A stretch of DNA of 64,000 nucleotides from an uncultured Holophagales bacterium (GTDB lineage: Bacteria > Acidobacteriota > Thermoanaerobaculia > Multivoradales > UBA5704). Under the pieces are notes generated by a model, which saw nothing but the letters and a program-made list of their open reading frames with translations, was not told the origin of the DNA and searched no databases. Positions 1-64,000 of this stretch are shown piece after piece. The position numbers and the translations under genes were made by a program. The stretch covers positions 78,125 through 142,124 of the forward strand of contig CAWJQA010000009.1 of assembly GCA_963844885.1 (NCBI GenBank), read 5' to 3'. Positions within the stretch are counted from its first letter, which is position 1; every line of letters starts with the position of its first letter.

Positions 1-1
1 C

Positions 2-571
2 GAGCAGGGCGATGAGATCGCGCTGCTCGCGATCCTGGACACGCCGGCGCCCTCGGAGGCGCTCCCGGAAGAGGCCGAAGAGAAGGACGACCTCTTCTGG
101 CTGCGGCAGATCGTCCACATGCGCGAGCGTTTTCTGGATCTCGATCTGGGGCTCGGCGGGTTGGAGCCCCTGAAGGAAGAGAACCAGGAAAAGGACCAGG
201 AAGAGGAGCGGCTGCGGCGCGTCGCCGGGATCCTGGCCCAGGCCGAGGTTCTGCCGGCCGACGCCGACGCCGCCTTGATGAGGCGGCTCGTGCGGGTGAG
301 CCGCGCCCAGTACCACGCCTATGTCCGCTACCGTCCGGCGGGTCCCTATCCCGGCCGGATCACGCTCCTGCGCTCGGAGGAGCTGCATCCGTCGGAGGCG
401 AGCGAGCACCTGCGCCGCGCCTTCCAGGATCCCGCGATGGGCTGGGGCGAGCTGTCGCCGCGGCCGGTCCGCGTCATCCACGTCCCCGGCGACCACGTCA
501 CCCTGCTCGTCCGTCCCCAGGTCGAAACCGTCGCGGCCCGGCTGCGCGAGGCGATCCTCCCTGATCCTTAG
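2..571 (+). CDS. C-terminal part of a thioesterase (alpha/beta-hydrolase TE) domain protein; 5' end lies outside the window
   Basis: Frame-2 ORF is open to the window edge and stops at TAG 569-571. It has a GDHVTLL His-motif and the ILDTPAP region typical of NRPS/PKS-type TE domains. Confidence 0.6.
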   Translation, partial: EQGDEIALLAILDTPAPSEALPEEAEEKDDLFWLRQIVHMRERFLDLDLGLGGLEPLKEENQEKDQEEERLRRVAGILAQAEVLPADADAALMRRLVRVSRAQYHAYVRYRPAGPYPGRITLLRSEELHPSEASEHLRRAFQDPAMGWGELSPRPVRVIHVPGDHVTLLVRPQVETVAARLREAILPDP

Positions 572-580
572 AGCTTATCC

Positions 581-1054
581 ACGGCGAAGTCACCTTCTCT
601 GCCGCAAAGTAAACTCCCCTGTCGCAAAGTCAACTCCTCTGTCGCAAAGTCAACTCCTCTGTCGCAGAGTCGACTCCCCTGTCGCAAAGTCGACTCCTCT
701 GTCGCAAAGTCGACTCCTCTGTCGCAAAGTCAACTCCTCTGTCGCAAAGTCAACTTCCCTGAGCCAAAGCAACCTTCTCTACGGCGATGTAACGTTCCCT
801 ACGCCAAAGTAACCTTACCCTGCGGCAAAGCAACCTTCCCTGGCTCCGGGAGCCTTACTTTGGCTCCGGGAAGGTTCTTTTGCCGCAGGGAAGTTTCCCT
901 GGCGCCAGAGACGTCCAAGTCCCCTCCCAGACAGCCGGGAGCCCGCCGGCCTGAGCGGGCTCCCGGCAATACGGTGAATCGATTTTCAATGAACCTCCGG
1001 TCGGCCCTGGACGGCTCCCCGGCTTGCGGGCGGCACGATACACGATCGCGAGCG
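581..1054 (+). repeat. Composite repeat, locus A: ~16 tandem 20-bp units (581-900) plus a conserved 154-nt tail (901-1054)
   Basis: Units line up exactly every 20 nt, with one 21-nt and one 19-nt unit; consensus GYCGCARAGTCRACTYCYCT. The tail has a 13-bp perfect stem at 934-946/955-967. Positions 761-1054 are almost identical to 22613-22906. Confidence 0.95.
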
Positions 1055-1196
1055 CTTTGACAATTTGGAGGGACGACGGCCGCCGAGTCCAAGGCCACCG
1101 TCGTTCCGCAGGGGTCCGCCTTTCAGGGAGGGGAGGCGGTGCCATCGCCGGAGGTGTGTGGGAGGGGCTCGTGGGTGAGCGGCGGTGGCGGCCTCT
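1051..1196 (+). repeat. 146-nt repeated element (M2), copy 1; possibly a structured RNA
   Basis: Aligns over its full length with 27789-27934, with about 5 substitutions. Three predicted stems: ACGACGG/CCGTCGT, CCGCCT/AGGCGG and GCCATCGCCG/CGGCGGTGGC. Confidence 0.85.
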
Positions 1197-1208
1197 CGAT
1201 TGGGAAAG

Positions 1209-1560
1209 TGCGACACGAAAGGAGGTCCGACGTGAACTGAGTGAACCCTGAGCAGGCCTCGATAGTTTCTCGCTGGAGCCGACCCTGCTTTCTCAAGGGG
1301 AAGGCCGTCGGAGGATGGACATGGCGGTGGTGGGACGCAGCCACCAACGGGAGTGATCTGAAATGGTCAGCTTCAGGCCGCTCTCTGTACGACAAGGTGT
1401 GTTGGTCGGAAACCCTGAACCGAGCCTACCCACTGGGACAGGGAACGCCAGCAGGCGTTGCCTGATCAGGGCGTTCAGAATGCTGTCGCCGCTATGCAAC
1501 AGCGCAAGCCAGGGCGCATCCGCCAAGAGGACCGCCCGAATTGGGCCGCACGATCCCCCA
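1209..1560 (+). pseudogene. Possible degraded group II intron / reverse-transcriptase remnant
   Basis: Starts with GTGCGAC, the group II intron 5' consensus. The frame-2 peptide SLYDKVCWSETLNRAYPLGQGTPAGV resembles the RT0 N-terminal motif (L..NL..AY...G.PGVDG). It then hits a stop and changes frame, and no full RT ORF or domain V/VI is seen. Confidence 0.25.
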
Positions 1561-1610
1561 CCTCCCCTGCGGCAGAGTCAACTTCCTCAGCCTGTGGCAT
1601 AATGAGCTCA

Positions 1611-1768
1611 TGGCGATTCCCGCGATTGATCTCGACAAGCTGTCGACAGACGGGCGCCTCGAACTGAACCTCTGGGCGTCAGCCGGAATTTCGAATCCGA
1701 CGTTTTCGATCCGGTTGGCCGATCACCTGACCCGGCAGTTGACAGGCACTGTCCCGGCTCGTGGCTGA
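1611..1768 (+). CDS. Small ORF with an addiction-module antitoxin-like motif (Unstab_antitox/TIGR02574-like); possibly degenerate
   Basis: MAIPAIDLDKLSTDGRLELNLWAS matches the LSxxxRLELxxxLWxS signature. The C-terminal half does not match the family. Confidence 0.3.
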
Positions 1769-1769
1769 G

Positions 1770-2363
1770 ATGGCCGAATACGACCCTCTCTTCACACCGG
1801 CCCGCACCGGCGAGGATGACCTCGAGCCGGTGCGGGATCATTTTCACCGGGCGAGCCGGCCGTTCCTGCGCAACCCGTGGTCGTGGTTCACCTGGGCCGT
1901 GTTTCTGCCGGCCGGCGCTTTTGCCACGCCTCTGGCTTTCCGGATGAGCGGCCCGGCGGCGGTTCTTTTCCTGTGGTCGGTGGTGATCCTGGTCGGCGGT
2001 GCGGTGGAGATTGTCGGCATCCGCCGCGCCGGTGGTGGGTTCGGCAGCGGCGCCTCCACGCTGGCCTCCTGGGTGCTGAGCGTGCAGGGCAACATCTCGC
2101 TGGTGGCGCTTCTGCTTTCCGCTTTGCTGGTGTGGGGAGACATGGCCTGGGCGCTCCCCGGGCTCTGGCTGCTCCTCCTCGGACACTCGTTTTACATGCT
2201 GGGCGGGCTCGCGTTTCCGCCGTTCCGGACCTGTGGCCTGATCTATCAGGTCGGCGGGCTCGCGTCTCTCTGGCCGGGCGGCCTCCCTCTCCTCGCCTTC
2301 GCGCTGGCGACGTTGGCCGGGAATCTCTGGATGGGGATCTCGATCTGGCGGGAGAAGGATTGA
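1770..2363 (+). CDS. Polytopic membrane protein of unknown function
   Basis: ATG at 1770, inside ORF 1761-2363. Several hydrophobic helices (FTWAVFLPAGAF, LFLWSVVILVGGAV, LWLLLLGHSFYMLGGL). Confidence 0.6.
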   Translation: MAEYDPLFTPARTGEDDLEPVRDHFHRASRPFLRNPWSWFTWAVFLPAGAFATPLAFRMSGPAAVLFLWSVVILVGGAVEIVGIRRAGGGFGSGASTLASWVLSVQGNISLVALLLSALLVWGDMAWALPGLWLLLLGHSFYMLGGLAFPPFRTCGLIYQVGGLASLWPGGLPLLAFALATLAGNLWMGISIWREKD

Positions 2364-2385
2364 TCTTTCCTATCGTGCGAGCTTT

Positions 2386-2443
2386 TCTCCCTCCCCCCCG
2401 CCCGCGCGGGGGGAGGGCCGGGGAGGGGGGAATGGGATCAATC
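2386..2443 (+). repeat. REP/MITE-like element type B, copy 1 (GC hairpin plus GGGATCAATC terminus)
   Basis: CCCTCCCCCC...GGGGGGAGGG hairpin followed by GGGGAATGGGATCAATC. Homologous to 51156-51212 (inverted) and 62021-62076. The TCA in its terminus is the stop codon of the GGDEF gene. Confidence 0.8.
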
Positions 2444-4003
2444 CTCTGCGAACTCGACCCGGTTCTTTCCGGTTCCTTTCGCGGTGTATAGCGCCTGGTC
2501 GGCCCTGGCGATCAGCTCGTCCGGATAGGTGCCGCGCCGGGGTGAGGCGGCGGCGACTCCGGCGCTCAGCGTCATGATCCGGCCCACCGGTGAGCTCTCG
2601 TGGGGGATCGCCAGCTCCTGGACGGCGGCGCGGACCGACTCCGCGTAGCGCAGCGCACCCGTGATGTCGCAGTCGGGCAGGATCGCCACGAACTCCTCGC
2701 CGCCATAGCGGGCCACCAGGTCGCCCGCCCTGCGCAGGCCGTCCCGGAGAATGGCGGCGACCTGCCGCAGGCATTCGTCCCCGCCCTGGTGACCGTACGT
2801 GTCGTTGAAGAGCTTGAACTCGTCGAGGTCGAGCATGACCAGCGCGAGGGAGGTGTCGTTCCGGTAGGCGCGCCGCCACTCGCTTTCGAGGGCTTCGTCG
2901 AAATGCCGCCGGTTGGCGATTCCCGTCAGGCCGTCGATGGACGAGAGGTGCTGGAGCCGCTGGTTTGCCTCTTCGAGCTGGCGGTTGATCGTCGCCATGC
3001 GGATGGCGCCGGCGAGTTGATCGGCAAAGGTCTTGAAGACGACCAGGTTCTCGGCCGAGAACGCTTCGGGATTGGTGCTCTCCAGGTCGAAGACCCCCAG
3101 GATCCAGTCGCGGAAGCGGATCGGCACGACAAGCTCGGAGGTCACGGCGTCGTGGAGCGGCACGTAGTCGGGATCGCCGCGCACGTCGAGCACGAGTTGC
3201 GCCTCGCCCAGGCTGAGCGCGCGGCCGACCACGCCGGTCCGCAGCGGCCAGCGTTGTCCCTGGTCCACCCGCAGCTCCAGCGTGCCGGCGCGGGCGGCAA
3301 GCTCGAACTCCGTCTCTTCCTCGTTGACCAGCAGGATCGTGACCACCGACAGGGAAAAATGTTCCTGTACGTAGTGGACGATGCGGTCGAGGAGTGAATG
3401 GAGCTCGCCCGCTTCGAGGGCCGTCTTGGAGACCTCGCTGACCATTTCGAGGAGCCGGGCGCGGCGCTGGACCTCCTGATACAATCGGGCGCTGGCGATG
3501 GCGCCCGCGATCTGTTCGGCCACCGTCTGCAGGAGCGGGAGCTGGTCGTGAAACGCTCCGACCTCCGTGCTCTCCAGGTTCAGGATGGCCACGATCCGGC
3601 CGCCGTGGCGCACCGGCACGCAAAGCTCGGAGCGGGTGTCGGGCATGGTGTCCACGTAGTCGGACGAGGTGCGCACGTCGTCGAGGAGGATCGACTCGCC
3701 GCTCAGTGCAACCAGGCCGACGATCCCGGTCCCCAGTGGGCGGGTGTAGCCGATGTTGACCGCCGACGGGAGGAGCGTGGAGAGCGCCTCGCAGACGAAG
3801 GCGCCCTGTTCGAGATCCACCGATACGCAGGAGACGAACTGCCAGCCGAAGCTCTGCATCAGCGTGTCGGTGATGCGCTGGAGCATCGGGCGCAGCTCAA
3901 GGTCGAGCGTCGCGATGCGCGCGATGTCGTTGAGCGCCTCGAGCTGCCGGTTGCGGGCTCGGGCGGGCGGGGCCATGTCGGGTTCACCCATTGGTGTGGA
4001 CAA
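2438..4003 (-). CDS. GAF-GAF-GGDEF diguanylate cyclase
   Basis: 521-aa ORF with two GAF-like N-terminal regions and a C-terminal GGDEF domain (RYGGEEF active-site motif, DxLTG upstream). Confidence 0.9.
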   Translation of the reverse strand: MSTPMGEPDMAPPARARNRQLEALNDIARIATLDLELRPMLQRITDTLMQSFGWQFVSCVSVDLEQGAFVCEALSTLLPSAVNIGYTRPLGTGIVGLVALSGESILLDDVRTSSDYVDTMPDTRSELCVPVRHGGRIVAILNLESTEVGAFHDQLPLLQTVAEQIAGAIASARLYQEVQRRARLLEMVSEVSKTALEAGELHSLLDRIVHYVQEHFSLSVVTILLVNEEETEFELAARAGTLELRVDQGQRWPLRTGVVGRALSLGEAQLVLDVRGDPDYVPLHDAVTSELVVPIRFRDWILGVFDLESTNPEAFSAENLVVFKTFADQLAGAIRMATINRQLEEANQRLQHLSSIDGLTGIANRRHFDEALESEWRRAYRNDTSLALVMLDLDEFKLFNDTYGHQGGDECLRQVAAILRDGLRRAGDLVARYGGEEFVAILPDCDITGALRYAESVRAAVQELAIPHESSPVGRIMTLSAGVAAASPRRGTYPDELIARADQALYTAKGTGKNRVEFAED

Positions 4004-4035
4004 GTGTATCCACTACGCGCGATTTGCGCGAGGGC

Positions 4036-4650
4036 TCAGGCCACCGGACGGTGGGAGAGGGTCTCGGAGCCGCTCAGGAAATCACTCAGGGAGCGGCCAC
4101 CGAGCGCCAGGAGGAGCGGCAGTCCCAGGAGCACCGAGGTGACGACTCCGCCGAGCCAGCGCCGGGCCGTCTGATCGAAGGCCAGCGGCTCGCCGTCGCG
4201 GCTGCGGGCGTCGAGCCCGGCCCAGGCCATGCCCGGGGTGTGGCCCCAGAAGGCCAGCGGCACCACCGTGTAAAGGAACGAGAACGCGAGAAGGAACAGG
4301 CCGATCGCCGGCCAGTCGGAGAGCGCCGGCCGCACGCCCAGCGAGCGGCAGCCGAGCAGCAGGCCCACGCCCACGGCGGCATGGACGAGCAGGTCCGCGG
4401 CTCCGGCGGCGAGGCGGCTGCCCACCCCGGCGCGCAGGGGGCCGCCGACGGGCGCCACTCCGGCGCCCGTCTCGTCGAGGATGGAGCCGAGGTCGGGCTC
4501 TGGTTCCGGGGGCGGTATCGACGGCATCGGCGCGGGGGACGGGGGGCGCGGAGAGCGCTTGCGCTCCACCGCCGGCCGGTCCCGCTCCTGTTCGAGAGGA
4601 AGGTCGAAGAGAAAGGGCTCGTCCGGCGGTTCCTGATCCTGGCGTCGCAT
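4036..4650 (-). CDS. RDD-family membrane protein
   Basis: ATG at 4650 overlaps the upstream stop (TGATG). The C-terminal half has the RDD-family pattern (HTPGMAWAGLDARSRDGEPL, RRWLGGVV) and TM helices. Confidence 0.7.
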   Translation of the reverse strand: MRRQDQEPPDEPFLFDLPLEQERDRPAVERKRSPRPPSPAPMPSIPPPEPEPDLGSILDETGAGVAPVGGPLRAGVGSRLAAGAADLLVHAAVGVGLLLGCRSLGVRPALSDWPAIGLFLLAFSFLYTVVPLAFWGHTPGMAWAGLDARSRDGEPLAFDQTARRWLGGVVTSVLLGLPLLLALGGRSLSDFLSGSETLSHRPVA

Positions 4651-6767
4651 CAGCGCAGGGGGAGGTGCTTGACGTAGATCCGGTAGAGCAGATCCTTGGG
4701 CCGGTCCTTGTAGGTCTGCGCGAAGGCGAGCTGTCGTTGCAACCCCTTGTCGTTCGGATCGAGGCCGACCGCCTCGTGGAAGTTGTCGACCGCCTTGTCG
4801 GAGTCCATGCGCTGGAGGTCGCGCAACCCCAAGTTGTAGTACGAGTCGACCATCAGGCGCGTCACGTCGCGGTTGGCGGGTTCGGCCTCGTGCATCCGCC
4901 AGAGATCGCGCAAGGCATGCTCCCACTCGTGCTGGCGAAAAAGATCGAGCTGGGCCGCGAGCGGCTCGGTCTGGCGCTTCGCGCTGGCCAGCATTTCGGC
5001 GTCCGCCGGTTCGAGCGGCCCCTGCGCGGCGGCCTGATCGAGCCGCCGGATGACTTCGAGGTAGTTCCCACCCTGGTACGCGTCGCGGGCGGCGGTGAGG
5101 ATGGCGAGCCTCTCCGGCGAGATGGGCGGCGGAGTCGCGGCGGGCGCGGGCGTGGCGGACGGGGTCTCCGGAGTGCCTGGAGCGTTGGTCGACCACTGCT
5201 TGATCAGCTCCTGGGCACGCTGGTAGGCCGGATCGCTCGGCGGGACCCGCTTGAGCTGCGCGAGGGCGCTCTGCGTCTTGCCGGACTTCTGGAGGTCGGT
5301 CGCCCGGCCGATCGGGTCGGTGATCGCCGGGCCGCCCAGCTCGGATTCGTCGGTCTGTGAATTGGGGAAAAGCTTGTCCCGGTTCAGATAGACGAACCCG
5401 CCACCCGCCAGGGCGAGCACCAGCACGGCGCTGCCGACGAGGACGAACGTTTTCCGTGCCCGCCCTTCGCGGGCCGGGGCGCCGATCGGCTTCGGCTTCT
5501 GCTTCGCGCGCGCGCGCTCGGCCGCGGCGACCTCGCTGGGGTCCGGCGGGATGAGGATCTCTTCCTTGAGCTCGCCGCTGTCGAGGCCGATCTCGGAAGG
5601 CATCGGCAAGGCGGACGCCGTGGTCTCCCGCGGCTTGTGCTTGACTGTCGGAACGGTGCCGGCCTCGATCTGCTGCAGGTATTCGCGGGCCGCGAAGTGG
5701 CCCGGCTGGATCTCCAGCACGCGCTCGAAAGCCAGCTTGGCGCCCTGGAGATCGCCGGCCTCGATTTTCGAAGTGCCCTCGTGGAAGACCTCCTCGGCCT
5801 GGCGTTCGCTCTCGGCCTTGAGCTTGCGCGCCTGATCGATCCGGCGCGCGGCCTCCTGATTGTCGATGTCGATCAGGAAGATGCGCGACCAGGCGTCGAT
5901 CGCCCCTTGGAGGTCACCGCTGTCATAGGCGTTCTGGCCCTCGGCCAGAAGCTCGCGGATGCGGCGGTCGGACTCCGAATCGCCGCTGCTCATGCTGGCT
6001 TCGAAGTCGGCGGCGGAGACGAGCTCCGGGTCCAGGGACGGAGCCGCGGCCGGCTCGTCGAAGGAGAGATCCAGGGGCGGCGCGTCGAAGCTCAGGTCGG
6101 GCAGGTCGAGGCTGCCGGCCGGATCATCGAAGCTCATCTCGAACCCCATGTCCGTGGCGGCGGCCTCCGGCTGACCGTACATGGCGGGGGGGGCCGGAGC
6201 CGCGGGAGCCGGAGCGCCAGCCATCGAGGCGAGGGCCGCGAGAGCCGGATGGGAATCGTCGAGCGCGCGAATCTTTTCGGCGAGGCGCGCCACCTCGTCG
6301 TGCTGGCCGAGGCGGGAGGCCTCCTGAGCGGCCTTCAGGAACTTGTTGACGTAAGGCTCGGCCTCCATCCGCTCCTGCGCCGCGGTGGCCATCCGCATCA
6401 GCTCGGGATCGCGGCCGACGGCCTCCTGTTGCTGATGGGCGAGCCCCAGCAGCTCCTGGAAGCGGCGGGCCGCAAGCAGAGACTGGAAGCTGCTCCGCAG
6501 GTCGCCCGGGCCGGCGGCCGGAGCGGGCGCACCGGTGGCCGGGGCCGGAAGGAGGTCGTCGACCCGCACCGGGCCGGTGCTGTCGCGCAGCCGCTCCTGG
6601 AGCCGCCGGGCGGGCTCGAACTGGGAGTCCATCCGGAGAACGAAATCACAGCCGAGGAGGGCCTCCTGGCGGTTCCCTTCGGCGGCGAGCCCAAGGGTCT
6701 GCTCGAAGGTCCCAAGGACCCGTTTCTGGATGTCGGAGGAGAGCGACGGATTCCCGGCGTAGGGCAT
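4650..6767 (-). CDS. TPR-repeat protein with a single central TM segment
   Basis: 705-aa intact ORF with multiple TPR-like helical repeats, a low-complexity Ala/Pro linker and the TM segment FVLVGSAVLVLALAGGGFVYL. Confidence 0.8.
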   Translation of the reverse strand: MPYAGNPSLSSDIQKRVLGTFEQTLGLAAEGNRQEALLGCDFVLRMDSQFEPARRLQERLRDSTGPVRVDDLLPAPATGAPAPAAGPGDLRSSFQSLLAARRFQELLGLAHQQQEAVGRDPELMRMATAAQERMEAEPYVNKFLKAAQEASRLGQHDEVARLAEKIRALDDSHPALAALASMAGAPAPAAPAPPAMYGQPEAAATDMGFEMSFDDPAGSLDLPDLSFDAPPLDLSFDEPAAAPSLDPELVSAADFEASMSSGDSESDRRIRELLAEGQNAYDSGDLQGAIDAWSRIFLIDIDNQEAARRIDQARKLKAESERQAEEVFHEGTSKIEAGDLQGAKLAFERVLEIQPGHFAAREYLQQIEAGTVPTVKHKPRETTASALPMPSEIGLDSGELKEEILIPPDPSEVAAAERARAKQKPKPIGAPAREGRARKTFVLVGSAVLVLALAGGGFVYLNRDKLFPNSQTDESELGGPAITDPIGRATDLQKSGKTQSALAQLKRVPPSDPAYQRAQELIKQWSTNAPGTPETPSATPAPAATPPPISPERLAILTAARDAYQGGNYLEVIRRLDQAAAQGPLEPADAEMLASAKRQTEPLAAQLDLFRQHEWEHALRDLWRMHEAEPANRDVTRLMVDSYYNLGLRDLQRMDSDKAVDNFHEAVGLDPNDKGLQRQLAFAQTYKDRPKDLLYRIYVKHLPLR

Positions 6768-6874
6768 ATCGGAAGGTAAGATGAGGTTTCAGGTTGAAAG
6801 TCGCAGCTATCCTACCAGAGGACTCCTTGGCGTACAACGAAACGAGCCTTCCCCATTGCTATACTTCCGCCCCC

Positions 6875-7774
6875 ATGCCGCCGCTGGAGTGCGTTCCCAA
6901 CGTGAGTGAAGGCCGCCGGCCGGAGGTGGTGGCCCGGCTTGCCGCCGCCGTGACCTCGGTGCCGGGCGTCCGGCTGCTCGACGTCTCCTCCGATCCCGAC
7001 CACAACCGTACGGTGTTCACCCTCGCCGGGACGGCCGGAGACCTTCGCGCGTCGCTCCTGGCGCTGTACGAGACAGCGCTGCGGGAGATCGACCTCACCC
7101 GTCACCAGGGGGTCCATCCCCGGGTCGGCGCGGTCGACGTGGCTCCGTTCGTTCCGCTGGGAGACACTCCCATGGAAGAGGCCGTGGCCGCCGCCGAGGC
7201 CCTGGCGGCGGAGGTGGCGGAGCGCTTCGACCTCCCGGTCTATCTCTATGAGAAGGCCGCGCGCCGTCCGGAGAGGCGCCTGCTGGCCGACATCCGCCGC
7301 GGCGGCTTCGAGGGCTTGCCGGCGAAGATGGCCGACCCCGCCTGGTCGCCCGACTTCGGCCCGAACCGGGTCCACCCCACCGCCGGAGCGACCGTGATCG
7401 GCGCCCGTTTCTTTCTGATCGCCTTCAACGCCGTGCTCGACACCCCGGACGTGGCCATCGCGAGAGCCGTGGCGAAGAAGGTGCGGGAGTCCGGGGGAGG
7501 ACTCCCCGCGGTGCGGGCCATGGGCGTCTTCCTGGCGAGCCGGGGCCACGCCCAGGTCAGCATGAACCTGGTGGATTTTCGGAGAACCTCGGTGCTGACC
7601 GCGCTGAACCGCGTCCGGCAGGAAGCCGAGGCTCTGGGCGCGCGGGTGGTGGAGAGCGAGCTCATCGGCCTGATGCCGGAAGAGGCGGCGACGGGAGTGA
7701 TGCGGGAGGCATTGCAGATACCAGGCTTCGCGCGGGGGAAGGTGCTCGAGAGCCACCTTCCCGGAGGGTGGTAA
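6875..7774 (+). CDS. Glutamate formimidoyltransferase (FTCD N-domain family)
   Basis: The protein from ATG 6875 begins MPPLECVPNVSEGRR, the hallmark ECVPNxSEGR N-terminus. Length is about 299 aa. Confidence 0.85.
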   Translation: MPPLECVPNVSEGRRPEVVARLAAAVTSVPGVRLLDVSSDPDHNRTVFTLAGTAGDLRASLLALYETALREIDLTRHQGVHPRVGAVDVAPFVPLGDTPMEEAVAAAEALAAEVAERFDLPVYLYEKAARRPERRLLADIRRGGFEGLPAKMADPAWSPDFGPNRVHPTAGATVIGARFFLIAFNAVLDTPDVAIARAVAKKVRESGGGLPAVRAMGVFLASRGHAQVSMNLVDFRRTSVLTALNRVRQEAEALGARVVESELIGLMPEEAATGVMREALQIPGFARGKVLESHLPGGW

Positions 7775-7886
7775 ACTTTGAGCATGGACACTCTCTCGGA
7801 GCACCTCGACTTTCTCGTTGCCCGAAGTGGTGAGGATGAGGCTACTGTTCTCGCCCAAGCCTTGCGCAAAGGGATCGATGCTCCGA

Positions 7887-8324
7887 TCAGTCACTTGGAG
7901 CGTTTTCGTGCTCTAATCGGGCAAGGAATGCGGCCGGACCGATTATCTGAATTCCCTCGAAGGGGTGAAGGACAAAAAGATCATCGTCCCCAGTTACGAT
8001 CACATGTGCCCGGCCGGCGAGAGCGGCCTCCAATACTTTGTTGTCCTTTGGATCGCGGCACGCCTCAACCGTAACAGACGAACGGACTGCTTCTCCTTCA
8101 GAGGCAAACAGGGTAACAACATTGGAGACATCTTCAGCCGAGATGCCATATTTATCTCGGAATCGCGGGCGGGTCAGGACGTCAGCAAGCTCCGCCAGGA
8201 GAGGTTCAGAATAGACGATCTGAAATCGGTGGGCCTTCAGTTGTTCCAGGATAAAACCTGTCGAGCCTTTGGGCTTCAAGATCGAACGGATGAGGATACT
8301 CGTGTCAATGACGGCACGAATCAT
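7887..8324 (-). CDS. PIN-domain toxin (PIN_3/TIGR00305-type)
   Basis: Starts MIRAVIDTSILI and has a distal acidic motif (VTGDDDL). It overlaps the upstream antitoxin by 4 nt. The patch is visibly AT-richer than its flanks. Confidence 0.9.
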   Translation of the reverse strand: MIRAVIDTSILIRSILKPKGSTGFILEQLKAHRFQIVYSEPLLAELADVLTRPRFRDKYGISAEDVSNVVTLFASEGEAVRSSVTVEACRDPKDNKVLEAALAGRAHVIVTGDDDLFVLHPFEGIQIIGPAAFLARLEHENAPSD

Positions 8325-8602
8325 CCGGCTATTTCCCTCCGCGCCTCCTCAACATCATCGGCGATCTCTTCGTCACTGTAGCCGGCGTTCTGTTCCGCCA
8401 TGCGCGCCCGGAGGCGTTCGATCCGTTCCCAGATGCCCTCCCTCTGAAGCCGCTGGAATCGCAAGTACTCGTCATAGGGAACGAGCACAGCCTCAGGCTC
8501 ATCTCGTTCGGTCACTACGCAGGAGATGTGACTCTCAGCGACCTCGCGGAGCACGGAGCGCATGTTGTACGCGAGCTCGTCTGCTGGAATTGTCCTTTGC
8601 AT
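8321..8602 (-). CDS. Phd/YefM-type antitoxin
   Basis: 93 aa, with N-terminal antitoxin-like beta-alpha pattern (VVTERDEPEAVLVPYDEY). Located immediately upstream of the PIN gene and overlapping it. Confidence 0.8.
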   Translation of the reverse strand: MQRTIPADELAYNMRSVLREVAESHISCVVTERDEPEAVLVPYDEYLRFQRLQREGIWERIERLRARMAEQNAGYSDEEIADDVEEARREIAG

Positions 8603-8624
8603 AGCTGTCGACCTTTCTCATCTA

Positions 8625-8653
8625 ATCCTAGCCGATTTCCTCCAGCATCGCAA
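8625..8653 (-). promoter_or_regulatory. Sigma70-like promoter candidate for the Phd/PIN operon
   Basis: On the minus strand: TTGCGA (8653-8648), a 17-nt spacer, then TAGGAT (8630-8625). It lies about 20 nt upstream of the antitoxin ATG. Confidence 0.4.
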
Positions 8654-8668
8654 ATTTTACGGTGATCT

Positions 8669-10084
8669 TCACCCCTTTAACGTCTCCAGCACCCGATACG
8701 GCATCCCCTCGAAGGAGCCGGACGACATCGTCACGACTACGTCGCCGGCCCGCGCCTCTTCGGTGGCCCGGCGCAGGATGTCGGCGGTGCCGGCGCAGAG
8801 GGTGACGGGGGTGCCGGCGGCGGTGAGCTCCTCGGCGAGGGCTCCGAAGTCGAGACGCTCCTCGTCGCTCAGCCGTCCCGCGTGGAAGGTGGGTGCGAGG
8901 AGGACGCGGTCGGCGCAGGCGAAGGCCTGGCGGTAGGGTTCGTGGAAGAAGCGGCGGCCGGCGGTGAGGCTGCGGGGCTCGAAAAGGACGACCAGGCGCC
9001 GGCCGGGGTAGCGCTGGCGCAGCGCGCCGAGGGTCTTCTCCACGGCCGTCGGGTGGTGGGCGAAGTCGTCGACCACGCTGACGCCGCGGGCGGTGCCCAG
9101 CTCTTCCAGGCGGCGCTTGACGCCGTGGAAGCGGGCGAAGGCGGCGGCCACGTCCGCGGCGGCGAGGCCGTCGCGCCGGGCCGCGGCCCAGACGGCGAGA
9201 GCGTTCGAGACGTTGTGGCCGCCGGCCAGGTTGAGCGAGACTTCCACCATCCCGGCCTCCCCCCCTTCGACATCGCGGACGCGGAAGCGGCTCCCTTCGG
9301 GCGTCGCCTCGATCGACTCCGGATGAAGCTCGTTGGACGGGTCCAGGCCATAGAAGAGGACGCGGCACCGGGCGAGGCCGGCCAGCTCGCGGATCTTGGA
9401 GTCGTCGCCGCAGGCCACCAGCAGACCGTCCTCGGGCAGGAGGCGGAGGAGCTGCGAGTAGGCCTCCCAGAGAACCTCGGGGCTCGGGTAGAGGTCGGCG
9501 TGGTCGTACTCGACGCTGGTGAGGATGAGCGTCTCGGGCATGTAGTGGAGGAACTTGGGCCCGCGGTCGAAGTAGGCGGCGTTGTACTCGTCGCCTTCGA
9601 TCACGAAGCGCTCGCCGAGGCCGTCGTGGAAGCTCGCGGGCAGGTCGCAGGGAGCGCCGCCGATCAGGTAGCCGGGGTCGGCGCCGCAGTCGGCATAGAC
9701 CCAGGCCGCCATCGCGGTGGTCGTGGTCTTGCCGTGCGTGCCGGCGACCACGAGAGGCCGGTGGCGGGAGAGGAAGAAACGGGCCAGCGCCTGCGGCATG
9801 GAGGCGATGGACAGGCCCAGCCGCTCGGCTTCGACCGCCTCCGGATTGTCGCGGCGGATGGCGTTGCCGACGATGACGAGGTCGGGCCGGGGCTCGAGGT
9901 GGGCGGGGTCGTACCCCACCTCGGGCCGGATGCCGGCCCGCTCGAGGAGGGTGCTCATGGGGGGGTAGAGGGGACCGTCGGTCCCCCTCACCCGATGGCC
10001 CTGCTCTTGCAGCAGGCAGGCGAGAGGCGCCATGCCGGTGCCACCGATGGCCATGCAGTAGATGTCGAGTGGAGTGAGCTTCAC
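8669..10084 (-). CDS. mpl: UDP-N-acetylmuramate:L-alanyl-gamma-D-glutamyl-meso-DAP ligase (murein peptide ligase)
   Basis: Mpl-specific YPPMSTLLE motif, GTHGKTTT P-loop and Mur ligase middle and C domains. GTG start at 10084 is assumed; an ATG lies 30 nt further in. Confidence 0.9.
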   Translation of the reverse strand: MKLTPLDIYCMAIGGTGMAPLACLLQEQGHRVRGTDGPLYPPMSTLLERAGIRPEVGYDPAHLEPRPDLVIVGNAIRRDNPEAVEAERLGLSIASMPQALARFFLSRHRPLVVAGTHGKTTTTAMAAWVYADCGADPGYLIGGAPCDLPASFHDGLGERFVIEGDEYNAAYFDRGPKFLHYMPETLILTSVEYDHADLYPSPEVLWEAYSQLLRLLPEDGLLVACGDDSKIRELAGLARCRVLFYGLDPSNELHPESIEATPEGSRFRVRDVEGGEAGMVEVSLNLAGGHNVSNALAVWAAARRDGLAAADVAAAFARFHGVKRRLEELGTARGVSVVDDFAHHPTAVEKTLGALRQRYPGRRLVVLFEPRSLTAGRRFFHEPYRQAFACADRVLLAPTFHAGRLSDEERLDFGALAEELTAAGTPVTLCAGTADILRRATEEARAGDVVVTMSSGSFEGMPYRVLETLKG

Positions 10085-10177
10085 AGGGCTTTTTCTCGTG
10101 GTCTTTCTCGTGTTTTGGGGCGCCAGAGTGTAGCATTGCCGGAGCCGAATCCAACGTATTTCAAAGGAGCTGTCCGC

Positions 10178-11203
10178 ATGAAACGTCACCTCAAGACCGC
10201 CAATCTGGCACTTGGCTGCGCCCTGCTGGTCGCGGCGAGTCTCTTCGCCCAGGGAGCCGCCGGCAAGCCCAAGGCCGTCGCGGCCGAGCCCATCAAGGAC
10301 ATCGGGGTCGTGGCGAAGGGTGAGAAGGCCGTCCACGACTTCGAGATCCGCAACGAAGGGGACGCCCCTCTGCTGATCCAGGAGGTCCGTGCCGCCTGCG
10401 GCTGCACCGTGGCGGACTACGACAACGTGATCGCTCCCGGCCAGAGCGGCAAGGTCCGCGTCTCCGTCGACACGTCCACGTTCAGCGGCGCCATCGCCAA
10501 GGGCGTGACCGTCTTCACGAACGATCCGGCGACGCCGCAGATGGAGCTGACCATCAAGGCGCAGGTCGAGCCGTTCATCAAGGTCAAGCCCGGCTATGCG
10601 CGCTACATCACGGTGCAGGGCGAGGACAAGGAGGGCACCATCGTCCAGACTCTCTGGACGCCGGACGGCTCGCCGATGAAGATCGTCAAGGTCGACTCGC
10701 CGTACCCCTACCTGAAGGTGGAGTTCCACGAGGCGAAGCCGGAGGAGCGGCTCAAGGAGATCGCCGACCAGCCGCAGTGGAAGGTCGAGATGCACCTGTC
10801 GAACGACGCGCCGGTCGGTCCGCTCACGGAGTCCGTGAAGATCTACACCGACAGCGCCAAGCAGAAGCTGGTGCAGGTGCCGGTCTCGGGGTTCGTCCGC
10901 CCGATGGTGGCTGTCACGCCGCAGGTGGCCGACTTCGGCCAGGTCACGGTGTCGGACCCCATCCGCAAGTCGCTCAACGTGCAGAATTTCGCGACGGAGC
11001 CGATCAAGATCACGGGCGTGGAGAGCAGCGTCCAGGGCATCGAGGCCCAGGTCGAGGCCATTCGGGATGGCCGTGAGTACGAGGTCCGGGTGACGCTGAA
11101 GCCGGAGATCGCCAAGGGCCAGTTCAACGGCAAGCTCTCCTTGACGACCGACAGCCCGAAGCTTCCGCGTATCGAGGTCGTGCTGAAAGGTACGGCGATT
11201 TAA
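10178..11203 (+). CDS. Secreted DUF1573-domain protein
   Basis: AAAGGAG RBS 8 nt upstream of ATG 10178. Signal peptide MKRHLKTANLALGCALLVAASLFA, and the ACGCTV motif typical of DUF1573. Confidence 0.8.
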   Translation: MKRHLKTANLALGCALLVAASLFAQGAAGKPKAVAAEPIKDIGVVAKGEKAVHDFEIRNEGDAPLLIQEVRAACGCTVADYDNVIAPGQSGKVRVSVDTSTFSGAIAKGVTVFTNDPATPQMELTIKAQVEPFIKVKPGYARYITVQGEDKEGTIVQTLWTPDGSPMKIVKVDSPYPYLKVEFHEAKPEERLKEIADQPQWKVEMHLSNDAPVGPLTESVKIYTDSAKQKLVQVPVSGFVRPMVAVTPQVADFGQVTVSDPIRKSLNVQNFATEPIKITGVESSVQGIEAQVEAIRDGREYEVRVTLKPEIAKGQFNGKLSLTTDSPKLPRIEVVLKGTAI

Positions 11204-11210
11204 GGGCCCC

Positions 11211-12038
11211 CTACGGCCGCCCCCAGAGGTCTTTCTCCGACTTGGCCGGCGCCTGGCGGCGCCGGCCTCGCGCGAGGATCTCCCGGACTTCTTCCGCCGT
11301 GGGGGCCAGGGCGGCGTCCTGGGCCAGGGCCAGCTCGCGGATGCCCTTGAAGGCAAGGTCGACCAGCGCGTCCATCTCTTCTCTTCGGAAGCTGCGTTTT
11401 TCTCCCGTGCCCTGGATTTCGACGAGCGAGCCGCCGGCGGTGGCGACCACGTTCATGTCAACTTCCGCCACCTGATCCTCCACGTACTCCAGGTCGAGCA
11501 GGGGCACTCCGCGCACGATGCCCACGGACACGGCGGCGAGCTGGTCGGTGATGGGCCACTCGGAGATGTCGCCGGTGAGCAGGAGGCGTCCGAGCGCCAG
11601 GCTTGCGGCCACGAAGGCGCCGGTGACGGCGGCGGTGCGGGTGCCGCCGTCGGCCTGGAGCACGTCGCAGTCGAGGGTCAGGGTGCGGTCGGGCATCTTG
11701 GTCGTGTCGATGACGGCGCGCAGGCTGCGGCCGATCAGGCGCTGGATCTCGGCCGTGCGGCCGGACGGCCGGCCCTGCGAGACCTCGCGGGCGCTGCGGG
11801 TGTGGGTGGCCCGCGGCAGCATCGAGTATTCGGCGGTGACCCAGCCCTGGCCTTTGTCCTTGAGGAACGGCGGCACGCGGTTTTCCACGCTGGCCGCGAC
11901 CAGGACCCGGGTATCCCCGATCTCGATCAGCACCGATCCTTCGGCGAACTTGAGGGCTCCGGTCTGGAGGCGGACGGGCCGGAGGGAGTCGGCGGAGCGG
12001 CCGTCGGGGCGGCGGGCGGTGAGGGGTGTTTCAGTCAT
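11211..12038 (-). CDS. rph: Ribonuclease PH
   Basis: Full-length match to the RNase PH pattern ([34 protein letters not shown]). Confidence 0.95.
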
Positions 12039-12106
12039 GCGCGCATTCTAGTGCGGTTCCGCTCATCCGAGAGGAAGAGACGCGCTCTGCTAGAATCCCC
12101 GACCCG

Positions 12107-13147
12107 ATGACGGCTTCCACCACCGGCCCCGGCAGCCTCCTCGACCGCCTGCGGGAACGGGCAAGCCGGGTCGCGGCCACGATCGTGCTCGCCGAGGGCG
12201 AGGACCCGCGCGTTCTGGCCGCCGCCGAGCGCGCCGCGGCCTCGGGTCTCTGCCGGGTGAATGTCGTGGGCCGGCGCGAGGAGGTGGCGCGGGTCGCCGC
12301 CGCCGCCGGCCTCACGCTGACGGTCCCGGTGCTCGAGCCGATCGCGGAGCCCGACCTTCCCCATCTGGCCTTGCGCCTGGCCGAGCGCCTCGCGGCCCGC
12401 GGGCTCGACCCGGCCGAGGCCGGCAGCCTGGCGCTCGATCCGCTCTATTACGCGGCGTTGCGGGTCGCCTCCCGGCGCGCCGACGGCGCGGTCATGGGCG
12501 CGGTGGCGACGACGGCCGAGACGATGCGCGCCGCCTTACGGGTGATCGGCCCGCGGCCCGGCCTCAAGATCGTCTCCTCCTGCTTCCTCATGGTGCTGCC
12601 GGACGACCGCGGTGGCCGAGCGCTCGTCTACAGCGACTGCGGCGTCGTCCCGGATCCGAATCCCGAGGAGCTGGCCGACATCGCGGAGGCCGCCGCGGCG
12701 AGCTGCCGCACGCTTCTCGACGAGGAGCCGCGGGTGGCGCTGCTCTCGTTCTCGACGCACGGCAGCGCGCGCCACCCCCGGGCCGAGAAGGTCCGGCTGG
12801 CCCTGGAGGTGCTGCGGCGGCGCGGCGTCGATTTCGAGGTGGACGGCGAGCTGCAGGCCGACGCCGCCCTGGTGCCGGACGTGGCGCGGCGCAAGGCGCC
12901 CGGCAGCCCGGTGGCCGGACGCGCGAACGTCCTCGTCTTTCCGGATCTGGACGCCGGCAATATTTCCTACAAGCTGACCGAACGGCTGGCCGGCGCGCGG
13001 GCGGTGGGTCCGCTCCTGCAAGGCCTCGACCGTCCGATCAACGATCTTTCGCGGGGGTGCTCGGTGGAGGACATCATGGACGCGATGGCGGTGACGGCTC
13101 TCTCCAGTCTCTCCAATCTCGCGACGCTCGAAAGGCAGGCGCCGTGA
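12107..13147 (+). CDS. pta: Phosphate acetyltransferase (PTA_PTB domain)
   Basis: ATG at 12107. Motifs [20 protein letters not shown] and RGCSVEDI. Confidence 0.85.
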
Positions 13148-14450
13148 AGGTGCTGGTGGTAGGCGGCGGCGGACGCGAGCACGCCCTCTGCTGGAAGCTG
13201 CGGCAGAGCCCGCTCCTGACCGAGCTGTACTGCGCGCCGGGCAACCCCGGCATCGCGCAGGTGGCCGACCTGGTGCCCATCTCCGTCGACGAGGTCCAGC
13301 GCCTGGCCGACTTCGCCACCGAGATGAAGATCGATTTGACCGTGGTCGGCCCCGAGCTGCCGCTCACGCTCGGCCTCGTGGACGAGCTGACGGCGCGCGG
13401 CTTGCCGGCGTTCGGCCCGACCGCGCGCGCCGCGGAGCTGGAGGGAAGCAAGACCTTCTCCAAGGAGCTCATGGTGCGGCACGGCATCCCGACCGCGCCG
13501 TTCGCCGTGGTCCACGACGCCGCGCAAGCCCGCGAGGCCCGCGGCGCGGTTCGGTTGCCGGTCGTCCTCAAGGCCGACGGGCTCGCCGCCGGCAAGGGGG
13601 TGGTCATCGCGCGCGGACGCGGCTGAGTCGACGCGGCGGTGCGCGACCTGTTCGAGGACCGTCGATTCGGCACGAGCGGCGACCGGGCTGTCGTCGAGGC
13701 GTTCCTGGAGGGCGAGGAGGTCTCGTTCATGGCGCTCTCGGACGGCGAGCGCGTCCTGCCCCTGGCGACCGCGCAAGGACTACAAGCGGATCGGCGACGG
13801 CGACACCGGTCCGAACACCGGCGGCATGGGCGCCCACAGCCCGGCCGGGGTGATGTCCGCCGAGGCCGCGGCCGAGGTGCTGGAAGACGGTCATCCACCC
13901 GGCGGTCGGCGGCGATGGCCGCCGAGGGCCGGCCGTTCATCGGCGTGCTCTACGCCGGCCTGATGCTGACCGCCGGACGGTCCGCGCGTCCTCGAGTTCA
14001 ACGCCCGCTTCGGCGACCCCGAGGCCAGGCGATCCTGCTGCGCCTGGAGGACGACCTCCTCGACGTGCTTGCGGCGGGCGCCCGCGGGCGAATTCGGGGT
14101 CCGCCGCCTCTCGTTCCGCAAGGAGGCGTCGGCCTGCATCGTCCTGGCGAGCCCCGGGTATCCGGGCCGGCCGGTGCACCGGCGAGCCGATCCGGAACCT
14201 GGAGCGCGCCGCGGCGGCGGAAGGGGTGGAGATCTTCCATTCGGGCACAGCGATGTCGGAGGCGGGAGAGCTGGTCAGCGCGGGCGGCCGGGTGCTCACC
14301 GTCTGCGCCACCGGCCCCGACCTGGCGGCGGCCCTGCACAAAGCCTATGCCGCCGCCGACCAGATCGACTGGCCCGGAAAGGTCTACCGGCGCGACATCG
14401 GGCACCGGGTACTGGAGACGGTGGAGAGAGCGCGCACAGCGGGATCGTGA
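13144..14450 (+). pseudogene. purD: Phosphoribosylamine-glycine ligase, frame-disrupted (at least 7 frame changes plus one in-frame TGA); may be an assembly artefact
   Basis: GTG 13144 overlaps the pta stop. PurD segments (VLVVGGGGREHAL; [18 protein letters not shown]; EFNARFGDPE; SAGGRVLTV) can only be read by hopping frames near 13777, 13886, 13910, 13976, 14022, 14087 and 14181. There is a TGA at 13624-13626. Confidence 0.7.
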
Positions 14451-14534
14451 TAACGTCACTCCCGATTTCCCCCGGGGATCTGGTATCCATCGTGCATCAG
14501 GCTGCAACACTGCCGCAAGGCTTGGAAGGGAACC

Positions 14535-15267
14535 ATGAGTGGCTGTAACGGTTGCGCGTTCAAGGGGATGTCGACGGCTGTCGAAGAGGCCTTCGTCGGC
14601 GTCCGGTTCCGGGAGGAGACGAACCTGACGCTGTGCAGGACGGGCGGGACGATCTTCGCCCGCGGCGCGCGGGTGGTCGTGGACCTGGAAGCGGGCCCGG
14701 CGCTCGGCCACGTCGAGCAGTCGCCGATGCCGGTCTTCAAGCCGTGCCAGAAGTCGAGCGCGCGGCCGGTGCTGCGCGCGCGCCGACGACGCCGACATGG
14801 CCGCCTACGACCGGCAGCGCCAGAGCGAGATGGCCGGCAAGCTCTTCGCGCAGGAGCGGGCGCGCTCCCTCGGCCTGGACATGAAGATCTCGCTGGTCGA
14901 CTTCTCCCTGAGCGGCAAGAAGGCCACCTTCTACTTCACGTCGGACGGCCGGGTGGACTTCCGGCAGCTCGTGCGCGACCTGTCGAGCCGTTTCTCGGTG
15001 CGGGTGAAGATGGTGCAGGTCGGAGCGCGGGACGAAGCCGGCCTGGTCGGCGGCCTCGGCGTCTGCGGTCGCACCCTCTGCTGCTCGAGCTGGCTCAAGG
15101 ATTTCCGGCCGATCTCGATCCAGATGGCCAAGCGGCAGAACCTGAGCCTGAACCCGTCCAAGATCTCGGGTCAGTGCGGGCGGCTCCTCTGCTGCCTGGC
15201 CTACGAGGACGACAACTACAAAAGCAACAAGGGCCAGGACCGGGCGGCGTCACCGTCTCCCGCTTGA
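14535..15267 (+). pseudogene. PSP1-domain protein (YaaT/RicT-like), one frame change near 14780
   Basis: The C-terminal part carries PSP1 hallmarks ([38 protein letters not shown]). The N-terminal part is in another frame, with the junction in a GCGCGCGCC run. Confidence 0.65.
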
Positions 15268-15277
15268 GGCTGATCCG

Positions 15278-15636
15278 ATGGACCCAAACATGGCGAACCG
15301 AAAGCTGATCCGGCCCGATATGAACGAGCTCAAGAAGGAGCTCCCCGCGCGTAGCGTGCGCCGCAAGCAGAGCCCGCCCGAGCAGACCAACGCCGAGGAG
15401 TTCTACTACCTCAAGCAGATGGCGTCGAAGACTCCGATGGTGGTGGTCCTGACCGACGGCGAGGAGCTGCGCGGGTGGATCGAGTGGTACGACAAGGGGG
15501 CGCATCAAGCTGAACCGCCATGTCGGCCCCAACCTGCTGATCCAGAAGCACTTCATCCGCTATATGTTCAAGGAGGAGGAGCGTCAAGCGGCGGCGTGGC
15601 AAGCGGGTGGTGGAGAGCGACGTCGACCGCGACTGA
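15278..15636 (+). pseudogene. Sm-fold Hfq-like protein, two frame changes (about 15498 and 15578)
   Basis: [32 protein letters not shown] continues as [22 protein letters not shown] in the next frame (Hfq-like Sm1/Sm2 pattern). The first junction is in a G5 run. Confidence 0.55.
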
Positions 15637-15644
15637 CCCGGGTC

Positions 15645-16722
15645 ATGGCTCGTCCCCGCCTCGCGCTCACCCAGGGCGATCCGGCCGGGATCGGCCCCGA
15701 GATCCTGCTCAAGCTCCTGGCTTCGACTCCTGAAGACTGGCGGCCTCTCCTGGTCGCCGAGCGGGCGGCGCTGGAGGCGCTCCGCCCGTCCCTCCCCGGC
15801 TTCCCCTGGGACCGCCTGCGGTATTTCACCGGACCCGAGATCGAGGAAGGCGATTTCATCCCCGATAGCGATTCCCGTGCTCGATCCGGTCGGCGACCGG
15901 CGCACGATCTCGCTCGGCACGTCCGGTCCGGCGGACGCGGCCGGCGCCATGGCCGCGCTGGACGCCGGCATCGCGCTGGTTCGATCCGGCGCGGCCGATG
16001 CCCTGGTCACCGCGCCGGTGAGCAAGGAGTCGATCGCCCGCCACGTGCTGCCCGGCTTCAAGGGGCATACCGATTATCTGGCCGAGGCCTGCGGCCTGGA
16101 GCGCTACGGCCGCGACTACTTGATGGCCTTCCTGGCGCCGGAGCTCCAGGTGGCGCTCCTCACCGTCCACCTGCCGCTGCGGGAGGCGCTGGACGAGGTT
16201 CGCGGCGACACGATCGCCGAGGCGCTCGACTGTCTCCACCGCCATGCGGGAGGGAAGATCGCCCTGGCCGGCCTGAACCCGCACGCCGGAGAGGGCGGCC
16301 TGCTCGGCGAGGAGGACGGCCGCATCCTGGCGCCCGCCGTGGCCGCGGCAAGGGCGAGGGGCATCGACGTCCATGGTCCCGAGAGCGCCGATTCGCTCTT
16401 CGCTCGCGCCCGCCGCGGTGAATTCGACTGGGTCCTCGCCCTCTACCACGATCAAGGGCTGATCGCGGTGAAGACCTCCTCCTTCGGGCTGGCCACGAAC
16501 TGGACCCTGGGCCTGCCCTTCCTCAGAACCTCGGTCGACCACGGCACCGCCTTCGCCCTGGCCGGCAAGGGAGTCGCCGATGAAAAACCGCTGGCGGAGG
16601 TGGTGGAGACGACCCTGGGGCTGATCGCGGGCCGGCTGCCTAGGAAGCGCCCTCACCCCCCGGCCCCCTCTCCCGGTCCGCCCAAGCACACCCGCCCCGG
16701 GAGAGGGGGAGACTTGCTTTAA
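15645..16722 (+). pseudogene. pdxA: 4-hydroxythreonine-4-phosphate dehydrogenase, one frame change near 15866; the C-terminal tail is encoded by a REP element
   Basis: The N-terminus [20 protein letters not shown] is in frame 0. The rest (GLNPHAGEGG, YHDQGL, RTSVDHGTAF) is in frame 1, with the junction in a C4 run. The last ~24 codons read through repeat type A. Confidence 0.75.
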
Positions 16723-16794
16723 GGGTTACTCCCCCCTCGCCCGGGGCGGGGGACTCGGGTGGACCGGGAGAGGGGGGTCAGGGGGGGTGAGGGC
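16649..16794. repeat. REP/MITE-like element type A: two inverted copies between convergent genes
   Basis: 16649-16713 and the reverse complement of 16729-16794 align (CCCTCACCCCCC..CCCCCTCTCCCGG..CCGGGAGAGGGGG). Each copy has a 13-bp internal stem. The element ends exactly at the stop codon of the gene at 16795. Confidence 0.85.
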
Positions 16795-18270
16795 CTACGA
16801 CGCTCCCCGACCCGTGATCACCACCGGGATCGTCTTCAGCAGGATCTTCAGGTCCAGCATCGGCGACCAGGAGTCGATGTACTCCAGGTCGAGCTGCATC
16901 CAGCGGTCGAAGTCGATGTTGTTCCGGCCGCTGATCTGCCACAGGCAGGTGAGCCCGGGCTTCATGGCGAGGCGGCGGCGCTGCCAGCGCTGATACTGGG
17001 CGACCTCCTCGGGGATCGGCGGACGGGGGCCGACCAGGCTCATGTCGCCGCGCAGCACGTTCCAGAGCTGCGGCAGCTCGTCCAGGCTGAAGCGGCGGAG
17101 GAACCGGCCCAGGAGCGTCACCCGCGGATCGCTCTTCAGCTTGAACACCGGCCCCTTCATCTCGTTGAGGTGCATCAGCTCGCGGCGCCGCTCCTCGGCG
17201 TCCTCCACCATCGTGCGGAACTTGTACAGCGTGAAGAAGCGGCCGTTGAGACCGCAGCGGGTCTGGCGGAAGAGCACCGTGCCGCCCGAGGTGACCTTGA
17301 TCAACAGCCCGATCATCGTCACCACCGGCAGGCCGATCAGCAGCAGGAACGAGGCGAGCGCCACGTCCAGCGCCCGCTTCGCCATGAGCTGGAGCTGGCT
17401 CGTCGGCGTCGTGGCGAAAGACAAGAGCGGCATGCCGTCCAGATCCTCCATCTCGACCCGCGCCAGCGTGTGGGGGAAGAGATCGAGCGCGAAGCGGGTG
17501 CGGATCCCCTGCTCCTGGAGGCTGAGGAAGAGATCCTCCAGCCGGTCGAGCTCGCGGCGATGAACCGCGAAGATCACGTCGTCCACCACGTTGCTCTCGA
17601 CGATGCGCGGGATGTCCTCCACCTGGCCGAGCAGCGGATAGCGCCCCGTCCACGGCTCGCCAGGAAGATGACCGTTGCCCCCGCTCCCGGTACCCGTGTC
17701 GATGAACCCGAGCACCCGGAAGCCCCAGAAGCGGTGGACGCGGATCGACTCCGCGATGCGGTGGGCTGTCGGGCCCGTGCCCACGATCAGCACCGCCCGG
17801 TAGTTGTATCCGTGCGCCCGGACATAGCGGGCGGTCGTGCGCACCGCCAGCTTCTCCGTCAGCAGGAACAGGCAGGCGAACCCGGCGAACAGGAACACCC
17901 AGAAGCGGCTGATCCGGTCGTTCCCGAGCAGGTGCTCGTCCACCCGGGCGATGTAGAGGATCAGCGTGAAGATCACCGCGCCCGACAGGCAGACCCGGAG
18001 GATGGCCCAGGCCTCGTCGAGGATCGGCACCGTCCGGTGCGAGCGGTAGCGGCCGGACGACAGCAGCAGCCCGCCCCAGATCGCCAGCGCCAGCGGCAGC
18101 AGCGGCAGGTACTCGGACAACGGGTACAGGCGGCTCGGGAACGTTCCCGGGGCCAGCCAGGGCAGGAACCAGCTCCGCACCGCGAACGCCGTGAGAAACG
18201 CGGCGGCGACAAGAGCGAGATCCAGCAGGAAGATACCAACCGCGAGGATCCGGGCTCGTTCTTTCAGCAT
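16795..18270 (-). CDS. Polyprenyl-phosphate glycosyl-1-phosphate transferase (bacterial sugar transferase, WcaJ/EpsB-like priming enzyme)
   Basis: 491 aa with N-terminal TM helices and a C-terminal sugar-transferase domain (KRALDVALA, LYKFRTM, DELPQLWNVLRGDMSLVGPRP). Confidence 0.9.
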   Translation of the reverse strand: MLKERARILAVGIFLLDLALVAAAFLTAFAVRSWFLPWLAPGTFPSRLYPLSEYLPLLPLALAIWGGLLLSSGRYRSHRTVPILDEAWAILRVCLSGAVIFTLILYIARVDEHLLGNDRISRFWVFLFAGFACLFLLTEKLAVRTTARYVRAHGYNYRAVLIVGTGPTAHRIAESIRVHRFWGFRVLGFIDTGTGSGGNGHLPGEPWTGRYPLLGQVEDIPRIVESNVVDDVIFAVHRRELDRLEDLFLSLQEQGIRTRFALDLFPHTLARVEMEDLDGMPLLSFATTPTSQLQLMAKRALDVALASFLLLIGLPVVTMIGLLIKVTSGGTVLFRQTRCGLNGRFFTLYKFRTMVEDAEERRRELMHLNEMKGPVFKLKSDPRVTLLGRFLRRFSLDELPQLWNVLRGDMSLVGPRPPIPEEVAQYQRWQRRRLAMKPGLTCLWQISGRNNIDFDRWMQLDLEYIDSWSPMLDLKILLKTIPVVITGRGAS

Positions 18271-18343
18271 GGAATAGGGAGTTCTCTCCGGAGCGGTTTC
18301 ATCATGCCGCTCGCTATTCTAACGTGCGACAGGCGAGTTGCAT

Positions 18344-19489
18344 CTAGGGTTCCCCGTTATTTTCATGGTGAATCATACTTTGGAAGAGATCGGCATACCG
18401 GTCGGCGACCCTTTCCCAGGAGTAGAGGAGGGCCGCCCGGCGGGCCGCCGCCCGCCCGCGGGCCGCGGCCCGGCCCGGCTGGAGGCGCACCCGCTCGACC
18501 TGCTCGGCGAGCGAGGCAGGGGCCGCGGCCTTGAAATAGAGGCCCACGCCGCCGGCCACCTCCCGGTTCTCCGGCGTGTCGTTGACGATCACGCAGTTGC
18601 CGTAGCCCATGGCTTCGACCAGCGCCGGATGGGTCCCGCCCACCTCGGTCGCATGGATATAGGCCCGTGCATGCAAAAGAAGCTCCCGGTAGCCCTCGCC
18701 GTAGATGGGTCCGGGGAAGAGGATGCGCGGGTCCGCCCCCTCCGTGAAGCCGCGGATGAACGAACCGGCGTACGGGGCGCCGCCGACCATCACCAGCGGC
18801 AGGTCGCCGCCGGCCAGGCGGTACGCCTCGGCCACCCGGTGCGGGTTGTTCTCCGGCTCGAACCGGCTGACATAGAGGAAGTAGCCGCGGTGGGTCAGGC
18901 CCAGCCGCTTCAGGACAGTTTCCTCGGTGGGAGGACGCTCCGCGGGCGGATGCGGCTCGACCCCATAGGAGATCGAGACCGACTCCGCACCGTAGCGGTC
19001 CAGATAGTGCCGGCGGATGACCTCCGCGTCGGTCACCAGGACGTCCGGCAGCACGCAGGCGAGCCGTTCGGACAGCGCGTACACGAAGCGGCCGACCGGC
19101 CCCCACTTGGCGCGCCGCTTCTCGATCCCGTCCACGTGGAGCGCCACCGGGATGCCGCCGAGCCGCAGCAGCGGCACGAAGACCGCGTTCGCGGAGTTGA
19201 CCACCAGCGCCGCGTCGAACCCCGTCCGCGCCGCATGCAGGCAGGAGAGAAAGGTATGGACCGGCGTGTCCAGATACTTGCTCCGGATCGTGGGCAGGAC
19301 GACCAGCTCGGCGCCGCGATACTCCTTCAAGGAGCGCGGCGTCGAGTGGGACCGGCAGTAGACGGTGACCCGGAACCCGCGGGCCACGAGCCGCGCCGCC
19401 AGCTCCTCCATCAGGGTCTCGTAGCCGCCGTAGCGGTTCGGGATGCCGCGGCTGCCGATCAGGGCGATTCTCGGGGGAGGTGGATGCAT
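18344..19489 (-). CDS. GT-B fold glycosyltransferase (GT4, DUF1972-type N-terminus)
   Basis: ATG at 19489. IALIGSRGIPNRYGGYETLMEEL N-terminus and a C-terminal GT1/GT4 EGFGL-like region (EVGGTHPALVEAMGYG). Confidence 0.85.
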   Translation of the reverse strand: MHPPPPRIALIGSRGIPNRYGGYETLMEELAARLVARGFRVTVYCRSHSTPRSLKEYRGAELVVLPTIRSKYLDTPVHTFLSCLHAARTGFDAALVVNSANAVFVPLLRLGGIPVALHVDGIEKRRAKWGPVGRFVYALSERLACVLPDVLVTDAEVIRRHYLDRYGAESVSISYGVEPHPPAERPPTEETVLKRLGLTHRGYFLYVSRFEPENNPHRVAEAYRLAGGDLPLVMVGGAPYAGSFIRGFTEGADPRILFPGPIYGEGYRELLLHARAYIHATEVGGTHPALVEAMGYGNCVIVNDTPENREVAGGVGLYFKAAAPASLAEQVERVRLQPGRAAARGRAAARRAALLYSWERVADRYADLFQSMIHHENNGEP

Positions 19490-19605
19490 GCGCGGGAAGG
19501 TTATACGCAGCAGGCCGCCATGGGAAATCGCGGAACGGTGTCCGTCCATTCCTCTGTCGCCGTCCGGCGGAAGCCTTCCGCCATCGGATCGAAAGGAGAC
19601 ACGCG

Positions 19606-20394
19606 ATGAAATCGCCTGCGAAATGCCTGCTTCTCTTGGCGGTGCTTGCCTGGCTGCTGGCTCCGGCTCCGGCCGTGGCCCAGGTTCAGATGAAGATCGG
19701 TGACGGGCTGCCGATTCCGGTTGTCATGCACGGGCCTGATAATCTCAAGGCCGCTGCCGAGGCCAAGAGGAGCCTGCCCAACAACAAGCCCACAACCTTC
19801 ACCGCGCCGGTGGAAACACCTCTCAGCGCCCAGGTCTGGAAACTGGACAAAACGGGCAAAAATCGGGTCGATGAATGCGACTCCATGGCGCCCAGCAGCG
19901 ACAATGAGCTGGTTATCGACCTGTCCGACATCAACTGCCCAGGATTCATTCTGCACAGTGTCGATGTCGAGATTCAAGCCGACGGAAAGGTCGCCGAGTT
20001 CAAAATACCGTCCAAGAATTCGCTGGACGCCGGCGACAACATCGGTATCGCCCTCACCCTGGTGGACCGCTGGAAGGAGACGGACGCGGACGGCAACAAA
20101 GTCAAGCATGGATCCCGGGCGAACGGGGGTGCCGGCGTCTACTACTCGGTCTCGAACCTGAAGAACAACCATGTGAGCCTCATCGGCAACGTGTCGGTGT
20201 TGGACAGCGATCCGAATATCGATTTCGAAGTCGGTCTCGGCTTTGGGCTGCTGTTCAAATTCAAGCGGCTGGGAGAAGACAGCGGCTTCGGGCTTGCGAC
20301 CGGCATCGGCTACAACCTGATGCTGGACCAGGCCGCTGAGCGCTGGTACACGTTCGTCGGCTTCAGCATGGATTTCGGCCAGTCGGGGCAGTAG
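19606..20394 (+). CDS. Secreted protein of unknown function within the glycan cluster
   Basis: GAAAGGAG RBS and signal peptide MKSPAKCLLLLAVLAWLLAPAPAVA. The C-terminus has alternating aromatic/Gly beta-strand-like segments. AT-richer than its neighbours. Confidence 0.7.
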   Translation: MKSPAKCLLLLAVLAWLLAPAPAVAQVQMKIGDGLPIPVVMHGPDNLKAAAEAKRSLPNNKPTTFTAPVETPLSAQVWKLDKTGKNRVDECDSMAPSSDNELVIDLSDINCPGFILHSVDVEIQADGKVAEFKIPSKNSLDAGDNIGIALTLVDRWKETDADGNKVKHGSRANGGAGVYYSVSNLKNNHVSLIGNVSVLDSDPNIDFEVGLGFGLLFKFKRLGEDSGFGLATGIGYNLMLDQAAERWYTFVGFSMDFGQSGQ

Positions 20395-21424
20395 CGCCCA
20401 GCGGTAGTCCCTGGACCCTGAACCAGCGGTCGATCTCCGCCGCGGGTACGGTCCGCCGATCTTGGATGAGCCGCCGCCGCCGCAGAAGGTCGCGGCGGTT
20501 CTTCCACAGCCAGGCATAGGCGGGGATGGAGGTGTGTTCCCGCAGCAGGACGTAGCCCAGCGCCTGGAGGTCGCGGACCAGCGCCGGGACGAAAGTCCGG
20601 ACCAGGTTGCCCGCCGTCTGATGATAGATCCGGAGCAGGTACCGGTTCTTCAGGGAGTGGTAGTTGACCATCGGCGGCATGGCGGAGCGGCGCTCGGGGA
20701 GGTTGAACCGCCGGTGTTCGCACAGGGCGGCGGGCTCGTAGAGGATCTCCCAGCCGCGCTCGCGCAGCCGGAAGGCGAGCTCGGCGTCCTCCCGGAAGGA
20801 GTGGAAGCGGGGATCGAAGATCTCGCCGTCCACGGCGATGTCGTCGAGAGCCTCACGGCGGAAGAGAGTGGCCGCGCCGGTGGCGCCGAACACCCGCTCC
20901 GGCACGGCGAGCTGGCCGCGGTCCTCCTCGCCGGAGCCCCGGTCCAGGTGGCGCCAGGCGGGAGTCAGCCGCATGCCGCAGGCGTCGAGCCGCCCATCCG
21001 GTCTGACCAGCCGGCCGGTGACCGCGCCGACTTTCATCCCCGGTTGGTCCATCCGGGCGAGCAGCCGGCTCACGAAGTCCGGAGCCGGCCGGGCGTCGGC
21101 GTTCAGGGTGAGGACGAACGGCGCGGAGGTGTGGGAGAGGGCCACGTTCATCCCCCCGGCGAAGCCCAGATTCTCCTTGAGCTCGATGACTTTGGCTGGA
21201 TATCTACGGGCCATCTCGGCGCTGCCGTCCGTACTGGCGCAGTCCACGACGACCACTTCCACGGAGGCCACCGACTCCAGGCAGCCGGGCAGATCGGCCG
21301 CGGAGTTGAAGGTCACGATGCAGACGGCGACAGGCAACCCTGGGACCGCCGGCGCCTCGCCGGCGGTTGCTTCCTTGAAAACCGCCGGCGAGGCGCCGGC
21401 GGTCCCAGGAGGGGTGTTGTCCAT
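20363..21424 (-). CDS. GT2-family glycosyltransferase
   Basis: ATG 21424 overlaps the upstream stop (TGATG). VAVCIVTFNSAADL, a DCASTDGS (DxD-like) motif and NLGFAGGMN. Confidence 0.85.
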   Translation of the reverse strand: MDNTPPGTAGASPAVFKEATAGEAPAVPGLPVAVCIVTFNSAADLPGCLESVASVEVVVVDCASTDGSAEMARRYPAKVIELKENLGFAGGMNVALSHTSAPFVLTLNADARPAPDFVSRLLARMDQPGMKVGAVTGRLVRPDGRLDACGMRLTPAWRHLDRGSGEEDRGQLAVPERVFGATGAATLFRREALDDIAVDGEIFDPRFHSFREDAELAFRLRERGWEILYEPAALCEHRRFNLPERRSAMPPMVNYHSLKNRYLLRIYHQTAGNLVRTFVPALVRDLQALGYVLLREHTSIPAYAWLWKNRRDLLRRRRLIQDRRTVPAAEIDRWFRVQGLPLGATAPTGRNPC

Positions 21425-22332
21425 CAGGCAGTCTCCATCCGGCGCGGCCGTTTCCAATCGGTGAGCGTTCCGGCGAGAACCGAAAGGAGGCCGCGCAAGG
21501 CTTCGGACCGGGAGAAAGCCCTCCGGGGTCGGTATAGAGGAAGGAGGATCAGCCGGACCGCCATCCCCGGAACCAGGGCGACCCGGGCGGCCAGGGACCA
21601 GAGTCTGCCGTGATGCCGATCGAGATAGCGCGTCAGGTTGCGGTAGTAGATCCAGAGGAAGCGTCCATAGCCGAGGCGCGGCACGGTGCTGCCCAGCCCA
21701 TGACGGAACCCGGCCGCCGGCCAATAGAGAAGGACGAGCCCGGCCTCCTTCAGGCGGGCGGCGAGGTCCACGTCCTCGAACCAGGCCGGATGAAACCCGG
21801 CGTCGAACCCGCCGACGGTCTCGAAAACGCTCCGACGCAAGGCGAGCGCGGCGGCGGCCGGCTGCTCGACCGGCGATCCGGCCGGCGGCTCCGGTCCGGC
21901 CTCGGAAGCGCCGCCGAACGGAAACGCCTGGAGGAGGAGCCGCCACGGCGACGGCAGCCGGCGGAGCTGCCATCCGGCCTGGGACCGGCCGTCCGCCCCA
22001 ACCAGCCGGGGCGCGAGCCCGGCCGCCTCGGGGTGAGCCTCGAAGCCGTCGAGCAGCCGGTCGAGCGCGCCCGCCTCGGGCACGGCATCGGGATTGAGGA
22101 TCAGCAGGATCTCTCCCTGCGCCAAGGCGGCGCCCGCGTTGGCTCCGCCCGCGAAGCCGAGATTCCTCCCCGGTTGAACCAGCCGGGCCGGACCGAGAGC
22201 CAACGGGGCCGACGAGCCGTTGTCCACCACGATCAGCTCGAAACGCGGATCGGCCGGCCAGGCGGCGGTCAGCTCGGCCAGAGGCTCCTCGTTTCGCCAG
22301 TGGACGACGATTCCGGTCAACCGGGGACGCAT
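21424..22332 (-). CDS. GT2-family glycosyltransferase
   Basis: Start chosen at MRPRLTGIVVHWRNEE (22332), because GT2 enzymes begin at the first beta strand. VVDNGSS and NLGFAGGAN motifs. The upstream in-frame extension runs through the 20-bp array and is not credible. Confidence 0.8.
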   Translation of the reverse strand: MRPRLTGIVVHWRNEEPLAELTAAWPADPRFELIVVDNGSSAPLALGPARLVQPGRNLGFAGGANAGAALAQGEILLILNPDAVPEAGALDRLLDGFEAHPEAAGLAPRLVGADGRSQAGWQLRRLPSPWRLLLQAFPFGGASEAGPEPPAGSPVEQPAAAALALRRSVFETVGGFDAGFHPAWFEDVDLAARLKEAGLVLLYWPAAGFRHGLGSTVPRLGYGRFLWIYYRNLTRYLDRHHGRLWSLAARVALVPGMAVRLILLPLYRPRRAFSRSEALRGLLSVLAGTLTDWKRPRRMETA

Positions 22333-22394
22333 GCCGCATGATCGCATAGAGACCGCCAGGTGGGTGACCCAGGCGAGGTGGCAGGTCTCCATCC

Positions 22395-22906
22395 GGCCCG
22401 GGAACCTTCCCCGCCACAAAGTAAACTCCTCTGTCGCAAAGTCGACCTCCCTGCGGCGAAGTAAACTTCTCTGCCGCAAAGTCGACTTCTCTGCCGCAGA
22501 GTCGACTCCCCTGTCGCAAAGTCGACTTCTCTGCCGCAGAGTCGACTCCCCTGTCGCAAAGTCAACTCCTCTGTCGCAAAGTCGACTCCCCAGAGCCAAA
22601 GTCAACTTCCCAGAGCCAAAGCAACCTTCTCTACGGCGATGTAACGTTCCCTACGCCAAAGTAACCTTACCCTGCGGCAAAGCAACCTTCCCTGGCTCCG
22701 GGAGCCTTACTTTGGCTCCGGGAAGGTTCTTTTGCCGCAGGGAAGTTTCCCTGGCGCCAGAGACGTCCAAGTCCCCTCCCAGACAGCCGGGAGCCCGCCG
22801 GCCCGAGCGGGCTCCCGGCAATACGGTGAATCGATTTTCAATGAACCCCCGGTCGGCCCTGGAAGGCTCCCCGGCTTGCGGGCGGCACGATACACGATCG
22901 CGAGCG
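22395..22906 (+). repeat. Composite repeat, locus B: ~17-18 tandem 20-bp units (22395-22752) plus a conserved tail (22753-22906)
   Basis: Same 20-bp register and unit consensus as 581-900. Positions 22613-22906 differ from 761-1054 at only 3 positions seen by eye. The array ends about 60 nt from the GT operon start codon. Confidence 0.95.
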
Positions 22907-23006
22907 CCAGTCAAGAGGCCAATCCGCTGATCTGATCTGCGGTGAGCCGCGTCCTCGCGTCTTATCGTGACCATGGTACAGTGACCAGGGTCAGAGGAGG
23001 TGGATC

Positions 23007-23240
23007 ATGGGGCAGTCCGTGTCCAAGTCTGTATTCAAAGCCAAGGCCCTTGAATACTTCCGTGAGGTTGAAAGCACGGGCAAAGAGCTCGTGATCACCG
23101 ACCACGGCAAGCCTGTCCTGAAGATCGTGCCGTATGCGCACGATCCGGCGGAGTCTTTGCGGTCGCTTCGAGGCACCGTCCTTCGCTATACCGATCCGCT
23201 GGAGCCGGTGGGGCTCGAGGACTGGGAGTCTCTCCGTTGA
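23007..23240 (+). CDS. vapB: Phd/YefM-type antitoxin of the VapBC module
   Basis: 77 aa. GGAGG RBS, KELVITDHGKPVLKIVPY antitoxin motif, and a 4-nt overlap with the PIN gene. Confidence 0.85.
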   Translation: MGQSVSKSVFKAKALEYFREVESTGKELVITDHGKPVLKIVPYAHDPAESLRSLRGTVLRYTDPLEPVGLEDWESLR

Positions 23241-23632
23241 TCGTGCTCGACACCCACGTATGGGTCTGGTGGGTCGCGGTCCCCGAGCAGCTCTCCGCTC
23301 CGGCCCGGGAGGTGATCGACCAGGCGATGGAGCGAGGGGAGATCTGCATCTCCTCGATCAGCTCCTGGGAGATCGCCCTTCTGGTCCGCAAGGGAAGGTT
23401 GGAACTGACGATTCCAGTCGACGACTGGATCGCCAAGAGCGAGGCACTGCCCTTCATCCAGTTCGTCCCGCTCGACAATCGGATCGCCTTTCGCTCCAAC
23501 GATCTGCCCGGTGATCTCCATGAAGACCCAGCAGACCGCATCATCGTCGCGACAGCCCTGACGCTGGGGGCTCCTCTCGTTTCCAGGGATTCCAAGATCA
23601 GGGATTACCCCCATCTCAAGACGATCTGGTGA
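23237..23632 (+). CDS. vapC: PIN-domain ribonuclease toxin VapC
   Basis: MIVLDTHVWVWW N-terminus (Asp4) and the distal DPADRIIVATA motif. 131 aa. A TTG start overlaps the vapB stop. Confidence 0.9.
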   Translation: MIVLDTHVWVWWVAVPEQLSAPAREVIDQAMERGEICISSISSWEIALLVRKGRLELTIPVDDWIAKSEALPFIQFVPLDNRIAFRSNDLPGDLHEDPADRIIVATALTLGAPLVSRDSKIRDYPHLKTIW

Positions 23633-23768
23633 AAGCGGCCTCCTCGTATCCGTGTCGGTCGCTTGAGGACACAGGCGGACGGGATGGCCGTTTGGCGTCC
23701 TTCTCCGGACGAAGTTCCCCCGGGGTCGTTCCCTCCCGGCTTGCCATTCGCGAGCCCTGCCCGGCCCT

Positions 23769-23854
23769 TGCGGATCTCTCGCATCCGGTTCACCCAAGAA
23801 AGCCCGGCCCTTGCGGATCTCTCGCATCCGGTTCACCCAAGAAAGGGTGTCACC
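23769..23854 (+). repeat. Perfect 43-bp direct repeat, two tandem copies
   Basis: CCCGGCCCTTGCGGATCTCTCGCATCCGGTTCACCCAAGAAAG occurs at 23769-23811 and again at 23812-23854, identical. A weak GGGT/ACCC hairpin plus a T6 run follows. Confidence 0.95.
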
Positions 23855-23890
23855 CGTTTTTTGAAGTTGCGCCCCCTGTCGGAGCCCGTG

Positions 23891-23918
23891 GATCCCTCTC
23901 GAAAATCGGGTGGCCCCC
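23891..23918 (+). repeat. 28-bp direct repeat, left copy, flanking the ELWxxDGT gene
   Basis: GATCCCTCTCGAAAATCGGGTGGCCCCC is identical to 27589-27616. Confidence 0.95.
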
Positions 23919-23969
23919 GCGTCGGGCGGCCCCCGCGTCGGGCCGTCGGGCAGGACTGAAATGTTATCC

Positions 23970-24010
23970 TCCCGGGAAACACTGAACAGTGGCTTCAGTT
24001 TTTCCCGGGA
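23970..24010 (+). promoter_or_regulatory. 17-bp inverted repeat overlapping the ribosome-binding site of the ELWxxDGT gene
   Basis: TCCCGGGAAACACTGAA, loop cagtggc, then TTCAGTTTTTCCCGGGA (16/17 complementary). The right arm overlaps GGGAGG, 6 nt upstream of ATG 24017. Confidence 0.5.
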
Positions 24011-24016
24011 GGGACG

Positions 24017-27000
24017 ATGCGGAGATGGATCTTCCTTACAGTGCTCGCGGCGCTCCTGCCCGCCCGGATGAACGGGCAGACCGCCTATCTCGTTCAGGAT
24101 CTGGTGCCGGCCACATCCGTGGCGTCCTCGGACCCGCAGGCGTTCCTGACCCTGGGCAGCCGGGTCTTCTTTCTCGCGGATTCCAGCTCGAGCCGGGCGC
24201 TCTGGGCCACCGACGGCTCCCCGGAAGGGACGCGCCTCCTGTCGGACCTCTGCGACGGGAGATGCGAAAGCGCGACCCTCGTGGGGAGCGCGAACGGCCG
24301 GGTCTTCCTGACTGCCAAGATCTGGGATTCCTTCTATCCCGTCCTCTGGAGCTCGGACGGCACCCGGAGCGGGACCCTTCCGCTGGCGGAGGTCCGCGGA
24401 GACGAGGTCGTCATGGCCGGCGGCCGGGCGTTCTTCCGGGGCGAGGACGACGAGCAGGTCTCCGGCCTCTGGACCTCCGACGGCACTCCCCAGGGGACCA
24501 GGCCGGTGGGGGCTCCCGACCATGACAACTATCCCGCCCAGTTGACCGCCGCGGGTAACCGGGTTTTCTACATCGCCCAGTCCCCGGAGGAGGGGCTCTG
24601 GGTCAGCGACGGCACGGCCGGCGGCACTACCCGCGTCCTGGATGACCTCCCGGGCCTGCTCACCGCTGCGGCGAACCGGGTGTTTTTCACTCTGTACCGC
24701 GACGGGGACGGTGCCGAGCTTTGGGTCAGCGACGGTTCGCCGGCGGGGACCCGGCAGGTGTCGCAGTTCGAGACCGACGGCCCCTTCGAACCGACGAGGT
24801 GGATCAAGCCGCTGGGATCGCGGTCCTACTTCCTCGCCGACGACCGCACCCACGGAGTCGAGCTCTGGAGCAGCGACGGCACGCTCCAGGGGATCCGGCG
24901 CGCCACCGAGATCGGCTATCAGGCGCCGTTCCCCGGCGGGCTGGAGCAGGTGGAGCTGGCCGGAGCGCGGCTGGTCTTCGTGGCCACGGACGGCCTGCAC
25001 GGATACCGGGTCTGGACGGCCGGCGCTTCTCCCGAAACCACCGTCCCGCTGGAGCAGGGGTGCCCCGGCGGCTGCCCGACCGTGGAGGCGTCCACGAAGC
25101 TGCTCCGGGTCGGCGACCGCGTGCTCTTCCTCGGCCGGAACGAGACCTACGGCCAGGAGCTGTGGAGCACGGACGGCACGGCCGCCGGCACCCTCCCGGT
25201 CAAGGACATCTGCTCCGGCGTCTGCGACGCGGTCAACCTCCAGGGCCCCTGGCCGCTCCTCGGCGGCGCCGTCTTCTCCCAGGGAGGCTCTCTCTGGCAG
25301 ACCGACGGCACGCCGGCCGGGACCCGGCGGATCACCGCGGCCCGGCCGGGCTTCTCGCCGGGACAGCCCGCGGCCCTCGGCAAACGCCTGGTCTTCGCCG
25401 CGGACGACGAGGTCCACGGCCGGGAGCTATGGGTCAACGACGGCACCCTCCCGGGCACCCGGATGCTGGCCGACCTCCTCCGCGGTGCCGTGGGCTCGTT
25501 CCCGAGCGAGATCACACCGTTCGGCGGCGGCGCGGTCTTCCGGGCGACAATCGGCGGCTGTCCGGACCTCCTCCGCAGCGCGGGTTCCCCGGAGGATGTG
25601 GTCCGTCTCACCTTGGACGGCGACTGCCACTCCCTGACGACGCCCGCGTGGCTGACCTCCTCCGGAAACGAGGTCTTCTACTGGTGGCGGCCGGCGTCGG
25701 GGGCGCAGAACCCGCCCTACCAGATCTGGGCCACGGACGGCAGCCCCGGCGGGACCCGCCAGGTCAGCTCCTTCGTGGACTTTTCGTCGAGAGCCCCCCT
25801 GGTCCCCTTCCACGGGAACGTCTACACCGTCTTTGAACGCCTGGGCGTCCGCGAAGTCTGGCAGGCCGGACCAGCCGGGACCAGGAAAGCCTTCGACATC
25901 TCCGAGGACGTCGTCAACTTCCCGTCCATCGGGACCCTGGGAGATCGCCTGTACTTCGTGACCTACAACCCGGACGGCGGATCCCATCTCTGGGTGAGCG
26001 ACGGCGGCCCATCTCCGGTGCCCCTGCCCGTGCCCGACGGCATCGCCCTCGTCCCGCAGGTCCGGGTCGGCGGCTGGGACTACTTCCTGGTCTACGACGG
26101 CGAGCAGTCGCTCTGGAAGACGGACGGCACCCCCGCGGGCACCTCCCGGGTGGTCGGCCTCCGGTGGTATGAGGCCACGATCCCCGTGGGCTTCGTGGAG
26201 CACCAGGGCGCGCTCTACTTCTTCGGAGTGCTCAGCTCCGGCGACCTCGGTACCTGGGGCCTGTGGCGATCCGACGGGACCAGTGCGGGGACCCATCTGG
26301 TCAGGGAGCTCGCGTTTCCCGAGCAGAAGGACCCCGTTCCCGGCCCCGTCTCCTTCAACGGCCGTCTCTACTTCGCCGTCGACGACGGGGTCCACGGACG
26401 CGAGCTGTGGAGCAGCGACGGCACTCCGGAAGGGACCATGCTGGTGCGCGACCTCAATCCCGGAGCGGCCGGGTCGCGCACCGGCAACCTGACCGCGGCG
26501 GGGGGCCGCCTCTTCTTCACCGCCCTCGATCCGGTCCACGGCGACGAGCTCTGGCAGACGGATGGAACGCAGGCCGGGACGCGCCTGGTCCAGGACATCG
26601 CTCCTCTGGCGGAGTCCTCCCACCCCGATCACCTCACGGCATCGGGAGACAAGCTCTTCTTCGTGGCCGACGACGGCCTCACCGGGCGGGAGCTCTGGGT
26701 GCTGCCGCTGGGAGCCGGGGGCTGCCAGGCGTCGGCCGCCGTCCTCTGTCTCGGCCAGGGGCGCTACAAGGTCGAGGTGGCCTGGCGCGACTTCCAGGGC
26801 CACACCGGCGCCGGCAAGGCCGCATCCCTGACCGCCGACACGGGCTCCTTCTGGTTCTTCGACCCGGCCAACGTCGAGGTGGTGGTCAAGGTGCTGGACG
26901 GCCAGGCCGTCAACGGCCACCAGTGGGTGTTCTACGGCGCGCTCTCGAACGTCGAGTACACCCTCACCGTGACCGACACGCAGACCGGCCTCACCCGGCG

Positions 27001-27466
27001 CTACTTCAACCCGCTCGGGCAGTTCGCGAGCGTGGCCGACACCTCGGGCTTCGGCCCACAGGGGGCCTACTCGACCGTCCGTCCGGCCCGACCGGCTCCG
27101 GCGGTGCGAAGCTTCGAGCCTGTTTCGGCCGTCTGCCAGCCCACGGCCACGCGCCTCTGCCTCCGGGGAGGCCGCTTCGCGGTGGAGGCAGACTGGAAGG
27201 ACTTCGCCGGCAAGACCGGCAAGGGCCAGGCGGTCAGCCTGACGGGAGACACCGGCTACCTCTGGTTCTTCAACGCCTCCAACATCGAGCTGGTGGTCAA
27301 GGTTCTCGACGGCCGGCCGGTCAACGGCCACTTCTGGGTCTTCTATGGCGCCCTCTCGAATGTGGAGTACAGCCTGAGGGTGACCGACATGGAGACCGGT
27401 GAGATCCGCACCTACAAGAACCCCGCCGGCCGGCTGGCCAGCAACGGCGATACGGGAGCCTTCTGA
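24017..27466 (+). CDS. Secreted ELWxxDGT-repeat protein with two tandem ~110-aa C-terminal domains
   Basis: Signal peptide, then about 16 copies of (E/G/S)LWxxDG(T/S)xxGT. Two paralogous C-terminal modules follow (CLxxGRxxVEVxWxDF...WFFxxxNxExVVKVLDG...NVEYxLxVTD). Confidence 0.9.
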   Translation: MRRWIFLTVLAALLPARMNGQTAYLVQDLVPATSVASSDPQAFLTLGSRVFFLADSSSSRALWATDGSPEGTRLLSDLCDGRCESATLVGSANGRVFLTAKIWDSFYPVLWSSDGTRSGTLPLAEVRGDEVVMAGGRAFFRGEDDEQVSGLWTSDGTPQGTRPVGAPDHDNYPAQLTAAGNRVFYIAQSPEEGLWVSDGTAGGTTRVLDDLPGLLTAAANRVFFTLYRDGDGAELWVSDGSPAGTRQVSQFETDGPFEPTRWIKPLGSRSYFLADDRTHGVELWSSDGTLQGIRRATEIGYQAPFPGGLEQVELAGARLVFVATDGLHGYRVWTAGASPETTVPLEQGCPGGCPTVEASTKLLRVGDRVLFLGRNETYGQELWSTDGTAAGTLPVKDICSGVCDAVNLQGPWPLLGGAVFSQGGSLWQTDGTPAGTRRITAARPGFSPGQPAALGKRLVFAADDEVHGRELWVNDGTLPGTRMLADLLRGAVGSFPSEITPFGGGAVFRATIGGCPDLLRSAGSPEDVVRLTLDGDCHSLTTPAWLTSSGNEVFYWWRPASGAQNPPYQIWATDGSPGGTRQVSSFVDFSSRAPLVPFHGNVYTVFERLGVREVWQAGPAGTRKAFDISEDVVNFPSIGTLGDRLYFVTYNPDGGSHLWVSDGGPSPVPLPVPDGIALVPQVRVGGWDYFLVYDGEQSLWKTDGTPAGTSRVVGLRWYEATIPVGFVEHQGALYFFGVLSSGDLGTWGLWRSDGTSAGTHLVRELAFPEQKDPVPGPVSFNGRLYFAVDDGVHGRELWSSDGTPEGTMLVRDLNPGAAGSRTGNLTAAGGRLFFTALDPVHGDELWQTDGTQAGTRLVQDIAPLAESSHPDHLTASGDKLFFVADDGLTGRELWVLPLGAGGCQASAAVLCLGQGRYKVEVAWRDFQGHTGAGKAASLTADTGSFWFFDPANVEVVVKVLDGQAVNGHQWVFYGALSNVEYTLTVTDTQTGLTRRYFNPLGQFASVADTSGFGPQGAYSTVRPARPAPAVRSFEPVSAVCQPTATRLCLRGGRFAVEADWKDFAGKTGKGQAVSLTGDTGYLWFFNASNIELVVKVLDGRPVNGHFWVFYGALSNVEYSLRVTDMETGEIRTYKNPAGRLASNGDTGAF

Positions 27467-27639
27467 TGTCCTTGAAGTCACGCCTCCGGCTTTGCCTCCT
27501 GATCCCGGCCCTGGTGTCCGCTCCGCTCGCAGCGCAGACGGCCTACTTGGTGGAGGACCTGGTGGTCGGCCGGGTGCGCGCCCCTTCCGATCCCTCTCGA
27601 AAATCGGGTGGCCCCCGGGCCGGGCCGGGCCGGATCTGA
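27466..27639 (+). pseudogene. Truncated 5' fragment of a second ELWxxDGT-repeat gene
   Basis: ATG overlaps the upstream stop (TGATG). MSLKSRLRLCLLIPALVSAPLAAQTAYLVEDLV parallels the N-terminus of the 24017 gene (QTAYLVQDLV...SSDP). Similarity stops at the 28-bp repeat, and a stop follows after 57 codons. Confidence 0.7.
27589..27616 (+). repeat. 28-bp direct repeat, right copy
   Basis: Identical to 23891-23918. It marks the truncation point of the ELW paralogue. Confidence 0.95.
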
Positions 27640-27788
27640 CCTGAAACCCTAGACGAAGTTGTCAGGCGCTCCGTAGACTCTCTCTGAAGTGAAGGGAGAC
27701 GGACGACGAGCCAGACGCGGGTCCCCACGACCGACCGGCCGTTCGTGCCCTTCACCTTGAAGGGCGACCGCAGTCGGGTCCCCCCTTC

Positions 27789-27934
27789 AGCTCTTTGACA
27801 ATTTGGAGGGATGACGGCCGCCGAGTCCAAGGCCGCCGTCGTTCCGCAGAGGTCCGCCTTTCAGGGAGGGGAGGCGGGGCCATCGCCGGAGGTGTGCGGG
27901 AGGGGCTCGTGGGTGAGCGGCGGTGGCGGCCTCT
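27789..27934 (+). repeat. 146-nt repeated element (M2), copy 2
   Basis: Collinear with 1051-1196. One substitution (ACGACGG to ATGACGG) keeps pairing as G-U. Confidence 0.85.
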
Positions 27935-28028
27935 TGGTAGTGAATCCTCCTCCTGGGACCGCCGGGCCGGCGGTCCCAGGGGATTGGGGGCGGTAGCCGC
28001 GTCCAGGCGCCGCAACGGCTGAGCTGGC

Positions 28029-31000
28029 TCAGTTTACCTCCGCACCCTTCCTTGCATCCTTCCCAACCTCCTTCAGCCAAGCCGAGGGGAAGGGCACCGG
28101 TACCATCTCTCTCTCGGGTTTCCTGGTGCCTTTCAAACGTTCCCGGAGCTCGTCCAGCCTCTGGTGATATCTCCGCGGCATGTCCAGCCGGTCCGCCTGG
28201 TCGCACACGACGCCGGCCTTCTCCAGCGCACCTTCCTCGTCGCGGCCCTTCCGGGCTTTCAATTCGTAGGCTTCGGCGAGGTGATAGCAGTTGCTGGCCG
28301 AGCTCCAGAGCGCTCTGGCGTTTTCCAGCTCGGTGATGCTCGCGTCGGCCTTTCCGCGCAGCAGGAAGAGCCGTCCGAGGATCTCGTGATGGAGCGCCTG
28401 GTACTCGCGGCGGGAGTTGACCGGATTCACCTTTGCTATTTTCCACCGGTACAGGTCGGCCAGGAGATCCGCCCGCCGCAGGTTGGAACCCTTGCTGGCA
28501 TAAAGAAGGGCGAGGCGGAGCAGGATCTCGATCTGCATGTCGTCCGGCGGCCGCTCGTCCTTGAGCGCCGGCTCCAGGTCCGGCACCAGCCTCACGGGTG
28601 GCTCCTTCTTCGGCCGGATCGTCCCGCGGAAGGCTCTCCAGTAGGCCCGTTCGGCCTCTGGAAAGGCTCCCGCCTCGGCATAGGCCCGTCCGAGGATGAG
28701 CAGGCTCTCCACGGGCCGCGCCCCCATCCGGACGGCGATCTCCAATTGCGAAATGCCCGCGTCGCACTCCCTCAACTCGCAATGAAACCTCCCCAGCCAG
28801 TGGTGGAGGAGCGCATGGACGGCCATCTGCTGGGGAGTGAGAATCTGGCTTTCCATGATCTCCCGGATGTGGTTGAGAAACTCGAGGCCTCTTTTGAGCT
28901 CCCGCTTCCATAGCTCCGGCGAGTGGAGGTTGGAGACCTGCCGCAGCCAGTTTTCGGCCAGGTGGTTGAGGGCCTGCGGGTCCGTCAAGAGGTGCGCGGC
29001 CGTGCCGAGGGCCAGCGAGGTGTCGCTCTCCTGGGAAACCTGCTCGAAGTCCCGGAGAGCGGAGTAGGTCTCGCTCAAAGTCCACCGTCTGACCGCGCTG
29101 GCCGGCTCCTGCTGCGAGCTCTCTTCCGCGGCGGCCAGCGCCGGGATCAGCATCTCATTCTCCTTCCGGTGCTCGGCAAGTAAGAGCCATGCCCGGGCGA
29201 TGAGCGTTTGTAGCCCCTGCTTCTCCACCTGCCGGTGGTGCTTCTCGTCGAGTATCGCCTTGGCCTTGCAGAGGAGCTGGAGTGCCTCGAGAGGCTGGTC
29301 GGCTGGTCGCGGTCCTCCAGCTTCTCCCTCGCGAGCCGGATGGAAACCTGGGCGTGCGCCCATTCTCGATCGGCCTTGTCCAGCAACCTGCGCTCCTTGT
29401 GGAAGCGCCTCTCGTCGGGTTTTCCGGTTTCCAGCGCTTGGAGGAAGGCCACGACCCGTTTCATGGCTTGGAGATAATCCCTGCTCCCGCCGACCTTGGG
29501 AATGCTGCTCAATGCGGTCGAGATCCTCGGAGAGCTCGCTCAGACGGTTCACGTAGGAGTCGTCCTTGAGGAGATCCCTCAGACATTCGGCCGTGAGGAC
29601 CGTCTCTTCGTGAGGGACGGCGAAATCCAGGAAGTTACGGTAGGCGGATTGGACGCCCTCGGGGTTGTTCAGGTTGGCGTGTATCGCAGCCAGGTAGGCC
29701 CAGCGCAGGGCGCGCAGCCCGGTTCCAGGGTGTCGCCGAATGCCTCGTAGAAGGCCTCTTTCGCACCGGCCCAGTCCCGGGCCTGGAACAGCGTCTGGCC
29801 GAGGCCAAAATGGAGGTTGGGGTTTTGAGGCTGCAGGCAGAGAGCATGCCGGAAAAGGCTGGCGCTCTTGCGGCACTCGTCATCTCCGAGTTTCAGGCAT
29901 CTTGCGCGGTGAGTCAGGGCCTCGGCAAGGTTGCCCGTGCAAATCTGGGCCAGGCGCGTTCGCGCCTGGGCATCCGGCGAGTCAGGGCCGCTCCGTACGA
30001 TCTCCCGGCACAGCGATCTCCAAGCGAGGCCGGAGGCTATCCCGAAGCTCTCCAAGATCCTGCGCCAGGTTTCCTCCGACTTCGGATCGCCCTCCTCCAT
30101 CACGGTGGCCAGGCCCATGAGGTTCCAGGCCCCGGTATCCCGGGGCCGGATTCGCAGCGCTTTCTCGGCGTTGAGCCGGGCGTTCCGGAGGTCGCCCTTT
30201 TTGACGTCGCTCCTGTCGAAATGGAGCGTGGCCAGGCCGAGGTAGGGATCGAACCACTCGGGATCCTCTTCAATGGCCTGACGGAAAGCGGCCTCCGCGG
30301 AGTCGAGCTGATTGAGCTCCTTGTACACGACTCCGAGGTCGTAGTGGCACTGCGCGAACCGGTTGTCTTCGTTGCGGGAGCGGATGAACGCGCGTTCGGC
30401 CTTGCGCAGGTAGATCAGCTTGTCCTTTTCGGTTCTCCGGGTCCGGCGATACGCGCGAAGGCCCTCGGTGAAGGCGCGCACCGCCTCCCACCTGGGCGAT
30501 CCGATGTCCATTTGGCTGGTGAGCACCCGGTAGGCCATCTGCTCCACGAGGTTGTAGACGGCGGCCATCTCGGTTAGCTGGCGGTCTTCCTCGGCCAGGT
30601 CGCCGGTGCTCACGCGCCAGCTTCCTTCCTTCCCGCCGCCGGCGATCTCGGCGATGAGGACGAGCTTGTCTCCCTCCTCGTGCAGGCTGCCGGTCAGGCG
30701 CGGGCCCCAGGACCGGCCGCCGAGCGCCGAGACGATGGCGCCGACCGGAAGCGGGAAGCCGAAAACGGGGACGGTGAAGTTCGAGCCCAGCACCTCCTTG
30801 AAGTCCGCGCCCGCGTCCTGGACGCTGACGGTCAGCTCAGTCCTCTTGTCGCTCTGGGATGGTGGCAGGGCCTCGTCGATGTCCTGGTAGAGGGCTGCGA
30901 TGCTGCTCAGCTCGTTGCGGAGCCGGGCGGCGATGGCCTTGCCGCAGTCCTCCTTCCCGATCTTCGAATAGTTGGTGAAATCGGCCACGAAGAGCCGTTT

Positions 31001-31276
31001 GCGAGCCCGGACACGCAGGAACAGGACGGACCAGAGGAGCAGGATGGAGATCAGGCAGATCGTAACCTCCTTCGCGCCGTCGGAGCCTGCAACGCTGTAC
31101 AGCCACCAGCCCGCGAGGACGGTCAAAGCGATCAGCACGGCGGCTGCCGCCGGCAGCGCGCGGCGGAAGGACCGGAGGCGCCAGGCGAAGAGGGAGGCTC
31201 GCCAGGCGAGCCAGCGGAAACCGGAATGCAGCCAGGGCCGGGATGGGAAGGGGAAGAAAGGAGAAGAAGCGGCCAT
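28029..31276 (-). pseudogene. Giant TM-anchored TPR-repeat protein (~1080 codons), disrupted by three frame changes
   Basis: Strong RBS (AAGGAGGTGGATC ATG at 31276), two N-terminal TM helices, a ~200-aa unknown domain, then TPR-like repeats. The reading frame must switch near 29720 and 29500, and at an 8-bp tandem duplication GGCTGGTC x2 (29293-29308). Removing one copy restores ...EDRDQPLEALQLL... Confidence 0.75.
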
Positions 31277-31414
31277 GATCCACCTCCTTGATGGCTTCTT
31301 TTTCCATTGTGCGCAGGAGAGCTTGGGATTGCCACGCCCCACCGGGCGGGTGCCGGCGGGCCTACTGCCCACCGGGGTGGCGCGGGCCCCGAGTTTGGGC
31401 ATCGTGCATAAAGG

Positions 31415-31459
31415 CCCGGTGATCTCCACGAAGACCCGGCAGACCGCATCATCGTCGCG
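31415..31459 (+). pseudogene. 45-nt relic of a vapC-like PIN gene
   Basis: 43/45 identical to vapC 23507-23551. It encodes PGDLHEDPADRIIVA with no surrounding ORF. Confidence 0.8.
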
Positions 31460-31530
31460 TTTCCAGCTCAAGAGCCCCCGGGGGCATGCGCCCGCGGGAG
31501 CCCTCTTTCAGGCCGGTCTGGAGCTTGGGG

Positions 31531-32166
31531 TCACAGGCCGGAGCACTGGAGCTTGATCGTTGCCGGGAACTTCTTGTCGACGACGTTCGTCACGGTGCTC
31601 ATGCCGTCCGGGGAGGTGCATCGGCCGGACAGGAGGATCTCCCCGTTCACCCACCACGCGTCAGCGAGCTGGTTCATTCCGAACTGGCCTTGCAGATTAT
31701 CGAGCTCGTTCGGAGGAATGAGGCCCTGGTTCGCGGAGACGGATGTCCCGTTCGCGATGTCGAGGCAGAGCTGCTTGAAGATCTGAGGGGAGAAAGTCGT
31801 GAGGATCGCCTCCTTCTGCAGGTTCTTGACGCCGTCGCCCGGTTTGAAATCGTGAACCGTGCCGTCAGCCTGCTTCACCGTCAGGCTCTTCAGCCGCATC
31901 GCGCAGCGGGCGTCGACCTTCCACGTGCGCTTGGCGGCCTGCTCGGCGCTCCCAGCCGAGACCTTCCACATCTTGTTGGGGTCAGGGTCGGGATCGTCTT
32001 CGAGAAAGACCGTCACCACGTTGGACCCGGTGGGGACCTGGGTGAGCGTGAAGGAGTCCTTGGCGGTAAGGTTCCCCGGACCCGCGGGCGGCTGGGCCAC
32101 GGCGGCGCCGGCGCGAAGCGTGAGGGAGAGGAGGAACAGCGCGGCGATGTTGCAGATCGGCTTCAT
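31531..32166 (-). CDS. Secreted Cys-containing protein of unknown function
   Basis: 211-aa ORF with signal peptide MKPICNIAALFLLSLTLRAGAAVA. Codon usage looks coding. No recognisable domain. Confidence 0.65.
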   Translation of the reverse strand: MKPICNIAALFLLSLTLRAGAAVAQPPAGPGNLTAKDSFTLTQVPTGSNVVTVFLEDDPDPDPNKMWKVSAGSAEQAAKRTWKVDARCAMRLKSLTVKQADGTVHDFKPGDGVKNLQKEAILTTFSPQIFKQLCLDIANGTSVSANQGLIPPNELDNLQGQFGMNQLADAWWVNGEILLSGRCTSPDGMSTVTNVVDKKFPATIKLQCSGL

Positions 32167-32262
32167 GGTGAAATCCTTTCTTCCTTCGGCCCCATCGGGG
32201 CCTTCCCGGTTACGCCCTCTTGGGGGCTCAGCGTGAAGGAACGCTTCAAACCGGGAGTTTGC

Positions 32263-32364
32263 TCACCGGAAAGCCGAAGGAAAAAACAATTCTGGATAGG
32301 AGCCGATGACCTTCTGAGCTGCTTCCAGCATGTCACGGAAGAACAATTCCCAGCTACGTGACAC
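32263..32364 (-). pseudogene. Truncated HEPN (DUF86) toxin remnant downstream of the MNT gene
   Basis: GTG overlaps the MNT 3' end. The 33 codons VSRSWELFFRDMLEAAQKVIGSYPELFF... match the DUF86 N-terminus (DILEAxxxIxxY) and then stop; full-length DUF86 proteins are about 115 aa. Confidence 0.6.
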
Positions 32365-32647
32365 GGATCGACTCTGCCTCGACCAGAGGCCTTGCCCAAG
32401 ACTTAAGAGCCTTCTTCATGACGAGATCCACCGGCCGTCCCAGGTTGTCCTCCAGCCAGAACTTGACGCGCATGTACTCGGTCAAGCCCGGTGTTTCCCG
32501 GAACTCGACCAGGATGTCTACATCGCTTTCCGGTCTGGCTTCGTTTCGGGCCGTCGATCCAAAGAGATCGAGGGAGCAGACGCCAAAGCGCTCCTCCAAC
32601 TCCTGCCGGTGTGAGGACAGGAAGCCGATCACTTCGTCGCGCTTCAT
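32354..32647 (-). CDS. MNT-type nucleotidyltransferase (antitoxin of HEPN/MNT modules)
   Basis: 97 aa with the GSTARNEARPESDVDILVEF motif, which matches the GSxxRGxxxxxSDxD NTase signature. Confidence 0.85.
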   Translation of the reverse strand: MKRDEVIGFLSSHRQELEERFGVCSLDLFGSTARNEARPESDVDILVEFRETPGLTEYMRVKFWLEDNLGRPVDLVMKKALKSWARPLVEAESIRVT

Positions 32648-32752
32648 GGTTTGGGCTCCCCAGGCTTGGCTCGCTGGTGGTAGAGGGCAAGGTCGCTGGC
32701 TGGGGCCTTCTGAGCTTCCATCAGCCAAGTATATGCCGAGGCCGAGGCGTAG

Positions 32753-33085
32753 GGATCTTCCTCTCCGGTCTTTCATCTTCCCGGGAAGATGGCTCTGCTT
32801 CCCGGGAAGCCGCGCCAAGGGACAGGTCCGGCGAGACATCTTCCGCGGTAGCCGAGCGATCTTCCCGGTCCGGTGAAGCATCTTCCAGGGAAGATCAGGC
32901 CGCTTCTCTACCCTTCGGGCCATCTTCCCTGCCCATCGAGTGATCTTCCCGGTCCGGTGAAACATCTTCCCGGGAAGATGCGCCTGCTTCTCCGACCGGC
33001 GGGCCGTTTTCCCGGGAAGATGAGGCGGCTTCCGGAGAAGATGGCTCATCTTCCCCGTCCAATGCACCATCTTCTATGGAAGATG
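32753..33085. repeat. Dense array of the palindrome CATCTTCCCGGGAAGATG and its half-sites
   Basis: Perfect 18-bp palindromes at 32774-32791 and 32963-32980. Near-perfect copies at 32879-32896 and 33068-33085. At least 16 ATCTTC/GAAGAT half-sites in ~330 nt, plus a ~40-nt direct repeat (32867-32905 / 32941-32979). Confidence 0.9.
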
Positions 33086-33114
33086 AGACGTTCGCCCCGA
33101 CAAAAGGAGAGACC

Positions 33115-33600
33115 ATGATCCGCAGAAGCCTGTTCGTGCTGTTCGCCGTGCTCCTCGCCGTTCCTTCCATGGCCGCTACCATTCCGTGGACGGCCGCCGG
33201 AACGACCGCCGTGATCGACGAGACCTCGGTCCCCCTGTACGCCCTGACCCCGCCGTACCTCGGCTTCAATGCCAACAGTGTCGGCTTGATCACCGCCTAC
33301 TTCAACGTCACCGACACGTCGGGCACCGGCTTCCCGGGCTGGTCCACGCTCCAGCTCAGCTACTTCGACAACGCCGTCCCGAGCCAGGTCACGGCTGCCC
33401 TGTACCGCCTCGACAAGTGCGACGGCACCGTCCTCCAACTGTGCTTCGTCGCCAGCCCCGACTTCGCCACGAACACCTGCAACACCTGCAACTTCACCCA
33501 GGCGATCGACTTCAACCGCTACGAGTACTACATCGTGGGGACCCTCTACCGCGCGATCAACACGCTGGACCCGAAGCTCATCGCCTTGCGGCTCTATTGA
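33115..33600 (+). CDS. Small secreted protein of unknown function
   Basis: AAAAGGAGAG RBS before ATG 33115. Signal peptide MIRRSLFVLFAVLLAVPSMA. 161 aa with a CNTCNF motif. Confidence 0.65.
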   Translation: MIRRSLFVLFAVLLAVPSMAATIPWTAAGTTAVIDETSVPLYALTPPYLGFNANSVGLITAYFNVTDTSGTGFPGWSTLQLSYFDNAVPSQVTAALYRLDKCDGTVLQLCFVASPDFATNTCNTCNFTQAIDFNRYEYYIVGTLYRAINTLDPKLIALRLY

Positions 33601-33618
33601 CCGGGGCTCGGCGTCCCC

Positions 33619-35616
33619 TCACACCCGCACCCGGACCGGCAACACGACCATGGGGACGCCGATCCACTGCAGGCGGCGCTGGATGATCATCGGGGTCTCG
33701 TTGTGCAGGAGGCGCTGGAAGAAGCCCTCGTGGCGGAACACCAGCTTGCCCGTGAAGATCGTCGCCCGCGGGTAGATCTTCGAGACCTGCTCGCAGATCG
33801 CCGTCGCCTCCGAGACCACCTCCACTCCGAGGCTGGAGGCGCTGTCCGCCGGGAACCCCATCCGGCGGGCGACCCCCACGTACTGCGCCAGGGCCTCGTC
33901 CGTGCTCTTCTGGAGGTCTTCGATCTCTTCCTTTCCCTTGAAGCTGCCGGAGTCCACCACCGCCACCGAGACGAAGATGAACTGCTTGTAGAGGCCGGGG
34001 AAGAAACGGAGGATCGTCAGCAGCGTGTGGATGCCGAGGCCGCTGTAGGAGCCCACGAGCAGCACCGCCGTCGGCGCTTTCGGGTCGAGCGGCGCCTCCG
34101 TGGGCGCCCCCTTGGGCAGCGCCTCCAGGATCTCGTCGAGCTGCCGCAGCCCCTGCTTCGCGTGGTCGTAGTGGCGGTGGATGGCGAAGCAGATCAGCAC
34201 GAAGATCGAGGTGAGGACCACCGTCACCCAGCCGCCGTGGGTGAAGCGCTCCAGGACCGTGATCACCAGGATGCTCGCGCAGAGGACGAGCGCCACGACG
34301 TGCATCCCGAGATGCCGGCGCCGGCCCACCGCCTTCGGGTGCTTGCGCCAGAAGCGGGTCATGCCGAGCTGCGACAGCGTGAAGGTGAGGAACACGTTGA
34401 TCGAGTACATGTAGACCAGCGTGGTGACGTTCCCCTGGGTGTAGAAGAGCATCGCCATGGCCGCGCCGCCCATCAGCAGCACGCCGTTGCTCATCGTGAG
34501 CTGCTCGGAGAGGGAGCCGAAGCGGTGGGGGAGGTAGGAGTCCACCGCCATGTTCGCCATCACCCGCGGGCCGTCGATGAAGCCGGCCTGGGCGGCGACG
34601 AGGAGGAGCAGGCCCTCCGAGATCAGCGTCACCAGGACGAGCCAGTAGCCCACCGGCAGGGCGCCGAGGTGCCAGGTGCCGAAGGCGCGCTCGGCCAGCA
34701 CCGCGTTCATGGTCTTGCCGAGAGCCGGCGTCACGCGCAGCAGCAGGTACCCGAACAGGATGCCGCCCGCGGTCAAGGCGAGGGAGATCGACATGTAGAC
34801 CATGGTCCGCTTGCCGGTCTCCACCCGCGGCTCGCGCATGATCTGCAGGCCGTTCGAGACCGCCTCGATGCCGGTGTAGGTACCGCCGCCCATGGCGTAG
34901 GCGCGCAGGAAGATCAGCGCCATCCCGCCCATTCCGATCGTGCTCAGCCCGGTCGAGAAACCGTGGGACATCCGGGCCGAAACCTCCGGCAGGTTGTCCA
35001 CGTGGCTGAAGATGCTCCAGCCGATCAGCAGGGCGTGGGTGCCGAGGAAGACCAGGAAGACCGGCAGCAGCGCCTGGACCGACTCCTTGACCCCGCGCAG
35101 GTTCAGGGTGATGAGGAGCGCGATGGCCAGGAACTCGGCCGGCAGCTTCCAGGCGTGGAGGTCGTGCGGCAGGAAGCTGAACACCGCGTTGCCGCCCGAC
35201 GCCACGGACACCGTGATGGTCAGGATGTAGTCGACGATCAGCGCGCAGCCCGAGACCACGCCGGTCTTCGGACCCAGCAGGTGGGAGGCCACCACGTAGC
35301 CGCCGCCGCCGGTGGGGAACTGCTCGATGATGCTGCTGTACGAGGTGGAGATGATGAGGACGGTGACCGCGGTCGCGATCGCCAGGAAGCCGGCCAGGTA
35401 GACGTGCTCGCCCAGCGCCAGAAACGCCTCTTCCGGGCCGTACGCCGACGAGGACAGGCCGTCCGCGCCCAACCCGACCCAGGCCAGGAAGGCGACCAGC
35501 GACATCTTGTGGATCTGGGACGTGTCGCTGACATCCCGCCGGGCGCCCAGGAGCGCGCGCTTGATCCGCTGCGCAAGAGACTCGCCGCCGTTGGCGTCGA
35601 GCGTGGATTGGCTCAT
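33619..35616 (-). CDS. APC-superfamily permease with a C-terminal cytoplasmic domain (KimA-like architecture)
   Basis: 665 aa, with ~12 TM helices showing the APC pattern (GADGLSSSAYGPEE, GGGGYVVASH) plus a ~200-aa soluble tail. Confidence 0.85.
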   Translation of the reverse strand: MSQSTLDANGGESLAQRIKRALLGARRDVSDTSQIHKMSLVAFLAWVGLGADGLSSSAYGPEEAFLALGEHVYLAGFLAIATAVTVLIISTSYSSIIEQFPTGGGGYVVASHLLGPKTGVVSGCALIVDYILTITVSVASGGNAVFSFLPHDLHAWKLPAEFLAIALLITLNLRGVKESVQALLPVFLVFLGTHALLIGWSIFSHVDNLPEVSARMSHGFSTGLSTIGMGGMALIFLRAYAMGGGTYTGIEAVSNGLQIMREPRVETGKRTMVYMSISLALTAGGILFGYLLLRVTPALGKTMNAVLAERAFGTWHLGALPVGYWLVLVTLISEGLLLLVAAQAGFIDGPRVMANMAVDSYLPHRFGSLSEQLTMSNGVLLMGGAAMAMLFYTQGNVTTLVYMYSINVFLTFTLSQLGMTRFWRKHPKAVGRRRHLGMHVVALVLCASILVITVLERFTHGGWVTVVLTSIFVLICFAIHRHYDHAKQGLRQLDEILEALPKGAPTEAPLDPKAPTAVLLVGSYSGLGIHTLLTILRFFPGLYKQFIFVSVAVVDSGSFKGKEEIEDLQKSTDEALAQYVGVARRMGFPADSASSLGVEVVSEATAICEQVSKIYPRATIFTGKLVFRHEGFFQRLLHNETPMIIQRRLQWIGVPMVVLPVRVRV

Positions 35617-35646
35617 GACTCTAAAGAAGGTCGAAAGGCCCGCGCC

Positions 35647-35679
35647 AGAAAAAGGAAAAAGGCAGGCTCGGCCTGCCTT
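35647..35679 (-). terminator. Rho-independent terminator downstream of the initiator tRNA
   Basis: Minus strand: AGGCAGGC-cga-GCCTGCCT stem-loop followed by TTTTTCCTTTTT. Confidence 0.75.
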
Positions 35680-35693
35680 CCTGCGGATCGAAG

Positions 35694-35772
<79 letters not shown>

Positions 35773-36024
35773 TCACCGTTGCTTCGTCCCGCTTCTATCC
35801 GGAAGCGGAGGGACATCCTCGCACAACTGGCCGAGGCTGTCAACGTCCCTTGCAGGATGAACAACCGGGCGGGGGGCGGATTCATTCCAGCCCCTCAGTC
35901 GCTGGTGAAGAGCCGGCTGTAGATCCCGTCCCCCTGGTGCCTGCGCCCGCCCAGGCCACCACTCACAGACCGTGGCCGGTTCGTGGAGACGGCTGAAGTG
36001 AGCTGGATGCCGCTGCTGGCTCTG

Positions 36025-36054
36025 TTGCGTCCGAGTCGCGAGCTCGCGTATAAT
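36025..36054 (+). promoter_or_regulatory. Sigma70-like promoter with an embedded palindromic operator for the phd-like/doc operon
   Basis: TTGCGT (36025-36030), an 18-nt spacer containing the perfect palindrome CGCGAGCTCGCG, then TATAAT (36049-36054). It lies about 50 nt upstream of ATG 36104. Confidence 0.5.
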
Positions 36055-36103
36055 TTCCGAAAGGCGTGCCGAGAGTGGCGAGGGGGGCTTTTGGGGTGAG
36101 AGG

Positions 36104-36304
36104 ATGATCATGACGATACCGATCGAGCTTTCCGAATCGCAGGCGGAGAAACTTCGCGACCAAGCGCACCGGCTAGGTGTCGAGCCGCAAGCACTGGCTG
36201 CGGCGGCTGTTATCGATTTGCTGAACCGAGAGGCCCCGGACTTCGAACTAGCGGCTGATTATGTTGTTCGAAAGAACCGAGAGCTCTACAAGCGCCTCAG
36301 TTGA
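36104..36304 (+). CDS. Antitoxin partner of Doc
   Basis: 66-aa ORF immediately upstream of the doc gene, with its stop overlapping the doc start (TGATG). Confidence 0.75.
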   Translation: MIMTIPIELSESQAEKLRDQAHRLGVEPQALAAAAVIDLLNREAPDFELAADYVVRKNRELYKRLS

Positions 36305-36693
36305 TGAGGTACATCAGCCTGGCTGAGGTTGTGGAGCTCCACCGCCGCGTCATCGAAGTCTCTGGGGGTTCTCACGGAGTGCGTGATTTGGGCGCTATCG
36401 AGTCCGCCGTTGCGCAACCCCGGATGAGCTTCGGGGGCGATGAGCTCTATCCCGGTGTTGTCGAGAAAGCTGCTGCGCTGTGCTTCTCGCTGGTTAAGAA
36501 TCACCCTTTCGTGGACGGCAACAAGAGAGTCGGACATGCAGCACTGGAGACCTTTCTGGTCTTGAACGGCTTCGAGCTGAACGCAACAATAGATGAGCAG
36601 GAACATCTCATGCTGACGCTGGCCGCAGGAGGCCTGGACCGGTCGGCGCTTGTGCGGTGGATCTCAGAGCGCCTTGTCCAGACAACGGGTTAA
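36304..36693 (+). CDS. doc: Doc (death-on-curing) Fic-family toxin
   Basis: Contains the Fic/Doc motif HPFVDGNKR. About 129 aa. Confidence 0.95.
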   Translation: MRYISLAEVVELHRRVIEVSGGSHGVRDLGAIESAVAQPRMSFGGDELYPGVVEKAAALCFSLVKNHPFVDGNKRVGHAALETFLVLNGFELNATIDEQEHLMLTLAAGGLDRSALVRWISERLVQTTG

Positions 36694-36722
36694 GGCCGTT
36701 ATGTCGCGGGTGTCCGCCGGAT

Positions 36723-40489
<3,767 letters not shown>

Positions 40490-40496
40490 TCCGGCC

Positions 40497-40542
40497 TGAA
40501 AACGGCGGCGCCCCGGCGGGAAGAGTCCCGCCGGGGCGCCGC
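40497..40542 (-). terminator. Terminator hairpin between convergent ftsB and the cold-shock gene
   Basis: Perfect 16-bp inverted repeat GCGGCGCCCCGGCGGG / CCCGCCGGGGCGCCGC (40505-40542) with a 6-nt loop. On the minus strand it is followed by CGTTTTC. Confidence 0.65.
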
Positions 40543-40567
40543 GTGCTATCGCGGCACGAAGTGCAGC

Positions 40568-40774
40568 TCAGGCGATCTTCATGACGTTCTTGGCCTGGAG
40601 GCCCTTCGGCCCTTCGACCACCTCGAACGTCACCTTGTCCCCCTCGCTCAAGGTGCGGAACCCCTCGGCGATGATCGAGGCGTGGTGGACGAAGACATCC
40701 GGCCCCTGCTTCCGCACGATGAACCCGTAGCCCTTCGCATCATTGAACCACTTCACGACACCTTCTTCGGCCAT
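40568..40774 (-). CDS. Cold-shock protein (CspA family)
   Basis: 68 aa. KWFNDAKGYGFI (RNP1) and VFVHH (RNP2) motifs. Confidence 0.95.
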   Translation of the reverse strand: MAEEGVVKWFNDAKGYGFIVRKQGPDVFVHHASIIAEGFRTLSEGDKVTFEVVEGPKGLQAKNVMKIA

Positions 40775-41169
40775 ACTCTCTGCTCCTTGAAACAAATGTT
40801 TCCGTTTCGCCGCGTCACCGCGGCAACCTCCGCCCCTCAAAAGAGGGACAAGAAAACAAGGACGACAATCCTTCAACTCTACCCACGGATGGGCACACGC
40901 CATCCGGTGCTGCCACTTGGGAGCCGGCGCTCTCTCTTCCAGACGTTTCGGTTCTCATGAAGCTACTTCCGTATCTCGGAGATTGCGATGGGGTGCAGAG
41001 CTACGGGAAAGGGAAGATGGAGGCCAGGCTGGCGCTTATGTCCTAAACCATACGTCCAAACTTGGAATCATTCGTTGGCTCCATGGTGGCATCGAAGGAG
41101 GGAAAAATCAAGAGGTGGCGGACGGCAACCCGGCCGGGCGATACAATCGGGCTTTGAAGGAGGGACGGC

Positions 41170-42108
41170 TTGGCCTCGACACGCGTTCCCAGACAGCTCG
41201 ATTCCATAGAGATCCGGGTTCTCGGCGTCCTGCTGGAGAAGGAGCAGACGACGCCGGAAGCCTGCCCGCTCACGGTGAGCTCCGTGGTCACCGGGAGCAA
41301 CCAGAAGACGAACCGCGAGCCGGTGATGGACCTCACCGAGGGACAGGTGGTCGAGGCGCTGGAGCGGCTGCGCCAGGAGGTGCTGGTCTGGCGGACCGAG
41401 GGTGCGCGCAGCGAGAAGTGGCAGCAGAGCGTGGTGCGCCGCTGGGGCCTGGACCGGGCGGGAAAGGCGCTGATGACGCTCCTGCTGCTCCGCGGCGCCC
41501 AGACTCCCGGCGAGCTCCGCACCCGCAGTGAGCGCATGAACCCGTTCGCCTCGGTCCAGGACGTGGAGGCCGCCCTGCAGCGCATGGCAGGCATCGACGA
41601 GGCGCTGGTCCGCGAGCTGCCCCGCCGGCCCGGCCAGAAGGAGAACCGCTGGATCCACCTGGTAGGAGAGGTCGTCGAACCGGCTGAGCCGGCCGTGGCC
41701 GAGGTGCCGGAGAGGCCCCCGGCGAGCGCGCTCTCCGCCAGGGTGGAGCGCCTGGAGGCGGTGGTGGCGAAGCTGGCGGAGGAGGTTGAGGAGCTCGAAG
41801 CAGCTCCTGAGCTGAAGGACATAAAGGACCCAAGGGACCCAAAGGACATAAAGGACGGCGGGGAGAGTCTTCCTGGTCCTTTGAGTCCTTTATGTCCCTT
41901 ATGTCCTTTGGGTCCTTTCAGACCACCTCGATCCCCACCGGCCCCTCCAGCACCTCGCCGATCTCGGCCACCGTGTGGCCGGAAGACTGGAGAGAGCTCA
42001 CCAACAGGCCGGCCTGGTCCGGCGGCGTCGAGAGCAGCAGGCCGCCCGAGGTCTGGGGGTCGAAGAGGATCTCGCGGTGGACCCGGTCCAGCCGCGTCCG
42101 GTCGGTGA
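41170..42108 (+). CDS. yceH: YceH-like DUF480 protein; the 3' end is uncertain because the ORF reads through the repeat hairpin into antisense selD
   Basis: Strong similarity to E. coli YceH (LLEKEQTTPE, SNQKTNREPVM, LLLRGAQTPGELR). The expected end at ~215-225 aa falls inside the 9-mer array, and no in-frame stop occurs until 42108. Confidence 0.8.
   Translation: MASTRVPRQLDSIEIRVLGVLLEKEQTTPEACPLTVSSVVTGSNQKTNREPVMDLTEGQVVEALERLRQEVLVWRTEGARSEKWQQSVVRRWGLDRAGKALMTLLLLRGAQTPGELRTRSERMNPFASVQDVEAALQRMAGIDEALVRELPRRPGQKENRWIHLVGEVVEPAEPAVAEVPERPPASALSARVERLEAVVAKLAEEVEELEAAPELKDIKDPRDPKDIKDGGESLPGPLSPLCPLCPLGPFRPPRSPPAPPAPRRSRPPCGRKTGESSPTGRPGPAASRAAGRPRSGGRRGSRGGPGPAASGR
41814..41917. repeat. 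Inverted arrays of a 9-nt unit (AAGGACMYA x4.5, then its complement x4.5) forming a long imperfect hairpin
   Basis: The left arm is GAAGGACATAAAGGACCCAAGGGACCCAAAGGACATAAAGGAC. The right arm is GTCCTTTGAGTCCTTTATGTCCCTTATGTCCTTTGGGTCCTTTC. The right arm ends at the selD stop codon. Confidence 0.85.
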
Positions 42109-42970
42109 AGAAGGGCGCCGCGTCGGCCTCGTTGGCGTCCGTGCAGCCGGTGGAGATCCCCTTCTCGACCAGGCGGTAGAAGCCGTCGTGGACCGGCAGG
42201 CTCTCGAAGGCGATCCGCAGGCTCACTCCGGACGCCTTCGCCATGCCGAGGGCATGGCCGGCGAGCCCGAAACCGGTGATGTCCGTGGCGGCGTGGACGC
42301 CGTGGAGAAGCGCCATGCGGCCCGCCTCGGCGTTGAGCCTCTCCATCTCCTTCAACGCCGGCTCGAGGCCCGCTTCGTCGATCCGGTCCACCTTGAAGGC
42401 GTTGACCAGGACGCCGGTGCCGAGCGGCTTGGTGAGGACCAGCCGGTCTCCCGGCCGGGCCTTGGCGTTGGTGAGCAGGCGGTGGCGGTCCGCCTGGCCG
42501 ACCACGGCGAGGCCGAACTTGAGCTCCGCGTCGCGCACCGAATGCCCGCCGAGCAGCACCGCCCCGGCGTCGGCCAGGGCGCCGGCCGCGCCTTCGAGGA
42601 TGCCCTGGAGCGCCGGGGCGTCCGCCTCGTCGAGCGGCGGGAAGCAGCAGAGGTTCAGCGCGAACAGCGGCCGGCCGCCCATGGCGTAGACGTCGGAGAG
42701 CGAGTTGGCCGCCGCCACCCGGCCGAAGCGGCGCGGGTCGTCGCAGACCGGGGTGATGAAGTCCGCCGTCGCCACCAGGGCGATCTCGTCGAGGAGGTAG
42801 ACCCCGGCGTCGTCGGCGGTCTCCGGACCGACGAGGATCCTCTCATCCCGTCCGGCGAGCCGGACGAGCGGGCCGATCATGTCGGAAAGGTCCCCCGGAC
42901 CTATCTTGGCCGCTCAGCCACCGGTGGTGGCGCAGGCCGTGAGGCGGAATTTCCGCCGGAACAGTGCCAT
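41918..42970 (-). CDS. selD: Selenide, water dikinase with an in-frame UGA (selenocysteine) at codon 19
   Basis: The track ORF starts at an internal Met (42880). Extending in frame to ATG 42970 crosses a single TGA (42916-42914) and gives MALFRRKFRLTACATTGG-U-AAKIGPGDL. This aligns with E. coli [20 protein letters not shown], where the catalytic Cys17 sits. Confidence 0.85.
42888..42902 (-). promoter_or_regulatory. Candidate bacterial SECIS hairpin
   Basis: AGGUCC-GGG-GGACCU stem-loop begins 11 nt downstream of the UGA in the selD mRNA. Confidence 0.4.
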
Positions 42971-43082
42971 GGCGGCGCATTGTATCCGGGTTTCGCGCCG
43001 AGCCTTTACCCTTCACGGGTCGGCGTGTATTCTTGCCCGGAGCGCACACGAAGGTGAATTTCAGGAGAAGGAGAAACGATTC

Positions 43083-43679
43083 ATGCGAGCCAAGGTCTTC
43101 CTTCTGGGTTCGGTAGCTCTGCTGCTCCTTTCGACCGCCTGCAAGGAGACCCCGCCGGAGACTTCGCCCGCGGCTTCGCAGCCGGCGGCCGGCGGGGCCG
43201 GTCCCGCAGCCGCTGCTGCTCCGGCGGTGTCCCCGGCCGCGGCCGAGCCTTCCGGAGCCGCACCCGCCACTCTCCCCGCTTCCCCGGCTCAGGAGAGCGT
43301 CCTCGCCAGCCAGGAGACCAACTGGAACGGAGTGGTGGCGGAGGTGACCGAATTCCGGCGCAAGGGCAACACGCTCACCGCCAAGATCCGCCTGCGCAAC
43401 CAGGGCGGCGCCGAAATCCAGCCCGAGATCCGGTACGAAGAGGTCTACGTCATGGATCTGGCCGCCGGCAAGAAGTACACGACGCTCCAGGACGAAGCCG
43501 GCTCCTACATCGCCGCGCTACGCTCCGGCTGGAAGGACCGCTGGTACAACACTCTCAAGCCGGGGCAGAGCCAGCTCCTGTGGATGAAATTCCCGGCGCC
43601 ACCCGCCGAGGTCCGGGCGGTGACCCTGCAGATCCCCGGCATGCCGCCGTTCGAGGATCTGGCGATCCAGGACTCCTGA
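43083..43679 (+). CDS. Lipoprotein of unknown function
   Basis: AGGAGAAGGAGA RBS and a lipobox (LLLLSTAC), followed by an Ala/Pro-rich linker and a ~120-aa beta-rich domain. Confidence 0.75.
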   Translation: MRAKVFLLGSVALLLLSTACKETPPETSPAASQPAAGGAGPAAAAAPAVSPAAAEPSGAAPATLPASPAQESVLASQETNWNGVVAEVTEFRRKGNTLTAKIRLRNQGGAEIQPEIRYEEVYVMDLAAGKKYTTLQDEAGSYIAALRSGWKDRWYNTLKPGQSQLLWMKFPAPPAEVRAVTLQIPGMPPFEDLAIQDS

Positions 43680-43680
43680 G

Positions 43681-44295
43681 ATGGTTCTGCGACGGCTCGC
43701 CATGGCCGCGGTGCTCCTCGGTGTCCCGGTTCTCGCCGCCGCCTCCGATCCCGTGTACTCCGATCCCTGGGATCCGTCCACCGAGTCGGCGGCCGAGGCC
43801 GCCGTGGCCCGGCTCGGAGCGAAACGGGCTTTGGCGGTGAACCCTCTCGTGCTGGAGATCCGCGGTCTCGAGTCCGGCCTCGTGGCCACGGTCCAGGACG
43901 TCCGGCAGGCCATGCGGGATCTGGGCGCGAAGGAGACCGACCTCGAAGTCCGGGTCGAGCTCCCGGCAGACGTGCTTTTCGATTTCGACAAGGCCGTCAT
44001 CCGCGCCGACGCCTCGCGGGCCCTGGCCCAGGTCGCCACCCTGATCCGCGCCTACCCGTCCGGCAGCGCCACGCTCGAAGGCTACACCGATTCCAAGGGC
44101 GACGACGACTACAATCAGCGCCTCTCGGAGCGCCGGGCCGAAGCGGTCGAGCGCTGGCTGGTCGAAAAGGAGGGAATCGAGGCGGCGCGTCTGACCCCTC
44201 AGGGTCATGGGGAGAGCCGCCCTGTAGCCTCCAACGGCGACGAGGCCGGCCGGCAGAGGAACCGGCGCGTCGAGGTCGTGATCCGGAAGCAGTGA
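43681..44295 (+). CDS. OmpA-family (peptidoglycan-binding) protein
   Basis: FDFDKAVIR...GYTDSKGDDDYNQRLSERRA...NRRVEV, the canonical OmpA C-like domain. Confidence 0.9.
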   Translation: MVLRRLAMAAVLLGVPVLAAASDPVYSDPWDPSTESAAEAAVARLGAKRALAVNPLVLEIRGLESGLVATVQDVRQAMRDLGAKETDLEVRVELPADVLFDFDKAVIRADASRALAQVATLIRAYPSGSATLEGYTDSKGDDDYNQRLSERRAEAVERWLVEKEGIEAARLTPQGHGESRPVASNGDEAGRQRNRRVEVVIRKQ

Positions 44296-44349
44296 GCCGT
44301 CCCCGAGGGCGGCAGAATCATTTTCGCTTGAATTCAAGGGAGAGCCTGA

Positions 44350-45012
44350 ATGTACGACAAGCTTTCGACAGCTTTGCTTGCGGAGTTCATCGGCACCTTC
44401 GCCCTGATCTTCATCGGGGCGGGTGCCGGCGCGTTGGGTCAGGCCACGCTGGTGGGAGTCGCGTTCGCCCACGGGCTGGTGGTGCTCGCGTTCGCCTATG
44501 CCTACGGCCACATCTCCGGGACGCACATCAACCCGGCGGTGACGATCGGCGTCTGGACGGCCGGCAAGATGGACACGGCCCGGGCGTTCTCCTACATCTT
44601 CTTCCAGCTCCTGGGCGGCGTGGTGGCGGCGTTCACCCTCTCCTGGGTTCTGGGGAGCCAGCAGGGCAACCTCGGCGCCACGCTTCTGGCCCCCGGGGTC
44701 ACCCCGGCGGTCGGTGTCGTGCTGGAGGCGATCCTGACCTTCTTCCTGGTCAACACCGTCCTGAACGCGGCGGTCAGCGGCAAGGCCGGCAACATGGCCG
44801 GCGCCGCCATCGGCCTCACCCTGACCCTCGCCATCCTGATGGGCGGACCGCTCACCGGCGGCAGCCTGAACCCGGCGCGGAGTCTCGGCCCCGCCGTGGC
44901 TTCGGGGAACTTCGCCAACCTCTGGGTCTACTTCGTGGGTCCGATCCTGGGCGGCGTGGCCGCGGGACTGCTCTACAAGATGGTCTTCGAGGAGCACAAG
45001 GGCAAGCGCTAG
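44350..45012 (+). CDS. aqpZ: Aquaporin (MIP family)
   Basis: Two NPA boxes (HINPAVT, LNPARS). 220 aa. Confidence 0.95.
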   Translation: MYDKLSTALLAEFIGTFALIFIGAGAGALGQATLVGVAFAHGLVVLAFAYAYGHISGTHINPAVTIGVWTAGKMDTARAFSYIFFQLLGGVVAAFTLSWVLGSQQGNLGATLLAPGVTPAVGVVLEAILTFFLVNTVLNAAVSGKAGNMAGAAIGLTLTLAILMGGPLTGGSLNPARSLGPAVASGNFANLWVYFVGPILGGVAAGLLYKMVFEEHKGKR

Positions 45013-45036
45013 CCGCCGGATAGCCGCCGGCTCCCC

Positions 45037-46437
45037 CTACTTCTCGGGCAGCACGTCCGGCCACCAGCCTTTCGGGTCGTTCAACGGCAGGGGGCAGGTG
45101 GCTTGGACGTGCAGCTCGTGGAGCATGGGATGGTCGTGGCGGAGAGCCAGCCCGAAGCTGTCCGACCCGTCGTGGCCGGCGCAGCGGTAGTGTGTGCTGC
45201 CCAGGGGGATCAGGATCAGGAGGACGAGCGAGGCCGCGGTGTAGATCCAGAACCCGCGGACCACGAGCCCGGCTTTCGCCGGGCACCGGCTGCGCAGGAG
45301 CGCGCCCGTCCAGAGCACCAGCGGCAGCACCGCGGCGTGCAGGACGATCAGCGCCTGCCACATCATGATGGTCGTCGGCGACAGGGCGAACACGCCGGCC
45401 GCCGCGAGGAACGTCCAGAGCGCATACCCCTTGAGCCAGGTCCGGCCGGAGGCGGAGGCAGGCAACCGGCGGAGTGTCTTCCATCGGCGCCAGAGGCGGA
45501 GGTTGGCCAGGAAAGGGAGGATCGCCGTGAGGGGGAGGATCGCGCCCAGCACGAGAGAGACCCCGCGGCCGATCCTGGCACCCGGCTCCGGCGCCAGGAA
45601 ATCACCGAAGTCGAAGCGCGCCATCTTTTCCGACAGCGAGAGCGACGAGTAGCGTAGCCAGTAGAGGAGGCCGCGCACCAGCGGGAAGACGTAAAGAAGG
45701 CCGCGGCCGAGGAAACCCTTGTCCGCGGCGGTCAGGATCGCCGGCTGTGCCAGGAGGTCGCGGACCCAAGGCACGAGCGGCAGGGCGGCCACCGCGGCGC
45801 CCAAGATGCCGGCGGTCCAGTACGGCCGAAAGTATCCGCGCAGCCAGAGCAGCAGCGAGGCGAAGGCCAGCAGCAGGAACGAGGCGTGGATCTGGAGCGC
45901 CAGCACGAGCGTCGCGCCCAGGAGGAGAGACGGCCCGAACCGGGCGCGCTCGCGTTGCGCGAGGCAGGCCCAGAGGTGGACGGCACCGGCCAGGAAGAGG
46001 TAGTTCGGGTTCCAGAGGAAGGCCGAGAAGTACATCCGCCACGGGTTGAGCCAGTAGAGGAGCGCGAACAGCACGCGCTCGGCCGGGCTGACGATCCGCC
46101 GCAGCGTCCGGTCCAGGAGCCAGTACGCCAGGACGTGGAAGAGGAGGATGAGGGTTGTGGGCGCCCGGTGGTCCCGCCAGACCATCAGGGGGACCCCGAC
46201 CAGGACGCTCGTGATGCCGCCCGGTGCTTTGCCGCCGGTGGACATCGGGTTGCCGTAGGAGATCCAGCGCCCCTGGTCGGCCAGGAGCCAGCCGCGGGCG
46301 AGCAGGTTGAGCTGGTCGCCGCCCACCTGGCTGCGGACGACCATGGCGATCGAGATCGCCAGGCCGACGAGGAAAAATGCCCCGACGAGGCGGGAGGCGG
46401 TGCGGTCGGAGAGATATCGGAGGTATTGGAGATCCAT
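45037..46437 (-). CDS. Polytopic membrane protein, possibly a GT-C-type glycosyltransferase
   Basis: 466-aa intact ORF with at least 10 hydrophobic helices. No specific motif recognised. Confidence 0.7.
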   Translation of the reverse strand: MDLQYLRYLSDRTASRLVGAFFLVGLAISIAMVVRSQVGGDQLNLLARGWLLADQGRWISYGNPMSTGGKAPGGITSVLVGVPLMVWRDHRAPTTLILLFHVLAYWLLDRTLRRIVSPAERVLFALLYWLNPWRMYFSAFLWNPNYLFLAGAVHLWACLAQRERARFGPSLLLGATLVLALQIHASFLLLAFASLLLWLRGYFRPYWTAGILGAAVAALPLVPWVRDLLAQPAILTAADKGFLGRGLLYVFPLVRGLLYWLRYSSLSLSEKMARFDFGDFLAPEPGARIGRGVSLVLGAILPLTAILPFLANLRLWRRWKTLRRLPASASGRTWLKGYALWTFLAAAGVFALSPTTIMMWQALIVLHAAVLPLVLWTGALLRSRCPAKAGLVVRGFWIYTAASLVLLILIPLGSTHYRCAGHDGSDSFGLALRHDHPMLHELHVQATCPLPLNDPKGWWPDVLPEK

Positions 46438-46479
46438 GAGCTAGCCCGCGGATAGCGGGCAAGGATACTCTGCGGCTCC

Positions 46480-48477
46480 ATGGAGAGGAAGGAGGAGGTT
46501 CATCCGGGGCGCCGCCTGGCGCTGGCGGCCGTCCTGTATACGGCGATGGCGCTGCTCTATCTGTGGCCGGTCGGGCAGGTGTGGCAGGACCGCATCGCGC
46601 CCAACACCGAGGACCCCCTCTTCAACCTCTGGGTCCTGAAGTGGAGCGCGCACCAGATCCGCCTCGGGCTCCCCGATCTGTGGAACGCCAACGTCTACTG
46701 GCCCACCCACGGCACGCTGGCGCTCTCGGACCACCTGCTCGGTCCGGCGCTCCAGCTCGTCCTTTTCGAGTGCGTGGTCCCGAACGCGATCGCCGGCTAC
46801 AACGCGCTCTTCTTCACCTCGTTCGTGCTCACCGGGCTGGCGGTCTGTTGGGTGCTGCGCCGCGGCGGAGTCTCCTGGACGGCGGCGGTTCTGGCCGGGG
46901 CGATGTACGCCTTCTCGCCGTTCCGGATCAGCCAGCTCAACCACTTGCAGATCCTCCTGGCGCAGTGGGTGCCGCTCACGCTCTGGTTCTGGGACCGGCT
47001 GCTGGCCGAGAGGCCCGAGAGGAAGACACCCCGGCACGCGGTCCTCTTTCTCGTGTTCTACCTGCTCAACGTGAGCGGCGGCGCCTACCTGGCCTACATG
47101 GTCCACATCCCGATGCTGGTGCTCCTCCTCAACCGGCTCGTGATTCACGGTCGTACCTTGGTGGACGCCCGTTCGCTACGGGTGCTGCTGCCCGCGGGGT
47201 TGATCGCGGCGGCGGCGCTGGCCGCGGTGTTCCTCCCCTACGTCCGGATCGGGAAGGAGCTGGGGCTCTCCCGTGGCCCGGAGGAGGCCGGCACGTTCGG
47301 GGCGACGACTCTGAGCTGGCTGAGCCCGGCGCGGAATTCCCTCTGGTTCGGTCCGGTTGCGAAGTCGTTCGTGAAGCGCCGCCTCGGGCCGGCCGCGGAG
47401 CCGTTTTTCCGCTCGGAAAACTCCCTGTTCGCCGGCATCCTCCCGACGCTCCTGGCCGGGGTGGGGCTGTGGGCGGCGTGGCGAAGGCACCGCAATCCCG
47501 CGATCCCCTTGAGCCCCGTCCGGAAGACGGTTCTGGGGATGCTGCTCGCGCTGGCGGCGGCGGCCTGGATCGCCGGCGACGCCTTGACGCTCCTCGGAGA
47601 AGGCAAGGAGAGGATTCCGCCCTGGATGATCCCGGCCTGGTCCGGTCTCTTTTTCTTCGCCGCCGCCGCGCTCGCCTCCTGGGCCTGGCTGCGGCGCCGG
47701 TGGGGCCGCGGTCCGGTGCTGCGCTGGGGAGAGATGGATCCCTGGGTGCGGGGGCTCACGCTTTCGGCAGCCGCCTGCTTCGTGCTCGCCCACCCGATCG
47801 CCTATGTCCCCATGATGCGCATCCTCCCGGGACTGAACGGCATGCGGGTGCCGGCCCGGTTCGCGATCTTCGTCGGCCTGGCCGCCGTCCTGTTCGCGGC
47901 CAAGGGGATCGACTTTCTCCTGGCGCGGCTGAAGACGCGGCAGGCCCGGCTGGCGCTGACCGCGGCCCTGGCGCTGCTCCTGGCCGCCGAGCTGGCGCCG
48001 CGGCCGGTCCGCTGGGCGGTCCTGGAGCGGGAGGAGAACTTTCCCGAGGTCTACCACTGGATCGCGGCGCGGCAAGACGTCCGAGCCCTGGTCGAGCTGC
48101 CGGTGCGGCCGACCTCCGCCGAGATCGTCTACATGTACTACTCGACCCTGCACTGGAAGCCGATCGCGAACGGCTACAGCGGCTACTACCCCAAGAGCTT
48201 CGTGACCCTGACAGACCGGATGCGGCTCCTCCCGGACGAGGCGGGGCTGGACCTTTTATCCGACATGTGGGTCACGCACCTGGTGGTCCACACGAAGGCC
48301 TTCAAAGGCCGGATGGGGATGCTCCGGCGCTGGGAGCGGCAGTTCCTCGGCAGCCGTGTGGAGCTGGTCCACGTCTCCGGCGAGGCGCGGGTCTACCGGC
48401 TCAAAGCTGAAGCACCCCGAATCGGCCCGGTTTGTGGAAGTCGGCCGGGCGGGCGAGGGTCGGCGACCAGGCGCTGA
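46480..48477 (+). CDS. Large polytopic membrane protein (YfhO/GT-C-like architecture)
   Basis: 665 aa, with N-terminal multi-TM region and a C-terminal soluble domain. Divergent from the previous membrane gene. Confidence 0.7.
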   Translation: MERKEEVHPGRRLALAAVLYTAMALLYLWPVGQVWQDRIAPNTEDPLFNLWVLKWSAHQIRLGLPDLWNANVYWPTHGTLALSDHLLGPALQLVLFECVVPNAIAGYNALFFTSFVLTGLAVCWVLRRGGVSWTAAVLAGAMYAFSPFRISQLNHLQILLAQWVPLTLWFWDRLLAERPERKTPRHAVLFLVFYLLNVSGGAYLAYMVHIPMLVLLLNRLVIHGRTLVDARSLRVLLPAGLIAAAALAAVFLPYVRIGKELGLSRGPEEAGTFGATTLSWLSPARNSLWFGPVAKSFVKRRLGPAAEPFFRSENSLFAGILPTLLAGVGLWAAWRRHRNPAIPLSPVRKTVLGMLLALAAAAWIAGDALTLLGEGKERIPPWMIPAWSGLFFFAAAALASWAWLRRRWGRGPVLRWGEMDPWVRGLTLSAAACFVLAHPIAYVPMMRILPGLNGMRVPARFAIFVGLAAVLFAAKGIDFLLARLKTRQARLALTAALALLLAAELAPRPVRWAVLEREENFPEVYHWIAARQDVRALVELPVRPTSAEIVYMYYSTLHWKPIANGYSGYYPKSFVTLTDRMRLLPDEAGLDLLSDMWVTHLVVHTKAFKGRMGMLRRWERQFLGSRVELVHVSGEARVYRLKAEAPRIGPVCGSRPGGRGSATRR

Positions 48478-49033
48478 ATTCGGTATCGACGATATAGCCG
48501 CCGTCCCGCGGGCGGTCGATCCGGTAGAAGTTGGCCCGCCAGAGCCGCGGCCGCTCGGTAGCCACACCCTGCCACGGGATCGCCAGCTCGGCCCACCAGT
48601 CCTCCAGGTGATCACCCCGCCCGGCCGCCCAGCGCAACCCGGGACAGTCCCAGGCCACGTCCGCGGTCATGTCCTTCCTTATAGAGGTCGGGTTGTGGAC
48701 CCAGGCGTCGAAGACCACGCCGAGCGGGCTCACCTCGAATTCGGCATAGCGCACCGGGTCGTCCTCGCCGGGAGCCAGGAAGACCTCCACCACCTCCTCC
48801 TGCCAGAGCGGCTCGTCCCGCTTCCGGAAGGTGCCCCAGGCGTCCCGGTCCTCGCAGTCGAAGCGGACGTGGAGCGCCTCCTCGTCCTGACAGACGCGCA
48901 CGGCCGTGCCCTGAACCGGTACTCCGCTTCCGTCCGCGAGAACCAGGGGCGATAACGGCGGCACCTCGTCCCAACTTCCGGACCCGGGCCGGCGGGGGAC
49001 GGTCCAGCGGGGGATCGGAGGCGCCACGGTCAT
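48401..49033 (-). CDS. CBM9-like / DOMON-like carbohydrate-binding domain protein
   Basis: Pattern ALHVRFDCED...WQEEVVEVFL...YAEFEVSPLG...WWAELAIPW...WRANFYR. The start at 49033 was chosen to avoid overlap with the divergent gene. Confidence 0.55.
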   Translation of the reverse strand: MTVAPPIPRWTVPRRPGSGSWDEVPPLSPLVLADGSGVPVQGTAVRVCQDEEALHVRFDCEDRDAWGTFRKRDEPLWQEEVVEVFLAPGEDDPVRYAEFEVSPLGVVFDAWVHNPTSIRKDMTADVAWDCPGLRWAAGRGDHLEDWWAELAIPWQGVATERPRLWRANFYRIDRPRDGGYIVDTEFSAWSPTLARPADFHKPGRFGVLQL

Positions 49034-49061
49034 CTTCCATACGATAGACTCAACTCCACCC

Positions 49062-49685
49062 ATGGCGAAGCCGTTTCTCACCGACGAAGGCAAGCGGGCG
49101 TTCACCGACGCCGTCCGCGACGTGGAAGCTGTCACGAGCGCCGAGCTGGTGGTGGCGGTCCGGGCGCGCTCGGGCTCCTACCTGCACGCCGACCTGACGG
49201 CCGGCATCCTGGCGGGCGTCGGCGTGCTCGCCGTCCTCCTGTTCTCCCATTGGGAGTTCGGGCTCGCCTGGTTCGTTCTCGATCCGCTCCTGGTCGGGCT
49301 CCTGACCGGTTGGATCTCCTCCCGTTCGCCGGGCCTGCGGCGGGCGCTCACCGGTCCGGCCGACCGACGCCACCAGGCGGAGACCGCGGCCCGCGCCCTG
49401 TTCGTGGAAAAGCGCGTACACGGCACCGCCGGCCGTACCGGCATGCTTCTCTACATCTCCATCCTGGAGCGGGAGACCGTGCTGGTATACGACGTCGGCC
49501 TGGAGGCCCTGGCCGCCACCGAGTCGTGGAAGGAGACGGTCGCCGCGATCGAGACGGCGGTCCGCGACCGGGAGGACGGCGCCCAGGTAGCCCGGCGGGT
49601 GGGGGTGCTGGCGTCTCTGCTCGCTCCCGCGCTCCCGCGCGCTACCGACGACGTCGACGAGCTGGCCAACGAGGTCTGCGAGTGA
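49062..49685 (+). CDS. TPM-domain (DUF477-like) membrane protein
   Basis: FLTDEGKRAFTDAVRDVEAVTSAELVVAV is typical of TPM domains. Two TM helices. Confidence 0.55.
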   Translation: MAKPFLTDEGKRAFTDAVRDVEAVTSAELVVAVRARSGSYLHADLTAGILAGVGVLAVLLFSHWEFGLAWFVLDPLLVGLLTGWISSRSPGLRRALTGPADRRHQAETAARALFVEKRVHGTAGRTGMLLYISILERETVLVYDVGLEALAATESWKETVAAIETAVRDREDGAQVARRVGVLASLLAPALPRATDDVDELANEVCE

Positions 49686-51160
49686 AGCGCAGGCTCGTTT
49701 TCCTCGGAGCCCTCGCCCTCCTCCTGGCGCCGGCCCTGGCGCTCGCCCGGCCCGGCGGCGGTGAAGGCTTTTCCGGAGGCGGAGGCGACGGCGGAGGTGG
49801 TGGTGACGGCGGCGGGTTCGTCTTCCTGCTGATCCGGTTGTGGTTCGAATTCGTGATCCACTACCCGGCGATCGGCATCCCCATGACGATCGTCGGCATC
49901 CTGGTCTTCATGGCCTGGAACCGGAAGAAGGGCACGGCCGGAGCGCAGAACTGGGACCTCGCGCCGGCGGCGGCGGCGCCTCCGCAGCGTCCGCGAGCCT
50001 GCGACCTGGACCCGGTCCGCGGGCTCGATCCGGAGTTCTCGGCCGTCCTGTTCGAAGACTTCGCCTACGCCCTCTACGCCCGCGCCCACCAGGCGCGCGC
50101 CGACCGCCGGAGTCTCGACGGCCTGGCTCCTTACCTGAGCCCACCGGTCCGCGACCACCTCCAGCAACGGCCCCCGCTGGGCGTGCCGGTGACGAACGTC
50201 GTCGTGGGCTCGATGCGGGTGATCCGCCTGGCGCTTCCGGCGCAGCCGGTGGGCTGGGTCCAGGTGGTGCTCGAGATCGAGTCCAACATCACCCTGGCCA
50301 ACAGCTCGGCGCAGTACGTACGGGAGCGCTGGACCCTGGTGCGGAGCGCGTCGGCGACGAGCAAGCCGCCGGACCAGGTGAAGAGCTTCAAGTGCCCGAA
50401 GTGCGGCGCCCCCTTCGACCCCGCCGGAGCCGCGGCGGGCGACCGCTGCGGGTATTGCGGCGAGGTCGTCTCCGGCGGTCGCTTCGACTGGACCGCGCAG
50501 GCCGTCGAGCTGCTCAAGGTGGAGGCCCGGCCGCCGGCCCTGGTCAGCACGGTGCAGGAGGTGGGCACCACCTGGCCCACGGTCTACCACCCGGAGGTGC
50601 GGGCGCGCCGTGCCGAGCTGCTGCGGGACGACCCGGCCACCACGGACGAGGCGCTCGGCGCCCGCCTCGGACTGATCTACAGCCAGCTCAACTCGGCCTG
50701 GACCTCTCTCGACCTGACGCCGGCCCGCGCCTTCGTCTCGGACGGCCTCTTCGACTATCTCCAGTACTGGATCTCCGCCTACCGGAGCCAGGGCCTGCGC
50801 AACGTGCTCGAAGGGATGCGGATCACCGAGTGGACCATCGCCAAGGTCGTCCGCGACGCGCGCTACGACTCGGTCACCTGCCGGGTCTGGGGGAGCGGCC
50901 GGGATTCCACCGTGAAGCAGGCGGACAACGCGGTCGTCTCCGGCGACCCGAAGCGCGACCGGGTCTATACGGAATATTGGACCCTGATCCGCGCCGCCGG
51001 AGTCCACGCCGCGCCGCGGGCCGACCGGAGCTGCCCGAACTGCGGCGCTCCGGTCGATCAAGTGAACATGGCCGGCGAGTGTGGACACTGCGGCGCCAAG
51101 ATCACCCGCGGCGACTTCGACTGGGTCCTCTCGAAGATCGAGCAGGACGACGTGTATTGA
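49682..51160 (+). CDS. Tim44-like domain protein with Gly-rich N-terminus and two zinc-ribbon motifs
   Basis: GTG overlaps the upstream stop. Signal or anchor, a GGGGDGGGGGDGGG stretch and CPKCG...CGYCG and CPNCG...CGHCG ribbons, each followed by a Tim44-like fold segment. Confidence 0.6.
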   Translation: MKRRLVFLGALALLLAPALALARPGGGEGFSGGGGDGGGGGDGGGFVFLLIRLWFEFVIHYPAIGIPMTIVGILVFMAWNRKKGTAGAQNWDLAPAAAAPPQRPRACDLDPVRGLDPEFSAVLFEDFAYALYARAHQARADRRSLDGLAPYLSPPVRDHLQQRPPLGVPVTNVVVGSMRVIRLALPAQPVGWVQVVLEIESNITLANSSAQYVRERWTLVRSASATSKPPDQVKSFKCPKCGAPFDPAGAAAGDRCGYCGEVVSGGRFDWTAQAVELLKVEARPPALVSTVQEVGTTWPTVYHPEVRARRAELLRDDPATTDEALGARLGLIYSQLNSAWTSLDLTPARAFVSDGLFDYLQYWISAYRSQGLRNVLEGMRITEWTIAKVVRDARYDSVTCRVWGSGRDSTVKQADNAVVSGDPKRDRVYTEYWTLIRAAGVHAAPRADRSCPNCGAPVDQVNMAGECGHCGAKITRGDFDWVLSKIEQDDVY

Positions 51161-51212
51161 TCCCATCCCCCCTCTCCCCGGCCCTCTCCCCCGTGCCGGG
51201 GGAGAGGGAGAC
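51156..51212 (-). repeat. REP/MITE-like element type B, copy 2 (inverted orientation)
   Basis: ATTGATCCCATCCCCCCTCTCCCCGGCCCTCTCCCCCGTGCCGGGGGAGAGGGAG. The TGA inside its ATTGATCCC terminus is the stop codon of the 49682 gene. Confidence 0.8.
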
Positions 51213-51223
51213 CCTCCGTCGGC

Positions 51224-51562
51224 CTACCCTCCCGTTTCCAGCTCCGCCAGCGACTTGCCCTCGGCCAGCCAGTCGGTGATCCACTGCGGACGCTTGCCCC
51301 GGCCGGCCCAGGTCAGGCCGGGGTTGTCCGGGTGCCGGTACTTCGCGGAGCCGGCATCGGCGCCGGCCGCGCGCGGGGCGCGCCCGCGCTCTTTCTTCAA
51401 CAGATCCTCCAGCGACATGCCGATGCTGCCGGCGAGCTCGCGCATCTGATTGAGCACGCGCTCCTTTTCCTGTTCCCGCCGCGTGACGATCTCCTGCTCG
51501 AGCTCGCGGGCCAGGGTCTGCATCTCTTCGATTGAAAGCTTGGACAAATCGATCTTCGCCAT
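51224..51562 (-). CDS. H-NS-family nucleoid-associated protein (candidate xenogeneic silencer)
   Basis: 112 aa with AGGAGGA RBS, an N-terminal coiled coil and the C-terminal motif KYRHPDNPGLTWAGRGKRPQWI (H-NS TWxGRGxxPxW signature). Confidence 0.8.
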   Translation of the reverse strand: MAKIDLSKLSIEEMQTLARELEQEIVTRREQEKERVLNQMRELAGSIGMSLEDLLKKERGRAPRAAGADAGSAKYRHPDNPGLTWAGRGKRPQWITDWLAEGKSLAELETGG

Positions 51563-51585
51563 GAAAAAGGTCTCCTCCTGAAAGT

Positions 51586-52584
51586 TCAACAGGGGGGAAG
51601 TATACCGAGGAGTTCCGTGCGTTCCTCGGGTGTCAGGAAAGCGGCGGCCACCGCGTTCTCCTGGAGCCGCCGCAGGTCGGCCTCGCCGAGGCCCAGCTCC
51701 TCCGCCGCGACGCGGTACTCGTGGGCGAGGTCGATGCCGCTGATGCTCGGGTCGTCCGTGCTCAGGGTGACGGCGATGCCGCGCGCGAGCAGCGCGGGGA
51801 GCGGATGCGACGCCATGTCCGGCACGGTGCTCGTCTGGACGTTGCTGGTCGGGCAGACCTCCAGCGGGATGCCTCTCTCGAGCAGCAGGTCGAGCACCGC
51901 GGGGTCCTCGACGGACCGGATGCCGTGGCCGATGCGCTCCGCTCCCAGGCCGAGCACCGCCTGCCGGACGCTCTCCGGCCCGGCCGCCTCTCCGGCGTGA
52001 GCGATCAAATGGAGCCCGGCCTCCCGCGCCTTCCGGAAGTGGTCCACGAACAGCTCTCCCGGGAAGCCCGCCTCGTCGCCGGCCAGGTCGAGCGCCACGA
52101 TCCCCCGGCCGCGCAGCCGGATCGCGGCGTCGAGCTCGCCCCAGGCCAGCTCCGGACCATAGTGGCGGGAGATGATCCCGATCAGCTTCGCCTTGACCGG
52201 CAGGCCGCCGGCCTCTTCCAGACCGTCGCAGGCGGCCTCGGCCACGCCCAGCACGTCGAGCCCGTAGCGCTCGGCCATGAAGCGCGGGCTGAAGCGCAGC
52301 TCGATGCAGTCGATCCCCTCCCGCGCCGCGTCCTCTACGTTCTCCCGGACGATCCGCCGCACCGCGTCGTAGTCCACCATGACGCGGCAGAGCACCTCGA
52401 AGCGGGCGAGAAAGGCCGCCAGGCTCGGCTCGCGCTCGACGACCTGGACGTACGGACGGAGCTCCTCCAGCGTCCGGGCCGGGAGATCGACGCCGTGCTT
52501 CCGGCCGAGGTCCAGGACGGTTTCGAGACGGACGTTGCCGTCGAGGTGGCGGTGCAGCTCGACCAGGGGGTAGCCGTTGCGCAT
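51586..52584 (-). CDS. add: Adenosine deaminase
   Basis: ELHRHLDG, HAGE and LSTDDP motifs. 332 aa, the canonical housekeeping size. Confidence 0.9.
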   Translation of the reverse strand: MRNGYPLVELHRHLDGNVRLETVLDLGRKHGVDLPARTLEELRPYVQVVEREPSLAAFLARFEVLCRVMVDYDAVRRIVRENVEDAAREGIDCIELRFSPRFMAERYGLDVLGVAEAACDGLEEAGGLPVKAKLIGIISRHYGPELAWGELDAAIRLRGRGIVALDLAGDEAGFPGELFVDHFRKAREAGLHLIAHAGEAAGPESVRQAVLGLGAERIGHGIRSVEDPAVLDLLLERGIPLEVCPTSNVQTSTVPDMASHPLPALLARGIAVTLSTDDPSISGIDLAHEYRVAAEELGLGEADLRRLQENAVAAAFLTPEERTELLGILPPC

Positions 52585-52644
52585 GGCGGGATCTTACGTT
52601 TTTCAAGGCAGTGTTACTATCCGGCTCGCGTGCCGGAGAGCCCA

Positions 52645-53802
52645 ATGGAAGAGCCCACCCCTTTTTTGAGCGAGGTGCAGTTGGCGCACTTCAAGGCGGC
52701 GTTCGAGCCGGCTCCCATCCACCTCCGGCCGTTCAATGTCGTCATCGGCCGCAACGGGAGCGGCAAGAGCACCCTCCTGGAGGCTCTGCAGTGGCTCGAT
52801 ACCACTCTCCGCCGGGATGCCCGCGAGGCGTGTGACCGGTATTTCGGCATTCGGGACCTCATCAACCTTCGTGCCGATGCGGCCGTCCCTCACTTTGCTC
52901 TTACGTTGACCTGGGCCGCGCGGGAACCCTTGCGCTACAGGGTCGAGGTCGAGGGGGAGCAAGGCACTCCGGTCATCACCAAGGAAGAGCTGTTCACCGT
53001 GGGCCTGGATGGAGACCCCAGGGACTACCTGCTCGGGACGCGCGGCCGGGGAGAGCGGGTCGCGCTCGGCTCGGGGATCGCGGTCCGGGAGCCGGACCGT
53101 CTCGCACTGGCCGTGCTGGGCTCCGGTCAACTCGGAGACCTGGCTTCGACGTTGGAGGAGTTCTGGTCCCGGGCGGTCTTTCTGCGGCTGAGCCCGAACC
53201 GGCTGGCCCAAGGCTCCCTCGCCACCCGCAAGTCGTTCGAGCCGCTGCTGGACGAGGAAGGGCAGACCCTCCCGGCGCTGCTCAACGAGCTCACTCCGGA
53301 GCAGCGGATCGACCTGGTTCATGCGATCCAGGAGGTTCTGCCGGGGATCCAGGACGTCCGGGTCTCAAGGGCGGAGAGGGACGCACGGGTCCACTATGAG
53401 CTGTTGGAAAGAATGTCCTACCAGGGTAGGGATGGGGGCAACACCTTCCCGATCCCGTCCTGGATGCTGTCGGAAGGGACCCGGAGAATCACCGCCATCC
53501 TGGCCTTGCTGGTGCGTGAGCCGGCCCCCTCCCTCCTCTGTATCGAGGAGATCGAGAACGGCCTGGACCCCTGGACCGTCCGCGAGATCCTCCGCCACCT
53601 CCAGTCAGCGGCCGACCGGACCCAAGTCATCCTCACCACCCACTCGCCCTGGGTGCTGGACGACGTGCCGATGGACTCGATCCTCCAGGTCCGCCGTGTC
53701 GAGGGGGACACCCGGTACGAGCACTTCGCCAGCCGGCCGGAGGTGCAGGCCTACGATCCATCCGTGCCCGCCGGAACCCGGTACGTCAACGAGGCCGAGT
53801 GA
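52645..53802 (+). CDS. ABC-type (AAA_21/AAA_15-like, SMC/RecF-fold) ATPase
   Basis: Walker A GRNGSGKST, signature-like LSEGTRR, Walker B SLLCIEEIENGLDP and His-loop LTTHSP. About 385 aa. The longer track ORF upstream is antisense to add. Confidence 0.85.
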   Translation: MEEPTPFLSEVQLAHFKAAFEPAPIHLRPFNVVIGRNGSGKSTLLEALQWLDTTLRRDAREACDRYFGIRDLINLRADAAVPHFALTLTWAAREPLRYRVEVEGEQGTPVITKEELFTVGLDGDPRDYLLGTRGRGERVALGSGIAVREPDRLALAVLGSGQLGDLASTLEEFWSRAVFLRLSPNRLAQGSLATRKSFEPLLDEEGQTLPALLNELTPEQRIDLVHAIQEVLPGIQDVRVSRAERDARVHYELLERMSYQGRDGGNTFPIPSWMLSEGTRRITAILALLVREPAPSLLCIEEIENGLDPWTVREILRHLQSAADRTQVILTTHSPWVLDDVPMDSILQVRRVEGDTRYEHFASRPEVQAYDPSVPAGTRYVNEAE

Positions 53803-54620
53803 TGCCCGGCCTGAAGGTGGCGCTCTTCGTCGAAGGGAGCACTGCGCCTCTCCCGAAGCACAAGCAGGAGCCGCTTGCCGGAATCTGGAACAACTGCTTC
53901 GCAGAAGCCCTGGGCCTCCACCGGTTCGATCCCATCGTCCCGATCAGCAAGACCCATCTGGTCGCCATGGACCCCGACAATCCCCCGATGAGCGGAGCGG
54001 GGGAAGCTCTGGATGTCCTGATTGCCAGAATGCTCAGGCTTCGCTCCTTTGACGTCGCCGTCGTGGCCTGGGACCTGGTGCCGGCCTGGAACCCGGAAGG
54101 CTCGTTCTGCAGGTGGGAGGAGACGCTGAAGCTCTACCGGTTCCTCGCCGGATCGAAGGTTCTGCCGGAGGACTGGAAGGAGCAGGCGTCAAGGCGCCAT
54201 CAAGAGATGTCCCGGCGCAGAGCTCCTGGCGACCGGCGGCAACCGTTGGTACCTCTGCCGGGGATGGTTCTTCCGGTCTGCATGGAACCGATGTTCGAGT
54301 CGGTCCTTGTCCAGGACGAGTCCGCGGCCAGGCGGGCTTTCGGCATCCAGGGCCGGAACGTTCCGGATTGGCCGGGCCAGGGTTGGGGAGACCTGCGCGA
54401 GAGGCGGCCCGACGAGAACATCCTCGCCCCCGCGATCCGGGCGATATCCCGGGTAAGGCCGAAGCTTCAGGCTCACCGGCTCATCGGTGGCGACCTGAAG
54501 ACGAAGAAGAACGAGTGGGGAGAGTACCTTCTCAAGAGGATGCTGAGCGACGAGCACGCCCGGCCCAAGGTTCTGGACCACCCGCTTTCAAAACGCCTTG
54601 CGGAGCTTGTAGGACAGTAG
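53802..54620 (+). CDS. DUF4276-like protein (putative Toprim/OLD-style effector partner of the ATPase)
   Basis: ATG overlaps the ATPase stop (GTGATG). N-terminal hydrophobic strand plus EG motif (VALFVEGST), a distal acidic strand (VAVVAWDLV) and MEPMFESVLVQD, which resembles the HEFEALL-type motif of DUF4276. Confidence 0.6.
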   Translation: MPGLKVALFVEGSTAPLPKHKQEPLAGIWNNCFAEALGLHRFDPIVPISKTHLVAMDPDNPPMSGAGEALDVLIARMLRLRSFDVAVVAWDLVPAWNPEGSFCRWEETLKLYRFLAGSKVLPEDWKEQASRRHQEMSRRRAPGDRRQPLVPLPGMVLPVCMEPMFESVLVQDESAARRAFGIQGRNVPDWPGQGWGDLRERRPDENILAPAIRAISRVRPKLQAHRLIGGDLKTKKNEWGEYLLKRMLSDEHARPKVLDHPLSKRLAELVGQ

Positions 54621-54668
54621 TACCTGCGTGCGTGCCGCAGGGGAGATGGTCATCCGGAGCGCCCGCAA

Positions 54669-54936
54669 GCCAAAATCTCAGGGGATGGCCCTGGGGTCTG
54701 AGATTTCGAGCCAAAATCTCAGGGGATGGCCTTGGGGTCTGAGATTTTGAGCCGAAATCTCAGGGGACGGCCCTGGGGTCTGAGATTTCGAGCCGAAATC
54801 TCAGGGGACGGCCCCGGGGTCTGAGATTTTGAGCCGAAATCTCAGGGGATGACCTCGGGGTCTGAGATTTTGAGCTGAAATCTCAGGGGATGACCTCGGG
54901 GTCTGAGATTTTGAGCCCATCCCCTGAGATTTTGGC
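54669..54936 (+). repeat. Six tandem 41-bp units, each a hairpin, plus an inverted partial seventh
   Basis: Units begin at 54669, 54710, 54751, 54792, 54833 and 54874. The consensus is GCCRAAATCTCAGGGGAYGRCCYYGGGGTCTGAGATTTYGA, with a 9-bp stem AAATCTCAG/CTGAGATTT. There are no spacers. Confidence 0.95.
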
Positions 54937-54980
54937 TTGTGTACACAGAGGATGGAGCCGGGGGGCGATATGCTACGCCC

Positions 54981-56006
54981 ATGCGACTGACCGAGCTCTT
55001 CAAGAAGCGCCCCGCCCCGCCGTCCGGCCCGCTCACGGGCACCGGGCTGCTGGCGAGCGATCTCTGGGTGGATCAGCCGGATGCCCACGAGCGGATCGAT
55101 GCCCTGGCCCGCAAGGGGGAGATCGGCGCGGAGATGGCCGAGAACCTCCGCGGCTTCGTGGACCGCGGCTATCTCAAGCTCTCCTCGGGTCTCACCCAGA
55201 GCCTCTGCGACCGTCTCCAGGAGGACGTGGAGCGGGCCTGGAAGGAGAAGCCGGCGGATCTGGCCTGGGCGCGGCTGGGTGCGATGCGCTCCTTCGCCCT
55301 GGCCGACGAGGCGGTGGAGCGCAAGCCGTCCTACCGCATCGCCGACTTCCACTCCCACAGCGAGGCGGCGCTGGAGGTCTATCTCAGCCGGGCCATCTTC
55401 GACTACGTCGAGCGTCTCCTGGGCCGGCCGGCGGTGGCGACCCAGTCGCTCTACTTCGAATTCGGCAGCCAGCAGGGGCTCCACCGCGACCCGGTCTTCG
55501 TCCAGACGAAACCGCCGAGCCATCTCGTGGCCGCCTGGGTCGCTCTGGAGGACATCGGGCCGAAGTGCGGTCCCCTGATGTACGTGCCGGGATCGCACCG
55601 GCTCCCGTACTACCAGTTCGAGCCCGGTCAGTTCCTCTTCGACCACTCCCGCCACGGCGAGAGGGAAGCCCAGGCCATGGCGGAGTTCGACCGCCGCCAG
55701 GCCGGGGAGCACGGTCTGCCAACCGAGACCTTCACCTGCAAGCGGGGCGACGTGCTGATCTGGCACCACTCCCTGCTGCACGGCGGCACGATGGTGGAGG
55801 ACCCGTCCAGCACCCGGCACAGCTTCGTGGTCCACTACTCCAGCCGGGACCATTACAAGATCCGCCGGCAGAAAATCGTGGAGCTGATCCCGGGTCCCGA
55901 CGGCCAGCCCGTGGAGCGTCCGCGAATCTTCGAGACCGAAACCGTCCTCCTCCGGGACGGCTGCCACGGGTTCGACAATCCGTTGCGCGGCTACGAGCCG
56001 GACTGA
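54981..56006 (+). CDS. Phytanoyl-CoA dioxygenase (PhyH) family Fe(II)/2-oxoglutarate oxygenase
   Basis: HRD facial-triad motif (GLHRDP), a distal His (WHHSLLHGG) and VPGSH. Confidence 0.8.
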   Translation: MRLTELFKKRPAPPSGPLTGTGLLASDLWVDQPDAHERIDALARKGEIGAEMAENLRGFVDRGYLKLSSGLTQSLCDRLQEDVERAWKEKPADLAWARLGAMRSFALADEAVERKPSYRIADFHSHSEAALEVYLSRAIFDYVERLLGRPAVATQSLYFEFGSQQGLHRDPVFVQTKPPSHLVAAWVALEDIGPKCGPLMYVPGSHRLPYYQFEPGQFLFDHSRHGEREAQAMAEFDRRQAGEHGLPTETFTCKRGDVLIWHHSLLHGGTMVEDPSSTRHSFVVHYSSRDHYKIRRQKIVELIPGPDGQPVERPRIFETETVLLRDGCHGFDNPLRGYEPD

Positions 56007-56329
56007 AACGCCAAGCGGCTGAGGACGACATCCTCGAGATTTCGGCGACCGTCGAAGACTCCAATCACGAAGACCTTCTGCGCTTCGATTCGGAACATCA
56101 GCCGGTAGGGAGGGAGAATCAACTCGCGGTAACTCTCGACCTCGAACCGAGCCAGCTCCGGAATCACTCGACCCCGCAAAGGGAAGGTTTCGAGGGCTCT
56201 GGAGTGCTCGACGATCCGGTCGAACAGCTTACCAGCAGCCATTGGCGCCTCCCGTTCGACGAAGTCGACGATCTCTTCGAGATCGCGGATGGCGACTTCG
56301 GCCCAGACCACCTCAAAGCGGGAGCTCAT
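55991..56329 (-). CDS. ParE/RelE-family toxin
   Basis: 112 aa. W-x-A-x-DL-x-I N-terminus, YRLMFRIE and VFVIGVFDGRR, typical of ParE. It overlaps the antitoxin by 4 nt. Confidence 0.85.
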   Translation of the reverse strand: MSSRFEVVWAEVAIRDLEEIVDFVEREAPMAAGKLFDRIVEHSRALETFPLRGRVIPELARFEVESYRELILPPYRLMFRIEAQKVFVIGVFDGRRNLEDVVLSRLAFQSGS

Positions 56330-56601
56330 CCCTGGCGCAGGCGGGACCGGACGCGGGCGAAGGCTTCCTCCTGCGGAAGAGCACGGCCGGCTCGGATGTC
56401 GGCTTCTCCCTGGGCGGCGAACTGAAGCAGCAGGACCGCATCCCTCAGAGCCTGATAGCTGTCTACATCGAGGAGCACCGCTTTCGCCTCCCCTTCCTCG
56501 GTGATGACGACAGGCCGGCGGGATTCAGTCACCTGCTTCAGGAGATCCCCAGCGCGGGTCTCCAGATAGGCAAGGGACTTGATATCTTCCTTCAGGCGCA
56601 T
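56326..56601 (-). CDS. Phd/YefM-type antitoxin of the ParE module
   Basis: ATG at 56601. SRRPVVITEEGEAKAVLLDVDSY antitoxin motif. 91 aa. Confidence 0.8.
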   Translation of the reverse strand: MRLKEDIKSLAYLETRAGDLLKQVTESRRPVVITEEGEAKAVLLDVDSYQALRDAVLLLQFAAQGEADIRAGRALPQEEAFARVRSRLRQG

Positions 56602-56654
56602 TGCATCTCCCAGATCCACAAGAAGATACCACAGTCGAAGCCGCGCCGGGTAGA

Positions 56655-57374
56655 TCAGCCCCGAGGTCCGCGGCCGATGAAGATCGCGGCGAGGCTGCCG
56701 GCGTCGCCGAGTTGGGCGGGAGAGATCTCCTCGGTCTTGAAGTCCTCCACCTGGAACCGGGACGGCGCGGGGCTGGACAGGTCGAGGCCGGCCGGCGGGG
56801 TCAGGCGGTAGAGGCGGATCTCCTGGAAGCGCTTGCGGAAGAGCGACTCCCAGTCCCAAAGATAGAGGTTGGAGCGGTGAAGGCCGCTCGCCTTGTGCGC
56901 CTCCATGGTCCCTTCATCCACGATCGGGGGGACCGAGGCGACCAGCGCGCCCTCCGGAGTCAGCCGCCGCACGGCGGCGTCGAGCGCGGCTTTCGGAGAG
57001 TCCAGGTGGGGGAGGACGTTGGCGGCCACGATCAGGCCGAAGAGGCCCAGGTCGGCCGGCAGGGACTCGGCCGTGCCGGTGACGAAACGGACGTCGGGAA
57101 AGTGCTTTCGGCCGTAGGCGAGGCTGCGCTCGTCCGGGTCGATCCCGACCACCTCACCCTCCTCGGCCAGGCGGTCGGAGCCGTAGCCGGTGCCACAGCC
57201 CAGGTCGAGCACCCGCACGTCCTTGGCAAGCCCGGCCGCAAACTCGTATACCGCCAGATGAGCCAGGAAAAGATCGTTCCCGACCTCCGGCGACACCGGG
57301 CCGCCCCGCGCCGGCAATCCGGCGAGCCAGCGGTGGAAGGCGTTCAGGGCTTTGTAGAGGTCGGGGAGAGCCAT
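56655..57374 (-). CDS. Class I SAM-dependent methyltransferase
   Basis: VLDLGCGTGYGS motif I and a downstream acidic motif II. Confidence 0.85.
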   Translation of the reverse strand: MALPDLYKALNAFHRWLAGLPARGGPVSPEVGNDLFLAHLAVYEFAAGLAKDVRVLDLGCGTGYGSDRLAEEGEVVGIDPDERSLAYGRKHFPDVRFVTGTAESLPADLGLFGLIVAANVLPHLDSPKAALDAAVRRLTPEGALVASVPPIVDEGTMEAHKASGLHRSNLYLWDWESLFRKRFQEIRLYRLTPPAGLDLSSPAPSRFQVEDFKTEEISPAQLGDAGSLAAIFIGRGPRG

Positions 57375-57451
57375 CTTCAGCCGCGGAAGCTACCACGCCT
57401 TGGGGAATTCCCCACCCCCGCGCCCCGTTTTTCCGAGTGGAGTACCCTGCC

Positions 57452-58549
57452 ATGCAGCCTTTTTCCGACACCGTTCCCACCAAGTACTGGCACGCCCTCG
57501 ACAACGGGCGGGTCCAGTGCGACGTCTGCCCCCGGTTCTGCAAGCTGCTGGAGGGACAGCGCGGGCTCTGCTTCGTGCGCGCCCGGGAGAACGACCAGAT
57601 CGTGCTCAAGACCTGGGGTCGGTCGAGCGGCTTCTGCGTCGATCCGATCGAAAAGAAGCCCCTGAACCACTTCCTCCCCGGGACGCCGGTCCTCTCCTTC
57701 GGCACGGCCGGCTGCAACCTGGCCTGCAAGTTCTGCCAGAACTGGGACATCAGTAAGTCCCGCGATACCGACACCCTCGCCGACCGGGCCACCCCCGGGG
57801 TCATCGCCGAGGCCGCCGAACGGCTCGGCTGCAAGAGCGTGGCGTTCACCTACAACGACCCGGTCGTCTTCATGGAGTACGCCGTCGACGTGGCCCAGGC
57901 CTGCCACGAGCGGGGGATCAAGAGCGTAGCCGTCACCGCCGGTGAGATCTGCGCCGAGCCGCGGGCGGAATTCTACCGCCACATGGACGCCGCCAACGTC
58001 GACCTCAAGGCCTTCACCGAGCGCTTCTACCGCAAGATCTGCGGCGGCTCCCTGGAGGCGGTCAAGGAGACGCTGGTCTACCTCAAGCACGAGACCGACG
58101 TCTGGTTCGAGCTGACCACCCTCCTCATCCCCGGCGAGAACGACTCCAGCGCGGAGATCGACGAGATGACCCGCTGGGTCGTCGACAAGCTGGGACCGGA
58201 CGTGCCCATGCACTTCACCGCCTTCCATCCGGACTGGAAGATGATGGAGTACCCGCCGACCCCGGCGTCCACGCTCACCCGGGCGCGGCAGATCGCCATG
58301 GCGAACGGCGTCCGCTACGCCTACACCGGCAACGTCCGCGACGAGGAAGGCGGGACCACCTTCTGCCACGCCTGCGGCGAGGCGCTCATCGGCCGCGACG
58401 GGTACGTGCTGACCGGGTGGAACCTGACCGAGGACGGGTGTTGCGCCTCCTGCGGTACCCTTTGCGCCGGCCGTTTCGAAGGCCAGCCCGGCCACTGGGG
58501 CGCCCGGCGGCTGCCGGTCCGGTTGCAGAGCTTCATGCCGGCTTCCTGA
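57452..58549 (+). CDS. AmmeMemoRadiSam-system radical SAM enzyme (PFL-activase-like)
   Basis: N-terminal Cys cluster (CDVCPRFC), the radical-SAM motif CNLACKFCQNW and a C-terminal CHACG...CASCG. Confidence 0.85.
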   Translation: MQPFSDTVPTKYWHALDNGRVQCDVCPRFCKLLEGQRGLCFVRARENDQIVLKTWGRSSGFCVDPIEKKPLNHFLPGTPVLSFGTAGCNLACKFCQNWDISKSRDTDTLADRATPGVIAEAAERLGCKSVAFTYNDPVVFMEYAVDVAQACHERGIKSVAVTAGEICAEPRAEFYRHMDAANVDLKAFTERFYRKICGGSLEAVKETLVYLKHETDVWFELTTLLIPGENDSSAEIDEMTRWVVDKLGPDVPMHFTAFHPDWKMMEYPPTPASTLTRARQIAMANGVRYAYTGNVRDEEGGTTFCHACGEALIGRDGYVLTGWNLTEDGCCASCGTLCAGRFEGQPGHWGARRLPVRLQSFMPAS

Positions 58550-58635
58550 GCTTCCTGACGGCGCCGTGAACCTGCCGCCGGTTTCTTCGTAGACTCCTGG
58601 GGGCGGCCTGCCGCCGTTCCGAGAAAGGAGCTTTC

Positions 58636-61600
58636 GTGCGCAGACTCTTCTGCACCTTCCTTCTGTTGTGCTTGCTTCCCGGCCTGGCCCTGGCGCAGGG
58701 CGCCGGCACCCGCCTCCTGCGTTATCCGGACATCGCGGGCGACACCGTGGTCTTCTCCTATGCCGGCGATCTCTGGACGGTCGGTGCCGACGGCGGTACG
58801 GCCCGCCGGCTGACCTCCGATCCCGGCCTCGAGGTCTTTCCCAAGCTGTCGCCGGACGGCAAGTGGGTCGCCTTCACCGGCCAGTACAGCGGCACCAGCC
58901 AGGTCCACGTCCTCCCGGTGGACGGCAGCGCCGCTCCCCGGCAGCTCACCTTCCGCAACGACGTCGGCGCGCTGCCGCCGCGCGGCGGCATTGACAACCA
59001 GGTGCTCGGCTGGACTCCGGACGGCAAGGAAGTTCTTTTCAACGCCCACCGGACGCCGTACAGCGACCGCAACAGCCGGCCCTACCTCGTGCCGGCCATG
59101 GGCGGCATGGAGCACCCGCTCCCGATGCCGGAAGGCGCCGGCGGCACCCTTTCGCCGGACGGCACCCGCTACGCCTACACGCCCATCATGCGCGAGTTCC
59201 GGACCTGGAAGCGCTACAAGGGCGGACGCGCGCAGGACGTCTGGATCTACGACCTGAAAAACGACACCTCGCAGCAGATCACCGACTTCGCGGGCTCCGA
59301 CAACCAGCCGGTCTGGATCGGCAATACGATCTACTTCACCTCGGACCGCGGCGGCTGGCAGCTCAACCTGTTCGCCTACGACCTGGCCTCCCGCCAGGTC
59401 CGCCAGGTCACGAACCACGACACCTTCGACGTGCTCTGGCCGAGCGGCGACGACCGCCGCATCGTCTATGAGAACGGCGGCTACGTCTATCTCTTCGACC
59501 CGGCCTCGGGCCAGAGCCGGCAGGTGCCCGTGCAGGTCTCGGGCGACTTCCGCGGCACCGTCCCCTACTTCAAGAACGTGACCGGCGACATCCAGGCCAT
59601 GGGCATCTCGCCGACCGGCAAGCGGGCCGTCCTCGGCGCCCGCGGCGACGTCTTCACCGTCCCGGCCGACAAGGGGGAGATCCGCAACCTGACCGATACG
59701 CCCGGCGTGCGCGAGATGGACCCGTCCTGGTCGCCCGACGGCCGCTGGGTCGTCTATCAATCCGACAAGACCGGCGAATATGAATTCTACGTGCGTCCGA
59801 GCGACGGCTCCGGCGAGGAGCGCCGCGTCACCCAGGACGGCAAGGTCTGGCGCTTCCCGCCGCTGTGGTCGCCCGACTCGAAAAAGATCGCCTTCGCCGA
59901 CAAGACGCGGCGGCTGCTCTGGGCCGACGTGGCGACCGGCAAGGTGACGGACGTCGACCGCAACGACCGGGGTGACACCCTGGACTACCGCTGGTCCCCG
60001 GACAGCCGCTGGCTCACCTACACGAAGGTCGGCGAGACGCTCCTGCCGTCCGTCTGGGTCTACTCGCTGGAAACGAAAAAGGCCATGCGCCTGACCAGCG
60101 ATTTCACGGCCGAGAGCGAGCCGGTCTTCGATCCCCAGGGCCGGTATCTCTACTTCCTGTCGAACCGGGACTTCAACCTCACCTTCAGCGGCTTCGAGTT
60201 CAACTATCTCTATACGAATCCCACCCGCGTCTACGTCGCGGTTCTGTCCAAGGACGGCCCGGCGCTGTTCCTCCCGCAGAGCGACGACGAGGCGGTCGCG
60301 GCGGAGAAAGGGCCGGACAAGAAGCTCGAGAAACCGCCCGCCGCCGACAGCGCCGCCGCCGCCGCCGCCGCCGCCACCCCCGCCAAGACCGTCGAGGTCA
60401 AGATCGACGCCGACGGCTTCGAGCAGCGGGTCCGCGCCATCCCCGGAGGCCCCGGCAACTACCGCAACGTGGCCGCGAACGCCGACGGCGTCTTCTACCT
60501 CACGGGCGACGGGCCTTTCGGCTCGCTCCGCATGTACGACCTCAAGGCCGAGAAGGAAGAGGTGATCCTGGACGGGGTCGCCGCCTTCGAGCTGTCGGCC
60601 GACGGCAAGAAGATCCTGTACCGCAAGGGAGACACCTACGGCATCGTCGACGCCAAGCCCGGGCAGAAGGCCGGCGACGGCAAGCTCGGCCTGGAGAAGC
60701 TCGAGCTTCGGATCGATCCCAAGGCCGAATGGGCGCAGATGTACACCGACGCCTGGCGCATCCTGCGCGACTGGTTCTACGACCCGGCCATGCATGGCGT
60801 CGATTGGAAAGCGCTGCACGACCGCTACGGCGCGCTGGTCCCCTACGTCGCGAACCGGGCCGACCTCGATTTCATCTTCGGCGAGCTGGGCGGCGAGCTG
60901 TCGGCCGGCCACGTCTACGTGGCCCCCGGCGACGAGCCCGGCGCGCAGAGGGTGGAAAACGGCCTCCTCGGCGCCGACGTCGAGGCGGCGGACGGCTACT
61001 ACAAGGTCACGAAAATCTACCCCGGCGAGAACTGGCACGAAGACTTCCGCTCGCCGCTCACCGAGCCCGGCGTCCACGTGAAGGTGGGCGACTACATCCT
61101 GGCCGTGGACGGCGAGGCCGCTTCCACGTCCAACGCTCCGAACTTCTTCCAACTCCTCCAGAACAAGGCCGGGAGGGCGGTGGCGCTGCTCGTCAACGAC
61201 AAGCCCACGGCCCAGGGCGCGCGGACGGAGCGGGTGCGGCCGGTCACCAACGAGCAGAACCTCCGCTATCTGGACTGGGTGATCTCCAACCGGGAAAAGG
61301 TGGCGAAGCTGTCCGGCGGCCGGATCGGATACATCCACCTGCCGAACACGGCGGTGGAGGGCAACCGGGAGCTCTTCAAGTACTTCTACCCCCAGACTCG
61401 GACCGACGCCCTGATCCTCGACGACCGCTTCAACGGCGGCGGGTTCATCCCCGACGTGATGATCGAGCTGGTCAGCCGGCCGCTGCTCAATTACTGGGCG
61501 TCGCGGGACGTGCTGCCCGCCTCCACGCCGATCTTCGTCCACACCGGACCGAAGGTGACGCTGATCAACGGCCAGGCGGGCTCGGGCGGCGACGCCTTCC

Positions 61601-61932
61601 CGTACTACTTCAAAAAGCTGGGCCTGGGACCGCTGATCGGCACGCGGACCTGGGGCGGCCTGATCGGCCTGTCGGGCACGCCGAGCCTGCTGGACGGCGG
61701 CTCGGTCTCGGCGCCGACGTTCCGCTTCCTCGGCACCGACGGCAAGTGGGCGGTGGAAAACGAAGGCGTAGCGCCCGACATCGAAGTGATCGACCGGCCC
61801 GAGCTGGTGGCGAAAGGCCAGGACCCGTCGCTGGAAAAGGCGGTCGAGGTGCTGCTGGAGGAGCTGAAGAAGAACCCGCCGCACAAGATCACGGTACCGG
61901 CACCGCCGAAGCAGGAGTGGCCGCCGAAGTAG
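58636..61932 (+). CDS. Tricorn-protease homologue (beta-propellers plus PDZ plus S41 peptidase)
   Basis: 1098 aa with a signal peptide and repeated WSPDG propeller blades. A PDZ-like segment (GDYILAVDG) is present. The S41 catalytic region includes GQAGSGGD and TWGG. Confidence 0.9.
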   Translation: MRRLFCTFLLLCLLPGLALAQGAGTRLLRYPDIAGDTVVFSYAGDLWTVGADGGTARRLTSDPGLEVFPKLSPDGKWVAFTGQYSGTSQVHVLPVDGSAAPRQLTFRNDVGALPPRGGIDNQVLGWTPDGKEVLFNAHRTPYSDRNSRPYLVPAMGGMEHPLPMPEGAGGTLSPDGTRYAYTPIMREFRTWKRYKGGRAQDVWIYDLKNDTSQQITDFAGSDNQPVWIGNTIYFTSDRGGWQLNLFAYDLASRQVRQVTNHDTFDVLWPSGDDRRIVYENGGYVYLFDPASGQSRQVPVQVSGDFRGTVPYFKNVTGDIQAMGISPTGKRAVLGARGDVFTVPADKGEIRNLTDTPGVREMDPSWSPDGRWVVYQSDKTGEYEFYVRPSDGSGEERRVTQDGKVWRFPPLWSPDSKKIAFADKTRRLLWADVATGKVTDVDRNDRGDTLDYRWSPDSRWLTYTKVGETLLPSVWVYSLETKKAMRLTSDFTAESEPVFDPQGRYLYFLSNRDFNLTFSGFEFNYLYTNPTRVYVAVLSKDGPALFLPQSDDEAVAAEKGPDKKLEKPPAADSAAAAAAAATPAKTVEVKIDADGFEQRVRAIPGGPGNYRNVAANADGVFYLTGDGPFGSLRMYDLKAEKEEVILDGVAAFELSADGKKILYRKGDTYGIVDAKPGQKAGDGKLGLEKLELRIDPKAEWAQMYTDAWRILRDWFYDPAMHGVDWKALHDRYGALVPYVANRADLDFIFGELGGELSAGHVYVAPGDEPGAQRVENGLLGADVEAADGYYKVTKIYPGENWHEDFRSPLTEPGVHVKVGDYILAVDGEAASTSNAPNFFQLLQNKAGRAVALLVNDKPTAQGARTERVRPVTNEQNLRYLDWVISNREKVAKLSGGRIGYIHLPNTAVEGNRELFKYFYPQTRTDALILDDRFNGGGFIPDVMIELVSRPLLNYWASRDVLPASTPIFVHTGPKVTLINGQAGSGGDAFPYYFKKLGLGPLIGTRTWGGLIGLSGTPSLLDGGSVSAPTFRFLGTDGKWAVENEGVAPDIEVIDRPELVAKGQDPSLEKAVEVLLEELKKNPPHKITVPAPPKQEWPPK

Positions 61933-61934
61933 GA

Positions 61935-62076
61935 GCCCTCACCCCCCGGCCCCCTCTCCCGGTCCGCCCGAGTCCACCCGCCCCGGGAGAGGGGGAGACT
62001 TACGGAGAAAAAGGGTGGCGGCGCCCTCCCCTCGCCGCGCGAGGGGAGGGTCGGGGAGGGGAGAATGGGATCAATC
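61935..62076 (+). repeat. REP type A copy (61935-61999) followed by REP type B copy (62021-62076)
   Basis: Type A starts 3 nt after the tricorn stop. Type B ends 1 nt before the stop codon (CTA 62078-62080) of the convergent gene. Confidence 0.85.
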
Positions 62077-62077
62077 T

Positions 62078-63706
62078 CTACCGCTTCCACCTCCACCCGT
62101 TCTCCTCGCTCGACAGGATCCAGGCCACGGTCTTGCCGGGCTGGATGCCCTGGGCTTCATTCCAGAAGTGGCGGTCGCGGAGGTGGCGGCTGGAGGTGTC
62201 ACCTTCGGGCAGGGCCTCCACCTCGTCGTGGATGCGGCGGAAACGCTCCACCCACTTGCCGCAGTTGGCCAGGCGGAGGTCCACCCAGCCGTCCCGCACC
62301 CAACCCTCCAGCTTCTCGGGGGTGACCGGCTCATTCACTGCGTCGCCGGGGACGATCGCCTTCGGACCGCGCAGGATCTCGCCCGACTCCAGGAGGATCG
62401 GCATGCCGATCGAGACGATCCGGTTGGCCTCTTCGGGCTGCTCCCGGACCAGACGGTTGAGCCGCTCGCAGACCTCCTCGGGAGTCGACTCGCGCACCGC
62501 CTTCATGGCTTTGAATTCGGCGCGCAGGAGATGGGCCTCGAACAGCAGCTTCGAGTTCTTGGGTGGGCCGAGCAGCTCGAAGGCTACGCTGCGCACCCCC
62601 TTTTCCTTCTCCAGGGCGGTCATCTTCTCGATCGCCCAATGGCGCAGGATGCCGGCGCGGTAGGTGGGTCCGAGCACCGCGCTGTCGAGCGCGCTCATGA
62701 TGTCGTAGCCCGTGTTGCCGCCCTCGACCTCGAATACCGTGTACTTCGCGATCTCCTCCGGCGTCACGAACTCCATCTGCTCGCCGCTGGTGATGGTGAC
62801 GAACTCCTCCAGGCTGAAGACCCCGTTCTCGCCGGTGTCGATGAACACGCTTTCGTAGACATCCTCACGCACCCGGGCGGCGTCCGGGTCCTCGCTGGAG
62901 AAAGTGGACCCGAGAGGCCGCGGCCGGGCATCCACCAGGCGGATCGGCTGGCGCTTGCGATGGATCGGCCCGTAGCCGATCCGCTTCCAGGCGATGGCCG
63001 CCGCCGGCTTGATCTCCTTGACGATGGGGCCGCCGGGCGTGCGGGCCATGAGGAAGAGGAGCATCGAGTGCGCGCCGGCCATGGCCGTCTTCGACAGCAG
63101 GGTCCGGCTCGGCTTCTCTTCCGAGTGGGTGTAGGGGATGTTCAGGCCCATGCCGCCCGTGCCGGTGGTGCCGATCTTCACGTAGACCTTGGCCCCGGCG
63201 TCGCGCATGCCGTTGTACATGATCTGGATGTGGCGGATCAGGCGTGGCATGTAGAGGCTTTCGAGCAGGATCTCGACCGCGTCCGCGTCGAGCTGCCCGG
63301 CGTCGAGCTGCGCCAGCACCGTCTCGGCCGCTCGGAAGATGTCGCTGTAGGCGATGCCGGTCGCCGTGTTGACGGCGTCGATCACGATGTCCGGGCGGGT
63401 GCCCATGAGCAGGTCGTAGAGCACGAAGCCCTGCAGGTCGTCGCCTGTCAGCCGGTTGAGCTGGGCGCGGATCTTCTCCCGGTGCGTACCGGCCTGGATC
63501 AGGCCGAAGATGTCGCCCGCCGAAGGGGTGAGCGTCGTATGGCCCGCCAGCGGAGCCAGCTCGCGGCAGGCCTCCTCCGACTCCGACATGTAGAGGCTAT
63601 GGATCTGGATCTCGCGTGGGCGGCGCTCCAGCAGCTCCCGGCACATGGCCAGGCCGACCATGCCGGCCCCTCCCAGGACAAGGATCTTCCGATTCTCGAT
63701 GTTCAA
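62078..63706 (-). CDS. NAD(P)-binding Rossmann-fold protein of unknown function (542 aa)
   Basis: The N-terminus VLGGAGMVG is a GxGxxG motif. The ORF is intact with good coding character. The rest was not recognised. Confidence 0.7.
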   Translation of the reverse strand: MNIENRKILVLGGAGMVGLAMCRELLERRPREIQIHSLYMSESEEACRELAPLAGHTTLTPSAGDIFGLIQAGTHREKIRAQLNRLTGDDLQGFVLYDLLMGTRPDIVIDAVNTATGIAYSDIFRAAETVLAQLDAGQLDADAVEILLESLYMPRLIRHIQIMYNGMRDAGAKVYVKIGTTGTGGMGLNIPYTHSEEKPSRTLLSKTAMAGAHSMLLFLMARTPGGPIVKEIKPAAAIAWKRIGYGPIHRKRQPIRLVDARPRPLGSTFSSEDPDAARVREDVYESVFIDTGENGVFSLEEFVTITSGEQMEFVTPEEIAKYTVFEVEGGNTGYDIMSALDSAVLGPTYRAGILRHWAIEKMTALEKEKGVRSVAFELLGPPKNSKLLFEAHLLRAEFKAMKAVRESTPEEVCERLNRLVREQPEEANRIVSIGMPILLESGEILRGPKAIVPGDAVNEPVTPEKLEGWVRDGWVDLRLANCGKWVERFRRIHDEVEALPEGDTSSRHLRDRHFWNEAQGIQPGKTVAWILSSEENGWRWKR

Positions 63707-63923
63707 ACCCTCTCTCCTTCGAGATGAAATGATGCCTCGGACGTGTCGCGGGCTTGCCGCGGTCCGGTGATTCTATCCGCAAGCCGGGCGCCCCGGGACA
63801 AGGCCTGCGGACCATGGGATGAGAAGATCCCGCGGACAGTGTACACTCCCCGGGTTCCCCGGTTTCCCCGGGCTCGGCCAGCCCGTGCCCGGAAGCCTCG
63901 CATTGGACTCGGAGGTCCGAACC

Positions 63924-64000
63924 ATGGTTCCTCGCCGGGCGTCGACGTGCGCCTTCGCTTTCGCTTTCTCGTTGCCGGTCGTGCTCGCCGCGGCCACCGC
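63924..64000 (+). CDS. 5' end of a secreted or membrane protein gene; continues beyond the window
   Basis: GGAGG 8 nt upstream of ATG 63924. MVPRRASTCAFAFAFSLPVVLAAAT looks like a signal peptide. Confidence 0.45.
   Translation, partial: MVPRRASTCAFAFAFSLPVVLAAAT

Follow-up and report, generated by a model that had tools for sequence, protein, structure and literature searches.

A ~500-base non-coding element with a 20-bp tandem array, present in two direct copies in an uncultured Holophagales bacterium

Locus structure and anatomy of the element

The window analyzed here is a 64-kb stretch of one contig from an uncultured Holophagales bacterium, and it contains two direct copies of one ~500-base non-coding element, at positions 581–1055 (locus A, ~465 bp) and 22404–22907 (locus B, ~505 bp; Table 1). 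At locus A, a thioesterase-domain gene is followed by the element, by a further repeat (D5; 1051–1206, with a second copy at 27789–27944) directly after it, by ~350 bp of unassigned DNA, a solo repeat unit, a small ORF, and a membrane-protein gene at 1770. The genes on the two sides of locus B are divergent, namely the start of a minus-strand GT2 glycosyltransferase (GT) operon and a plus-strand phd/vapC module. Its left end is ~70 bp upstream of the minus-strand GT2 start (MRPRL..., ~22332), and the phd/vapC module begins 100 bp past the right end of the homology at 22907. Pfam domains detected in the flanking ORFs are thioesterase, GGDEF, GT2, Phd, PIN, and TPR.

Comparison with related Holophagales placed the two copies relative to conserved gene order. 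The GGDEF protein encoded at 2438–4003 shows 86% and 76% identity to proteins from two Holophagales MAGs, the window is collinear with one relative contig (L001) over 1771–12069 and with others (L211–L213) over 16206–22334, and the element is absent from both orthologous junctions in these relatives. Left of the position corresponding to 1771 the relatives carry atpC/atpD, and right of 22334 they carry another GT2 gene and a gene for a 1107-aa protein, both of which are absent from the window. Each copy thus lies within strain-specific junction DNA at one edge of the conserved block 1771–22334, and both have the same orientation. Searches around the two copies gave no transposase, integrase, rep, or par gene (flanking ORFs by Pfam; IntI by tblastn across the window). 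The element has no terminal inverted repeats, its ends (ACGGCGAAG.../ACCTTC... and ...GATCGCGAGCGC) not being inverted copies of each other, and the flanks of the two copies have no common direct duplication of a target site; a MITE was rejected on these two grounds.

Table 1. Features of the two copies and of the solo unit (positions in the 64-kb window)
Feature	Position	Strand	Remarks
Locus A decayed edge unit	581–600	+	ACGGCGAAGTCACCTTCTCT; starts 10 nt past the TAG stop (569–571) of the thioesterase-domain gene
Locus A eight well-kept 20-bp units	601–760	+	GYCGCARAGTMRACTYCYCT; GC 54% versus 68% for the window
Locus A four decayed units	761–840	+	5' arm of foldback; near-identical distal segment begins here
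Locus A three inverted units	841–900	+	3' arm of long imperfect foldback
Locus A perfect hairpin	934–967		13-bp stem GCCGGGAGCCCGC, 8-nt loop; A/B difference 952 in loop
Locus A unique tail, 88 nt	968–1055	+	homology to locus B stops at 1055
Locus A sigma-70-like site TTGTCA-17-TATCGT	1035–1063	-	−10 in element, −35 in flank (D5 start); consensus match only
Solo ~1.5-unit copy	1566–1590	+	CCTGCGGCAGAGTCAACTTCC...; same orientation as element A, 510 bp to its right
Locus B array, ten 20-bp units and partial edge unit	22404–22612	+	40-bp higher-order period
Locus B four decayed and three inverted units (foldback)	22613–22752	+	identical to A 761–900
Locus B 13-bp hairpin	22786–22819		loop base C versus T in A
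Locus B unique tail	22820–22907	+	substitutions versus A at 22848 and 22864; homology stops at 22907
Locus B sigma-70-like site TTGACT-16-TATCGT	22887–22914	-	−10 in element, −35 in non-homologous flank; points through element toward GT operon

The left part of the element is a tandem array. A consensus 20-mer (GTCGCAAAGTCAACTCCTCT) gave 13 matches at three or fewer mismatches, all on the plus strand and confined to 601–760 and 22413–22592, with 0.00 expected from shuffled sequences. A degenerate core (GCARAGTCRACTYCY) gave 14 exact matches against 0 expected, the 14th of which (1572–1586) confirms the solo 1.5-unit copy reported in the first-pass annotation. Tandem Repeats Finder returned a period of 20 at 587–755, 745–842, and 841–898, and three corresponding pieces at 22413–22750 of locus B. 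Positions 581–900 of locus A divide into 16 registers of 20 bp (one edge, eight well-kept, four decayed, and three inverted units), the spacing from start to start being exactly 20 bp for a 20-bp unit, so that the units abut. The earlier description of ~16 head-to-tail units decaying gradually holds for the number of registers and for the gradual decay, but the inversion of the last three (841–900) had been missed. These inverted units and the units at 781–840 together constitute a long imperfect foldback; when its arms are aligned at the DNA level, the register differs from that of the MFE fold. Beyond the foldback follows a 154-nt tail (901–1054) with a perfect 13-bp stem, as originally described, to which the 8-nt loop can be added, and no T-run follows the hairpin on either strand.

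The well-kept units are enriched in AT (54–56% GC compared with 68% for the window), and each contains a 10–12 bp near-palindromic core, ARAGTCRACTYC. This core is palindromic only in the G variants (GAGTCGACTC), the commonest variant, GTCAAC, breaking the palindrome. Five positions are polymorphic among the central units, all of them by transitions, and the remaining positions of the unit are fixed.

Local alignment and base-by-base comparison of the two copies showed 745–1055 to correspond to 22597–22907 over 311 nt with four differences (760, 952, 996, and 1012). The first-pass annotation had recognized a ~294-nt portion of this segment (761–1054 versus 22613–22906) and had seen three differences in it; exactly three are present (952 in the hairpin loop, 996, and 1012), and the identity in fact extends to the longer segment. 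As had also been observed, the arrays themselves differ in unit number and order: two 20-bp indels separate them, together with changes at the five polymorphic positions. Compared with locus A, the locus B array has two extra units (10 versus 8) and its variants in a different order. Array B has a 40- and a 60-bp higher-order period, array A has runs of identical neighboring units, and decayed units occupy both edges of the array. The variable units had been called promoter-proximal, a wording that finds no support, no promoter being shown on the array side. Homology between the loci ends sharply on the right (1055 and 22907) and fades on the left into decayed units at ~592 and ~22404. Only the element is duplicated, both flanks differing between the loci, and the distal segment has no further copy within the 64-kb window beyond A and B.

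Distribution and possibly related 20-bp arrays

Searches with a 27-mer from the anchor, a 30-mer unit dimer, and a looser 43-column pattern returned 0 matches in 185,579 species genomes, JGI metagenomes, and IMG/VR. BLAST of the element against 2.18 Mb of fetched loci, including those of Holophagales relatives, likewise returned nothing, and BLAST against plasmids (72,556) and phages detected no similarity. The first-pass annotation had proposed that related genomes be searched for additional loci; this was carried out on the contigs of Holophagales relatives, and no further locus was found. Judged from these searches, the element is lineage-specific and of narrow distribution.

A possible relationship at the level of the repeat unit extends further. 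The pattern CARAGT repeated every 20 bp identified at least 104 arrays, and the five closest to the window unit, among the matches listed, are all from Acidobacteriota. At the 14 positions not forced by the pattern, Acidobacteriota arrays among the matches listed agree with the window consensus at 6.33 positions versus 3.54 in the others (Mann-Whitney p = 6e-5), and with one value per genome and GC-rich units only, again among the matches listed, p = 0.003. The excess similarity was not significant with a second periodic pattern (p = 0.13). The core common to the window and the Acidobacteriota arrays is approximately CARAGTCA.C..CTC. These comparisons suggest a real relationship of the window array to the Acidobacteriota arrays, and most of the matches outside this phylum are probably chance arrays that fit the pattern, many of the matches being unrelated 20-bp VNTRs. 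The related Acidobacteriota arrays are present several times in a genome, with their distal end conserved; orthologous loci in different species (L187/L192 and L163/L193) carry them with different unit numbers, and some start right after a stop codon, as locus A does. Several are not palindromic (z ~0). No neighboring gene common to them was obvious, and in a single case (L171) the array adjoins an integron-type IntI-like integrase gene.

One alternative explanation of the array is a phased DNA-binding platform, in which a dimeric protein of the iteron, centromere, operator, or nucleoid type would bind the near-palindromic core every 20 bp (~two helical turns) and polymerize, with the number of units tuning the strength. 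Consistent with such a platform are the strictly phased and contiguous units with their 10–12 bp palindromic core in the G variants, the AT enrichment of the array, the restriction of polymorphism to transitions at five positions in an otherwise fixed unit, the core held in common with Acidobacteriota arrays beyond the pattern-forced positions among the matches listed (including the per-genome comparison with GC control), and the persistence of arrays at orthologous loci. R6K-type iterons and the pSK41 parC centromere likewise consist of contiguous repeats of 20–22 bp. However, neither copy adjoins a rep, par, or regulator gene, chromosomal core genes lie around both, and plasmids and phages gave no match. 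The two copies are not consistent in gene context (A after a stop codon, B between divergent genes), the palindrome is broken in the commonest unit variant and missing from several related arrays, and the binding protein is entirely hypothetical. The likeness to iterons or protein-binding arrays put forward in the first-pass annotation comes down to unit length, phasing, and a partly palindromic core, and with neither an adjoining rep, par, or regulator gene nor a plasmid or phage match it is not sustained; a binding platform is considered unlikely, if the least improbable of the alternatives.

A broader version of this idea, that the window array belongs to a class of intergenic arrays found across the phylum, with strict 20-bp (sometimes 21-bp) phasing and the core CARAGTCA.C..CTC in common, and kept as a polymerization platform for a conserved putative DNA-binding protein (in nucleoid organization, segregation, or silencing) or as strand-specific recombination sites, and not as junk satellites, is regarded as doubtful. 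If a common binding protein or a shared RNA function does underlie the cross-phylum motif likeness, the arrays would be indicative of a chromosome-level system in Acidobacteriota that has gone unrecognized.

Coding potential, folding, and promoter-like sites

Pfam searches of ORFs through the element gave no family even at E = 1, and six-frame translation of element B gave nothing against 5.8 billion proteins. Moreover, the 40-bp length difference places the common part in different frames at the two loci. The shifted frame, together with the lack of a Pfam family and of any protein match, indicates that the element is non-coding. Among RNA families, the only Rfam match passing the gathering threshold anywhere in the window is a tRNA at 35699–35772, and nothing within 500–1800 comes near threshold; the best match there, RsmW, reaches 19.2 bits (E = 1.3; gathering score 52).

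A sigma-70-like site on the minus strand was found at the right edge of each copy (Table 1), one per region as compared with 0.1 expected in shuffles; the chance of two such 5/6 promoter-element matches, estimated by hand, is ~2e-4. Predicted folding energies are lower for the minus strand (−230.5 and −275.0 kcal/mol) than for the plus strand (−172.9 and −214.6 kcal/mol), the minus-strand folds contain 27 to 28 G-U pairs versus 7 to 9 on the plus strand, and the fold of locus A has a z-score of −6.85 on the minus versus −3.41 on the plus strand. The arrays alone fold better than shuffles on both strands (z-scores of −3.7 versus −5.2, and −7.9 versus −7.1), and since these scores are similar on both strands, the raw strand asymmetry in energy is largely one of base composition. 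On the minus strand, the 12-mer GRAGUYGACUYU is self-complementary through wobble pairs in every unit variant observed. Of the two substitutions outside the hairpin loop, one breaks a predicted pair.

Such features could reflect a minus-strand RNA initiated at the right-edge promoter-like site (start at ~1028 in A and ~22880 in B) and composed of a 5' domain, the 13-bp hairpin, the foldback, and tandem 12-bp stems. Its role would be that of a leader for the GT operon at locus B, or that of a free or antisense transcript at locus A, perhaps sequestering a protein as a sponge. The position of the promoter-like sites, the same at both loci, is in line with such a transcript, as are the lower folding energy and larger number of G-U pairs on the minus strand and the 12-mer pairing retained in all unit variants. 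In addition, the GT operon at locus B has no counterpart of the upstream genes present in relatives and, having lost them, may need a new promoter. Against these points stand the similar array z-scores of the two strands, the weakness of the promoter as a consensus match (−10 TATCGT), the absence of a terminator on the minus strand at either locus, and the antisense course that the RNA would take at locus A into a convergent gene. No Rfam family was matched, RsmW lying at 19 bits against 52, the GGA motifs are inside stems, and one of the two substitutions outside the loop disrupts pairing. Taken with these objections, a functional minus-strand RNA appears rather improbable, and less probable than the binding platform. 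The related candidate of a Csr/Rsm sponge sRNA was rejected: RsmW is far below threshold, the minus-strand GGA motifs are inside predicted 12-bp stems, and there is no terminator.

Interpretation and comparison with known repeats

The explanation preferred here, with moderate confidence, is that the element is a lineage-specific, non-coding, non-autonomous interspersed repeat (a “foldback minisatellite element”) of the BOX/BIME/MIRU kind, the array of which changes by ordinary slippage. According to this proposal, the old, decayed end of a 20-bp tandem array would have been partly inverted to yield the foldback, with the hairpin and a short stretch of unique tail beyond it. The two copies would stem from a recent event in which one gave rise to the other, or else gene conversion would keep both alike; the presence of four differences in 311 nt (~1% divergence) points to recent copying or conversion. 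Replication slippage and unequal recombination would add and remove whole 20-bp units, and conversion would shuffle the handful of transition polymorphisms among units. In tandem arrays generally, slippage, unequal exchange, and conversion outpace substitution in unique DNA, and decayed edges with a homogenized center are the usual signature. A conserved anchor next to a turning-over array can arise without diversifying machinery because point substitution in the unique part lags behind the processes acting on the array. The first-pass annotation had drawn attention to this very combination, correctly in that turnover is faster in the array than in the distal segment, but a dedicated mechanism is unneeded, slippage and unequal exchange being sufficient. 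Copying to a second locus might have occurred by homologous or illegitimate recombination together with accessory DNA, or through a trans-acting enzyme encoded elsewhere. No host function need be invoked, and the element may thus be selfish or neutral. As with BOX, BIME, and MIRU repeats, its effects on neighbors are probably no more than incidental, in the form of strongly folded transcripts and possibly of an outward minus-strand promoter feeding the GT operon at locus B.

Several observations speak against parts of this explanation. Within the 64 kb covered, only two copies and the solo unit are present, so that a multi-copy family would be conjectural, and the element has none of the hallmarks of transposition (terminal inverted repeats, target-site duplication), the copying mechanism being one that we infer. 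Neutrality in particular is opposed by the core CARAGTCA.C..CTC, which is common to arrays of other Acidobacteriota classes beyond controls, and by the persistence of orthologous arrays; retention of a motif throughout a phylum would be unexpected for purely neutral satellites. The minus-strand promoter-like site at both loci, with its −35 in the non-homologous flank, also counts against the explanation, and the exact 20-bp phasing and palindromic core would fit a protein-binding platform as well.

The placement of the copies raises a further alternative, that the element marks a boundary of mobile or accessory DNA, either as an island terminal or recombination site or because a 21.8-kb block has moved by recombination through it. 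The two copies are in direct orientation at both ends of a block (1771–22334) that is syntenic with Holophagales relatives lacking the element, and toxin-antitoxin genes as well as other repeats occur in the flanks. However, no integrase, transposase, or tRNA is located at the junctions, no terminal inverted repeats or target-site or att-like duplications are present, ~700 bp of other DNA separates element A from the block edge, and the block is covered by two different contigs in the relatives. A boundary role is thought improbable on this evidence. For the same reasons (no terminal inverted repeats, target-site duplication, transposase, or integrase), the first-pass reading of a structured end of a mobile element does not hold, yet both copies do lie at synteny breakpoints beside strain-specific DNA. 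An assembly artifact or a plain segmental duplication without element identity, to which the difficulty of assembling tandem arrays and the two copies seen in the window might point, is very unlikely: the duplicated stretch ends abruptly against unrelated flanks, each array is consistent internally yet differs from the other, and a separate solo unit exists.

For the preferred explanation of an interspersed repeat, the closest described parallels are small repeats of other bacteria. BOX of Streptococcus pneumoniae (boxA-boxB(n)-boxC) combines conserved end modules with variable internal tandem modules, is transcribed and structure-forming, and has been judged parasitic and not functional (PMC3049150). 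The present element is similarly a small non-coding intergenic mosaic with a conserved end, a variable tandem module, strong structure, a narrow taxonomic range, and possible co-transcription with its neighbors. In contrast to BOX, with which it has no sequence similarity, it has a unit of 20 bp (versus ~45 bp for boxB) and one conserved end (the right module, 745–1055), the other end consisting merely of decayed units with no distinct left module found. The foldback of inverted units is specific to the present element, and two copies are found in the window as opposed to >100 for BOX. REP/BIME sequences offer a second likeness, in short, partly palindromic intergenic units that are clustered, in the position of locus A 10 nt after a stop codon, and in a genome with other palindromic families. 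REPs in BIMEs alternate in orientation with linkers between them, often lie right after a stop codon, and have a GTAG-type head, whereas the array units here are all head-to-tail on one strand without linkers, only the last three being inverted, and have no GTAG-type head. The REP unit is an imperfect palindrome of 20–40 nt, and here a 12-nt core is palindromic in the G variants only. REPs number tens to hundreds per genome and have a cognate RAYT transposase; no RAYT gene was noticed here among the genes inspected. The first-pass annotation took the element not to be a REP; in lifestyle it resembles REP/BIME and BOX, with a different unit arrangement. With MIRU and other VNTRs it has in common intergenic tandem repeats of tens of bp, changes in whole-unit steps, and degenerate edge units. 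Unlike a single-locus VNTR, it behaves as an interspersed element, a copy having reached a second locus along with 311 nt of unique and foldback sequence.

The remaining comparisons are with systems of known function. Contiguous ~20-bp direct repeats in helical phase with partial dyad symmetry are also seen in plasmid iterons and type II centromeres (the 22-bp iterons of R6K gamma-ori and the 20-bp repeats of pSK41 parC), and the array has 8 to 10 contiguous 20-bp units where iterons are direct repeats of 17–22 bp in phase. R6K- and pSK41-type arrays comprise 4 to 10 units beside rep or par genes on a replicon. The present element differs in having no rep or par gene, in that no DnaA box or AT-rich unwinding region was identified, and in its occurrence at two loci among chromosomal core genes; a partition centromere was rejected, no parA/parM-parB/parR gene being present among the flanking ORFs. 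The conserved flank next to a repeat array recalls CRISPR, but the first-pass annotation was right to set CRISPR aside, as there are no spacers and the units are contiguous; in addition, CRISPR repeats are longer than the 20-bp unit, and there are no cas genes among the flanking ORFs examined. In integrons, attC and attI sites have R''/R' core sites (RYYYAAC...GTTRRRY) that bracket an imperfect palindrome, with IntI nearby. An integron site was rejected here: AGTCAAC/GTTGACT agrees at only 6/7 positions, the foldback arms have no core sites, and tblastn found no IntI in the window. In kind, the element is one of the small mosaic interspersed repeats, and it matches no described family.

If the preferred explanation of an interspersed repeat is true, the combination of a 20-bp minisatellite, a foldback of its own units, a hairpin, and a tail would be a new architecture among bacterial small interspersed repeats, and would come from a phylum that has been little studied. 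The arrays are expected to vary in length between strains, which would make them a practical marker, and they can break short-read assemblies. Through the two direct copies, moreover, the intervening 21.8-kb block, with its exopolysaccharide-type glycosyltransferase cluster, can be deleted or moved.

A CTTCCC motif possibly common to the element and to a 21-bp array at 32764–33047 was also considered and was rejected as borderline and confounded by tandem duplication. Several other intergenic tandem or palindromic repeat families are present in the 64-kb window, which fits a repeat-permissive genome.

Junctions of the conserved block

A 20.6-kb block of the window (1771–22334) was found to be collinear with contigs of related Holophagales, which are without the element under study, while the genes flanking it on both sides differ between the window and the relatives. 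In the relatives, this block is bordered on the left by atpC/atpD and on the right by a GT2 gene together with a 1107-aa gene. Upstream of the GT operon (the minus-strand GT2 glycosyltransferase genes left of element B), the relative L213 has a different toxin–antitoxin pair, MazE/PIN, and this site therefore has the look of an insertion hot spot. At the other copy of the 20-bp-array repeat, element A, the right edge coincides exactly with the start of a separate interspersed repeat, D5 (5′ start TTTGACAA), such that the two repeat families abut with zero spacer. D5 had no match in Rfam.

Further repeats in the window

The 3′ part of vapC, the PIN toxin gene of the phd/vapC module right of element B, contains a 46-nt stretch that recurs at 96% identity, a sequence likeness that hints at another PIN-toxin gene, or at what is left of one, 7.9 kb from vapC.

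Repeat features in the window and in related Acidobacteriota contigs (window coordinates unless a contig is named)
Feature	Position	Unit or length	Details
D5 interspersed repeat	1051–1206; 27789–27944	156 nt	94% identity between copies
Tandem duplication	23759–23844	43 bp	perfect; directly downstream of vapC
Repeat from vapC 3′ part	23506–23551; 31414–31459	46 nt	96% identity; 7.9 kb apart
Tandem-hairpin array	54668–54917	41 bp × 6	93% matches
21-bp-phased array	32764–33047	ATCTTCC	~14 copies, one every 21 bp
Opposed runs	41815–41918	9 bp	AAAGGACMY ~5×, then complement GTCCTTTRK ~5×
G-rich REP-like palindromic family	2395–2443; 62028–62076; 16642–16776; 61928–62001		
G-rich REP-like palindromic family	L001: 2819–2874; 3568–3619; 12227–12279		
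AGAGTCAACGTCTCC-type array	L171, reverse strand	17 units	~210 bp upstream of ORF 1814–2860

The 21-bp-phased array, located in a 1.2-kb gap with convergent genes on either side, includes a perfect 16-bp palindrome (ATCTTCCCGGGAAGAT). CTTCCC/GGGAAG is clustered here (12 per 300 bp versus an average of 0.3); elements A and B show a weaker clustering, with 4 occurrences in each distal segment versus 0.3. Each 41-bp unit of the tandem-hairpin array is itself a hairpin (AAATCTCAGGGG...CCCCGGGGTCTGAGATTT); this array lies directly downstream of an ORF ending at 54620 and is separate from the others. The two 9-bp-unit runs are opposed, with 19 bp between them, and together make up a long composite hairpin. 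The G-rich REP-like family takes the forms CCCCCGCCGCGCGGGGGGAGGGC.GGGGAGGGG..AATGGGATCAA and CCCCCTCTCCCGG...GGGAGAGGGGG; it is conserved across species, unlike elements A and B, with 87–93% identity between the window and the related Holophagales MAG (L001).

Similar arrays in other Acidobacteriota

In L171 (MAG MFD03066.bin.2.238), the 17-unit array is followed by a second 20-bp array, of GGAAGCTCCGGG type. The 17-unit array has as neighbors a tyrosine recombinase of the integron type and an IS91-like ORF present in two copies; no such genes were found at the other array loci. Two pairs of loci (L187 and L192; L163 and L193) are orthologous intergenic regions from different Acidobacteriota species, in which array type and flanks are kept and unit number and order differ. 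In L187 and L192 only 9 nt separate the array from the stop of the gene upstream of it; locus A likewise starts just after a stop codon.
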